A stretch of DNA of 62,641 nucleotides, the filler included, from Platydemus manokwari (lineage: Eukaryota), in the NCBI GenBank assembly GCA_037951405.1. It is 6 parts of 6 records of this genome, joined end to end, with 100 filler letters (N's around TTAATTAATTAA, not from the genome) between each part and the next. Parts side by side here need not be neighbours in the genome. Positions count along the whole stretch, not along the records: positions 50,986 to 62,641 come from JBBMOY010543329.1; 5 more parts are not named here. One strand, written 5' to 3'. Positions within the stretch are counted from its first letter, which is position 1. Each line of letters opens with the position of its first letter. Below are positions 1-62,641 of the stretch, one piece after another. The notes beneath the pieces are model-generated. The model saw only the letters and a list, made by a program, of their open reading frames with translations. It was not told the origin of the DNA and did no database searches. The translations under genes and the position numbers were made by a program.

Positions 1-419
1 CGACATTATATGCAAGCAATACTCCCAGCGACATCTTTTATCAAATCGAAATTTTAAGGTTATACACCCAATATAATTATTGTATTTTTTGGAAATAATG
101 GACGAAAAAATAATGAAAGATTGAAATAAATAGAAAACAATAATAATAATTTATTTAAGGACAGAATAATAATAATATTAATAAATAATAATAAAATTTA
201 TAAATATAAATTATATATGTGGCGTATTTGTGGACGAAATCAGAATTTTTAAATGTGGGCGAAAAAGAAAAATCAAATTAATAATATGAGCGAAAAATAA
301 ATTAAAATTATTAATTTAAGCGGATTGTAAAACAATATTTAAATCCAATAGGGAAAAAAAATAAATAAAAACGATTATTCAGAATCCGTCATAGAAAATA
401 CCATACAAGGAACGGCAAA

Positions 420-760
420 ATAATAAAACTCGCTCACACCAAAAGATTCTTAATAGCAGCTTTAGCTCTTGAAAGCAACAAAAAACAGGATAAAAATAAA
501 CAAAAAAAAGGTGCGGATTATTGTAGAGGGAAAAAGATTTGAAGGACCAGCTCATAACAATATATCTGAACTTCTATATTAACGCAGCGGAGGTTCGATA
601 TCTAAGCCTTCCCTTGATGAACATTGTTATTAAAGTGCGTGATTGCGTAACTTTGAAATATTGTCTGATTGAATAATTGAGTTTGAGTGAAAAATCGAGA
701 TCAAAAGGAGCTTATAATCTTTTATTGTACAAAATTTGATACACTTGGAAATTGGTGATA
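420..760 (+). mobile_element. Possible highly decayed PIF/Harbinger transposase N-terminal fragment
   Basis: Frameshifted pieces GPAHNNISEL, RYLSL..IVIKVRDCV and LIHLEIGD appear in the order of Harbinger motifs GA..NL..EL / YLRM..F..LL..V / LR.LATGD. The match is weak. Confidence 0.25.
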
Positions 761-2716
761 AGAACGAATAAATTCTATTGTTACATTCTTTGTGTTAATT
801 TATAACCCACTGTTTTTCATCACTATCACTAATATGTTAAAATCAATAAATTATTGAAAATCAATACACTCAAAAATATTCTAAGGAATAGACCAGTCCC
901 TTATTTTTAGCATATTTATTTATTGTATATTGTATTATAATTTTAATAAAATATTTTGCTATTGAACTGAATTGTTCTGATTGGTAATTATTTATTAATA
1001 AAGTAAAATAGTAATTGAGAATTATTGTTATAGATTATCGATCGAAACTGATAACAGTATTTCTCTACCAAGTTTGTTATTATCTAGTTCGAATTAAACG
1101 ATGTCTAAATAATTCACCAAGGACTTCTGGGGTTTCTAACTACAACTAGTGGTCTTAGATTTTGTTATTTTTACAAACGATGTGAAATAACATTGGTTGA
1201 GCCTTTACAACTAGAACAACATACAATGAAAAATTAAATAATAAATTTCTCTTCTCGAGGCATTTGCTTACATACTCAATTTTCAAGATTCCTTCGTGCA
1301 CACGTTTGATTTGATTTACTGTAGGTTTCATGTTTCTCAAGATTTTCACAAAACCTGATAAAAAATCCACCTTATTTCTGATGGTTTATATATTTGATAT
1401 ATTCGACTAAAAATCATCCACACATGATTCATCTTGATTGTGGAAGTAAATATCAAGCCTCGCTATTAATAAATAAAAACTCTCACATTAAAAACAAATA
1501 AGAAACAAGTAATGACGACTGGAAATCATATCACATACATAGATAACTCAGAATCATCACAAAAAAATAAACGAAACAAAGATGAATTTTAATGAGGTTT
1601 GGTCCAGTGGTAATGTAAACAATATCAAGATCGAATATATTCAGAACAAGTTTATCACATGACCACCACCAAACTATTAAATCAACAAAACACATCAAAT
1701 ATATCAGACTGCTTTAATAATCAAATATTTTTTCACAAATTGACAAGGCAAATCAAATATGTTTACAAAGATATTGATCATTTGTTTATCCGGTAATTAT
1801 ATCAATTTATAGAGATTCCATATCATTATGGTTATTTGGCAAAAACATAAGCAGAGTAAACTGTTGGAATTCAGCATCCAACAAAATCAATCAAAAAAAA
1901 AATTTTAAAACGTGAAAATAGGAAATACTTTCCAAAATATGCTCAATAAATGTCGAAATCAAATCTTTATACTCGACGAACTTCATTTTTAACTTCATTC
2001 GCAAATCAATAATAGAAGACTTGACAAAACAATACACAACAAACCAAAGACAGGATATAATTAACATAAAATCCATAAGCAACAGTAAACGAAATGGAAG
2101 CAACTCAAATTAATCCATCAAATTCTCTCGACAACAGCTCAATAAAACATAATTCGTTGAGATAGTTTTTATTAATAATTTGAATCGATTTCAAAATATT
2201 TATTCCGTTCACACACCGACACCATTGATCAGCATTCAAATATTGATTAAATCGATACATGTCTAATATTCATAACAATATTATTATTATTATTATCATT
2301 TATTATTATTGTTAATAATAATGATTTGAGAGCATTCATTCCAATTACATCTCGAAATATGAAAATCAATAACATAATAATTATTATGCAATTCTAAACT
2401 AAAAATATTCAGCAAACTCTTCCAACACCTGAAGATCAGTTTTAGAAAAATAGGGAAAATCAACAAATTTATTCTCCAGAAATTGAGGTAAGTCGAAATA
2501 AATTTATGCCTTTGCTGTGCTGCCTTGAAATGAAATATATTCTGCCAAAAAACAACAATAACAAATCAATTAGTATAATTAGTATTGTCGGGATATATAT
2601 ATTCACAATCAGGTTTGACAAAAAATGACTGAGATTGTTCACAATTGAAAACAAAGCAAAAATAACAGGTCATTGTGACTTATCTTGGGTCTCATGTTGA
2701 AAGATGTCGATTAAAT

Positions 2717-5091
2717 TTACTTGGGACGGCTGCATGACTCTTCATTTTCATGAACGGTAGTGTTAGGATCAATGACAATCCACTCGTTTGATGATTCAGA
2801 CTGAATTGGATAATAGAAAGATTTGATATACATAGAATTTACATCAGATTCGTCATCCATATAATCCTGAGGCCGTAACCATTCTTTGGGAATAATCTTT
2901 TCAATAAATGGTATCTGAGAACTCGTTTCGGCTAAACGATTTATCCATTTCGGTAGCGATACCCCAAGTAGAATCTGTTGTTCGAATAAGAAAAATTCTT
3001 ATCAACAAATAAGTACTTAAAAACGATATATTTTTGTTCGGATCTACCTAGAAAGCAAATTTCTTTATAATTACAGTAGCTTATTATCAATTTACGGGTA
3101 CTCTCCGTACATCGATAAAAGGTTAGTTTATTGATGTGGTCGAGTCAAAAGATAGAAAGAATAAATTTGTATAATTATTCTTTATTATGAGGCTTCTATG
3201 ATAGTGACTCTTAAGGATAATAATTTAATCGTCTTGTTCTCAAGATTTTCTGTAACTGAATAAGTTTTATCGATTGTATATGAGATAATATGTAACAGAA
3301 TCAGATATGCAAAAATTGTTTATAAATAACAAGCTCCAAGCACTATTGAATTAGAGACATTTAGAATATGGTTAGAAACATTATTAGCACTCAATTTGTG
3401 TCTTTTATTTTAACATATTTATTAAATTAATAATTACTTCATTAAGAACCAACAACTTACCACAAGTAATAATAAATTAATACATTTAAGCCCATTATTA
3501 ATAAAAAACCCAAAACAGATAAACCCAAATCCAAACAAGAAACATCTCTCAAAAATAAACCTAAAAAATATTCACAAAACTAAACTAAGAAGCCATTACC
3601 GATTACAAAAATTCATGAAAATATTAAACTAGATTGTTTTCAAATGAATTGGATATGATAAATAGCAGTAATATCAATAACAGAAAATCTATAAATTTCA
3701 TTATCGATTTCAGATTATCAAGTCGATTCAGATAATCAATAAAATCCGAAAATATTGCCAAATCATAGAGAAAATATTTTGGAAATTTAAGCTTTTAAAA
3801 TTTATTATTTTAAAATAATAAAAAAATTTATAAACTTTAATCAATATTTTAAAAATCGATTAGAAATTTTCATTGAAATAATTATTAAAATTAAAATATT
3901 TGTAAACTGATAAATTGAAGAATAAACATGATATTAATGATAATTAAATATAAATAATGAATTAATTGAATTACAATTTCACTAAACTAGTAATGAGAAA
4001 ATCCATCATGTTATAATTGGTTAAAACTATATCACAGAAAATCAATATTTTCCGATTATAGAAAAGAATCGACATTCATAACGTCACAACACAATTAATC
4101 GATATTTGAAATCATGTCAAATCCAAACTATCTGATAGAAGAATATTAAAAATATCAATCTAATGAAATAGAAAAAATAGTCATATAAAACAATACTCTG
4201 TAAAAAATTCCAAATCATTATTAATATAACAAATCAAGCAATCAGCAATAACAAATTCATCAGCGATAGTTTACCGATAATTAATCAGAGGAAAAGAAAA
4301 CAACAGAAAAATGAATCTTATAGAAAATTCGGTACAAATGTGTGTGTGTGTGTTTTAGCTATTGAAGAATAAATAAATCAACAAGATAACAAGAATGAAC
4401 AAATAAATGATGACATCTGTAAATCAGATAATGATTTTGTGAGAATAAATTATCAAGAATCACAACTTCTTTAATCAATATTTATGAATTGGATTTTCGA
4501 TATCAATTGCTGGTTTAATGAAATGAAAACTGGTGGTAGGTAATCAAGTGATCAAGCCCAATCATTCGATATGATTTTCCAATATAATTCATAGCTATAA
4601 TTCATCATATCATAATCATAACGATTTTTATTTTATTCGTAATAACGCGCTGGCAAAACATAAAACATATTTTATACGTCAATGTGTGTGCTCATTGAAC
4701 CCCAAAAAAGTTAATCGACCGATGATGAAATCTATAAAGTGCGATCATCGATATGATTTTAAATAGAATTCACATTCCCTATATTTTATCGTGACATGTG
4801 GAAGTCCACTGAATTCAATATCACCTTTGTCTTGAATGATTACGGGGACACCTGAATGAATACAACATAAAACTGTAATAGCTCCCGATAGTTAACATTA
4901 TTATTAAAATATGATAAATTGATGCTATCGATATAACAGAAATTAAAACCTGAAGAAATGCCCCACTGAAATGATTGCAATTCTTCTTCAGCAAATTGTA
5001 ATCGATTCCACAAAATTGTTTGCCAAGATTAATCAATATTTGTCGCACATCATTTTCTGTGAAATCTGTTGTCCCCATTTCTATCGAAGTT
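2717..5091 (-). CDS. DESI2: Desumoylating isopeptidase 2 / PPPDE peptidase, last two exons (5091-4950; 2974-2717); 5' exons not found on this contig
   Basis: Spliced translation TSIEMGTTDFTENDVRQILINLGKQFCGIDYNLLKKNCNHFSGAFLQ|ILLGVSLPKWINRLAETSSQIPFIEKIIPKEWLRP...SRPK*. It has the catalytic NCNHF motif and PxWINRLA, with canonical AG/GT sites in consistent phase. Confidence 0.93.
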
Positions 5092-8000
5092 CTAAAAAAT
5101 TGTTGCCATGTTACTGTGTCATTAATATATCAAATGAAATTCATTAAAATAATATATTTCACCGGACACCAGGTGAAAAAAAATCATTACAATATTTGAT
5201 CCTCTTACATGGAATATTTAGAAAAAAATTTTCTACAATGGCAAAGACAATGAATTGAAATAGTTTCATTGGAATTTTTATCAATTGATTCCAACGGCAC
5301 GATCATCAAAAAGCTGTTGTTTAAAATCATGTTTGTCATTGTTCAAAGCTTCATATCTCTTTAATTACGGTTTTTAATTGTTCTATTCGATGTTGTATTC
5401 GTCACAATTGTCAGTCAAATTTAGTAGAGACCGTTGTGACAATGGCAAATGATAGTAGCCAATACATTCAATAGACCATTAATGAATTTCAACAATCGTT
5501 GAAAACAGTGACATAGTGGGAAAACAATTATAAATGATAATTGCATACAAACCAAGGAAACATCCATGTATATTATATAGTTATATATTATACTATGTAT
5601 ATTATACTAGTTATAAGATGGAGATGGAATAAAACAAGAGTAACATTTTTTACAAAAATTCTCTACTTTATAAAATAATATATTATTTATAATATTAATT
5701 AATGAAATATTTGTTTAGGTACACAGAAATATCAGGGATAAAACAAATGTTCTCTAATAAAGAACACATAGTAAGGACAAATAACTAAATCTTATTATCA
5801 GATTATTACCAACATGAGATTCGAATATATTTCTAATGTTCACCGACAAAAATAATCCATTCATTTTCATTATTTAGCAAAAAACAACGTTTTAAAATAA
5901 TATCTTTACTAATCGATTACTTGATAACGTATAAAATCTTAGAAACATTATCTATTATATAAAATGAGTTCTGCCCGCACGTTTATGATTGCTTAATATG
6001 GGAATAAATCGTTCATATAATATCAGTAGGGTTAGGAAAATATATCACACAATAGCTTATCTGATTTTATACTCGAAATGAGTCTAAAAATAGCATACAA
6101 GAAATCAATTAAGCCAGTCTTAAAAATTAATGGCTTTTCTCGGGGTACATCCGATATTTCTAGAGTTTTCCAAAATTGACAAGCGCTGCCTATTACTTTA
6201 CTAATTCCAAATCAATTAAGTTTTTTTAAGAATATTAATGACCAATTACAATTTCTCAACTTATATCCACAGTCTCCGGTCCTTACATACCAATAAAGAT
6301 TCAAATGATAAAGGTTTACAGACAGTTAAAAAGTATCTAAAATTATAAGACAATATCAAAGGTCGAAATGATCATATACATTGTCCTTATGGATAAATAA
6401 ATAATCATTACACATCCACCAATTATAGTAATATCCGAATATTCATATCCGAATCACAGAGATATATTCCAACAACATACCAAACATCCGGTCTTACAAT
6501 TTGTATAATCCATATTTCCATTGATTACACTACAACACAAACCATTATCAATATCAGCACCAATATTTTAGGAACAATCCTTGATTCTGTTATTTACACA
6601 ATAATCCTTAATCGATTTTGATACAGAAATTAAAAATCGCCATATATGGATTTATTTATCATTCTTATTAGGAAAACTAAAATTATATTTTAGAAAAGAG
6701 ATTTGAAAATAAATATGTTCGAAATTTAATTTGATTTTTTTAAAACGGTCAGTCTCCGTAACTAGAATAAATCAGTCAATAATTTCATACTTCCTGCTTA
6801 AATCCCGGTGATTTATCATACTTATTGTTAAATCACTTGGCTAAATCGAGGCTTTATTTCCAAAAATTTGATCCAAGATGACAGTCCCATTGAAAAATGC
6901 TATCAATTACTGTATATCATGTCAGTGAAATTTTATTTTCAGATTAATTATCGGATAAGAATATTTAGAAATATAAACATCGCATATACAAATCAAATGT
7001 GAAAAACAAAATACGAATACATAAATCAATGATAAACACACACGGACACACACACACATAATCGATACCATAGATAAATAAAAACAGAATATTATAATTC
7101 GTAATTCAATAATTAGTGTAATTCAAGAATAAAGCTGCGACAGAATATTAAGCCAGATCGAATGATGACTAATTCAGTAAATATTCTAATGAATGAAGTT
7201 TTGAAACTCATAATTTGAATGAACTTCTAAAAGCGATATCGCCAATCTACATTACTATAAACACATTCAATTAGATATGCTAATTTCAGTTTATTATTTT
7301 TATCTCTATTGGATATAATGATATCTTTAAGTTCATATAAAGTAAATTTTAAGGAGAAATAAGTTTTCAAATTCTATGAATAGAATATATGATATTCAAT
7401 GAAGTGAATTGTATTGTATAAAATCACAATTACTTTCTCAAAGTATTTGTATTGTAATTTCTAAAATGTATTAAAACAAATTCAAAATATTTGGTCATTT
7501 AAGAGATTATTTTATCATTCTGTCTCAAATTACATTCTAATTCCTTGCAGAAACTTTTCTTTTCCTTAAATCAACATAGTAATAATTTACACTGTAAAAA
7601 TATTCTTATTTTCGACAACACATTTTCAATCACTAATTAATACAAGAAAAAATTTGCCAATAAAGAAACGATTTCAATACAATATGTGAAATATCAAAAA
7701 TAATAATATTTTAACCATCAAGTTTTATATAAAAATATCGTAAAAGGAAAAATTTCTTTTGCTGACAACCAATTTTATTTAATCCTGGAAAATATCAGTT
7801 TAGCGTGAGAAAGAATCACTAATCGGAATGATGTCGACTGAAAACCGATTGGATGTTAAATTAATTTAGAGAATATTCTATAAGAATATTAAAACAAAAC
7901 GAAACATTCAGATAATTATTAACATGGCACATGATTCTTGAAATTGAAAGGTGAACACGAATTATTTGTTTAGCGGATTATTTTTATTATACAACTTTGG

Positions 8001-8988
8001 ACTTATCAATCACACATGACCTACATAAAATAAATCATCGAAAAATGTAGAATTCATCACGCGGAGAAAATATATTAATACAATTACTTTATAGAATATC
8101 TTTATAACAATGGATCCTCATGATCCAAAATAAACAAAATAATAGTCCAATACTAAAATTTAAAATGAAAAGATATTAAAGGTATTGGATAAAAAAACAC
8201 GACAGAATTTTACTTTAATTTAAATATGAAAAAATAAATAATATAATAGAAAATAATTTTAATTATTGGAATTATTAATATCTTTATTTATATTATTATT
8301 TCTTTATTTCTATTTCTAATGTCATTATTATCAATGTCACTATTATCAAAATAATCATTTATGCCAGCATTATCGATGGTTGCTGATCAAATCATTGACA
8401 ATCCAAACAATTCATGTATTGATTTGTTCAGTGTGTAATGTATTACTTCCTACAAGTCGGTATCTAATGATTCATTGAATAGACTAATTTACTATTCACT
8501 CACTGTTGAATATCTTTATCATCAATAATCACAAATTGTCATTGAATCCTGGTTTCAAATAAGCATATTTTCACAATTACTACTAATCTTTCTAATCTGA
8601 GGAAAAGTAACAAAATCGTCAAGTCAAACAAAGGACAATTTCATGATATAGTGATTTACATTTCATATCAACAAACAATATTCCAAACTCTAATTACACT
8701 ATAAAAATCTTATTACCAATTACTAAATACGGTTTTTGTCATCTTGAGAACTAGCCGCAATTTTTTGTCAGACACCAATAATAATCGTATCTCAAATCCC
8801 CTCATTATCATTCATTACTCATTGATATTATCATTATCTAAAACATTCCCAAACCGAGATTTCTTAAATAATTCCCTGATATCATTTCATTGTCAAAGAC
8901 TCATATACAACAGTTATTTTATAAATAATTATATATTCTAGAAATTAATAATAACAAATAAATTATAAAATAAATCTCATAATTCATA

Positions 8989-9088
8989 NNNNNNNNNNNN
9001 NNNNNNNNNNNNNNNNNNNNNNNNNNNNNNNNTTAATTAATTAANNNNNNNNNNNNNNNNNNNNNNNNNNNNNNNNNNNNNNNNNNNN
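8989..9088. other. Artificial contig spacer N44-TTAATTAATTAA-N44
   Basis: Seen directly. An identical 100-bp unit recurs five times; the 12-mer puts stops in all six frames. Confidence 0.98.
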
Positions 9089-9379
9089 AAATTTTTATTA
9101 TTTAAAACTTTTGTAAATTTTAATTATTTATCGTATTTTTAAACCAACCTCACAATTGTTATTATTAGTTTGATTAATAATTTTGTGTAATAAACCAATG
9201 GAAATATTCGCAGAATTCACTGAATATACTGTTGAAATACAAAATTGAAAACGAATCTAAAAATTTCCAATATCAAAAGTATGTTTAATTAAAATTTCAA
9301 ATAAATTAAATCTATCATTACTTACTATCAATACATTTTATATTTAAAAAGATCATTTAAATATTTATCGATTTTAAAT

Positions 9380-10270
9380 ACTAACATCTACATTGATAGT
9401 AGCATTCAATGACAAAATATGAATTTGTTTTTGATTATCGATCTGTAAATGAAGTAACACAGACATCATGTTTGATATAAAAGATAGTCGTCGAATTATT
9501 AAAGAAGTGGATGTGTGTTCTGAAAAATATTTAAAATGGATATCGTTGAGAAAGAAAATAGTTGAAATTATGATGTTATCACTATTAGCAACCATATTCG
9601 AAGCAATTTAAGTCGAATTTCGTGGGCTATGTAAACACGCATAAAAGCTATGACTGATATATTTAATAAGCACAGTTCATGAAATGCATATTTGGAATGA
9701 AGTGAAAAATGATAACCGAAATTTCTTTAAATAAATGGTTATTAAAAATTTGAAAAACCTAGATCGAAGTAAAAATTTTACTGAAAATTAGTATATACAA
9801 AATAGTAAAAATTATTATTAAAATGTTTGAGCGTTAAATTTTTTGAAAGTAACAGTTCAATTGAAATCTGTAGTATGTAACAATACGTGCTTGTTATCTA
9901 ACACTAAAAGACTTAAGTGGATGCACTTGAATATATTTTGTATAACACTGTAAACAAAAATTTATAAAGCATTCTGTTCAATACCAAAGCTAAACAAATC
10001 GATGCACAAATTTTACATACCTATCTACTACAATTACAATTACTAGTATTTGTAATAACTATCACGAATACTCGTAAAAGAAATACTTAAATGATTCCTG
10101 GTTAACTACAATTATGTTTTCTTCAAAGAATGAGTACGATATGTTCTTTCTAATCGGTAGACTTCAACTGAATGTCATCTCATTTCCTATCATTAGTACT
10201 TGTACCACAGTGCAGTAAATACTACATACATTGCCTTGACATTAAAATATCATTTCAATAATTAACTCTT
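9380..10270 (+). mobile_element. Decayed Mutator-like DDE transposase relic
   Basis: Broken frames give LIVAFNDK..YRSVNEVT (cf. VSFDGTW.KRG.SSLNGV) and HIRSNLSRISWAM* (cf. H.C..NY.GSSGAME) in the expected order. Many stops and frameshifts. Confidence 0.35.
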
Positions 10271-11318
10271 ATTTACTACTTTTGTAAACTATTTATATTA
10301 AATAAATTTAATTTAGTAAAACAAATTTCTTTTTGCTTATTGATTTTATTTTTTATTTTTAGCATTATTTAATTTTTTCATTCATTTTTAGTAATTATTA
10401 TTTTATTTAAACATTATAGATTTATTTTTTGACTAATATTTCAACCAGTTTTTATTAATATTTTTACTTATCAGATTATTTAAATTTTTCCACCAGATTT
10501 GCTAGGATACAAGTTACAAATTTTGGGATTTTAAATGAAATTTTATATAAAATTAAAATATAATTAAATAAAATAACGAGAAGAAAATCAATAATAATAA
10601 TTTTCTTATTGGATAGTTATAAACATAAACCAACAAAACAGAAATAATTAAAAATCGACTCGTTTCGGAAATTTGGGATCAAATAAACTGGTATCCAATA
10701 TTTGGTTGACTAATTATTTTATTTGTCTTTTAATGAATCAACTATTTCTTAATATTCTCTTCCTGTTTGTCATGTAACGAATTTTCAATTTTATTGAATA
10801 TAAAAAATATATTACGGTAACTATTTGATTCAAACCATAGAAAACACCATCAACTTGACAAGTAATATATCAATCTCACCAAATCTTCCGACAATTCTTT
10901 CTTGATTTTTATTGTTTTATGTTTTCAATATTTGATGTGATCCATTAAATAATCACCATCATATAATGAGTAAAATTGAGAGAATATATTGTTTTGATAA
11001 TGCTTTATTGTTAACACAGAGAGAAATATCTTGTCATCAATTAGTCCTTTCTTATTAACCAGTGCATTTAATTGACCTTGTTATCATCATGTTCACCTGA
11101 TCGATTATCAATGTCATTTATCATCAGTACTAATTTCGGAAATTTGGATCCATATGATTATGTAAGTTTGAGAAGAAACAGGAATTATCATGATAACACG
11201 AAAGGGTTTTCCATAAAAACATAAAGAAATGTAAAAATCGATGACCCAAACAATGTTTATTAGAATATAATATATAAGTATCGACTAGAGACGAATAAAA
11301 AATTTAAAGTCATTGAAG

Positions 11319-11712
11319 CAGTGGTTCTCAACCTCGGGATCGCGACTCTATATGGGGTTGGAAAGCATTTTTAAAGGAGTCACCGAATTAAAGTTGGTGT
11401 ACAAACCATTACATGTGAAAAATCGTGTTTTATGATGCTGTTAAATAAATAGTTTGCGATGTTGATTAAACTACTTCTGTTCACAGTTACCTTGACTACC
11501 ACAGTTAAGTATTTTATAGGCAATGTTATTATCTGATAATCTTATTATTATAGGTAATTCATTATTTGTTGTAAGTTGGTTTTTGCAAATTGGTTTTATT
11601 AAATATGGTGAGTTATAACTTATTTTTGGTAATATTGATTTTCTTCGGGGTCGCCAAGATCTTAAAAATTTGAAAATGGGTTGCCATAGGAAAAAGATTA
11701 CTCAACTTCACT
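11319..11712 (+). mobile_element. Non-autonomous hAT (Charlie-like) MITE
   Basis: Starts with the typical TIR CAGTGGTTCTCAACCT and has subterminal GGGATCGCGAC / GGGGTCGCC motifs near both ends. The right TIR is degraded. Confidence 0.65.
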
Positions 11713-11816
11713 ACTATGCACCACTCGGCTGTTAGCATTTGTTGTCATTGGATTTGGATTTCATACCAATTGCAAAGACAACAAATTATTTGATTGGTTT
11801 GATATCTAAGAAAATG

Positions 11817-12061
11817 ATGGGACACGCATTGGCTGAACAGCACTTTGATTCCTACGCAGAAGTCGAAAATTGGTTGTCTGATTGGTTTGCTACGAAAGAC
11901 GAACATTTCTATTGGCTTGGCATCCACAAATTGCCAGAAAGGTGGTCAAAATGTATAAAAAGCAATGGTCAATACTTTGAATAAATGTTTTTTACTTTTC
12001 CATTCAAAATTAGTGTTTCATTTTAACAAAAAAAACGCTCATTTCATACCGGTACACCTGG
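11817..12061 (+). mobile_element. 3' fragment of a mariner (Mos1/mauritiana-like) transposon: transposase C-terminus plus right TIR
   Basis: MGHALAEQHFDSYAEVENWLSDWFATKDEHFYWLGIHKLPERWSKCIKSNGQYFE* closely follows the Mos1 C-terminus. The TIR AAACGCTCATTTCATACCGGTACACCTGG (~12033-12061) is followed by TA. Confidence 0.92.
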
Positions 12062-12599
12062 TATATATTAATAATCATTATTACTTTTATACATTAATTC
12101 CTATATAATTTTCACTTTAAATTGTCAAACTCTTTTATAAATCAAAACATTTCTCTATTTATATTCTATAAAATAAAATTGGGTTTCAACAATATTAAAT
12201 TATTGTCTTTGATAATCAATAATGTTAAGTTATTGATAGTAGATAAATCAAAACATTTTCATTTTTGGTCGACAAACCTAAAGTAAGGAGTTATTATTTG
12301 GATATAAAATAGATTATATATATATTATTGGATATACGTATAAAATAATACAGATAATGTGAAGATAAAAATAGATAATAAAATATAATGATAAAAAATT
12401 ATATAAATATAATAATAAAAAAATTATAAAACAAAATTAGATAACAACATATGGAATTAATCATCAGTCTTAATCATAAGTTACAATTTGAAACAATTAG
12501 TCAGCAGCGACTAATTTAGGAATTAACATGACAAAATCACACGTTACCATGGAAACTTGAATTGTTCAGCAATAAAACCATGGCAACGTCAGAAATCTC

Positions 12600-13400
12600 C
12601 GAGGAAGCATAACCATGTGTCAGCAACACCACCGAGGGATACCAAAACGTCTTGAACAAATCTACCCAGCTCGCCCACCAGCTTGGGTTCAAATTTAAAC
12701 CATCAGAATTGTGACACATATGGAACATCAACTCAAAAAGATAGGTTACGCCACTAATGATGAAGGACCAGGCTATCCCGCAAGTTGCCATGGAGGACCA
12801 CTACAGGTACTTAGGGGTAAATTTTTCACTAAAACAGCACAACTCTATTGAAAGCCTGGGAGTAGAACTAAAAACTATTTCGGAAAAACTGCTTGATGGC
12901 AGAAAAACTGCTCCAATGGCAGAAAATAGATTCGTTTAATGCCTTCATCCATAGCAAAGTGATTTTCTTTGTCAGAAATTACTTTGTTACTTATACATAA
13001 CTGGATCAAATTGATATTCAAACTAGAAAGATTTTGAAGGAGATACTAGGAGTCTTAAAATTCTGCTCAAGCAACTTTTTATACGCAGCTAAAGCGAAAG
13101 GTGGATGCGGACTCCGTAGTATCTCAGTCGAATACACAATCCAATATGTCGTTCATGGACTGGCACTTCTCAATAGTAAACATCAGCTAATCAGGGATAT
13201 TGCTCGAGAATCACTACGTGCAAGTAACGAATCCAAAACTGCTTAGGGAGACAATGCTCTACCGGAAGCTACCAGGTAAAGTGGAGTAAGCAAATCAGGA
13301 GCGACAGGTACACCGATGTGATGCCAACAGTGAGTCCTCAATGGAACAGAATAGTATTTAGAGGGGATCTCACCATTGCCGAATTCCTGTTTATCTTCCT
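12600..13400 (+). mobile_element. Decayed non-LTR retrotransposon RT/thumb region, RLE (R2/R4/NeSL-like) type
   Basis: Frameshifted motifs LAHQLGFKFKPS, YRYLGV, APWQK, and NFLYAAKAKGGCGLRSI (post-RT GGxGL motif). Confidence 0.75.
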
Positions 13401-16400
13401 ATGATAAATAAATGAGAGGATCACTGATCTCCATATACACAAAACTGTGAAAACATGGTGAATTACCAAAGCAATACAACAAATTAGAATGAGAAGTTCT
13501 AAAATCAATTAAAATGAATAACGAAACTTAGGAAACGGTTAACTTATAAAGCCATTCATTTCATGAAACGATATTTGAAAAATATCACAAGAGGTAAAAA
13601 ACAAGAAGTATTGATATTTAAAAATAAAACAATAAATAAACAAAATATAAACAATATGATGATAAAATGTCGGTAAAAAGTATCAATTTTTAAAAAAGCT
13701 AAATAAACTGTTAAGTAATTATGTAGAGATTTTGATAATTTTTTAACAACCTTAAAGAAGTAATCTCAAATAGTAGACATCGTTCCAATTGAACTAGTGA
13801 ATATAAATTAAGCAAAATTCTAAGTTTCAGAGAATGCGGTTTAAATATTTTATAATATTTGTGGATAAAAAATTCAATCGAAGACAAATTCTGACACAGT
13901 TTCAAAACATTAAGATTAAATCTTACAAATTCGATAATTTATCATTCCCAAACGAGGTCATTGTATACTGATTTAAAGATCTAACCCATTCCACATAAGC
14001 GTACTTAAATCTCATTAAACCATTACAATGATTATTTATTAAATAATTTCATATAATTTTATAATTAAATAGATGTTATTCACAACGTAAAATATATTCA
14101 CTCGTGATCTATCAAAATCGGCATGATTAAATATCAATGACTCAATCTCACTTGATCAAAATACAAGATTCAAGTTCATTATAAACATTGGAAAATTTAT
14201 ACTGGATATATATAATTTATTTATATAATTATTTGTATAAAGAAATATGACTTAAAATAATAATAATTAAATTAATTAACTTCGTGAAAAATGCATTTAT
14301 CAAAGGAAGTGAGTTCAGTGTATAATTATCTGTCAGAAAACATTTGTACGTGAAATTATTTCTTTTGTTTTTTGTGTTTGATATATTTTAAATAATTATT
14401 TTAAACATTTTTGACTGACTTATTAAATATAATACGTTATTATAATTTATGTGGATCAAGAATTTCGATTTGTGAATGAAATTTTAAAGTCATTGGTTGC
14501 ACATCTTACCAGATCTTATTTATTAAAATTTCGGGTTAAATTCCATAGATTCTGACTCACCAATGAATTTTTTATTAAATGATTATTTCCAAGGCAACAC
14601 TTGATAATGACGAGTAACAAGAACTCCATGACAGATGTACAATAAGTTCTACAATTGTTACGTCTATAAATGAGATTAAATCTGAAATTTTAAAAAGTTT
14701 CAACTTAAAAACTATGGTTTGCAACTGAAGAATTACTGATGGAGTTACATTAATAACAAGGTATTCAGACTCTAATTACTTTCAAGGCTCGTAAATTTAT
14801 TAGAACAAGAATAATTTATCAATCTCTTCATATAAATTTTAGGCCATTTTTATATGATAATATATCCCACAGGTGATTTATCTTATGTTTTAACTTGTTA
14901 ATCCCAGATTTCAAATTGAATTGTATTTTTAAACTTTATCGAATGTATTTTAACAAAATAATTTTATAATCATTCGAAATATTAAATAATTATTTTAGTC
15001 TTTACTTTTTTCGTTAATAAATATATGAAATGTAAAATTATTCGATTTTTAATTCTAAACTTATAAAATAAAATTAAAAACAGCTGACAAATCTGATTAG
15101 CAGATAACAAAAATAATTTTTCTATTTAAATGAGATCAAAGTTTGCATTTGTGATATTATTATGTTTATATAATCATATTTGCACTATATTTGTGATTTC
15201 TTGGTTTATCTAATAAACAAATATCAACTGAAAATCATCTACAAGATTTTTCAATAACATTATATTATGCTTTTTCTCACACCATATTTCAGGTTGGTTA
15301 AACTCAGCTTATAAACAATATCATCGTCAACCAAAATTAATTGGCACTACTTAATAAATCAATAAATGACAAAATATATTTAATCAATAAAAAGGCACGA
15401 TTAGAGCAATAATCAAATTCAGAAAGTAATCTGAATTTAAAAATATCATTTCATATAACACCGAAATTGCAAAAAAGAAGCCTATTTTAATTAGTGATCT
15501 CAATTAAGGTCAAACCAAAAATATTGATTAATTTTTGCTATCTTCGCTAATCAACGGAACATTTATAAAATATATTTATAGAATATTTAATAAGATTGTA
15601 TAATAAATAATAATGTATTTGTTGCTAAATATTGACTGAGAAACTCAAGGAAATTAAATAAATGATATAATTTATGCTGTTCCTTTATAAATTATCGTAA
15701 TTTTTTTTTATTATTATTTGGAAGTTTTACTAGGACGATTAGTAATTTATTATTTTTGAAATATACTGGATATTTTTAAAATTTATCATGCGATGTCATA
15801 GCAACAGATTTTTATTTTTTTTTAAAAAAATTACAAAAAAATACCTGAAATTAAAAAATAAAATAATAATGTTAATAAAGTTAGAAAAAGATAATTTTCA
15901 TGAATAAATTATCAAAATCGGCAAATAATTCAAACCGGTTGACATTATGTATTTGCAGTTTTGATAATGCTATTTTAGTACATGAAAATTCTTCCAATAG
16001 AAAAGTCGCCTTTTCAGTAACAATATGAAAGTACAACCATCGAAATGTCAAAATGATGAAATAATGCAACGCAAAATATAGATAAGTCCAAAGTTAAATA
16101 TTAATAATACAAGTATTTTATAAACGTAACGGATAATCAGAATTCTAATTTGTACAAATATTTAGAAACCGATTTCAAGTGAAAAGAATTTTCAAAATCG
16201 ACTAAATCTCTAAAATGGCATTTGATTTGTGTAAGCTTTTGATAATTTTATATAAGATTGTTTAAACAAATAAATTATGAACAGATCTGCTTGCAAATAA
16301 ATTAGCATATTTAAATAAATATCAAATAACACTTATAATATATTTATAATAATATGATGATGATTTGATAATAATAATAATGATAATAATAATAAATTTA

Positions 16401-17572
16401 GGTTTAAAAGTCCTAAATATTATTATAAAATATATTTTCATTCAATCCATAATTATTTATAATTTATTACTATTATTATTAAAATTATAAATATTAATTA
16501 TTTTAGTTAAAACATGGATTTATTTTTCATTATTTTAATAATATTTATTAATATATAATAGTAATTTTATTAATGTTTATTTTATATTTACAATTGATTT
16601 TTTATATAACTATGTTTGCTGACAATATTATTAATAATTATCTTTAAAAAATTATTATAAAATATTAATTATAAATATAATTATAATTATTATTGGCAAC
16701 AATTAATTTAATTATTATAATAAACGATATTTTAAAATAAATATGATTTATTATTTATAGATATTTAGCATCATTATTATTATTTATAATAATAATAATT
16801 CTCATTAATGATAATAATAATAAATAATTACATGAATATAATCAAGATAATGAATTAATAATAAAAAATAAAGATGTTAAAATAAATGAATAATAAAATT
16901 TAATGCGTGATGATCTCATTTCAATGACAAATCATAGAAATGATGGCCTTTGTCTTGTGTCAAGTTTTGCTCATAAATATAAATAAATAATAAATGACAA
17001 ATCATCACAATGAGATTGACACATCAATATTGTAATAGCAATACGATCACTGAATGTGGCGACTCACTGGTTATCTCATTCAAGCCGGAATTTAAATGGC
17101 ATTGCAACATTCAATCACATCAACATCTATCAACACAAATCAATTCGATTTCATCACGAACTCGTGTGTTGGAAATTGTTTGAATTTGTGGACAAATCTT
17201 GAAATCATTCAACGGACATCGTTCAAATCGCACTTGAAATCATTGATAAAATATTTTTAAAAAAATATCAAATTCAATAAATTAAAACCAAAGCACCATA
17301 TAAAAATATCCATAGCAACCTTCTAGCCCTTATCAATAAGCCCCCATCCCGATAACTCATCATCTAATAGAAAAATGCAAATTGTGAATTTACTTACAAA
17401 TTATAAGCGACAACAATTGTGAAATATTTAATAGATATTTTTATATCAATATTTGTAAATGTGTTTCGCTTTTCTGTGTCTTACCGGTGGACTGCTGAAA
17501 TGGAAATCGTGCTAATAATCAAGATTTATTCGTAAAAAATATGGATAAAATGAGTTCTTGAGAAGATTTCTC

Positions 17573-18970
<1,398 letters not shown>

Positions 18971-19839
18971 TTATTTAACCTTCAAGAGTTAATTATTATA
19001 TAACGAATTTAAATGATTACCACACAAAAGTATCAATATTTAAACACTTCGAATTTTATTAAAATATTATTTAAATTAACATCGAACTACAAAATGCAAA
19101 GTTATAAGATTATAATTTTTAGCTAAATTAATATTTAATGAATATTCTTTTTAAAAAAATTAAATATTAATAAGTTGAAGTAAACTAACTTAATAAATTA
19201 ACTTAAGTAAATTAACTTAATAATCATGTGAATTTAAATATATTTAAAACATTTTCTCTATTCACAAATATAATCACAGGCTTGTATTTTAAAACCAAAC
19301 AAAATAATATAGTTAAAATCAAATTGGAAATTATGTTCTGATAAAATTATATCTTATATACATTACAGTCTTAATAATTATATCATTTATAAAGTATTGT
19401 GATTTTGATTTACAATTTGATTAGATAATATTTATATTTATTGATAAAAACTATTTAGCTAATTTAGAATTGTTACAACGTTGTAGCCATATAAAAAAAT
19501 ATGAAGAGTAAAATACGAAATGAGTTTTTCATTTTTATGTTTAATTCTCTTAATTGAAATTATTTGCCTTTGCAGTCCGTTTTAATAAACATTTCAATCT
19601 GAAATGAATTGAATATCAGTAATTTGACGTAAAATAAAATTGTCTATATTTGAAATTTGCATTTATTCCAATTTTGATTTAAATAGCAGCAAATTTTATT
19701 TAATCGTCTCTTTACATTTCATATTGCCTTGGTGGTTTTATTATCATCCATCATATGAGAAACATGTTTATATGATCTCAAATGCAATGATCAAAACTGA
19801 TGGGGCTAATATTTGGTTTGCATTTTTGAACTAGATGCA

Positions 19840-20400
19840 GAACGGTAAAAAATAATTGCTGATGTTGCTGTGTGAATATAGATTGAGAGGCTTACAACGG
19901 TAAATGTTCAGCTGAAAAAGCCAACCAAATATCTAACTCATAATAGAAAATAAAAATACTTCTAATTTGTAAATATAATTATAATAAACAAAAATATAAA
20001 GAAATCTTTGTATTAAAAATCAAAGATTACAACAGTGATAAATTACAGATGTGTAATAAATTAGTTCAAAAGATAAGATTGTCATCAACTGCTACTATCG
20101 GAAACTAATGTCACCAGTCCATTGTCTACGAGGTCTGTATAGAAGATTGAGTTTAGAAAGAAGGTAAATGCTCAAGCAACTTTGAATCTTGTCTTATAAT
20201 TTATGAATTGAAGAAGTCCTCACAGGTATTTGGATTTTAATAGCTTCTCATAAATGTACAATAATAGGTTATTTTCTTAAATTCCTGACATTTCCAAGTA
20301 TTGCATTTCAAAAAATCTTTATACGGCTTTCATAATCACAAGTTTTCGATCTATTACTCTAAAAAGAATATTTCATAGTATCAAATCAACTTCTCGGCAC
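19840..20400 (-). mobile_element. Possible decayed Harbinger/ISL2EU-type (DDE_Tnp_4) transposase relic
   Basis: Minus-strand fragments IKIQIP, NYKTRFKV and WTGDIS/VSDS resemble I.IQ.P / NYK / G..SD. Heavily broken. Confidence 0.3.
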
Positions 20401-21085
20401 CTCATATTAGATAACATAATATTACTAATTCATATAAAATAATTGCAAAAAATTATACGATCTCTTCATTTTTTCTTTTATCTAATGAAGAAGCAATAAT
20501 TACATTTAGATTATTCGCAAATTGAATAATTTTTTTTAAATAGCCATTTAATGCGAAATTTAAAAGTTCTGCTTGATTTAAAATTTGATTTCAACCAACT
20601 TAAATTATTCCTAGATGTTTAATATAAAAAATTGTTAAAAAATCACAAATAATATATTAATAGTCAGCCATAACGGCACCTCATAATAAAGAACTTTGAT
20701 TTTAGTTCAGAACACAATTGTTGTAAGTGACAAAGTCTAAATTACATTCGAACAATTGTATCTTGATTGAATACTACAAATGAATGTTAATTCGGCGCTT
20801 ATAGCTTTCAATTAGAATGAAGATAAGACACGGTGACGGTGAACCGGAGATAGAAATAGGTTTGAGAACAATTCGCATCCGATAAACCCATATTGTAATT
20901 GAAATTCAATCTCGAATATTTATTTATTTTATAAATAATTGATTTGAACCAATAGAATATTTGATAAATCTAAAAAATTATTAATAATATATATATTTAA
21001 AAATATACTTTAAAAAACAAATAAAATAAATTCAAAACAAAATGAGCATTTATGAAAGTATTTTCAATAACACCAAAGAAAAGTC

Positions 21086-21185
21086 NNNNNNNNNNNNNNN
21101 NNNNNNNNNNNNNNNNNNNNNNNNNNNNNTTAATTAATTAANNNNNNNNNNNNNNNNNNNNNNNNNNNNNNNNNNNNNNNNNNNN
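21086..21185. other. Artificial contig spacer
   Basis: N44-TTAATTAATTAA-N44. Confidence 0.98.
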
Positions 21186-22294
21186 AAATAACTCTAAAAC
21201 TACGTGATAGTGTAGTTATGTTGTCATGTATTTTAATAAATTGAAATCTTTGCTGTTTTTTGAGTCCGATTTGTCAGACGTCCTGCTTACATGATTTTGT
21301 AGCTATGCATGTAAATAAATTAAGAACACTAAAGTTTCTCAGTTTCAGAGGTTGTTATTTCCATGACAAATAGCCATACTGGTCAGATGCTACATTAATT
21401 GTAGTTTCGCTGATATTTTACAAATTCACGTCTAATTATGTGAAGATTTATTTCTCCGTTTTATCATATTAAGTGAGTATAAATGACAAACTTTATTACC
21501 GGATAAATTGTTAAATAATTCAAAATCATTCTCCTAAAACCCGGACATATACTGAATTATTTTGTATTTACTGACATTCGAAGTTAAAATAACCTCATAT
21601 TCAGGTCTTTAAAAAATGGGTCACTGTAAGATTACATTTATGGGTAATTTCGGTTGATATTAACTGATTTTTATATTTAATTGAGACATTTATTGAGTAA
21701 AATTTGGTTGACCAACATATATTAATTATCATTTTATATTTCATTTTTCTGAATTAAGATCTTAAAATGAAGTTCGTTGATTCCGTAATAGCACATAGTA
21801 AAATGTGCATAGTTTTTGTTCAATGTATTTCATTGATTTTTTATAAAATATTAAAATAGTGGCATCAAATCGACACTATTCCGTTTATGTTTTATGTCTT
21901 ATAAAAATGATTGATGTAAACTTTGTTTGAAAGCATGTGAATAAAAAATTGTGGCCAACCTGTAAAATTATTTAAATAAAATAGGAAGATATTATTGTCC
22001 GTATTATTAAAGTGTTTAAAATCGATATTCAATTAAAGTTACAATAAGATTTACTTCAAGTCGGAAACAATTTGTCGCAATGAAAATTATCTTGAGCATC
22101 ACCGATGTCGTTTATAAAATTATTACTTAAATTATTATTTAATTAAATTATTCAGAAATATTTATAATTTGAATTTTGGATTTCACTCAATATTCTGATA
22201 ATCGTTATTTTACTTTTTATAAGATTGATTAAGTTAGGGTTCAATAGAATCGAAGGTTGCAATCTATATTTCATTAAAATGTATTAATTAGTAC

Positions 22295-23136
22295 ATACCC
22301 AAAATGACTCTAAAACTCAACAGAAACCTCTTAAAACGACAATAAACAGCAACATTAAGCTTGACTTCCAACTGGTAGTTGGATATCTTTACATCAGCAT
22401 TTATATTTGAGATTTGTATGAAACTTTTGCATCAGTTTCGTTTTATGTTTTACTTTTCAAGTTGGAATTTTATTTATTGGTTTAGTGTATTCCTGATTCG
22501 TCAGTCAATATGTGTTTTTTACTTTGTGTCCATTTTACGAATAAGAATTTTTCATTAAAGTGAGATGTGATTGGTTGGTTGCTTTACCTGTGTGGTTGTG
22601 TAACATACAAATACTTGAAGTACTAAAAAAAGGTTCAACGACGCAAAATTGTTTTTCTTTTGTCAGATTTCATTATTTCATTTCAACAATAACCATTTGT
22701 TGTGTTGAGTGAGATGAAATTCTGCAAAAAGAAAAACGAAATTACACCTTGGAACCCTTGTTTTGGCACTTTTAGCATTTGCATGCCTGCACGACCATAC
22801 ATGCATGCCAATCGGCCAATTACAGTGAAGATAGCTAGCAAAGTATACAGAACACACATCTAGGGATTGACCAATCCCATTCATGTAAAAATCTAAATAC
22901 CCAATAAGAGCACAGAAAGGCAAACACCAAATCAAATTGTAGTACATCATGACACAGAGAGATGCACACAGATCGCAAGTATAAAAGTAATGTAAAGATA
23001 GACAACTGCCAGTTGGAAGCCAGACTTGGTGAAGTTATTAAGCTCATATTAATTGCCGAGATTTTATCAGTGTGTTTTCGCATATTGATTAATATACCTT
23101 CGAGGAGTCAGTTTAATATTCGTTAATACCCCAACA
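22295..23136. repeat. ~840-bp imperfect palindrome, probably two related LTRs head-to-head (right arm 22698-23136 TGTTG...CCCCAACA; left arm ends CAACA at 22688)
   Basis: AAGCTTGACTTCCAACTGGTAGTTGGATATCTTTACAT (~22357) is the near reverse complement of ATGTAAAGATAGACAACTGCCAGTTGGAAGCCAGACTT (~22990). Similarity continues to a ~9-bp central spacer. Confidence 0.8.
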
Positions 23137-24609
23137 GTTGATTAAACCAACTACAATTTTAATATGGATGTATAACTAGTGGATTAAATTAATAAATAAT
23201 TATTTGTTGACTTATATTGATTATTTATTATATATCTATTTATTTATTTTATTAATACATTGGCATTTTACAATAATATTCATACACTAATATTCATTTC
23301 TAGACGAAAATATTGATTTACGTGATCAATGGATAAATAGAATTTATTGATATAAACTTGGGAAATCTCAACTTTTAAAACTGTAGCTTTCGTCGATTAA
23401 ATATGTCAGTACTTTTTATAATTATATTTCCCTCTGTAATTTTATTTATGTTGGAAATTATATTCTGATATGATAACTCACAAATTAGAATGATTATCAA
23501 TAATAGATTACCGATAATATCTTGATGAATCTTGTTGCGGATTGTCTAAATTCGCAAGCAAAAAATCTAACTCCTACCATGAATGATGTTGAGCATGAAT
23601 ATAAAATATATAAATAAAAGCGAGGCAATTCAATTTAACAATTATTTACGATAAATAACAACACAGACTAAGCAAATTAATAAGCGATCAAATCGACATT
23701 CTAATCAATACTGATAAACCCCAATGACTATAAAATCGACTCTTTGTGATAAACCATTACAATTGTAGATTGACGATTTGTTATCTTTAAGTTATTTTTT
23801 CGAAATGATTTATTTGTATGTCTATAACAATAATTAATTTTGAGAAAAAAATATTTAACGATTTAGATAAATATTGATAAAAAATTTAATGATAATGTAA
23901 TTATTATTAATACCAATATAAATTATTATTTAGTTAAAAATTCGGATAATGATTGAAACACAAAATGCTGCAGCTATCCAAATTAATTTTCAAATACCAG
24001 TTATTAGATTATTATCTGATAAATATTATGACCACACTGATGAACGCCAATAAGAAAATAAAGCAAAACTATTAATCTTACAGAGAAATATATTTCCCCA
24101 CTAGTTTACACATATCTGTGTTAAGTCAAAACTCTACAACTTAATATCGATAACAAATGTCATTGCAAATGGAGAATAATTAATGGTAAGTTAGATTATA
24201 TTTACGAATATAATTGAATGAATCAGAATTATAAATTTATAAATTAAATTGTTAATAAAATAATTTTGATTATGACCGATTTCTACTCACCATATTAACA
24301 AGGGATAAATGTACCGCTTCTAATTTAATCAAGTCGAGCATTAGATAGTATCAGTTCAATTATATTCAGTCTATCGTTAATACTTTAGTTGAAAAATTAA
24401 CCTTGTGCGTGCGGTCTGAGAATTATCAAAAAATCACAGTTTCGTAGCCATGGTTTACCGCGCATTCGAAACAAGCTGGCTCTTTTGGATCAACATTAAA
24501 CTGTGAAGATTATAAAATTTCTCTTTAACTCCGAAGCCAAATCATCAATTAATGAATAAATACTTGAAAAATTAGAGATTGCTATTAATAAAAATTGGTA
24601 TAACATCGT

Positions 24610-25079
24610 GGTAAGTCATCTCTTTTATATAAAACACGTTTAAGAAAATTATCGAAAATTCACGACATCAAATTGTATTTTAATGACAGTTATTAAAAAA
24701 ATAAATATTTTATAAAAATCAAAATATAAAAATTTTCAAATTTTAATTCATTATAAATCTCCACACCCCACTTTCGTTAAAATCTTTGATTTTCTCTAAA
24801 TTTGTAATTATCTTTGTATCAAATTCTCTGGATATTTATCTATATAAAAATTTATGTTTCTCCTCTACTTTATATAAACTCTGTAAGTCGCTACTATTTT
24901 ATAAAAAAACGCATCGAAAACGAAATGAAAAGACTCGACATTCAATTCTATTCAATGACAATTATTTAAAAAATAATAATATTTAATATCAAATTAAATT
25001 TAATATCAACTAAATTTAATATCAAACTAAATTCAATATAAATTTAAATTCAATATAAATTCAATTTGATATCCTCACA
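24610..25079 (-). mobile_element. TRIM-like mini LTR element, copy 1 (LTRs 24610-24765 and 24882-25079; PPT ~24766-24790; PBS absent)
   Basis: Two related short repeats begin (T)GTAAGTC and end CCACA/CTCACA. The PPT-flanking motif AAATCTTTGATTTT is shared with the other copies. Confidence 0.7.
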
Positions 25080-25329
25080 CACTTGACAAGTAGATTACTG
25101 CAAAATATCCCCATGAGGATATCAAAAACCACATGAAAGAGACTGCAAATTGATTAAATTAATTAATGGCTAAATAATAATTACGATAACGATATTGCTG
25201 TGATAAGAACATGTAAAATTTACTCACTCTCAAAAACCTTTTTTCGACAAAAATTGTTTTGGTAATAATTTTTGTTCCGAAATCAAGATTTTTTTAGTAG
25301 ATGAATGTCATGAAATAATCTGCAAGAAT

Positions 25330-25570
25330 ATTTAAATGTAAGAATATTGATTTTGCTTTGAGTTGGTCGAACTTGGAATTGGATTTCGAATTGTGTTGAT
25401 TATTTTTTGATTAAGTTTGGTGATGTTGGAATTGGATTTGGGTTTGTATTGTGGAAATGGGATTGTATTTTATGATTTTGAAGAGATGTAGATGTTTGAA
25501 TTTGCATTTTATGTTTCGGGTTTTATTTGGGTGTTCATTTGATAAGTTTGGTTGGGTGTTACCCCCAACA
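25330..25570 (+). repeat. 3' part of an LTR-like dispersed repeat ending TTGGGTGTTACCCCCAACA; related inverted fragment at ~3490-3580
   Basis: The terminus resembles those at 23136, 34490 and ~47912. The reverse complement AAAACCCGAAACATAAAATGCAAATTCAAACATCTACATCTC resembles 3505-3555. Confidence 0.45.
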
Positions 25571-26029
25571 ATTTCTTAAAATACAGAAAGCCATCTAAGA
25601 TCAAACTCTTGTCAAATAATGCAAATCTAAGAACACAATAAACGAGATATTAGCTGAACCACCAATTCAAGTAATGGAAATCGAAATAATATTACTAAAT
25701 TCATGCAACTAAATGGAAAATTCAAATAAAGCAAATTATGTTCTTAAAAAGCGAAAAGTATTTCATGTTTTATCTGTTTTGTTTGTTTCTTCTTTTTAGA
25801 AGTTCATTATTTTCTTTTCTCTCTTCATAATTTATTGATTATTGATTGTTTTATAAAATAGAAATGATACCAATGAAGTTCTTTCAAAATAATTGGCGAT
25901 AATGTTTTGTTTTCAATGAAATTTTTTTCAATCAGGAAATGATTACTAAATAATCCAAATGGTAACATGATAGTTGAAACTACTAATCGTTTTAAATTCT
26001 TCACAGGTTGATAGTTAATTGTGGAAGAA

Positions 26030-26580
26030 CAAATATAACCATGTCCAGAAATTCAAGCATATATCCTAAGTTCTAGAATTTGTCATGTTATCATGGATAG
26101 ATTATCCTATTAATAGATCAGTTGTTCGGATATCGTATTGATAATATTCAATAAATATTGTGATGGAAATGAATAAGTTAGGTGCTTTCTATATGGATAT
26201 CAAACCAGAAAATTTAATGATCAATATCAAAACTTTTGATGTGAAATTTATTGCTTTTGAAAATGGAATTTAGCAGCCGAATATTAGAAATCCATCTCAT
26301 TCGATAGTGATAGATACAATTGGATTCTCTTCTCCAGATATATATACACATCAATCATATGATGTGAGAAAGTTTCAAGTATTCAATATCGGATGTTTGA
26401 TATATTATTGTTTGGAGAAGAAATTTGCTTTCGGTATTAAAAAGCAAATTATCGATTTAAAACTCAATTTTGGTAGGACTCTATTGAAGATGATTTCATT
26501 CTGATTGAATAATGTTTTCAACGGAATTCCTTAATCGACCACCAATAGAGGAAATTTACGTGAGTTGTATGTTCAATGAA
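26030..26580 (+). pseudogene. Intronless Ser/Thr kinase (Pim-like) pseudogene
   Basis: LGAFYMDIKPENLMINIKTFDVKFIAFENG* (degraded HRDIKPEN and DFG), then DTIGFSSPDIY..YDVRKFQVFNIGCLIY. Contains stops and frameshifts. Confidence 0.8.
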
Positions 26581-28635
26581 GTTAAAGAAAAATGGTATGA
26601 CAATTTGTGTTTCTAAAATTTGAATAAAAATAAAAAAATTTAATTCAATCAATTTGGCTTCTTTTCAAAATTATATTAAATAATAATTATTATTATTTTA
26701 TTTTTTGTGTTGAAAATTAAATATTTGGTTTTAAATTACTCTATCTTTATAAAGACTAACTTATGATTTGACGTATTAAATTAATTATTATCAGTTTTTG
26801 TTTCATTTCAAACATTTTGAAGTATATTCTCAACTTAATTATAATTTAATAGTGCAAATTTAAGTACATCAAATTATGTGAAATAATTATATTATATCAG
26901 GAGATGATGGTTTTTGTATACTTTTTAATGTCGTTTTAGTATTTCAAATATTGATGTATTTATAAACATAATAATAACTAAATTTATTAATATATAAAAA
27001 GATTAACAAAAATTTTCTTCTCACATAAGAAATTGAACTTTTAGATTCCAAAAAATTAAAAATTTCCAACGGGTTTCCATTGCTATATTATGTTTTATTC
27101 GTTATGTTGTATTAAATAGTTTATATTTAAATAAATCACTAGATTTGATGTTTTATAAAATTACTAATCACAATTTAACATCTAATACTTGGTTTGTCAA
27201 GCAATTATCGTTTTATATTCAGTATAATTGGAATGATTTAACAAAATCATTTGGAAATACCAATCAATACTGTGACCATCAAGAACAAAATATCATGAAT
27301 ACAAATGGAATCATTGTACTTAAATCATTGTACCAATAAGACATCCATTAATTGATAAGGGCGAAATATTTCCACAGATATCTTTTGATATCTATTGATG
27401 CAGGCTACAGGAAACAATTTGAAATCCCATCTGTTTTACGTGGGGTCTGTTCGTGGTGCGAATAATTTGCTTCAAATATTGGATGGAAAACGATTAGGGT
27501 GATACAATTTAATTGACTTTTTAAAGTTCTAATGGTTATGATTTAAAAAGTTTATATTAAATTATGTTAATAAGAATTAAATAGGTGGATTAAACAAATG
27601 GATTAAACATTATAATTTCATTTGTTGTCAATTCTTAGGATTTAAAGTTTATTTTACATAACTAATCGTAAATAGACTGGAAATTTAAGTATTAGAAACC
27701 AACAAACGTTTCTGTTATGTATTGCGGTTTACAGAAAATCATCCTTTGAAATAAGTTAGATTATCTTAACTTTTTGTATATAAAAAAATATCAATTATCA
27801 ACTTTTGCTTTGCAACCTTCAGCCATAGTGGATTTAAAATGGAATTACTTTATTTATTTAGAAGGTTTATTTTTTGAATATGTTAAACTATTAACTGACA
27901 TTGAATGCTGAAAACTATAATTGCTGAATGATGAGGAATTACAAATTCAACCAGACTAGTTGAGAGAAAAAAAGGTAAAAGTCACAGAGTCTGTGTGCAT
28001 TGACTATTTGAGAATTATTTCCATGATTTCCATGATTATTTTGATTGTTTTTCTGAACTACCAAACAAATAGTTTTTCAAATTACATTGTGTATAGTCTC
28101 TCAAATTTCAACTTCCAATTCCACTAGTAATGCACACTATTAAAATATTTGAAAATTTCTTTTAAATTCATTTTTAAAGACATTTGTATTTTTAATAATT
28201 CTTAAAACAACATTAATGATAATAACATCAAAAGTGATTAATTGGAAAATGTATAATTTTCCAGCGAAGATTATTATGAAAATAATTGTGAATTTCTGAA
28301 ATTTTTTTCCATTGCTATTTTTATATCAAAAACTGTTAGAAACACTAAAAATAATCGTGGATAAAGAATGGAATTTTCAAATTTTCTTTAATCGAAATTT
28401 TATATTCAGATTTCTTAAAAAATTTTAGAATAAGAAAAATCAGAAAACATTTTTAGTGATAAAATTTTCAAATAAATTCTAAGAAAAATTAATACTTTTT
28501 TAACTTAATCAAATTATTTATTTAGACCTTTTATAAAAAATTTCATCAATTTTATCACCAATTTATGAAAACAAAATCTTATTTCATTATTTAATATATT
28601 ATTCTGACATGCAAAATAGACTAATAAATAGAATT

Positions 28636-30186
28636 TCATTTATTTCTAGAAGAATACTCCTGAATATATTTTCTCACAAGTCGGGTTGAGAGAAAACACA
28701 CAATAATCATGAAACCATTGACATGAGAAATGAGAATTCCAATATGGAGTACAATTTCTTGTGGAATTAATGCCATGACTGTATTGAGTATCCACGAAAT
28801 TCCACTAATAGAACACAACTTGATCCCGATTAAAAACCGTTTGTTTTGTTCATTATTATTGTTGGTATTTAATTGAGCGCAATTTCGAAGATGCATACAA
28901 ATCTTGACGCATACAACTGTAGTCAAGATTAAAATAATGAAAGCTGGAATCATATAGAGAATTATTAAAGGTAATATTTTAATTAAAAGACATGATTGTG
29001 GAATGGAAATTTCCTTAGTCATTACTAGATTAAATCTATTGAGTAGTACAATGACACTACATAAAAATAAGGGAACCAAGAACGATGAACTGAAAAAGCG
29101 AACCTTTCGTATATTATTACATTCGTCACGGCTAGGACTTCGAGAATTGCGCATTGCATTTATATCACTCCAGAAACTGAAAACGTAATTGAATATGCAA
29201 ATCATTTCGGAAATGTGAAAAAATATCGATAAGATTCCCAAAAAATTACAAATCGTAAAGTAGCACGAATTGCATGGAAATAAAGCTAGTAAATTTATGA
29301 TCTCTAAACAGGTGACATTTATTCCGATAGTAACAATCATGTAACTCGTAGATGTATACAATGGTTTTATTGATAAATATACTACTATCAAAATAATTGA
29401 GGCAATCAATACCGTAATTGTAACGAATGCTTGTGTGACAAACATCCAAAACGAATCAGGTGGTACAGTGGCAACTGGATTGCTTGAGGATATATTTGAG
29501 GAATTAGAATGATTTCCAATATCGATATTCTTACTATACAAAACCGCATTGATTGCATGATAAAATAATCCCGATCTTGAAACGGGTGCTTCAATACATT
29601 TGATTGAATTCGTTTGATTGCAGCATTTGAAATCGAAATATCTGTACCAAGCTCTAGTTGAATTAATCTCGGAATAACCAATGTATTCCTTGAAACCTTT
29701 TTTAGATTGAGACCGGCAATCACCCTCTGAAAGAGAGCAAAAGAATGATTTGAGTGACGAGATATTTAAAGCAAATTCGCATTGATAATCGTGTATCTTC
29801 GCAGCTATAAACTGTTCTTCAGGTATGGTTCCTTTGATTCTGAATTTTGATTTACAATTTATTTTATTTTTAATATCAATGAATTTCATTTCGGTCACAT
29901 CGTTACAATGAGCACAGTATTTATTTCGAAACAAAACCCTGTTATTATATCCATACAAAGGCAAATAATCCATTATCGATGGATGGAAAATGTTGGGGTT
30001 TTCACATTTTTCTCGAAAGGCTTTGTCGATTTTCGGATTGGTACAAGTGGAAATCATCGATAAGAAAATACGTGTCGATAGTGGCCAACATATGGATTGT
30101 TTACATTCAATATCAGAACACAAATAAAGAAATATAATATTAATAGCAATTTGGTTTTGATTTGCAAAGCTCCTCATATTTTTCAT
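28636..30186 (-). CDS. Methuselah-like / adhesion-type (family B-like) GPCR, 516 aa, single exon
   Basis: Long ORF with a Cys-rich ectodomain containing FRNKYCAHCN, about seven hydrophobic helices, TM6 GISW and TM7 NGFMIIVCF followed by a basic tail. Confidence 0.85.
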   Translation of the reverse strand: MKNMRSFANQNQIAINIIFLYLCSDIECKQSICWPLSTRIFLSMISTCTNPKIDKAFREKCENPNIFHPSIMDYLPLYGYNNRVLFRNKYCAHCNDVTEMKFIDIKNKINCKSKFRIKGTIPEEQFIAAKIHDYQCEFALNISSLKSFFCSLSEGDCRSQSKKGFKEYIGYSEINSTRAWYRYFDFKCCNQTNSIKCIEAPVSRSGLFYHAINAVLYSKNIDIGNHSNSSNISSSNPVATVPPDSFWMFVTQAFVTITVLIASIILIVVYLSIKPLYTSTSYMIVTIGINVTCLEIINLLALFPCNSCYFTICNFLGILSIFFHISEMICIFNYVFSFWSDINAMRNSRSPSRDECNNIRKVRFFSSSFLVPLFLCSVIVLLNRFNLVMTKEISIPQSCLLIKILPLIILYMIPAFIILILTTVVCVKICMHLRNCAQLNTNNNNEQNKRFLIGIKLCSISGISWILNTVMALIPQEIVLHIGILISHVNGFMIIVCFLSTRLVRKYIQEYSSRNK

Positions 30187-30558
30187 TTGATGAATTGTAA
30201 TTGAATCATTTTCGAACTACATCAAATAGTCATGAAATTATGAAACAGGATTGAAATACTTATTCCAATCATTATCTTATCTGATAATATGAATGCCAAT
30301 TATTTGACAAAATGCCATTTATTGACATATCAGTGCAATTAATAGATTATTTAAATTTAGATGTTTATTATTGGTTTTAAATTATTGAATGGATATATCA
30401 AGTTTTTGATAACTTAATCAATGACAAGAATTATTCCATGTTTATTAATGTCAAATCTTTATCGTAGAAATGTTTACTTTAAATCCATTTTATCAGCAGC
30501 TTCTATTTTAAAATTTTATATAAATATGATTTTATATAAAGTTAGAATTAAATTTGAA

Positions 30559-30658
30559 NNNNNNNNNNNNNNNNNNNNNNNNNNNNNNNNNNNNNNNNNN
30601 NNTTAATTAATTAANNNNNNNNNNNNNNNNNNNNNNNNNNNNNNNNNNNNNNNNNNNN
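30559..30658. other. Artificial contig spacer
   Basis: N44-TTAATTAATTAA-N44. Confidence 0.98.
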
Positions 30659-30700
30659 TCAACAAACCATTTTTCTTATGGCCAGTGACATCTGTTACAA

Positions 30701-30732
30701 AAACCGGAAAGGAATTACCGACACACCTGGTA
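30701..30732 (+). mobile_element. Isolated mariner-like right TIR
   Basis: AAACCGGAAAGGAATTACCGACACACCTGG followed by TA, resembling the TIR at 12033-12061. Confidence 0.45.
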
Positions 30733-32817
30733 AATTGTATACACGCGGAAAATATACGAAATTTGAAGAATTTCTGTGTAAATCGACCTTAATGGTGGAG
30801 TTTTATTTTATTGGTTTAACTATATTAGACTGTATCGATTGTTGATACTTTTTTATCCAAATTGGCACTCATAGATATTGTAATACCTGACACATGAGTA
30901 TAAAAGTAATTATTAAAAGTAATTCCCAACACCGATTGAAAACTTAATATTTAATTAATCGTCATTTATTGATTAATATTTTAAAAATTTTAATGAAAAA
31001 ATATTCTAATTAGAAATATTAAGATAATTATTAAACATAAATTGTATACACGAGGAAAATATTCGAAATCTATAATTCTTTAATAATTTGATTGTGTTCA
31101 TTTTAATTTTCTAACATCCCAATAAACACTTCATCTAAAAATATAATATTTTATTAGATATTAACAAATTTTCATTTTACCATTTCATCTTTGCTAGTAG
31201 CATTGTTCTCAATACATATAATTTCATTATCAAACAATCTTTTCAATAAAACATTGGCATTCGATTATGTTTTATTTAGTATTTTTTCTAAGTTAAACCT
31301 TCAATCAATTCAATTTTCATAGATTTAATTTTTCACGAAACCTGGAGTTTAAAAAGATTTTTCAACTCAAAAATACTCAAATCATATTTAGAATCATATT
31401 TACATTCGATTCATAGCTTTTCTTCTTTTCCTAATTGGGGTGTTTTCTTTATTTTGTTTCGTTTTTATTATTACAACTATTATTGACACTTTTTTGGCAA
31501 GGTCTGAGTCTAATCAGTACTCTGGAATTCTAATGACTCACAGGTAATCACGAATCTAATAATATGATGTTCATTCGCCTCTATCAACTCTAATCTACAT
31601 ATGGAGACAAAATGAAAGGCTCTAGGCATTGTTTTATTGATTTTAAAACTTTTAATTAAAATTTAATTCTCGATCGCTTCGATCTCACGTTTATAAACTT
31701 CCAAGTGTAGTAAAGCCAATTTGTTCAAGAGATATGGGATTAGCACGATAAATATTATATTATACGGTTGTTATAAATATTTGATGATTTTGCAATTATC
31801 TGAATGCTTATGGATTTCCTATCAGCTTTGAATTGAACGATTTCCGCAAAAATATCTATATCAAATTGACCTTCTGTTATTCACTGGCCATATAATTGTC
31901 AAAAATGTTTGAAGAACTTGGCTGACTTGATGCTTTATTCAATTCGATTCTTGGCTTTCGATTAACTTATCTAGTGATTTAATAATATTGGCAAAGTTAC
32001 TGATGTTGTGAGCCTATTGATTTGATTGTCTATTTGAGGATAATTTCCATATTAATGCGGGTGTACTGTTTTAATTCAATGGGATTATTAAATTTATTCG
32101 AGATTATTGTTCTCATAATAGGAGCATCTAACAAATAAAATTCACCACTGTTATTTTTATTTTATTGAATTCGATTCAATAGAGTATTTTTATCAATAAG
32201 GTATTTTGCTGCCAAGCCAAATATAAGATACGGGTTAATATTCGATTCTATTCAATCGATATTTCTTGAATAGATTATTTTTTGTCACGTTTCTCATTTA
32301 TTTCAGATTTCAATGAGAAAGTTAACGGTCATATCTAACAAAACATATTCATCATGACCATTACAAACACACGATTCCATAGATAAACAGTATTTAAAAC
32401 TTGAACTCAAAACTATTGTAATAAATAAACCCCAGTCATAACCAATTTATTTAAATACCTACACATGAACATTACTAAATATATTTTTTTACCAAATCAC
32501 AAAACTAGTGATAGCTAAATTGATACGCAGTAGACATCGCTGAACCGAAAACATAAAATTTCAGTTATAATTAAAAATCGATCTATGATTATAAACCATA
32601 TTAAACTATAATCTTTTCATTGTGATTATATTTTATACTAAATTCAAGATGGTCAAATATAATTTGTACATCATTATGAACGGAAAAATGTGTTTTTTCA
32701 ATAAATTTGTTTAAAAATATTGGTCAATAAATAACGATTGATTAAATATTAAGTTTTCAATCGGTATTGAGAATTACTTTTAATAATATAACCCATGTGG
32801 CGGTTATTATAATATCC

Positions 32818-33871
32818 ATGAGTGCCAATTTGGATCAAAAAAGTAATTGATTACAGCGATTGATTACAATGGAAAGCATCATCCGGTGTGGATAAGCTTG
32901 CGTAATTATTGGGGAAATGTAGTGTTGGAGCATGAGTGTTGTCCAAGAGCTGAGATAAAACACTACAATGTAGAAAAGACCGGATTAAACGATGAAAATT
33001 TGAGATACGGATACGATGCGGAAGAATCAAAAAGGAAAGTAATATCATATACCCGGGGAAAAATCATTGTGGGTTATGTTTTAAAAAATAAATTGAAAGC
33101 TATGGATATCGAGTTAGCTGAGGTAATGGGAATCAGAGACCTCAAGCGATCTGACGCTCTGAACGAAATGTTGCCGGAAGGAATTGATAAGTCAAACTTA
33201 TAAATTCAGGAAGTAAATTTTCATTTGTTTAATAAAATTAGCAGGCAAGTGAATAAAAATGACGACATAAACTCGCTAATGGAGCTATACCACAAATATG
33301 AGAATCATTGGAGAGACAACCAAATTCGAACAGCCAGGAGAGAAAATGAAATAATCAACAATGCTACCCAAATTTTCGATTGGGCTTATGAAATCAATCT
33401 AGACAATCAAACACTCATCAGAGAAGGCAAAAAAATCTGGGTATTACAACCATTTAAGGAAAAAATTCTGGACAAGAAAAGAATAAAATTTCAAAGGAAA
33501 TACTTGACCACAATCAATGAAAACTATGGCCCATATCGAAAACAAATGATCAGTTATGAAAGTCACGCACTGAAGAAGAAGATCAGAATCGCAGAAATGA
33601 AAATCTCATTACTATCAGACAAATGAATCAATTGATGTCAATCGAGCCTACAACATCCTCAAGTGATGCAGAATGGAATGAAGTTGATGACATTTTATCG
33701 GATATACGAATGACCATGAACGAGTTGGAAACAGCCATTGACGAGACTTGGGAAGAACGACTGATAGCCGTAAGAATCAGTGAAATAGTAAGTAATAGTA
33801 AATGGAATCCTAATGCACCGGAGTTCGTGCCAAAAAGTCATTGGGAAGGTGACATGGATCACCCCAATTAA
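32818..33871 (+). pseudogene. Disrupted intronless ORF: REXO4/ISG20-like DEDDh exonuclease fold, helical region and C-terminal PAM2 motif; probably LTR-element cargo
   Basis: ISLRNYWGNVVLEHECCP / HYNVEKTGLNDENLRYG / RGKIIVGYVLKNKLKAM / IRD / DINSLMELY are colinear with REXO4. ORFs 32847-33203 and 33225-33626 share one frame across a single TAA. The last ORF contains SKWNPNAPEFVP. Confidence 0.75.
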
Positions 33872-33966
33872 GAAAATAATTTTTCTCGGAAAAGAAGATC
33901 AGATTCGGTAGTCCTCAATCCAAGTAAAAAGACGCGTGAGGACACGCTTTCCAGGCCCTCCAGTAA

Positions 33967-34490
33967 TGCTGGGATTTCGAGAAAAATAGACAATAAACTT
34001 TGCATGCTTATGATATTGATGTATAATAGTATTACTTTTTATCATTTTTGTAAATAATTTGATGTGCAAATATTATCCTACTTTTTTGTCTTGTGTTTAT
34101 TTTCTCAAAACGAAATAATCTTAAACCCTTAATCAATTGGAAGTTTTAGTCGTTGAATAATAATAATATTTAATCAAAGTTAAAAATAAAATAGTTAAGA
34201 AAATCTTTTTCGTAAATTGGAATATTAAATGTTTTAGTTAAAATATTAAGTATTTTGGTTAAAGATAATAACTGTAGAAAATCCTTTTATCATATTTTAA
34301 TATGATAATTATTTAGAATAAAATTTGGTTAATTTTTTTGTTTAAAAACTTAGAATAAATTAATAAAATAGAATTAATTAAAATGAAAATAAGTTAATTA
34401 TTTTCATTTTCTGCCCAACGACTAAAAAATCTAATACTTTAAACTCCTATTTTTCCCGAAATTACCAGTATATTAAAATAATACCCAACA
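33967..34490 (+). mobile_element. Candidate 3' LTR (TGCTGGG...CCCAACA, 524 bp)
   Basis: Near-perfect 7-bp inverted termini. Preceded by the hairpin GCGTG-AGGA-CACGC (33934-33947) and a GC-rich tract CCAGGCCCTCCAGTAA at the PPT position. Confidence 0.55.
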
Positions 34491-35018
34491 ATAAAACCCG
34501 CACGGCAACTAAGGCAAAGAGAAAATTCTTTTGAATTGTGAGAATTCGTCACAATAAAGAATAAAAGCACCTGCATATTTTTATTGATCCCGAATAAAAT
34601 CCCATTGTTCATCAAACCATATATAAGGCAGTAAAAACATCATATGCCTGAACCACCCGCCTGTTACAAAGAAAGCCCTATTATATTGAAACCACTAGGA
34701 TAGTGCGTTAAGAAGCTTAATAACTGAAGAAGATCATTTGTGCCGTCGAAGTCGTCAATCTCTCTGCAGCCGTTGTTCCAGCATATGCCCTATAATTTTT
34801 ATGGGAAGAGTATTAAATAATATTGTCCATCCGAAGACGAGACCACGTAAGAGTAATTCCTGTAAAATCAATATATTCTTATTTATTTGGCATATTCTCC
34901 CTATTTATCGAGCCGAGCTCGGAAAAACCTCTGAAGAAACGGACACTGACCCAATAGCACGAACGGTAACTGTTTTGTCCAGCATCTGCTTCCAAAGAAT
35001 TTAAGTGTATATAAGTAT

Positions 35019-35546
35019 TGTTAAAAACAATTGCATATTCGTAGCAATTCATAGCCATAATTGTATATTGTATTCATTGTATATAGTACGGTAAAAGTAG
35101 TAATTTATAGCTCCATAATTGTATAATTGTAATCACAATAAAATTTCATAACCATAAACCGAGTTGACTTGTTGCATTGTTATTTGATATAAGATATCAT
35201 AAATTCATAGTAGTGATTATCATTGTCATTCATCACCTATTCGGGAATAATTTTGGTTAAGTAAATAAAACAGACACTGATAAAACGAGTGAGGACCGAG
35301 TGAGAAAAGTAGTATCAAAATCAGAAAGATAAAGTTAAAAACCAAATATCGATTACTACGCCGATCCACTTATCGTCATATAAGAAGTGATCGTCGCGGC
35401 GAACAAAATAATAAAACTCATAAGGTCATAATACTACCTGAGGGTCTATAACGGACTCAGAGCACTGATTAAGTCGTAGTATAGATCAATCAAAAGAAAG
35501 AATAATAAATCATTAAAAGAGAGTGACCCTAAAACGTATCATAACA
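35019..35546. mobile_element. Candidate solo LTR (TGTTA...TAACA, 528 bp)
   Basis: 5-bp inverted TG..CA termini and an internal short duplication. No clean TSD. Confidence 0.35.
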
Positions 35547-36138
35547 AGAAAATTATTTTAATACATATTTATCGTTAAAAGATATTTTATATAGAACTCA
35601 ATAAATATGGTGTTTCGAATCTCTAAAATTGGTTCACAAATTACGCTTTAAGATAGCAGTTCATATCAAGTACAGGCAGAATTTTAAAGTCATCCTAGTC
35701 ACGTTATGTACTACATGATGTAAAAGGAACTTTTTCAATGAATATGAGGTCCACTATCTCTCCTTTAACATCAGTTTATCATAAGATTTTTCTATGTTTT
35801 TGAACCTGTAATTAAATTGAAAAACCAAGCTTACATTCCAAAAAATAATATTTTGATGTTTCTGTCAAAAACTAAAAATCAGGATATATTTTTTAAAAAA
35901 ATTACACACCTCAATGGAGAAGATTGAAGATCGTATGCTAGACACGTTTAGAACCATTTTCTTAAATATTTTTAAAATTTCATTAAACAAAAGTATATAG
36001 TTTTGGGGTTTCGGAAAATGACAGTCGTTTATTTGGAGACATGAGTCCATATATGTAAATATGTGCATGAACACTATCTTTTAGTCTTGGTATTGCATAA
36101 ATATCTTAACAAATTTCAATTGTCTATTTTCCATTCAG

Positions 36139-39100
36139 GATTTTATTATTGCTTAAACATGATTTTAATCACCATGTCAACCTTTTGCTCAGTGATGGTG
36201 ATAAACTTATATTTTCGTGGCGACAACAAAAAACGAGTTCCATCATGGCTTAAAAAGGTAATGGTTTTTTTTTCATTGTTGGTTTTCGATTTCAAACGTA
36301 ATTTAAATTTCGGACGTTTTTTTTGATTTAATAAAGGAAATCACCGAGCAATGATAAATTTTCATGGAGCATTAATTATTTTTAACAAAAATTAATAGTT
36401 TTTGTTGGTTGAAATAATTTATTGGATAAATTTACATATTGATGATAAAAGCTGATAAAATTTCAATCTAATTTTATACAAGATTAAATTTCTTTTCTTT
36501 TCCGAAACCACTTAACCGAATGATGGAGTTGGGAATTTTAATAAATAAAATAGATATTAATAGATAATTATTATATATAACCTAGTTTTGCCTGAAGCAT
36601 TGTATGAAATTAAACTTCAAATACACTTGGCTTTTAAACCACAGCTTCAATTTCTCTTAAATTTTAGCTTTAAAATTTGAAAAAGTTTTAAATAATTATC
36701 AAGGATTCTTTTAATTTATTTATTAGTTTGTATTTTTGTGAAAAATATTATGGGAAAATGTTAAAATGAAAGGTTAAGAAAACGATAACCAAGGCTAATC
36801 GTTGACAATCCAGAACGAGTTTATAAATTCTTATTATTGTTAATAACAAACCCGATTATCAAGTTAAAATGTCGTTTTATTAATTGCTGGTTATTCGCAA
36901 ATGAAATTTTAACTTGAATAATTTTCTATAAGATTTGAAAATCGTTCAGAAAGAAAAGTAGTAATTTGATGACCGGTATTTCAAGGAAATTTGGAAATTG
37001 TGAAGACAATGTTACAATTTCGAAGCAAAATATTGCCGAATATTTTCCAAAAAATTGAAATCTGGAACTAATTAAAGGTTTGAGATGCGCCGATTTATCA
37101 TACTCGAAACTTAATTGGAGTAAATTTAGTAGAAGTATGTACTAATCTTGAACATATCACAAAATAAGCCTCATAATATCTTTCATGGCTATAAATTTAT
37201 TAGATAGACTGATGTTGCTAAATATAATAAGCAATAAAAATGTAAATTGTCAAGTATAGAAGTTTAAAAATACTGGAATTTTGCCAATATATATTTTGCC
37301 TATATGTGTTGTAATGAACACCCCCGTGAAAGTATTTATTTACAGTGTTTCTCGATTTCAAATACTCTGACAAATCTAAGTTTCATTTTCTTTGAGATTT
37401 GAAATAATTAATAACAGACAAATTATCATTCAAATATTTCAATGAGAGGCGAGAGTTATTTCCAAAATTATATCCTGGAAATATTTCAAGATAATTTTAA
37501 AATTTATTTTAATTTAAATCCAATATTCATAATTATATCATTATTATTATTTTTATCCAATATATTCTTTGCGAAATAAAATCAATTAAGAAAAAAATTG
37601 TTCCAAATCAATTATGACTGAAATATGGATAATTTTACTAGCAATTAATATTTTCAGTTTTAAAATTAGAATAAGAAATAAATAAAATCTCTACCAGAAG
37701 TAATAGCGTTATTTCAAGGAGTAACAATAACTGTTACCTAATTTATATTCAGTTTACCAGTTAAAAATTATATTCACCAATTGAATAATTAGAAAATCCA
37801 AAAAACTAGTTTAGAAGAGTACAACGAAATTTGTTTTCAAAAAATGTTATAGGAAATTCTCACAGAAATTCATTTTACAAAATTCCATTAGATGTCTGTA
37901 TGATAGTATCCCAGAGGACTTTCTAATAGGCAAGTACATTCATTCTCAACGAACAAACCATCTGTTAGTGGCAACTAAATATATCGAATCTGAAGCGTTA
38001 ATTGGGGGGAAAATTTTATTGTTGATAAAATCATTTAGTTCTTAGAAAATCGATATCGAGAAATCAGTTCTCCCAATAGAATTTACATATAGAATTCACA
38101 TTAGTCAAAACAAAGCCTAATTGAAAGCATAATTTTAGCAAAATTTAAAATTAATCGAAGGACAGCTAATAATATGTTCGTAAAAGTGCAAATTTTTTCT
38201 TTGTTTTTATTTTAATTATTAGAACAGTAAAATAAATTTCTAAATCACAATAAAATATTTTTTTGATATCAATTAAATACTGGAATTATTATAATCCAAA
38301 GAATTAAGCGAGCATTCATTGCGGATAAATGATTAGTTTGTTAATAGGTTTGTCGAGCATATTTTCACTCGGTTGATTGAGATATTTATCAAGGATTAGA
38401 GGACGACCATCACTAGGTTAGAAAGATTGAGTCTACTAGATCAATTTTATCCTAGAGATAAAACTGAGTAGAAAATTTTGATGATAGCTACGAAATAATC
38501 ATATTGTGAAATTATGTCCTCTAACGATATTATTTATAGGTAATCGTTAAAGTAGGATTCGTTCTTTTGATGGATACATCGAATATTGTTGCCAAAAATG
38601 AAAAAATAAAAATAATACAATCCGAAATCAAATATAATAAAAAATTCTCCAAGAAAGTCGGTTTCAAATTTGGCTCGAATCAAAATATCGACAAATCTAA
38701 TCGGAATTCCAAAAACAAAAATCACCCAATGACAAGTTCCGGAGAAATGAATTCCAAAATCGATTGCTCGAACAAAGAGAATAGTTCCTCGCGAGATTAT
38801 CCTGTTTCTAATAAACCTAATCTTACTTTAACAATCGATAATAACAAAGTGGGGAACATTAAATACTGTCTTGAAAAGAATAAGATTATTATTACACAAG
38901 AAGATGATGATTCGAATCTTAGAAATTCAAATCCATCCAATCTCACCCCACAATTAGAGAGAACGATATTGAAGTTTTCTCAAACATTAGAAAATGATGT
39001 TTCCGAGATAAGGAAAAGCATCCGAATTTTAATGAATCGGATGGCCGATATTGACAATGCCAACAAAAGAGCGAGTGAATGGCGAACAGTTGCTTTAGTT

Positions 39101-39235
39101 TTAGATAGAATATTTTTCCTAATTTTCCTTACTACCATTATTGTTTCTGCATTGGTTTTGCTTCTACCAAAAAGTCCTAGCAATACAATTGAAGAATTAA
39201 TTCGACAAAATACTCCAAAAAATGAAACCCAGTAA
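36139..39235 (+). CDS. Nicotinic acetylcholine receptor (Cys-loop) subunit, last two exons (36139-36257 TM3; 38540-39235 cytoplasmic loop + TM4); upstream exons not found
   Basis: GFYYCLNMILITMSTFCSVMVINLYFRG..RVPSWLKK|VIVKVGFVLLM...EWRTVALVLDRIFFLIF. Canonical splice sites with consistent phase. Confidence 0.92.
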
Positions 39236-39640
39236 ATTATTTGACCAAAAAAAACTAAAATTCGATTCAGGTAAGATTATATGCAAACATTTGTGCCAAA
39301 CCAACTGAATAATCTTATTTAACCAATGTGCATTTAAAAATCTAGTGTTCGCAGCAACTCAAAAGACCTTCCAATATTTTACAAGATTACAAAATTTTTC
39401 CTAGAGTTTGCTATCTATTTAGAGATTTCCTTATTCGTTATAAAAATTACAATTTTGCTCATATATTGCACGGTTGTGATTTATTATTGTTTCTATTCCT
39501 CTGGTTGTAAATCGTAGATTTAGAGAAATTATATTATGATAATTTACAGTTTTATTAGATTAAATCGTCTTCTTTTATAACACTGTCATATAGAAACAAG
39601 ACATGATAAATCAGAATTTTTTATTTGGATTTTCACAATA

Positions 39641-40784
39641 TTAAAATAGTTTTCTAATTTGATTAAAGTTTTTATTGTCACATTCTTTACAAATTGAATT
39701 AACGTAATCATTAAAATCACTGCTGGCTTCAGCATAAAGATGATGACCAGCATCATCAATTACCTAAAACAACAACATGTTACCAAGATATTGATATATC
39801 AATCAAAATCGTACTCTGACTCTGACTGATGAATTCAATCGCAAATGTTGAGCTTGATAACCTGTTTGCCAATCCATCCATGATTTACCACCATAAATGA
39901 AAATGACATCGATGTTAGAACTTATATCGTTGATTCTCTTAATCATAGGACGAGATGCCCATCCAATTGGAGAAGACAAGCATTTGAATGCTGCCTCACC
40001 ACTAGATTAAATAAAACATCACAATAGAAAATTTAAACATTATAAATATGAGGATATTTAATTTTTACTTTTAACCAAAATAACCAATCGATTATTTATT
40101 ATGATGATAATTCATTCAAACAAATTTCTCAGTCATATAATTATTTTAGAACATAGTTTCACATTGTCACAAATGGCAAGTAATCGATAAAAGATTTCCA
40201 CCTTGTCAATCATTTAGTTCAATCAAATTGCTTGACAATTCATTGTCTAGCCAAAACAGAAAATATCAAGAAATTTGGTAAAGAAATCAAACCTCGGAAA
40301 CGTAACTGGAGCTCATATTACTGAAAAACTAACAAATGGATTATAATTAAAATTTCTATTAAAAGTGGATGTTATTTGATGAAGCTTGTAACACAATATC
40401 AAGCTCATCTGAGATACGTTAGCGAAAATTAATTAAATCTTTTAATAATAAAAATTTGTAAAGCTATATTAATCAATTATCTCAAATGTTAATAAAAAAT
40501 ATGGCATTCAATAATTAAATAATAATAAAAGATATAAAATTCCTTGGAATACATTTTTAAAGGATTAATTTATACCTGGGATATTTTGTATTGCAATGAT
40601 AAACATAATCGAATATTGCTGTTAAATCAGATTCGGTATGTTTTAATAGAAAGCTTTTACTTTCAAAAGCTTTTTCGGATTCAGACTTTGTATCATCGTC
40701 ATCATCGTCATCATCTTCGTCATCACCAAGTTGATTTTTATCTAATCGTTCATTAGATAATTGTTCATTGTCCTTAGTAATGTT
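39641..40784 (-). CDS. ABHD4/ABHD5 (CGI-58)-family alpha/beta hydrolase, 3' exons 40784-40661, 40618-40576, 40001-39815, 39763-39641; 5' end off contig
   Basis: IFDYVYHCNTKYPSGEAAFKCLSSPIGWASRPMIKRI...IFIYGGKSWMD...DAGHHLYAE is colinear with the ABHD4/5 C-terminus. All intron phases are consistent. Confidence 0.92.
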
Positions 40785-40901
40785 CTGAAAATTAAAGGTT
40801 AATATGTTTCAAATTATAATCTCATATAACTAAATTTATTCTAACTAAACACTTTGTAAAGGACAAACTGTATTTAGAATGTTTACATCATTGATAATTT
40901 T

Positions 40902-41001
40902 NNNNNNNNNNNNNNNNNNNNNNNNNNNNNNNNNNNNNNNNNNNNTTAATTAATTAANNNNNNNNNNNNNNNNNNNNNNNNNNNNNNNNNNNNNNNNNNN
41001 N
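40902..41001. other. Artificial contig spacer
   Basis: N44-TTAATTAATTAA-N44. Confidence 0.98.

Positions 41002-41069
<68 letters not shown>
41002..41069. repeat. (TTA)n microsatellite at contig edge
   Basis: Perfect TTA array of about 22 units. Confidence 0.97.
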
Positions 41070-41279
41070 TTATTAAAATTATTATAATTATTATTATAAT
41101 AATAAATGATATTATTTTTAATATTATTATTATCATTTATATCATTATTGTTATCAATACTTGAATTATTATGATTATAATGGTGATGATTATTATTATT
41201 TTCTTTTATTATTATTCTATTACAATTATTATAATAATTGTTAATAATAATAATAAATAATATTATTTTAAATCAATAC

Positions 41280-42240
41280 CAGATAAATCTCGAACCCACA
41301 ATTTAATAATATCTTGATAAATTTATATGAATTTACTGTCCTTACCAAGTGACTATTTGATATCATATCATATAATCTCTCACAATTATTAATGCTATTA
41401 TTATATTTAACTAATAGCTTTATAACTAATATCATAATAATTTAGCTTCAAATAATAACTCTAATTAATACGATTTCTCTGTCAGTAGCCTCAAAGTAAT
41501 ATTTTAAGACTTCATATTGTTTGTTGAACAAAATCACCGTTAATATATTCGCCATGATCGCATTATTTGTCACAATTTCATACTGCATTCTGTGGGTTTA
41601 TAATTTTCCAAAATCCTTTTGTTATGCATTTTAAGATATATAATACAATCCACTTACATCTATCGTTAAAATCATCACAAATGGCCATTAATATTGGATG
41701 GCATGCGGTATCTTAAATTGTCATATTTTATCTTATAAACATAATGATCAACATCCAACATGACATGACACATTGAATAATAACAGTAGGAATAGTTTGC
41801 ATTTGATCATATTTCCCAATACCAGTAAAGCCCATGAATGACTGTAAATTATTATCGATTATTTTCTTCATTGGTGATGTGTAAATAATTAATCGATTCA
41901 TATTTTTTTTCTCCGATATTGTACACATTTTGTGAGAATAAAAACAAAACAACACTATGACTGATATATCATAGCTTTCCTTACCTCCTGTCCATCATAG
42001 CCCGTTGTAAGAAACAATGAATATAATTGATCTAAATGAAACAACAATACCAACAATAGCTTTTATATCATTCATTTCATCGAAACAGTGCATGGAAATA
42101 GTATTTTTTGAATAAAAAAAACAACATATAATATTTGCATTAGGGATATTAGATTCACATTTCTTCTATTATATTTGGTTGAAAGGTCTTTGTTTAATCT
42201 TGGTTTCAATGGCATTTGTGATATCATATTTCATTGATGT
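41280..42240 (-). pseudogene. Possible decayed cyclic-nucleotide-gated channel (CNGB-like) pore/C-linker segment
   Basis: Ordered fragments GYDGQE|gt, GFTGIGKYDQMQTIPTVIIQ, RMQYEIVTN..NILTVILFN and TDREIV resemble CNGB YDGVG, [34 protein letters not shown] and CDRQMI. Contains stops and frameshifts. Confidence 0.35.
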
Positions 42241-42913
42241 GATATAAATGTGTCACATAAATATTTGACCAATAATCATCAATTTGTTCATTAAAACAAA
42301 AACATATACACATATATATATGTGTGAGGAAATAAATAATTTTATATTATTACAAACGGGGAAAAATTCCGTTTCAATAAATAATAAATTAATGTTTATT
42401 TTCTGTAGTTTCTTTTTCCAATATTTTCCGTCTGCTGTTGCTTAGCAATGGATCTCGTTTTTATTTTTATATAATGGCCTAGTAGAGTTATTTTAATTTC
42501 CTCAAGACCTCAAATATGCTCGTATTATTTAGTTTGTTTTTTTGAATTGAATATGAAATTGAATTAATTAATCGGTCTCGGTGGAATGAAATTAATATCT
42601 TCTCAGTAAAATGGACAAAAATAAAGGAAACAAAGATAATTTGCTTGATTATGGTTGTTCTTGAAAACAGAACGATCGAATAATTGAAACAGTAAATTTA
42701 ATTGTATTGTGAATACCTAAATCATATGAAATCGATCTATTAATATAATTCTATTAATGAGAAAGGAAAACCATTATTAATCGTTGTGTTACTTATGTCA
42801 AATCGATGAGAGATTTATTTAAATTATTAACTAAAAGTCTTTTTTTCAAAAATATAATCTAATATTTAAAATAGTTAATAAAAAATTATTATTTATAATT
42901 TTATTATGATGAA

Positions 42914-43162
42914 TGTTAGCCGCTACTATTTTAAAAACCACATATTAAGAACGAACTGAAAAATCAAGACACCAACAATTGGATAAAGTTAAAAAAGAAT
43001 CCTAAAATGAAATTTTAAATTTGATGAGTTTATTGCATCAATCTAAATAGTTTATTTAATTATATTATTTATAAACATTTTGAATTTTTTATTTAAGTAC
43101 TTAAGAAGAATTTTAGTTGTTTGAAATCAAATCATAAATACGCTAAATCTTCAAAATCTCAT
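42914..43162 (-). mobile_element. Solo/truncated LTR of the TRIM-like family
   Basis: TGTTAGCCGCTACTATTTTAAAAACCACATATTAAGAACGAACTGAAAAATCAAGACACCA matches the other LTR copies. The distal boundary is uncertain. Confidence 0.65.
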
Positions 43163-46100
43163 AAAATTTGATTATTTGAACAAAGGATCAAAGTATGTCG
43201 AATTGCAATTTATTGAAAATTAGCCATGACCCCTTTTAACATTTTCAACTTCTAAAATTATGCTATAAAAATAACCAATGATATTATTAAACATATTTGT
43301 AATTAACTAACTCTATTTATAATTATAAAAATTTAAATTTACAAGCTTAAATAATCATATATAATCGTTGTAATTAGAATGGGAACTTGGCTTTAAAACT
43401 ATGTTTAGTCACTATTAGGCATCTTTGAAAATGAGATATTAACTGAATTAATCAATTAATCGCAATTATATATAAAATTAACCTATAAATTATCTGATGA
43501 GCGACAATTCATTATAACGTAAGTAGGTCAAAAGACCCTTTTTCTTAACTTAAGCCCCAAAATCTATTTGACTAAAAATGTTTAAACAAATAAATATGAT
43601 TTGATATAAAATTAGAATTAAAGTTGGATTAAAAATTTAATTCATTAAAAATATTTCACAATGAACTTTATCGATCGTTAATTAGTTTGATATGAAACAG
43701 TTCCAATATGAAATAGTTCCAATAATGCAATGAGGTTAAACACCCCTACTTTATAATGTAAATATCGATCTACATTGGACAAAATCGAATTTCATTTGTC
43801 AAATAATTGTTTAACTTAAATCAAAATAATGGGATTCAAAGGGGGAATAATATTTTTACAAAACAAGAAAAACATATAATCTAGAGGTTTATAGAAACTA
43901 AAAATAACTAAAAAGTGCCAGCATTTTCCTGTTAGCCAGCATTAACCAATATCTACGCTTTTACAGCAAATTATAAAGATTGTTTTAATTGTTTTTCTTC
44001 CATTTTTTATAATTGGTGAGGAATGCATTACCGAAGCGAGAGTAAATTACTTATTTGATTATAGGTGGAATATTTAAAAGGATAAGAATTTACAACACAT
44101 TTCAAATAGGATATAAGTTCTACGAGAATAACAATGGCATTGCATTTCACCAGCATTGTGTGAATCATTAGATTAGTTCTTCAAATTTGAATTTCTATAG
44201 AGTAGGATATTATAATTAATATTTATATAATAATATTATTATATCCTATTTTCAATAGTTCAGGGCTTATCATATATAAATTAAAATAATCGAAATTTTG
44301 ACCGTTTTTAAAAGGCTTGTCTGGTGCTTGAACCGGGGTTAGAATTAAAACAATACCAAACTAGAATGATTTAATTCATTACCGGATTCTATGTTTATCG
44401 TTTCGATAATGTCTCAATTTTCCCTGAGTATATTTTATAAATTTTGGTTTAAGTTCAATGAAATATGAAATGCAACATCAAATGATATCACAATCTGAGC
44501 ATTAATGCCATTATAATCAATAATTTAATAACTAATTATAGCCAATACATGAATTGGTTTACATAACATAGGATTGTGCCTTTTACTCGCGAAAATGGGA
44601 CAAAAATTATTACATTTATGATAAGAAACCGTTTTATGAATTTGTTATCTCTGCATAAGTCATATTGTGACTGGGTCTCCTTGTTTGGGATTGATAATTT
44701 ATTGTTTTTGGTAATAAGCAAAATTGTATCTCCTGCAGTAAGATAAAGTTTATTTCGAATACAACATTTTTATAACTACGTGTAACCGATTACAGCACAA
44801 ACCTGTAAGTTTAAAATGCTCCTAAAAGAATGAACGTATCTAACAACAAATATTGGTGAATGTCCACCACATGACCACTAGAAATAAAACTGAGTCAGTG
44901 CCTTTTTGCACATAGCGAATAACCTTTGCGCACATAAAATCACTCAATCTATGATGTATTAATTATCGAGCTGTAAGTGTGTTTGAATTCAATTGAGGAA
45001 TTTCTAATTAGTTGTCGTCAGTATGTGTTTCATCTTTATTGATAAACATGCCCAGATAACCATGTTTCTATATTTCCTGATGTTTGACAGCATTAAATCC
45101 TAATTCTTTTTTGTTGATAATTGTATGTGAATTATTAAATGAAAGGAGATTGAAAGGACGCAAATTGTTCATGTTTTGTTTTAATTAACTCGAAAGTTTA
45201 GCAATTGTTATTAATATTATTATCATGGGAATCATAGATATTATTGCCAGTCTATGGGTGTGCTTCTTATACTTAACTAAGTTACTTAGTGATTGATAGT
45301 TCTTGATCCAATTATAGTTGACTCCATGATCAAGAACACTTATTATTATTAAGAATGTATTAAAACAAAATTTATATTAAAAATTTATATTCCAAGAATT
45401 TTCTCTTTGATTAAAAATAGCACAAATATTTTAATCGATAACTATTTTTCAGTCACTTTAAAATTTTATATATAAATTGGAATCATACGGCTAAAATTGG
45501 GGAGATATGTAGAGATTAAATAACTTAAATAACACCGGTAGTTGTACGTTTAATTTGTATTTTTTTTCGATTGAAGATTCGGAATGAAAACAATTTAGAA
45601 TATCTGTAAAGTTTAACGATTAAAATTTTAAAATTTCTAAAAGAGAAATATTTTGTTCCGGGAGACTCATAATCAATTTATTCATGCTTCAGGTGATATA
45701 GGTGGTCTGGAACAGATGAGAATTATAAATTGCTCTTCTATCTCTTAACGTATAGCACGTGTTTTATTAATAACTCTTCTAAAATCTTTTGAATTTAATT
45801 TTAATAATTATATTTCAGTTCATCTAGTCTGGTTCTGCTACACATTGGTTGTTTTATGTGAAGTTTATAAAGCGTTCATAGCCTTTATAATAATCCTAAA
45901 TAATCTAAGGACGATTTGATATTAGTTCAACCAATTGGTTTTAATGAGTCACTCAACTTGAAGATAATAATGTTTTCCTGATCACCCTTAATGTTAATAC
46001 TATATTCGATTTGTGAAAAGTGAAACCCATTGCCTTCCTATCCGTGTGAATTATAATAAGGGAGACTTGCCGTATATTGATACTGATCAGTTCAAGTGGT

Positions 46101-46303
46101 TCGACCATATAACTTCAGTGATGAACACTATAAATAGCTCAAAAAAAGATTTAAGCTGGCTTTTGGTATGTGATAGTATGTTGGCATTCATGAATTCTAC
46201 GAACTGAAGAGGATTGATTAAGTTAAGAAACGACAAAAGACCGAACATGCCAAAAACAATTACAAATTAAAAATAAACGAATCGGAAAGAAAACAAATAT
46301 TAA

Positions 46304-46374
46304 CACGTTGACGGACACTTGCGTCTGTAACCGTCAATTTCGAACTTCATTTGTTCCTACTGTCCGTCAATGTA
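46304..46374. mobile_element. 71-bp piggyBac-type miniature element
   Basis: TTAA|CACGTTGACGGACA ... TGTCCGTCAATGTA|TTAA: 14-bp TIR with 2 mismatches, TTAA on both sides. Confidence 0.7.
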
Positions 46375-47192
46375 TTAAAAGTAAGAATGCATTAACTGAA
46401 GAGATATTCTTTTGTTTAAACAGAATATATAAATCATGGATTACTTTTTGAAGCGAAATTTATTGATTCAGTCTCTCCGAAATCCGAACCAGTCACTTAT
46501 GTATCGGTGGGAAATGTGAAAATAGATAGAAATAGAATTAATATTTTTGTGGCCTCAAGGATTTCTTTCGAATCCTTTAAAAAAGATGTATTATAACATA
46601 GATTACTACAGCTAGAATGATGATAAACAATATTTAATATAAACACTGACAATGAGAACAGCTATGTATATCACGATAGTTATGCTACCGTTGGGAATTT
46701 GGAGTTAAATTTCTCCAATAAATATCCATCACAATATTCTGATTTCATAATTCTAGGAGATTAATATTATTTGCTAATGCCTTTTTCAATATCAATTTCG
46801 TAATTATAGTAAAAATATTTAAAATATGATTTATCATTTTGGGAGAATTTTCCTGACATCTCATCTGACATTAGTTTTGAAAATTATTGATTTTAATCAT
46901 GAAAATTCTTCAACAAAATTAAATTTATTGCACGAACTTTAATTTGAGATAACCGGATAAGTAAATTATGGGTATTGGAACAATTTGGGAAGGATAATTA
47001 TTTTTTTTTAATAAAATATATGATAAAATAAATTATTAACTGTTTCCAATAATTAATTTTTATGACAGCAACAAACCAGAAAAGATCGTAAAATTATGAT
47101 AAATAAATATTTTAATGGTGAATGGATTATTTACGTTTGAGTTTGCTTGTTATGGAGTTTGAGATGATTCGATTGGGAACTCACTAGAAAAA

Positions 47193-48225
47193 TGTAAGCC
47201 GCTACTATTTTATGAAATTAATATTGAAAAATAACTGAAAAGTCACGATACCAAATTATATTTTCATTACCAACGATTTAAACAAATTAATATTTAATAA
47301 AAAGGGTAGATTTAAATTTTCAATTTATTATAACTTCTCACATTTCCTTTACTTTAGAATCTTTGATTTTTTCTAAATTATTAATTATCTCTAGATGAAA
47401 TTCTCTATATTCAAATTTCTATTTCTTCTCTACTTTATATAATCTCCCTATCTTCTTTATATCGTTACTTTTTTTTCTTCACATATTCTGTTGGGTAGAT
47501 CACAAATCAATCAAAAGAGTCATAAGAACCAAAGAAATACCCTAAAAGTGTCAATACACAGAAACCCGATAAACACACGTGCCGTTAACCAATCAGATCC
47601 ATTCTAATGTTAATCCATATTCGGAAGCTAAGAATCGACAAGCACATATGTACAAACGGTAGCAAGGTTTAATATCCGCCAATGGCACTATAAATATAAG
47701 GAAAATCTCAAGTAAATCAATCCAAAAACAAACGAAGATCCGTGACATCAAGCAGTCACACCCGACAGGACTATAAAATAGGTTGATTTCCATGGATTCC
47801 TGCATGTGTTTTTTGGTTAGTAACCTCAGTGCTTAGCTTATGTGTGATTTCAGTAATCAGTCTTTTTGATTACTCTTCATTCTGTCTTTGACTTTTGGGT
47901 GTTGTTCCCATCTTGAATGATTTTCTTTTTGAATTGCGTAGAGATTTGCAATTGTTATTATTGTGACTTTGAGTTTAATATTTAGTGAATTCAGATTTTC
48001 AGATTTAAATTGTTGTTTGATAACGCAACAATTCTATACAACTTTGCTATATCTTCATTCTCTTCTCTTTACCTTCATGACACAGACATTTTCAGAATTG
48101 AATCCAAATGCATGGTCGCCATTAAGCCGCTACTATTTTACGAGATCACCTAGAAAAAGAACTAAAAAGTCACAACATTAAATAATATTTTTATTAAAAA
48201 TTCAAATTTAATATAAATCCTCACA
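47193..48225 (-). mobile_element. TRIM-like mini LTR element, copy 2 (5' LTR 48225-48122, PBS 48121-48113, PPT ~47356-47343, 3' LTR 47342-47193)
   Basis: TG...CA LTRs share AAGCCGCTACTATTTTA and AAAAGTCAC. The minus-strand PBS TGGCGACCA directly follows the LTR. AAAA flanks both ends. Confidence 0.8.
47489..47912 (+). mobile_element. Candidate solo LTR nested inside TRIM copy 2
   Basis: Starts TGTTGGG and ends TTGGGTGTTGTTCCCA. Contains CCAAT and TATAAA boxes and is absent from the other TRIM copies. Confidence 0.5.
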
Positions 48226-48429
48226 AAAATCTTGAGTTATTTATAAATGTATGACGTTGGGTCTGCATAAAGATGATCTCTGTGCTTGATGATCTCAAAC
48301 TAGTCGTCTTGTTGGGGAGGGGGCTCGAAATTACTTTAAAATTCTACGATTTACAGTGTACAGATTAAATTTACAATAAAAATTAAGTGTTGTACAAATC
48401 AACAAATAATCTAATAGTGGTTTCAACGG

Positions 48430-49640
48430 TGAATCTTTCTTTATCGCAAACTTTGACAAAATAGTTTATAAACCGACATTAATGTGCTATATTAGATAAG
48501 CTTTAACTATGATAACCATGGAAACATTTAAACAAAAGAATTATCTCAGAACGTATATGAAAATATGATCATTCCGATAGATACATACAATTGTTTCAAT
48601 TCCCAGATCTTTCCTTCTCGAGACAATTCTAATTACATACCACACGTATTTCCATACATTAAAATACGATTAACAATTATGAGGGCATGCTAATTGAACC
48701 ATGTTCGGTGAACTGTGTAAGTCTAGACGCACATTCATAATTTGAACAATCGCACGTTAACACCGTAATGTACTCCTAATTACAATAGGTAGTCAGAAAA
48801 TATCTTACAATAACAGACTGGCAACTTAATTTCTGGTATACTGATTACTTATGCAGACACAATAGCCCAAGCACTCATAAGCAGACGATTTTCAATTCAG
48901 AGAAATAACTCCATAAGAAATTATAATTTTCACTGACAAAACAACAATTCATTACCAGTAAAAATTATTGTATCGAATGGCAAATACGATTTTATTATCG
49001 CATTAATAATTCAATTGCCTATCTATTTGCCCCTATGACACCATCACCGAATAGTTATTATTTATTTTACTTACTCGCAATATTTGTTGTATATCGATAA
49101 ACATTTAATTAAATAATAGTCTCGTTTTGTCGGAACATAGTTTGGAGTTATTAAACCAGTTTTAGCAGCTTGGTAAAATCTCTTCAAGACATTACAACAA
49201 CACCGCAGCTCTAAAATTGTGTTGCATTAAACCTATTAAATATTCTTATTGTTCGTGTTTGTTTCATCAAAAGAACAAAGCTTGAATTTGTTTTCGTTTA
49301 TTACCTATTGATCATAGCAACATTTACAACTCATCAATTACAAGCAACGGATTTTCTGTTGTAATGCCGAGATTCATGGATGGATTTATTAGTTTTAGAA
49401 CACATAATTAATTAACGTTCTCAATTCAACGCATGAAAAATAAATATAATCAATAATTAGTTACCAGATTCACAACTCTCAACATCATATTAACACACCC
49501 AATATTTCGATGTCCTTTACACCCATCATATCGGATTTGAAATCGACTTATTCATTTCACAATTCTCTCACTGATGTATTCGAACTCAGAGCCGGTTTCA
49601 TTAACTTCACTCTCACGCCTGGGTTTGTTTACAAAACCAT
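48430..49640 (-). mobile_element. Decayed Sola1-like DNA transposase relic
   Basis: Fragments LHK/VISIPEIKLPVCYCKIFSDY (cf. DLQKVL..P.....YYKR.L..YN), HGSISMPS*L (cf. RGSNEIxSCL) and LEK (cf. FLEKGHT) appear in order. Confidence 0.35.
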
Positions 49641-50885
49641 AACGTATCGAACAATATATATTTTCATATTCTATTACTTGAAATCTGGCATTTTTCTACT
49701 CTTGTTTAATTAAAAGTAATTAAAATAAACTAAAAAAAAGGAGTTTCCGTTTTATCTCGTTAAACTAGTGGAGCATGAGCCGCGAATAACTGTTGTGAAA
49801 CATTGAAATTATGAATTCATGTGACTGCAATTATTATAATTCACCTCGTTACACGAGCAAAAATTACAATTAAATTACAACAGTTTAGTAACTTAACACT
49901 CAACTTAAGTTGAAAGAAAATGTAAACACAAAAACCAAATTAATTAATACAAATGCTTTTACTTTAGAACTCATTGTGAACTGCCCGTGGCTTTTTGTTT
50001 CGCTTTGACATACAGCGACTTCAGGTGCATGATAAGATTAGTTGATTAATAGTTTAAATTGTGATTTCTCTTATTGTTTTAGCAAAACAATCACCGACAG
50101 CTTTATCACCACAGTGTAACTTGGGCAAGCTTAGCTTTTAATAATATAAGGTAATACTGTTCAGTTCCCGATGTGGCTCTAATTTATATCTGACTAGGCT
50201 TCGAACTATCGGTTGCATACTAAGTGAAAACACTTTAATGCTTCTGTTTACAAATCTAATTGCCTAATAATAATGAACAATATGATAGAAATAATCAATT
50301 CAAAGCATAACCTGTTTTGGCTGATGCTACTCTCTTTTAGAGTAAACGGTTCCTTAAAAAAATATTTTTTACTATACAAAAAGTTTCTTGTATTTCATAA
50401 TAGTGTTATTGTGAGATCTTGGTGACCCCAAAAAAAATAAATATTACTCACCATATTGAATCAAAACTATTTGCAACAAGTTAATGAGAATGTTGATACG
50501 ACAAGTAATCAATCACCTATGATAATAAGATAATCAGTTAATAACATTAGCTATAAAATACTTAACTATAGTAGTCAAGGTAATTGTGAACAGAAGTAGT
50601 TTAATCAGCATCACAAACTGTTTATTTAACAGCATCATAAAACTCGATTTTTCACATGTAATGGTTTTTACACTTACCATAATTCGGTTACCAGTTTAAA
50701 AATGATTACTGACCTTGGGGGGTTGTCGAGTCATGTCAAATCTATCGCTGATTCCAGAAGGAAAGAACCTATACAAAAACATAAAATATTAAATCGATGA
50801 GGGAATTTCCTACCGCCTCATGAAGAACATTGTTTATGTGTTATAAATATTATAATTATTTTTAGAACCACTGATATTGGGTCTA

Positions 50886-50985
50886 NNNNNNNNNNNNNNN
50901 NNNNNNNNNNNNNNNNNNNNNNNNNNNNNTTAATTAATTAANNNNNNNNNNNNNNNNNNNNNNNNNNNNNNNNNNNNNNNNNNNN
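50886..50985. other. Artificial contig spacer
   Basis: N44-TTAATTAATTAA-N44. Confidence 0.98.
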
Positions 50986-51414
50986 ATTCAATTTATCGTG
51001 AATACAACAGCTTGGTCACAAACTGTAGATGTTAAGCACATTGCCCTGATGAAGAACGGGAATAACCGTGCTGGGATTATTATTGGAGAAGGAACATCGA
51101 AAGCCATTCAGGTTTTGGGACAACCCGATTCGATCACGGATTATTATGCAGAAATGGATGAGCAGACATGGAAAGTATATCATTACGGACGTAATAGGAT
51201 CTGCTTTTCAAACGGCAAACTATGTGTTTACCACATACTGGATCAAGGAATTATGGTGGGTACTGTCAATGGGAAAGCGTTTAAAATAGGCGATGGAATA
51301 CGGTTTTCCGATCATAATTTTAATCTTAGCCCCCATTATGTTCCTAATAGTGGGTCTACCTCATTTAACCTGAAAGATGGTACGATTGAATTAGACATGT
51401 TTATTTATTTATGA
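50986..51414 (+). CDS. 5'-truncated bacterial-like (Bacteroidetes-type) secreted hypothetical protein fragment
   Basis: Open from the contig edge, intronless, and visibly richer in GC and CpG than the flank. It has a signal-peptide-like end TAWS|Q and the motif LGQPDSITDYYAEMDE..KVYHYG. Confidence 0.55.
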   Translation: MQFIVNTTAWSQTVDVKHIALMKNGNNRAGIIIGEGTSKAIQVLGQPDSITDYYAEMDEQTWKVYHYGRNRICFSNGKLCVYHILDQGIMVGTVNGKAFKIGDGIRFSDHNFNLSPHYVPNSGSTSFNLKDGTIELDMFIYL

Positions 51415-54400
51415 TCATGACTAATATGGGCAATAATTGGAACTCGTTGAAAATATTTCAATTTGTTTAAAAATGTTTAAATTTAAATAATAAACCTTTC
51501 TTAAAACTTCTCAAGGAGCAATTCTCATGAGTTTTAAAATTCAGATTAGATAGCCTCCGAATAATATGACGGCCACGTACGTGGATGCGATATTGAACAT
51601 GTGATTTTGTTATCATTTTTGATAACAGTTATTACTACACTATTGATAACAGTAATGAATTGGATTCTACTAATCGAATATTTGTTACTTAACTTATTAA
51701 TCATATTGATATTTATTTTAATAATTGTTGATTATTAACTTTTATATTTGATTATCGATTGTTAAATTGTTAAATATTATCAATTTAAGTTATTGATATC
51801 ATAATTAAATATTAATTATTAACCATTATATTTAGCTAAGCATTGACTATTTGAATAATAATTATTTGATGAAGTCGTTAATTATGATAGTTGATTGAGT
51901 TTTAATATAAAGATGAACAAGCCAAACTGAATACTAGATTAAAAAATTCGTTTATATATTGAACCGTGAATACATTTAGCAAGGAAAATATCAGTCGAGG
52001 ATACACAACGAAGTTTGAGAGATTAATAACAATAAGTAAATTTTAAGCTAGATACAATCAATTAGAAGAAAGTGAGTCAGGATATAAGCAACTCTATAAT
52101 CACTCCAGTTTGTAGCATAGAGACGACGATGAAAATGGATTTTTATAAAAATTAGTGACTTAAAATCCTTTGATAAAATATCCTCATACATAGATTCAAG
52201 GACTTGAAGTAATTACTAGATGGAAAAGCTCTTGCAGGAGTATATTATATCAAGGTTATTTTGCTTTCTCAAATTTCATCGAGAGCCTATAAACCAACGA
52301 GTGAAATTTTCGATAAATTAATTCAAAGAAGAGTGGTCATGCAAAGATCCTTTTCAAATTCGATTTCTTCTCATTTTCAAGAAATAACAAGTTTTTATTG
52401 GGAATTTGTGCTTGAAAACGAGAAAAAAAGACAGCAGCAACAAATAAAGACGAAAATAAAAAAAAAAAAATGAAATTATATAAAAACGAACGAAGTAACA
52501 ATTAAAAAAATAAAATAAATTCACATTCCATCGTATTTTATAGTTGTTATGGAAAATACGCACCGATGAAATAAAATTTATTTCACATTTTATACATACT
52601 CTCATTAAGATATACAAACATATTTTTCAATGTAAATTAATTGTTAGCCAGAACCCCAACAAGTGTATAACTGAATTTTATGTTATATTTTTATAATTAT
52701 GTAGGAATGTTATATTATTTTATTTTCTAATAAAGATGAAATAATTTAAATAAATGGGATAATTTTAAACATAAATTAGAATTGGATTTGTCTGCAGAAA
52801 AATCATAAAAAAATTAAAGCAAAAAATATATCACACAATAAAAAATGTCCGCAATCATTTTTCTTCAGGAAGACTAAATAAACTTAAAAAAATATATGTC
52901 AAATTTAACTGAAATAATTGTAATTATACATAATTTTCTTCTCTAAAATTCAAAACGGCCGTCAGAATATATACCCTTCTTTATTTGAAACCACTAGAAT
53001 ATTTCGTGAATACGTGTCCTGCACATTTCGACGACAGCTTTTAACTCTTTTAATGTAACACCAGGTAATTATTGTTTCATACTTGAACTTTTATCCAGAG
53101 TTCATATTCATATCAACCGATAAAATGCTAAAGAGAGTACAGATCTAAAGCATTTTTGTTTCTAAATGATAGTCAAAATTGTTATTGTTGTATTCATAAT
53201 GAACTTAATAAAATATCTCATTCGAAACGAGTTCAATTCCGTGTACATAAGGTTATTATTTGTAGCGTTCTTTCAATAATTGTTGATAAATTTAAATATA
53301 CTATTGGTTTTTATACTCTACTTAGATGAAAGTGTTGTTTGTTATGTTTGGTTTTACATAGACTTTGTAAACAAGATAACTTTAGTTTTGGAGGAATAAA
53401 TTTTATATTATCACCAATTTTGAGATTTCAGTACTTTTTAAAAAATTTATACTAGACAACGACACTATAGGAATAGGTCTATCACACAAAGAAGATCAAG
53501 AAAATAAAAGTTTAATCGCATACAAAGCCCGTGGAATGAACAAATGAGAGAAAGCATATTGCATCACTTGAAAATAATCACTGGGCATATACTATTTCTG
53601 TCTACATTTCGATCATTATCTGTATGATTAAAGAATCACACTTAGAATGGATCACAAAGCAATTAGATCAGTAGTAAAACAATTGAAATATATAGTACGA
53701 CATATTCAGATGTGGATGAATAAAGTTAATATATATTTGGACATAAACATGATATTTATAAAGGATTACTTAAATACAAATATGTTTTCCAGAAACACTA
53801 TGTCACATATGGACAATAGTAGCAGGCAATACCAGTATTTGACGCCATAACCTACATTCAAAAAAATAAAAAATAAGTAGTAAAAAAAGTTCACCTCAAT
53901 GAACTCTTAGAATATAGCTAATGATCTTTGAAGGCAAGGAACAAAAATTGTTTTTACATGTTTTTTGAATACGCCCCCACAACACAACATATAAAATAAC
54001 CCAGTGTACACAGAGTTCATATATTTTGTCTTAATTAAACAACTCATCTTGTTTATTGATTGTTAAAACATAATAATAGAATTAAAATATAATCATTATT
54101 TTAAAATATAATATCAAAAAGATAATAATCAAAAATCTCATGATTCAAGGCGCACCCATAAAAATTTGAAATACAATTTTATGAATTCTATTTTAATGTA
54201 TTTTTATTTTATAAAATTTAATGCTCTGCTTTTATAAATAATATTAATTTTGTTGTTGGTTTTGCTAAAATCCTGGAAGTCATAAGGAATCATATAAATT
54301 TCGAATGTCTGCCATGCTACGGTGTGTAGGTTCTGCATGAGTTGAAAGCCATTTAGAGTCAAGAAAAAATTCATGTAAACTAAATTAGAAAATCAATATT

Positions 54401-54589
54401 TCATAGCAAGATCGTTTTAATAATATCGATAATTAATCGCAAATACATTTGATAAACAGAAAGTACGGAATTGTGAATTGTGCTAAACGAAAGGTATACA
54501 CCGGACGGACTAAAGAGATTAATTTCCCAGGGAAGAATTTGGTGCAGATTATTATTGATGTTTCGTACTTTGGGGAATTTTTGTTTCTC

Positions 54590-55070
54590 GATTTGAATTC
54601 CACATCATCATCGACATTGAAATTGTTATGAGATGATTGTTTTAATGTGATGATAGATGCTGGATCGATAAATGTTTCCAGGAAATATTTCGTATTAATT
54701 CCATCAATCTTATGAACATCGGTTTCAAGCAAATATTCCAATTGTTGAGTCTCTTCTACAGAAATTGTCTAAAATACAAACTTGTAGATGAAAGCAAATA
54801 TAGAAGTGACAAATGATGGAGAAACCTTGATAACTTCGAGACATTGATATCCATTGAGAATCAATACATTATTGATTTTGAAATATTTACAATCATTATA
54901 TCGATCACACCCTTTTTGAATTTTGGATATTTAGAATATGATCGATATTGGATGGATTCTGGATCAATCAAACATGTATTGGTTTTAAACTTGAATTCTC
55001 CTTTAAACTTCTCCACAGCATCGATTTTCAAAAGAATTACTCTATCATGGTGATTGAAAACATGTTCTGT
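54590..55070 (-). pseudogene. Partial duplicate of two exons (with intron) of the CAP-Gly/ANK/RING gene (cf. 61508-62000)
   Basis: Long near-identical stretches (LEYLLETDVHKIDGINTKYFLETFIDPASIIT; FKGEFKFKTNTCLIDP). Frameshifted by a small deletion and diverges after VEFKS. Confidence 0.88.
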
Positions 55071-56430
55071 GAATATATATAAAATATTTGAAATATTATT
55101 ATTTATCATTTAATATTAATATCATCAATATATTAAATTATTTCCAAACTGGCACATTTTAGGCAGATTAATTCAAATTCCAATAATCATCAAAATAGAT
55201 TTTCAATGTAAAGCAATTCTTCGAATTTCTTATAAAAAATTACATTATATTTGGATTAGAATATTTGGTTCTTTTCTTATATATTTCATGGTTTATGAAT
55301 ATAATAAATCAATACTCGATCAAGAATTTCTCGAGTTATTCACGATTTCTTCAAGAGCTTTCTAAATTATTTTTGAAAGAATAATCTTACAAAAAACAAT
55401 TCACGTTTAAAACAAAGCGGATTTTTTTAATAATAAAATGATAATTTTTAAAATTAATTTATCACGGCTGGGTTCGGCACGTTTAGGTAATTATTCCATT
55501 CTGTAAAAATGAAAAATAATACAGTGAGAGTGTTAAATATTTATTGAAAACAGATTGAAAGATAACTTATATCAATCAATAATAAATGGATATCAAATCA
55601 ATCAATAAATGGTATCATAAATTAATTATAAAACAACCCATTAAATTGAATAAATGCCAGATTATCGAAAAAGATTTCATCGATATTCATGGAATCAATT
55701 ATTCTTTTTTTCTTGTATTTTACTCGATAGACCTCGATGAATTGAGTAACGATAAAATAGAAAAATAAGATTATCTCTTGCATATGATTTATAAAATTTA
55801 TTCAAGAATGATGAAATTGAAAATAATTCAGTGGGAATTTAGTTAAATTTTTTAAAATCTCCTAACAATTTATTATTTGAAAAACCGGTCAAAGTAGGTC
55901 AAAATGAAATTATATAATGAGTGAGGACCACTTCTTTTAACATTAGAAGCATATGGAATGATATCAAAGATTTTCAGAGTTATTTTATAAAAGCGTGACT
56001 TCGAAATTATTGAGAAGAGCGAGGAACAAGGTACTTGTGTTTTCTCTCAAAGTCAGTATATTAACATCTATTTAATAGATTGGATACATAGATCCCAAAC
56101 CTGTCGATGTGGTAATGAAATGAAGATTCGATCCCAATCAAATAAATCGTGCAATTGAAGATGCCACAAATATGTAAGCTTCGGAATTCAAAAAGAGACA
56201 CAAGTTCAACAATCCAGCCTTTTCCGACATTCTGAACAAAGTGTTTTTTGTGCACGGGGCTCACACGAAAAATTATATTAAAAAATATATTATATTTACA
56301 AATCCATAAGTAAACAAACAATTAACAAATATTGACAATTTTTATTAAAATGAAATTATTATGAAATTATTAAAATTTTTATTACATTTCAACTCTAATT
56401 GCCAAATAACTCACGAAAAATCATTACTTT

Positions 56431-57172
56431 TGTTAGCAGCTATTTTTGTTTTAAAAACCACACATTAAAATCAAACCAAAAAGACACAATTTAATTTTTT
56501 ATAAAATTTATTCAAGAATAATGAAATTGAAAATAATTCAGTGAGAATTCTTGATAAATCGTTGGACTTTACAAAAATATTTTGAATTGAATTTTCGTTT
56601 TTATATTAAATGATAATAATTTATAGTGCAGGTAAATCTTAAATCGTTTTATGAAATATGGTCCGAAAATAAAATTTTAAAATTGTGAATTGTTGTGCAA
56701 AAATCCATATAGATTAAAATTAAATCTGAATGAAATTTGAATAAAATTGAATCTGAATTAAAATTAAAATTTAATTCATAATAAATATCTCACATTCCCC
56801 TTTCTTTAAAATCTTTGATTTCGTAATTGTCTCTGTCTTGAATCATCTAGATATCTCATTACACGAAAACTCTAATTCTTCTATCTTTTAATAACTTCTT
56901 TTTCATGTCCAATCTATCTTTTGTTAGATCTATCTTTTGTTATATCTTTTATTATATCTTCTATTTCATCTTCTATTACATCTTCTATTATATCTCCTTT
57001 TATATCTGCTTTTATATCTGCTTTTATATCTTCTCTAATATCCTCTCTAAAATCTTCTTCTATAATTTACAGTCGTTGATCTTTTTACGCTCGATTCTAG
57101 ATGTGTGGTCGCCATGTAAGCCGCTCCTATTTTATAAAACAATACGCATCGAATACGAACCTGAAAACATAT
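56431..57172 (-). mobile_element. TRIM-like mini LTR element, copy 3 (truncated 5' LTR 57172-57115, PBS 57114-57105, PPT ~56810-56795, 3' LTR 56794-56431)
   Basis: Minus strand reads ...GCGGCTTACA|TGGCGACCAC and AAAGAAAGGGGAA|TGTGAG. The interior has a degenerate 12-nt tandem repeat. Confidence 0.8.
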
Positions 57173-57229
57173 AGTTAATTTATCGTGGAAACCAATGAGT
57201 TTATGTAGATAATAGAAAATTCACTACAA

Positions 57230-57905
57230 TAATAACTAATATATGACTAATCAGGATAAAATTAATTGTGAATTACATTATAGGAATTTACAGTTTTGTT
57301 TAAATAATATATTAAAAGTGAAAATAATTAGCGGAATTTCAAATATTAATCAAAAAAACATGATTAAAATGAATTACAAGAGTACAAATAATGTTGAAAA
57401 TTTTAATGGTACTTATCGAATATTAGTTTTCGAGGAAAAATCTTGAATAATGTAAGAGAATGTGAAAATGTACAATGAGTTATAATTGCCATTATGACAA
57501 GCAAGCAAAATATAAATGAAATATAATACATAAAAAAATTTACTGGATTTAGTGAAAAATATTTTCTATACATTACCATAAATAAAAAGTGAAATTAAAT
57601 AAACCAAATGATTCGAGATTTTTTTTTTGGTTTCAAGTAAAATATAAAAGTTTAAGTTTTATTAAAAATTTTTAATACCTAAATAAAAGGCAAGTACGAG
57701 TGTTGTGTATGCGCATGTATTAAACATTAGAACAGAAAATATCTATCAAGATATAGAAAATGATAAAATGTAAAAAAACAATTTGAATTTTCAGAAATAA
57801 TAAAAATGATTTATTATTTAATATCAAAAATAAAAATGAAGTTTAAAAATTTAAATTGTGAATTAGTAGGAATAGGAGATTGCTAAATTTATGTGTATCA
57901 ACAAT
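57230..57905 (+). mobile_element. Decayed protein-primed DNA polymerase B (Polinton/adintovirus-like) fragment
   Basis: Ordered motifs DKINCELHYRNLQFCL (cf. DK.NYV.HYRNL..YL), GKILNNVR (cf. FGKTMENVR), KVKLNKP, IRTENIYQDI and KFK.EL.G. Multiple frameshifts. Confidence 0.7.
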
Positions 57906-58071
57906 TTATGGATAATTTCCATGATTTCACTAAAAATTTTAGTTGTTCCTGTGACCCACACAACATCAATATTAATATTTCCACGTGCCAAACCTTGATA
58001 CATTTTTTTAACATTAATAACACAAGTCAAGCAAGGCATTATAAATAAAATCAAATCACAAACAGGCACTG

Positions 58072-61000
58072 CTAGGGTAAAAATATTCCCCTTAAAGATC
58101 CAATCTCTTTATAGCAGAAAGGACATTTTAATAATTCATCACAACAACTACTGCAGAACAGGTGACCGCACTGTAAAGCCATATTGATTTCATTGGTCAT
58201 GCAAATATTGCATTCCTATTTAATAAAAATTAAATCGATAATACGTTAATAACAAACCACGTTTTGCCTTGTTTTTATGCTATTAATAATACCGCATATT
58301 TTCAATGCATCTTCCAACGATTGACCCTGAAAAATATCTTTAAAACACATCAAATTATTCTTTGTAAAATACCACTCTCTCCAACTTGCTATTATATTCG
58401 AGAACAAGATTTACAGCTTCTTCTTTCTCTTTTATAGACAATGATTTCGGAATGACTTTCTCCACAATTGATGCCATTCCCTTTTGACAAGCCAACATAA
58501 AAGGTGATTCGTTATATTTATTAGCCAATAGTACATCAAATATATCATCATTGATTATTTTATTTATGACTTCTTGAGAATATTTATCTTTGAATAAATT
58601 AGTTAGAAATGTTTCACCATTCTCGAGTAAAATATTTTTATCTCTACAATGTTCCATGGATCTCGTAAATAGTTTTTCATCGCTTTTCTTGAGAGCCAAG
58701 TTGGCAAATTTAAGAAATGTCTGATCAGATACAGGAGTTAAATCACAATTATCAAGAATTAATTGGATTAATTCAATGTTTTCTTCTTTGATTAAATCCG
58801 GCAGTAAATATTGATGAACATCAAGTTTCAAAAGTCTTTTGTTACTTTGAATAAATGATTTGATAAATCTAATAAAATCAATAATTTAAATATTTTCCAT
58901 TATCCAGTACTTTTTATCTTTGTTTTCAAACATATATTTCACGATTTCAATTTCTAGGTTTCGATCATTAGTGCTTCTCAATAAATCCATGAAGTATTTA
59001 TTAAATAAATCTTTTTCATCTAATCAATTATATAATTATAATAAAAATTATATATTATCATACAATTAAATATTATTTTATATAAATTTAAATGGTCAAT
59101 TTTATCATTTTAATTCTTTGAGAACATCTCATAATTTTTTTAAAATACGAAATCGTGCAAATTGAAAAAAATAAAAAAACAATCAATCGAATTCAATCGG
59201 TTCACAATGATTTATCCAGAAAACAGTATTTAATTCACAAATGAAACTATTTTTCACCAATAATTTTTCTGTTAAATTTTCATAACTACTTTATATATTT
59301 TATTTTTCTGTTATTAATTTACATTACTTGATTAAGCAACTCATATTTGTTAATGATTTTTACAATGGTGTCTTTAATGTATTCTGATGAAAATTAAAAA
59401 TAACTCATTAATCATTATGAATGTTGTTAATCATTTGAATTTTTTATTTCCTATTGCATCAATAATTTAACGGAACCTTGAAGCATCGCTTTACAAAAAT
59501 TGTGTTTTTATATTTAACCATTTATAACATCGTTGTAAACTTAGCCACCAAATTCTCTGTCAATGATATATATAATCGATAAACTAACAAATCTTTACAA
59601 CTCTTTATTAAAACAAAATTATATTTATTTACAATGTAAATGGATTTCAATACAAAAACCTTTTAAATTTAGTTTTCATCATCAATTATTATTCATACCA
59701 AGGTGTTTAAAACATTGTGTGAATATCTAAATAATCATTATATTGATTACATACTCCACAATATACTGTATATTGATCGAGACTCATATTTTACATAAAA
59801 TTCCATGAATATTTAACAATGTGATGAAAACATATTTGATTTACATTTTATCAACATGAATCGCAGTGTATTTAGAGGCTTCAAAGTTGCTTGTAATATT
59901 CATTGAAATGCGAAGATAAAATGAGAATGTCCTTAAATATGACAGACTACCTATGGACAGAAATATTAAAGGTTATAATTTGACCATTTCGAACGACGGT
60001 TTTGCTTTTAAATTATTTATTATAAAACATTGAAATCGATATTGGTTCAAATAATCATGAATATAAATATCTTTTAAGCAAATCTTTTGGAAAAATGTTG
60101 AAAATGTCATTCATTCAGTCATAAAACTTTCATTACAATTGCATAACAATAGACACCATAATAACAAAAAGAGATAATTATAACATTAATATATAACATT
60201 ATATTTAATATATAATTATAATCAAAGTAATATTTCTACCATTTTCAAAACATACTGGTTCGAAAAGAGCTCCACATTTTGGATTACATTTAAACAATTC
60301 AACTCCACAAAATGTTCCATCAGTTCCTTCTTGATCTAGATTTTTCTATATTCAAATCAAATAAATAAATCATGAGATAAAAATAAAAATCCACACTGAA
60401 TCTAAACCAATCACTTCATTTTTACCATTTACAAGCCCGTTCCATTTCAATACACCAGATTCTTCACCCTCTCTAATATTGATTCTTTCATTGAAATTCA
60501 TCGAGGGGTTTCGAATCGATCTGTCCACTGTTTTTATGCAACAAATTGAATTCTCATCGATTCTTTTATTATTAATTAACAACGGTTGATGGCCCTCTGA
60601 AATATTGATCTATTATTGAATAATGTATGTGTTTATCCATTGATAATAAAAAGAAAGTAAATGTATCTTATCTGTCAATAATAGAAAAATCGATAATAAT
60701 AAGAATACAAATAATAATAATAAAATTATAAAAATGAGATAAATTTTAAACCTTCGCAAGCTTTATCTAAAATATCTAACAAGCAATAAAATAATTAAAA
60801 AATTGAAATATTTGACGTTGAAACAAGAACATTAAATCGATTTAACTAACCCGTCACACAACAATTTTCTATTTTATTAACTGGAATCAAAACCCCCTTT
60901 TGATTGTGACATTCAAATAACTGTTTGCCTCAAAATTTCCCATTTGTTCCATTTTGTGATTGAAGTCCCTACATATAAATGAGCCATTAATCGATATTTT

Positions 61001-62619
61001 ATAAAATCAAATTTATCACCATCTCGCATCCTAAACAAGGAATGCCATCATTGATTATTCCTGTCCATTTCAGTAAAGCATGTCGCTGTTTCAAATCACA
61101 AGTAAAAATTATATATTTTTCTGTAACTTGTTTTCCCTTTGATATTTTTATCGATTTCGGATTAATTATACAAATATCATTCACGGGGTCAAATATATCT
61201 GCACATAAAATGAGATATTAGCTAATATAATTGTTTATTATACATATCGATTTTATTAAAATTTCTGCCGGAACAATATAATGTTGTCGATGTTCATTAC
61301 CGAACAAATCGGCAATTTCGATATTTTCGAGGATTTCATTACCGCTTTTCTGGAAATGAAATTGTTATAAAATAACATTAACGATAATCATTCTAATATA
61401 ATTAACACATCATTGCAATTCATACCAGCTCGATAACAGCTGACAGAATATGATTGGCTCTGCACATTATTTTGATTTTTCCTTTAAATGATAAATCTTT
61501 GATTTTTGATTTGAATTCCACATCATCATCGACATTGAAATTGTTATGAGATGATTTTGTAAATGTGATGATAGATGCTGGATCGATAAATGTTTCCAGG
61601 AAATATTTCGTATTAATTCCATCAATCTTATGAACATCTGTTTCAAGCAAATATTCCAATTGTTGAGTCTCTTCCACAGAAATTGTCTAAAATGCAAGCA
61701 AGTAGATGAAAGCAAATATAGAAGTGACAAATGATGGAGAAACCTTGATAACTTCGAGACATGGATATCCATTGAGAGTCAAGACATTATTGATTTCAAA
61801 ATATTTACAATTAATATATCGATCACACTCGACTATTTCACTATTTTTGAATTTTTTAGATTTCGAATTTGATCGATATTGGATGGATTTTGGATCAATC
61901 AAACAGGTATTGGTTTTAAATTTGAATTCTCCTTTAAACCTCTTTACAGTATCTTTTTTCACAAGAATTACTCGATCAGGGTAATTGAAAACATGCTCTT
62001 TGAATAAAATATTCTCAAGAAATTTGTGAATTTTCTGAATGAATGAAATGGAAAATGATGAAATTTAATTTCAATAAATAATTTCATAAATAAAATTGAA
62101 CTAATTTATTTATTTAAAACAAATAATTATTGCGTTGACATTTACAAATCATTTTATTATTATAATGCTTGATTGCGGTGTAACATAGTTATCAGGTTCA
62201 AATCATTTTCACAAATATCACTTTTAAAATTCTCTTTTTCTTAAATTATTCATTTTGTAAGAAACCGATAAAATAATCGATAATATAATCTATAATAAAT
62301 AAATTTAAAAAATTATTAAATTTATTTCCCAATCCATCAATCAAATATTATTGATTAAATAAAAATCCAAATCATTTCATTTCAAACAAATATCAATAAT
62401 TCAACTCAAATATTCATCTCACATTCATTTGATCCTCATCTAAACTTATTGCCATCAGTTCCATTCGGTCAATGAAAAATTCAATTTTGCCACACCATTT
62501 ATCCACCACTTGTACCAGTTCATCTATTTTATAATTCTCATTTGTTGTCACAACTTTCCAATCACTGACATCATTTGTATTCGCCACAAAAATATTATCA
62601 ATATATTCTATAATGATAT
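58072..62619 (-). pseudogene. Multi-exon gene with CYLD-like CAP-Gly repeats, ankyrin repeats and a C-terminal Mind bomb-type RING (putative E3 ligase); 5' end off contig; carries disablements
   Basis: Phase-consistent exons 62619-62423, 62034-61744, 61686-61426, 61349-61244, 61198-61020, 60968-60851, 60596-60397, 60345-60240, a broken middle, then ~59019-58911, ~58868-58376, 58326-58261 and 58215-58072. Motifs: LKWTG..LGCEM..GTNGKF*GKQLFEC..KGV; GVLKWNG..GTDGTFCGVELFKC..CGA; NESPFMLACQKG; CNIC..NMALQCGHLFCSSC..CPFC. Confidence 0.8.
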
Positions 62620-62641
62620 CTGAAATATAAAATATTATTAT

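Follow-up and report, generated by a model that had tools for sequence, protein, structure and literature searches.

We identified in Platydemus manokwari a gene-like unit that we read as a decayed copy of a repeated accessory gene at the 3' end of an LTR retrotransposon, which would encode a pseudo-nuclease and a putative PABP-binding (PAM2) motif. The probability of this reading as a whole is put at about 50%; its evidence base is one decayed copy and one sequencing run, with no link to pol. The window, i.e., the whole stretch of DNA that was analysed (62,641 nucleotides), consists of contigs joined by N linkers, has a GC content of about 26% and carries animal genes. The unit lies inside the contig at 30659-40901, and its features are collected in Table 1.

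Table 1. Features of the repeated unit and its surroundings (positions are those of the window).
Feature	Position	Strand	Basis or remark
Inverted fragment, 84% identical to 32693-32845 (upstream region and ATG)	30846..31001	-	Sequence comparison
Non-coding 5' part of the repeated unit	32637..32817	+	Unique flank contig ends at 32667
Start codon and broken N-terminus; ExoI segment here, unreadable in frame	32818..32850	+	Frame reading
Frame with ISG20/REX4 fold, putative pseudo-nuclease	32847..33626	+	Domain over about residues 1-160; predicted helix at the end of the tail that follows
Second frame, with PAM2	33560..33871	+	Frame reading
PAM2 motif SKWNPNAPEFVPKSHWEG plus, downstream, the W-x-G known from the GW182 half of super-PAM2	33797..33850	+	Pfam 24.6 bits; ungapped match to 8SMO
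GGAC-containing hairpin	33934..33947	+	Distance to TG near that in L001 and L002
PPT-position tract	33948..33966	+	Pyrimidine-rich, 7/18 purines vs 14/18 in both relatives
LTR candidate, from its TG start	33967..35546 (or to 34490)	+	Depth bins, flank contig, TATA-like site at 34620
Cys-loop (nicotinic-type) receptor transmembrane exon	36140..36258	+	Neur_chan_memb, E 0.0042

A second transmembrane exon of a Cys-loop receptor is also found downstream of the element (Neur_chan_memb, E 3.6e-7 at 38540-39235). No exon for the earlier part of the receptor was seen in the contig at 30659-40901, and the element is therefore likely located inside an intron of the receptor gene. The same contig contains a weak match to a type I hammerhead (39820-39972, plus strand; 19.8 bits, cut-off 34). 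Elsewhere in the window, pieces of host genes lie on the minus strand, namely a PPPDE peptidase (2720-5129), a thiolase (17700-18766) and ankyrin repeats (58355-58885). An unbroken frame of 526 aa (28636-30216, minus strand) whose N-terminal part is rich in Cys and which has several hydrophobic segments looks GPCR-like by eye, and a frame at a contig start (50986-51411, plus strand) has a bacterial look by eye; neither has a Pfam match. A direct repeat of about 530 nt (54543-55075 and 61461-62006, 6.9 kb apart) is 87-91% identical.

The nuclease frame and its protein family

A preliminary description of this DNA had proposed an intronless frame of about 350 codons, broken by one TAA and about two frameshifts. 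The frame comprises 351 codons from the ATG at 32818 to the TAA at 33871 and is spread over three frames with two frame changes, the first segment ending at about 32850 and the middle one containing the single TAA (33201-33203). Six sister contigs, described below, differ inside this codon (among the variants listed, 40 of 693), so that the stop is specific to the window copy. An inverted CCAAT box lies 99 nt upstream of the ATG at 32818; two related DNA loci, L001 and L002, have a CCAAT 80 nt and 71 nt before their ATG, respectively, which is weak evidence. The inverted fragment on the minus strand has the same ATG context as the ORF and lies 1.7 kb away from it.

The REXO4/ISG20 DEDDh fold assigned earlier to this frame was recovered in two ways. 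With an X at the stop, the middle frame matched ISG20L2 (7yw5) in a phmmer search of the PDB (E 3.6e-4), and its AlphaFold2 model (mean pLDDT 72; ten-residue blocks at 77-94 across residues 11-160) matched the known structures of ISG20L2 (7yw5, E 1.5e-6) and ISG20 (1wlj, E 7.5e-6). Pfam RNase_T gave no match to the window frame itself. The five-residue D-E-D-H-D catalytic set is incomplete in the window copy: the ExoII Asp is replaced by Lys (NKL) and the ExoIII His is absent, both as previously described, the ExoIII Asp is kept and ExoI falls in the broken start. ISG20L2 loses its activity upon a single change at any of the five residues (reported in PMC10899777), and together with these losses this makes a pseudo-nuclease the reading that fits the window lineage best.

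A search of 1.84 billion representatives yielded 72 matches (best E 3.5e-16). With P0073 added, visual inspection and profile scores placed 44 of them in the family; the remaining 29 are for the most part canonical REX4-like proteins. By profile and by the quick tree described below, the window frame belongs to this environmental family of 44 proteins, apart from the cellular REX4-like enzymes, and tentatively to a catalytically eroded subgroup within it. The family profile scored the window frame at 103 bits, against at most 94 for REX4-like proteins, and some eroded members scored below canonical REX4-like ones. In a typical family protein the nuclease is preceded by an N-terminal domain of about 170 residues and followed by a low-complexity tail, which is usually long and within one ORF (median 151 aa, n=35). 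The N-terminal domain is conserved (IPNxLK ... HI..G) and is absent from the window copy; a search of the whole contig with an HMM of this domain gave no match, and no pol remnant was detected upstream of the ATG. For the fold of this domain, atlas matches were all below 0.9, and a PDB profile search matched the nuclease part only. Word-index searches gave no relative of the nuclease frame (244 candidates, 142-454 aa) and only three matches to the family alignment. A metagenome scan provided the two DNA loci of the family (L001:420-1814 and L002:229-1656; 2 of 31 pattern matches).

All five catalytic positions, with D or E at ExoII, are kept in 28 of the 44 family proteins; 14 are eroded and two are fragments. 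Many family members have Glu at ExoII. The preliminary description had left the choice between a pseudo-nuclease and simple decay. The loss appears to be largely inherited rather than a matter of decay of the window copy alone, because 14 of the 44 relatives are likewise eroded and four of these 14 share the ExoII Lys of the window. One eroded member (P0002) carries a C-terminal biotin carboxylase domain and is likely a gene-model fusion.

A quick tree was built with 71 of 74 rows (P0011, P0046 and P0057 were left out), in which the REX4-like ("host") label is a reading of motifs in nameless rows. It split 43 family rows, the window included, from 28 canonical REX4-like rows (SH-aLRT 100). The window frame thus lies on the family side, on a long branch, and does not group with the cellular REXO4/ISG20 orthologues. 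The 14 eroded rows, again including the window, formed one group (SH-aLRT 92), which we regard as a tentative clade because the window branch is long and the tree a quick one; long-branch attraction could produce such a group.

Sister copies, element class and the 3' end

Sister copies were found in one public sequencing run, which may be the window's own source. Flank contigs match the window exactly at a depth of 7-13, and depth bins across the ORF range from 189 to 494, depth not being equal to copy number. Four long sister contigs cover the ORF at 84-89% identity. From the ends of unique contigs, the repeated unit would extend from about 32637 to about 35546; the 5' boundary, placed by k-mer overlap, lies 30 nt inside the end of the unique contig. 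Among the variants listed (40 of 693), the ORF shows 11 further differences, four synonymous and seven not, and one of the nonsynonymous differences gives the family G-x-D ahead of ExoII. Depth rises about ten- to fiftyfold from the ORF to the sequence downstream of it. The copies are dispersed and the terminal repeat is commoner than the internal part, as far as depth in one run, which is not copy number, can indicate. Diverged sister copies, together with the grouping of the family apart from REX4-like rows, support the earlier suggestion that this is a mobile, repeated accessory gene and not a host gene.

The order ORF stop, hairpin, polypurine tract (PPT) and TG marks the 3' end of LTR retrotransposons. 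As the preliminary description had stated, the window copy has a spacer of 95 bp between the ORF stop and the TG of the LTR candidate, with a hairpin in it. After the ORF stop, both L001 and L002 have a hairpin that contains GGAC, then a tract in which 14 of 18 letters are purines, and then TGTTG; from GGAC to TG there are 24 nt in these loci and 23 nt in the window. The hairpin is unremarkable in stability (z 0.17), and such hairpins occur at three of the 54 GGAC sites on the plus strand of the window. The window tract lies at the same position as the purine tracts of both loci but, with 7 of 18 purines, is not purine-rich. Rfam gave no match over the element.

An LTR retrotransposon with a captured nuclease had been proposed, and the LTR-like 3' anatomy shared with L001 and L002 upholds this part of the proposal, whereas no pol, integrase or second LTR was found. 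Because hairpin, polypurine tract and TGTTG recur with this spacing in both loci, we consider it probable that the element is an LTR retrotransposon. The Pfam scan of 124 frames detected no reverse transcriptase, integrase, gag or transposase; it covered 83 of the 95 frames of at least 65 aa window-wide and 39 of the 50 contig frames of 40-64 aa, and the remainder consists of alternative frames over identified genes plus two on the minus strand that overlie the spacer and LTR start. Neither a second LTR nor a target-site duplication was found in the window. The window copy is truncated some 180 bp ahead of the ATG, the L001 and L002 contigs (2.5 kb) are too short for pol, and scans of viral contigs and prokaryote genomes gave no pol-linked loci of the family; a single confirmed stretch was indicated among the viral contigs, but it yielded no locus. 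Since pol, integrase and a second LTR were not found in the window, the "env position" named in the preliminary description is one that we infer.

The preliminary description had given the LTR candidate as TGCTGGG...CCCAACA. The TG start at 33967 holds, and the CCCAACA end at 34490 is doubtful, as depth continues across it (2263 at 34467, 2220 at 34492 and 3285 at 34517). Depth bins of 2373-11057 were recorded across 34080-35789, and the unique downstream flank contig begins at 35515. Of 134 CA sites tested, eight agree with the LTR start in at least six of eight letters, and 34490 is one of them. An end at 35546 (CATAACA) is more likely, because depth continues past 34490 and a TATA-like site is found at 34620. 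Three observations argue against an LTR that runs to 35546: the GC content steps at 34490, from 20% over 33967-34490 to 34% over 34491-35546; an internal inverted repeat (33974-33989 / 34447-34462) matches at 15 of 16 positions, which was reached in one of 500 shuffles; and depth is only 195 at 33977, like that of the ORF. The stretch 33967-35546 may be two abutting repeats. An apparent match of the two parts of the LTR candidate to each other, at an offset of 1155 nt, was rejected as a repeat. The segment 34764-35447 has a very high depth (bins 7951-11057, and 30318 at 34964) and is maybe a nested or shared repeat. Common to the putative LTRs of both loci (L001:2294-2463 and L002:2149-2419) are 41-49-nt spaced repeats and, near the contig ends, a short C-rich motif.

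The same three observations, and the failure to find pol, would also fit a mobile element of another class, a DNA transposon or Penelope-like element, next to which the high-copy downstream part is a separate inverted-repeat element. DEDD ORFs of rotifers occur in both LTR and Athena elements (as described in PMC5408684), which is compatible with this alternative. It is nevertheless unlikely: both relatives for which DNA is available have a canonical purine tract and TGTTG at the same hairpin spacing, and the nucleases of KolobokD DNA transposons resemble Exu, TREX and ERI1, not REX4/ISG20 (as described in PMC9587614).

The PAM2 motif and the two frames

The PAM2 consensus is LNxxAxEFxP (as given in PMC7356810). 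The frame scored 24.6 bits with Pfam PAM2 (PF07145; cut-off 20, E 1.7e-5) and holds the sole match to the PAM2 pattern in the six frames of the window. The motif reported earlier is thus present in frame; the frame was also said to end at the motif, and it does not, since KSHWEGDMDHPN follows. The consensus is matched with Trp at the Leu position in the window copy. As for other copies, among the variants listed (40 of 693) eight sister contigs, with 734 of 770 in depth, have Leu at the W codon, which gives the canonical LNxxAxEFxP, and one copy keeps A-P-E-F through synonymous changes. The latter is a single short observation, a loose end of 10 letters with four differences, all at third codon positions; the chance of such a placement at random is 1 in 210. 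There are thus signs of purifying selection on the motif, for which the synonymous evidence is this one 10-letter loose end.

These copies also bear on the possibility that a host REXO4-like gene gave rise to the unit, as a dead retrocopy or by local duplication, and that the PAM2-like string arose by chance. A broken and intronless ORF would be expected of a retrocopy, and the Pfam PAM2 match rests on 17 residues. Even so, the frame groups with the environmental family and away from canonical REX4-like rows, several diverged copies exist, and sisters show both the canonical Leu and synonymous change in the motif. Judged from these comparisons, an origin as a host retrocopy appears largely refuted and is highly improbable.

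The best PAM2-type match in the PDB is the engineered super-PAM2 (8SMO; E 0.039), which ranked first in another search as well. Super-PAM2 is a chimera of the Paip2 motif and the GW182 motif (bioRxiv 2021.02.07.430159 and 2021.02.07.430161). Its affinity for MLLE is about 20 nM, roughly 300-fold tighter than that of the GW182 motif at about 6 uM (bioRxiv 2021.02.07.430159). The window is identical to the published super-PAM2 at 11 of 18 positions in an ungapped comparison, including N-P-N-A-P-E-F and the downstream W-x-G. Trp accounts for 9 and Gly for 11 of the 341 residues in these frames, so that the W-x-G pair has a chance of about 0.001, for a match noticed post hoc. Unlike the designed super-PAM2, to which it is likened by sequence alone, the window motif is natural, and its first anchor is Trp in the window copy and Leu in the sister copies. 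That the motif binds PABP is very probable. The PAM2 pattern was found in none of the 73 fetched proteins and in none of the six frames of L001 and L002, and the motif would accordingly be lineage-specific at best.

Whether the two frames formed one fused protein or two overlapping ORFs is about even. The stop of the nuclease frame overlaps the ATG at 33623 of the PAM2 frame as ATGA (33623-33626), and an ORF from this ATG would give an acidic peptide of 82 aa (18 D+E, 5 K+R) with PAM2 near its C-terminus. In Paip2, the PAM1 region is acidic. An arrangement of two overlapping genes, in which an 82-aa PAM2 microprotein of Paip2-like layout (PAM1 at 22-75 and PAM2 at 109-125 in Paip2; bioRxiv 2021.02.07.430161) is reinitiated at the ATGA and acts as a free PABP sponge, is a tentative alternative with a little less than even odds. 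It is a sub-case of the anatomy proposed here and differs in mechanism, as no nuclease fold would be tethered to PABP. The ATGA overlap and the predicted helix at the end of the first frame are in its favour, yet ATGA is frequent by chance (10% of stop triplets window-wide and 24% locally), family tails usually lie within one ORF, and a word-index search (one candidate) gave no relative of the 82-aa peptide. Two long sister contigs span both frames and disagree. The spanning contig of highest depth (68), which is partly non-coding, differs in net length by a multiple of three over 33549-33991 and speaks for two genes, whereas another, wholly coding, is in the register that joins both frames. 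Two further sisters carry differences within the nuclease frame that break it, so the register weighs little for either arrangement.

Known systems and possible function

Captured DEDD genes in transposons are already known. The bdelloid rotifer LTR retrotransposons Juno and Vesta carry a DEDDy exonuclease as ORF3 (PMC5408684), in agreement with the preliminary description, and resemble the window unit in that a captured DEDD-superfamily gene forms an extra ORF at the 3' end of the element; PMC6338049 and PMC5718144, in the parts cited, repeat the rotifer case only. Their ORF3 is RNase D-like with intact catalytic residues, which the window frame is not: it is an ISG20/REX4-like DEDDh frame, eroded and with PAM2. 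The terms "PAM2" and "PABP" are absent from the main text of PMC5408684. KolobokD is likewise an invertebrate transposon with a DEDDh (DnaQ) nuclease gene, but it is a DNA transposon with an Exu/TREX/ERI1-like nuclease, and the part of PMC9587614 cited here mentions no PAM2. A DDD/E transposase, RR...YY ends and an Exu/TREX/ERI1-like nuclease would characterize KolobokD; the window gave no transposase match, and the nearest structures are ISG20L2 and ISG20. Planarian Burro elements were also considered and set aside, no exonuclease being listed for Burro in the part of PMC6431247 cited. Human ISG20L2, ISG20 and REX4 have the same fold and include the nearest solved structures, but they lie on a separate branch of the tree, and the window copy lacks the ExoII Asp and ExoIII His. 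We found no report of a transposon-borne PAM2, of an ISG20/REX4-type family at the 3' position of an element or of its eroded branch in the open-access literature searched.

Maelstrom and EXD1, which act in piRNA biogenesis, are DEDD derivatives that are catalytically inactive but still bind RNA (cited in PMC5408684), and they set a precedent for keeping a dead DEDD fold as an RNA binder; they differ from the window frame in being host genes of other DEDD branches. By analogy, we infer a non-catalytic role of the nuclease domain in binding RNA 3' ends.

Under the reading preferred here, the accessory gene would be expressed from the 3' end of the element, and its PAM2 would fill MLLE by two anchors and displace host partners of lower affinity such as GW182. 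PAN3, Tob and eRF3 are also among the lower-affinity partners of PABP. The dead nuclease domain may hold RNA 3' ends without cutting, as in the analogy with Maelstrom and EXD1, and the net outcome would be a longer life of the element mRNA. That element RNA is protected through competition with GW182 and deadenylase adaptors is possible, at somewhat below even odds. More doubtful is the wider proposal that an LTR lineage evolved a double-anchor PAM2 by itself and, with a dead ISG20-type 3'-end clamp, evicts GW182 and deadenylase adaptors as a poly(A)-tail counter-defence.

The PABP-binding product could instead act on host mRNA, through sequestration of PABP, shut-off or targeting to stress granules for particle assembly. 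It is well established that PAM2 binding has no RNA specificity, and in line with such a target super-PAM2 carries GFP to stress granules (bioRxiv 2021.02.07.430159) and its overexpression reduces Paip2 (bioRxiv 2021.02.07.430161). A global effect would presumably come at a cost to the host germ line, and we regard an action on host mRNA as rather unlikely.

The ISG20-like family outlined in this study numbers at least 44 proteins and has both active-looking and eroded branches; two of its members lie directly before a polypurine tract and TG. To our knowledge, extra ORFs of LTR retrotransposons are mostly without tested function, and we know of few animal transposon-encoded counter-defence proteins. 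If the binding is true, the PAM2 would link a transposon protein to the PABP hub of the silencing and deadenylation machinery.

Follow-up and report, generated by a model that had tools for sequence, protein, structure and literature searches.

Apart from the ubiquitin-removing enzyme CYLD, CAP-Gly domains are known from roughly a dozen kinds of protein, chiefly factors that act at microtubule ends or in tubulin folding. A locus in a 62,641-nt stretch of joined DNA from Platydemus manokwari, the window of this analysis, raises the question whether such domains can also belong to a ubiquitin ligase, that is, whether a CAP-Gly array, ankyrin repeats and a terminal RING finger that follow one another on one strand are encoded by a single gene. 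As judged from sequence, we give a probability of about 60% to the reading that the locus, as one gene, encodes a modular RING E3 ligase with five CAP-Gly-type units, ankyrin repeats and a RING, and that it belongs to a lineage-specific family with multiple copies. A literature search brought up no description of a CAP-Gly-ankyrin-RING protein, in agreement with the original prediction, which knew of none. Known domains are combined here in a new way, probably in a lineage-specific RING E3 family.

Structure of the locus

The minus strand from 62619 to 58072 can be read as 12 exons with GT-AG borders, all in one reading frame, within AT-rich sequence of eukaryotic character. Both ends had been predicted correctly: the first exon starts at 62619 and a TAG stop lies at 58074-58072. 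With stops making up 8.65% of codons, exon frames as long as these are improbable by chance (P between 1e-3 and 1e-7 for each exon). Most introns measure 42-76 nt, and their range is 42-388 nt if one gap of 1220 nt is left aside. Because an AG acceptor (62621-62620) directly abuts exon A, the gene must run on upstream of the piece of DNA that carries it, and its 5' end is cut. The predicted protein comprises at least 758 codons in this piece, with the N-terminus missing. Scanning the piece for Rfam families and for tRNAs gave no matches. The locus consists of the following features.

62423..62619, minus strand: exon A, first half of unit 1, CAP-Gly-like; phase 1 to 0, no in-frame ATG, donor AAT/gtgaga
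61744..62034, minus strand: exon B, second half of unit 1 and first half of unit 2, degenerate; 291 nt (106 + 185)
61426..61686, minus strand: exon C, second half of unit 2 and first half of unit 3, degenerate; 261 nt (106 + 155), with a 57-nt in-frame GT-AG intron upstream
61244..61349, minus strand: exon D, second half of unit 3; like exon H, 106 nt long and running from phase 0 to phase 1
61020..61198, minus strand: exon E, linker and first half of CAP-Gly unit 4 (..LLKWTG..); CAP_GLY match jointly with exon F
60851..60968, minus strand: exon F, second half of CAP-Gly unit 4; in-frame TGA at 60932-60930, aligned with a Cys of unit 5
60397..60596, minus strand: exon G, linker and first half of CAP-Gly unit 5 (..GVLKWNG..); CAP_GLY match jointly with exon H
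60240..60345, minus strand: exon H, second half of CAP-Gly unit 5 (..GTDGTFCG..LFKC..); 106 nt, donor AATG/gtagaa, phase 1
59020..60239, minus strand: putative intron, or else intergenic gap, that separates the CAP-Gly array from the ankyrin-RING part; 1220 nt
58911..59019, minus strand: exon I, beginning of the ankyrin-type domain; acceptor in phase 1, without a usable start codon
58373..58868, minus strand: exon J, divergent ankyrin repeats; 176 aa, with the family motif NGETFLTNLFK
58258..58326, minus strand: exon K, 23-aa linker exon; homologous small exons in relatives L001, L003, L005 and L006
58072..58215, minus strand: exon L, RING finger at the C-terminus (C3HC4, zf-C3HC4_3 type), with the tail ..GIFLP before the TAG stop

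Eight family-specific fragments were present among the 150 phmmer matches listed, and a metagenome scan for relatives returned one 1.1-kb locus. Word-based searches for full-length relatives yielded nothing new. The contigs of the relatives measure 0.9-2.4 kb, and all that can be seen of the family are short fragments from metagenomes and one genome without annotation.

The CAP-Gly array

The exons of the N-terminal part follow a periodic pattern, in which first-half exons run from phase 1 to phase 0 and second-half exons are 106 nt long and run from phase 0 to phase 1; exons B and C appear as fusions of 106+185 and 106+155 nt. We propose that this pattern reflects five tandem units of ~90-105 residues, each with a short linker and a CAP-Gly-type beta-barrel, of which the last two are recognisable CAP-Gly domains and the first three decayed. 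Spliced unit 5 (exons G+H, 69 residues) matched Pfam CAP_GLY (PF01302, curated cut-off 26.5 bits) with 34.7 bits (E 1.7e-8) over profile positions 2-62 of 65. Spliced unit 4 (exons E+F, 79 residues, with X at the stop) reached 28.0 bits, and exon F alone, its second half, gave an E-value of 0.029. Both units exceed the cut-off, which bears out the two clear CAP-Gly units originally proposed.

Two or three degenerate units had also been proposed. Three are indicated by the exon layout, but they are not significant by sequence: the exons of units 1-3 gave no CAP_GLY match at E<=1 in Pfam, exons A and C matched no Pfam family at all, and comparison of these units with a small family profile revealed no significant similarity. 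They were identified solely from the repeating exon sizes and phases and from a common linker motif, with CLIDPKSI in exon B resembling CIINPKSI of unit 4 and FIDPASI present in exon C. Exon B, an open frame of 125 codons (P 1e-5), also contains a stretch ..LFKEH.. that aligns with ..LFKCN.. of unit 5.

The suggested resemblance to CYLD holds in so far as CYLD CAP-Gly domains take the first four places among the PDB matches of unit 5. The link is weak, however, since these matches are marginal (E 1e-3 to 6e-3, with CLIP-170 at 0.08) and the CAP-Gly domain of relative P0067 is closest to dynactin and KIF13B, not to CYLD. CAP-Gly domains bind C-terminal EEY/F tails through the motif GKNDG. This motif is missing here, unit 5 having EGTDG, unit 4 NGTNG and P0067 GGGDG, without a Lys-Asn pair. 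Tubulin and EB proteins are therefore not predicted to be bound via their EEY/F tails, and the microtubule or NF-kB-pathway substrates that had been envisaged found no support.

The ankyrin domain and the RING finger

Exon J scored 19.5 bits against Pfam Ank_2, under the cut-off of 27.3. Its 385 phmmer matches include multi-repeat proteins at E-values down to 2e-39, which carry 11-40 Ank_2 stretches; the long matches are true ankyrin proteins, and these hits sustain the ankyrin assignment made earlier. The AF2 model of exon J is all-helical with a pLDDT of 72. Foldseek found no match to this model at E<=0.001, and the weak top matches include the ankyrin domains of DARPins, cpSRP43, RNase L and Bcl-3. 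Upstream of exon J lies a 42-nt intron whose donor is kept in L001 and L003. Alignment with these two relatives places a TAA at 58888-58886 inside this conserved intron, which rules it out as a nonsense mutation; P0001, a prokaryote-style read-through call, reads through it.

The RING exon (58215-58075) matched zf-C3HC4_3 (PF13920) with 36.2 bits (E 5e-9; cut-off 27) and contains all eight metal ligands in the pattern C-x2-C-x10-C-x-H-x2-C-x2-C-x7-C-x2-C. Exon L is also present in L003, L005, L006 and P0047. A terminal RING had been predicted, and an intact one was found; the likeness to the third RING of Mind bomb that came with this prediction is not specific. Among PDB structures, RNF4, BRE1, cIAP and XIAP rank ahead, followed by MIB1 RING3 (rank 20, E 1.2e-3) and MYLIP, and the RINGs of cIAP, XIAP and BIRC7 are matched at E 5e-6 to 4e-5. 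By its sequence, it belongs with generic C-terminal RINGs of the IAP/RNF4/BRE1-like kind and is not specific to Mind bomb.

These data also bear on the reading of the locus as a divergent Mind bomb homologue, in which the N-terminal repeats would be MIB/REP repeats and not CAP-Gly domains. Mind bomb does have ankyrin repeats followed by a zf-C3HC4_3 RING, and its RING3 is among the PDB matches. However, MIB/HERC2, ZZ and REP domains gave no Pfam match in any exon of the piece (downstream of 62619), only one RING exon, not two or three, precedes the stop in the piece, and units 4 and 5 match solved CAP-Gly domains only. The CAP_GLY scores exclude the MIB SH3-like repeats that the original prediction had named as its refutation, and we consider a Mind bomb homologue highly improbable.

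Linkage of the array to the ankyrin-RING part

The fusion hinges on the 1220 nt between exons H and I. Two adjacent genes on the same strand would offer another explanation: the upstream gene would have the CAP-Gly array at its end and run past the exon H donor as far as a TAA at 60207-60205, and a separate ankyrin-RING gene would have its first exon unrecognised in the gap. The gap is consistent with this, being far longer than the other introns and without a detectable exon; a profile of the relatives' N-terminal extension matches exon I only. However, the exon H donor and the exon I acceptor are both phase 1, an agreement that by itself has a chance of one in three. Exon I needs an upstream exon, because the conserved coding sequence DLFNKYF precedes its first in-frame ATG (58990). 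The position and phase of its acceptor recur in L001. Exon I has no ATG where L001, L003 and L007 have one, and in L001 this ATG lies 10 codons before the conserved YF, with 150 nt of non-coding sequence upstream of the homologous exon, as separate genes would have it.

The relatives likewise speak to both readings. In L004 (GC 42%), whose assembly accession turned up in no paper, a linker and a CAP-Gly first half are spliced in frame via a 55-nt GT-AG intron into the same ankyrin domain, which argues against two genes. Smith-Waterman comparison with shuffles gave z 8.1 between the CAP-Gly-type unit of L004 and that of P0067 and z 3.4-3.6 against units 3-5; BLASTP produced no alignment of the L004 unit with exon E. 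One open frame of P0067 contains this ankyrin type and then a CAP_GLY match of 33.1 bits. The presence of both domains in one frame favours a single gene, but with CAP-Gly placed second the array could also stem from an upstream ankyrin-CAP-Gly gene. Ankyrin is followed by RING in L003, L005, L006 and P0047, which again favours a single gene; P0047, a UniParc entry, has ankyrin and RING only, showing that such products exist. None of the relatives has all three domains intact. Taken together, we regard two separate genes as unlikely, though not negligibly so. The splice phases and the relatives make it likely that a single gene unites array, ankyrin repeats and RING, as the fusion claim had it, with the gap in which no exon was detected and the missing three-domain relative remaining on the other side.

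In DNA run X1, the only run containing the sequence, exons of all three domain types (CAP-Gly, ankyrin, RING) are present in multiple copies, which also favours a single gene. The contigs of this run are DNA-like and span introns, and no joint with canonical CT..AC ends was present. Read depth in X1 and one skip joint suggest that 59020-60239 contains a repeated insert. Both ends of this region are AT-rich low-complexity sequence; terminal inverted repeats at these ends coincide with AT-rich tandem low-complexity sequence and were therefore not taken as a sign of a transposon.

State of this copy

The in-frame TGA of exon F had escaped the original prediction. A reassigned TGA codon can be ruled out, as the homologous gene in the close relative L005 ends with TGA. 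Exon F has an alternative acceptor at 60921, 12 nt past the stop; the exon then starts from 60920, which keeps the frame but loses the G-x-N-G loop of unit 4. The copy is thus either decaying or expressed via this downstream acceptor, which deletes the unit 4 loop. A further fragment lies 6.9 kb from the gene, its intron being just as conserved as its exons:

54543..55075, minus strand: broken partial copy of exons B-C including the intron; 549 nt, 88% identity, 13-nt deletion in exon B

It is quite possible, at somewhat less than even odds, that the locus was once a CAP-Gly-ankyrin-RING gene and has become a pseudogene, within a family of fast turnover; this would be compatible with the single-gene reading. 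The stop falls within a homologous CAP-Gly exon, the CAP-Gly signature is lost in three units, a broken fragment and a probable repeat insert are found nearby and within the long gap, respectively, and the last 240 nt of L004 show no RING that is intact. A dead copy is less easily reconciled with the wholly intact ankyrin-RING part with its eight zinc ligands, with the open frames and good splice sites of all other exons, and with the frame-keeping acceptor.

Proposed function and significance

In the single-gene reading, the RING at the very C-terminus, with its IAP-like aromatic tail, would recruit ubiquitin-loaded E2, possibly as a dimer. The divergent ankyrin repeats, which follow the CAP-Gly units and are joined by a short linker to this single C3HC4 RING, would bind substrate or adaptor together with the CAP-Gly-type units. 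The third CAP-Gly domain of CYLD binds peptide ligands other than EEY/F tails, and the units described here may more likely bind such other ligands as well.

CAP-Gly modules on a RING ligase would represent a new way of aiming ubiquitination. They would also present the CAP-Gly domain as a shufflable repeat unit, each unit here being a two-exon phase 1-1 module. The practical weight is limited, with the family seen as short fragments and in one genome and with a premature stop in this copy. TRIMs are a conflict-driven ligase family, and by analogy the locus might belong to an undescribed, rapidly duplicating RING E3 family of a poorly sampled eukaryotic lineage, in which a variable CAP-Gly-derived array is reshuffled with an ankyrin domain for target recognition. 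Near-identical and broken copies would then be the trace of turnover. We consider this extension rather improbable.

Relation to known proteins

CYLD resembles the predicted protein in its tandem CAP-Gly domains, and unit 5 has the stretches ..V(I/L)(R/K)W.G.. and ..TDGTF.G..F.C.. in common with it. CYLD ends in a USP deubiquitinase, whereas here ankyrin repeats and a RING follow the CAP-Gly units; UCH/USP domains gave no Pfam match in the exons of the piece. Mind bomb (MIB1/MIB2) and other ankyrin-RING E3 ligases likewise have ankyrin repeats upstream of a C-terminal zf-C3HC4_3 RING, but the RING here is single and no closer to MIB than to the IAP, RNF4 or BRE1 RINGs.

With IAP-type RINGs (XIAP, cIAP1/2, BIRC7), the protein would share the position of the RING at the extreme C-terminus and a short aromatic tail (..GIFLP here), but it has no BIR domains. 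IAP RINGs dimerise, and their C-terminal tail has a role in this; by analogy, the RING here might dimerise as well, with its tail taking part.

CLIP3 (CLIPR-59) and CLIP4 combine ankyrin repeats and CAP-Gly domains in one protein. In both, the ankyrin repeats lie N-terminal to two CAP-Gly domains, and neither is known to have a catalytic domain or a RING. The match of their solved CAP-Gly domains to unit 5 is weak (E 0.22 to 0.57). Their order of ankyrin before CAP-Gly recurs in P0067, whereas in the predicted protein the CAP-Gly units precede the ankyrin repeats, number five, and are followed at the end of the protein by the RING.

Gene structure

The piece examined (50986-62641, without N, about 26% G+C) carries long open frames on the minus strand from 62619 to 58072, each with a chance probability of 1e-3 to 1e-7 at a stop frequency of 8.65% per codon. 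By reading the DNA and testing the borders by script, we resolved 12 exons, named A to L, that have GT-AG borders and share a single reading frame over 758 codons. The introns measure 42-76 nt, with the exception of A>B (388 nt), F>G (254 nt), and H>I (1220 nt), and introns in the 3' half of the gene are typically 42-46 nt long. Exon A begins in phase 1 behind an AG at 62621-62620 and lacks a start codon, so the gene extends upstream and is cut at the edge of the piece. It ends with a TAG at 58074-58072, and the limits given in the original prediction (58072-62619) are therefore correct.

CAP-Gly units

A phase-0 intron splits every CAP-Gly-type unit, and because of this division single exons score poorly on CAP_GLY: second halves gave E-values of 4e-4 and 0.029, and first-half exons taken singly had no CAP_GLY match in Pfam. 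After splicing, unit 5 (exons G+H) reached 34.7 bits, its match covering positions 2-62 of the 65 in the profile, and unit 4 (exons E+F, the internal stop being read as X) 28.0 bits. Both values exceed the cut-off of 26.5 bits, which confirms the two clear CAP-Gly units that had been predicted and rules out the alternative raised with them, that the repeats are of the MIB SH3-like type.

The array consists of five units of about 90-105 residues each. In units 4 and 5, the first-half exons run from phase 1 to 0 with lengths of 179 or 200 nt, and the second-half exons from phase 0 to 1 with lengths of 118 or 106 nt. A length of 106 nt with phases 0 to 1 recurs in exon D, and at 291 and 261 nt, respectively, exons B and C fit a 106-nt second half fused to the following first half. 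Units 2, 3, and 4 share the linker motif C/F-x-I-D/N-P-x-S-I, also found in the related database protein P0067 and in the contig L004, which comes from a different organism. By sequence alone, units 1-3 were not significantly similar to the clear units, their scores against a small family profile being matched by 64, 17, and 207 of 1000 shuffles. The two or three more degenerate units proposed earlier are thus reasonable from the gene structure but are not a statistical result.

Intactness of the gene copy

Exon F carries a real in-frame TGA (60932-60930), aligned to a Cys of unit 5 within a stretch that otherwise aligns well with that unit. Reassignment of this codon was rejected because in L005, a close relative, the homologous gene terminates at TGA. 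An alternative acceptor downstream (exon F from 60920) keeps the frame and loses the G-x-N-G loop of unit 4. The present gene copy may be dead. An in-frame TAA (58888-58886) was dismissed as a nonsense mutation since it falls inside a 42-nt intron (58869-58910), the donor (AAAAG/GTwC) and acceptor of which are conserved in the related contigs L001 and L003. P0001, a database protein (L001, 157-813), stems from prokaryote-style gene calling on a metagenome contig of eukaryotic origin and reads through this intron, which happens to be open.

Ankyrin and RING domains

Exon J encodes 176 aa that match Ank_2 with 19.5 bits, under the Pfam ankyrin cut-off. An exhaustive phmmer search returned 385 matches among 1.84 billion representatives, the long ones being true ankyrin proteins that align in 4-19 separate stretches. 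The AlphaFold model is all helices (pLDDT 72), and DARPins and natural ankyrin domains account for many of its weak structural matches. We regard this region as divergent ankyrin repeats, the phmmer matches supporting the prediction of such repeats behind the CAP-Gly units.

The final exon encodes the predicted RING finger, with 8 of 8 ligands (zf-C3HC4_3, 36.2 bits, E 5e-9; cut-off 27 bits). Its closest solved relatives are RNF4, BRE1, cIAP, and XIAP, and the proposed likeness to MIB RING3 is not specific, MIB1 RING3 ranking only 20th among them. The RING is C-terminal and has an aromatic tail (..GIFLP; ..RIFL, ..KFFL, and ..KIYLS in relatives). In IAP-type dimeric RINGs, the tail helps to hold the donor ubiquitin; terminal position and aromatic tail would fit a RING of this type.

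One gene or two

The CAP-Gly array, ankyrin repeats, and RING probably form one gene (probability roughly 0.6), judging from splice phases and related sequences. The exon H donor (AATG/gtagaa) and the exon I acceptor (gattag/AT) are both in phase 1, which also separates the repeat units. Exon I has no start, and its first in-frame ATG (58990) comes only after the residues DLFNKYF, conserved in L001, L003, and L007. These features speak against two adjacent genes, one for the CAP-Gly array and one for ankyrin-RING, an arrangement that would account for the 1220-nt H-I gap with no exon detected within it but that we consider unlikely. Relatives also link the domains. An open frame in L004 contains the linker of the family and the first half of a CAP-Gly unit (z 8.1 in comparison with the P0067 unit), and a 55-nt GT-AG intron connects it in frame with the same ankyrin domain, at its N-terminal extension. 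P0067 combines this ankyrin type with a CAP_GLY domain (33.1 bits) in a single open frame. The ankyrin/small exon/RING layout of the window is repeated in L003, L005, and L006, and in the UniParc protein P0047 one frame covers both ankyrin and RING. However, no relative has the three domains together in intact form: P0047 comprises ankyrin and RING only, and the domain order of P0067 is opposite to that in the window. Splice phases and relatives thus make the single protein assumed for the predicted chimeric ligase likely, with the gap and the want of a three-domain relative counting against it.

The gap (59020-60239) is AT-rich and of low complexity at both ends (59025-59076 and 60174-60221), and these stretches can also be read as inverted repeats of 28 nt. 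In X1, a single sequencing run with DNA-like contigs, depth is greater in the inner part (59650-60284) than in 59013-59650, and 59627-60204 is skipped by one contig, the shorter side of the joint being only 21 letters. This hints at a repeated insert.

In L004 (9-347 and 1140-1374; GC 42%), the CAP-Gly-type unit adjoining the ankyrin domain is a first half only, spliced directly to the ankyrin extension. Behind the linker exon, the last 240 nt contain no intact RING, although a short ..EELHL-TGA stretch there is similar to the beginning of the P0047 RING exon. L004 is possibly another decayed copy. L002, the contig carrying P0067, opens with an 80-residue open frame (1-243), presumably resembling a retrotransposon integrase C-terminus.

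Copy number and flanking sequence

X1 contigs stack on the exons at 90-99% identity, with summed depths of 200-570 on exons versus 5-60 in the 3' flank and central gap. The exact contig for exon A (62389-62579, 0 other letters) has a depth of 157, and a contig spanning the last part of exon B, exon C, and the introns on either side (61350-61762, 2 differences in 413 nt) one of 147. This is about tenfold the depth of exact contigs in unique parts, those of the ankyrin-RING part and gap having a depth of about 14, so the family is multi-copy; the CAP-Gly segments seem to be present in about ten near-identical copies. One partial copy lies downstream:

54543-55075, minus strand, partial copy of exons B-C (549 nt, 88% identity)

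It includes the intron, and its reading frame is disrupted by a 13-nt deletion. Because the intron is as conserved as the exons, we regard it as a recent dead fragment. The other exons have no copy in 50986-57900. In public protein space, the family is represented among the matches listed only by eight short metagenome fragments, one UniParc protein, and a contig of an NCBI assembly, and further sequence searches yielded no additional family members.

A 142-codon open frame enters from the left edge of the piece on the plus strand (50986-51411; G+C 36% versus about 26% elsewhere). It has no Pfam match and may be the end of a neighboring gene of different composition. Downstream of the gene lies a 12-nt tandem repeat (56931-57058, 10.7 copies, 87% matches, consensus TATCTTCTATTA).

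Comparison with known proteins

The best solved relatives of unit 5 are four CAP-Gly chains of CYLD (E 1e-3 to 6e-3), whereas CLIP-170 matches more weakly (E 0.08). By sequence comparison, the predicted resemblance to CYLD is real but marginal; since the P0067 unit is closest to dynactin and KIF13B, descent from CYLD is not established. The GKNDG motif of CAP-Gly domains binds EEY/F tails of tubulin or EB proteins. It is replaced by EGTDG in unit 5 and NGTNG in unit 4, so such binding is not predicted, and the proposed microtubule or NF-kB-pathway substrates are unsupported. Among the database proteins listed and in the literature searched, the CAP-Gly array-ankyrin-RING arrangement is absent. 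Unlike CYLD, the present protein has no USP; unlike Mind bomb, it lacks MIB/HERC2-ZZ-REP in the exons of the piece and has one RING; and compared with CLIP3/4, its domain order is reversed and a RING is present. The protein is best viewed as known domains in a new arrangement, belonging to a lineage-specific family with fast turnover.
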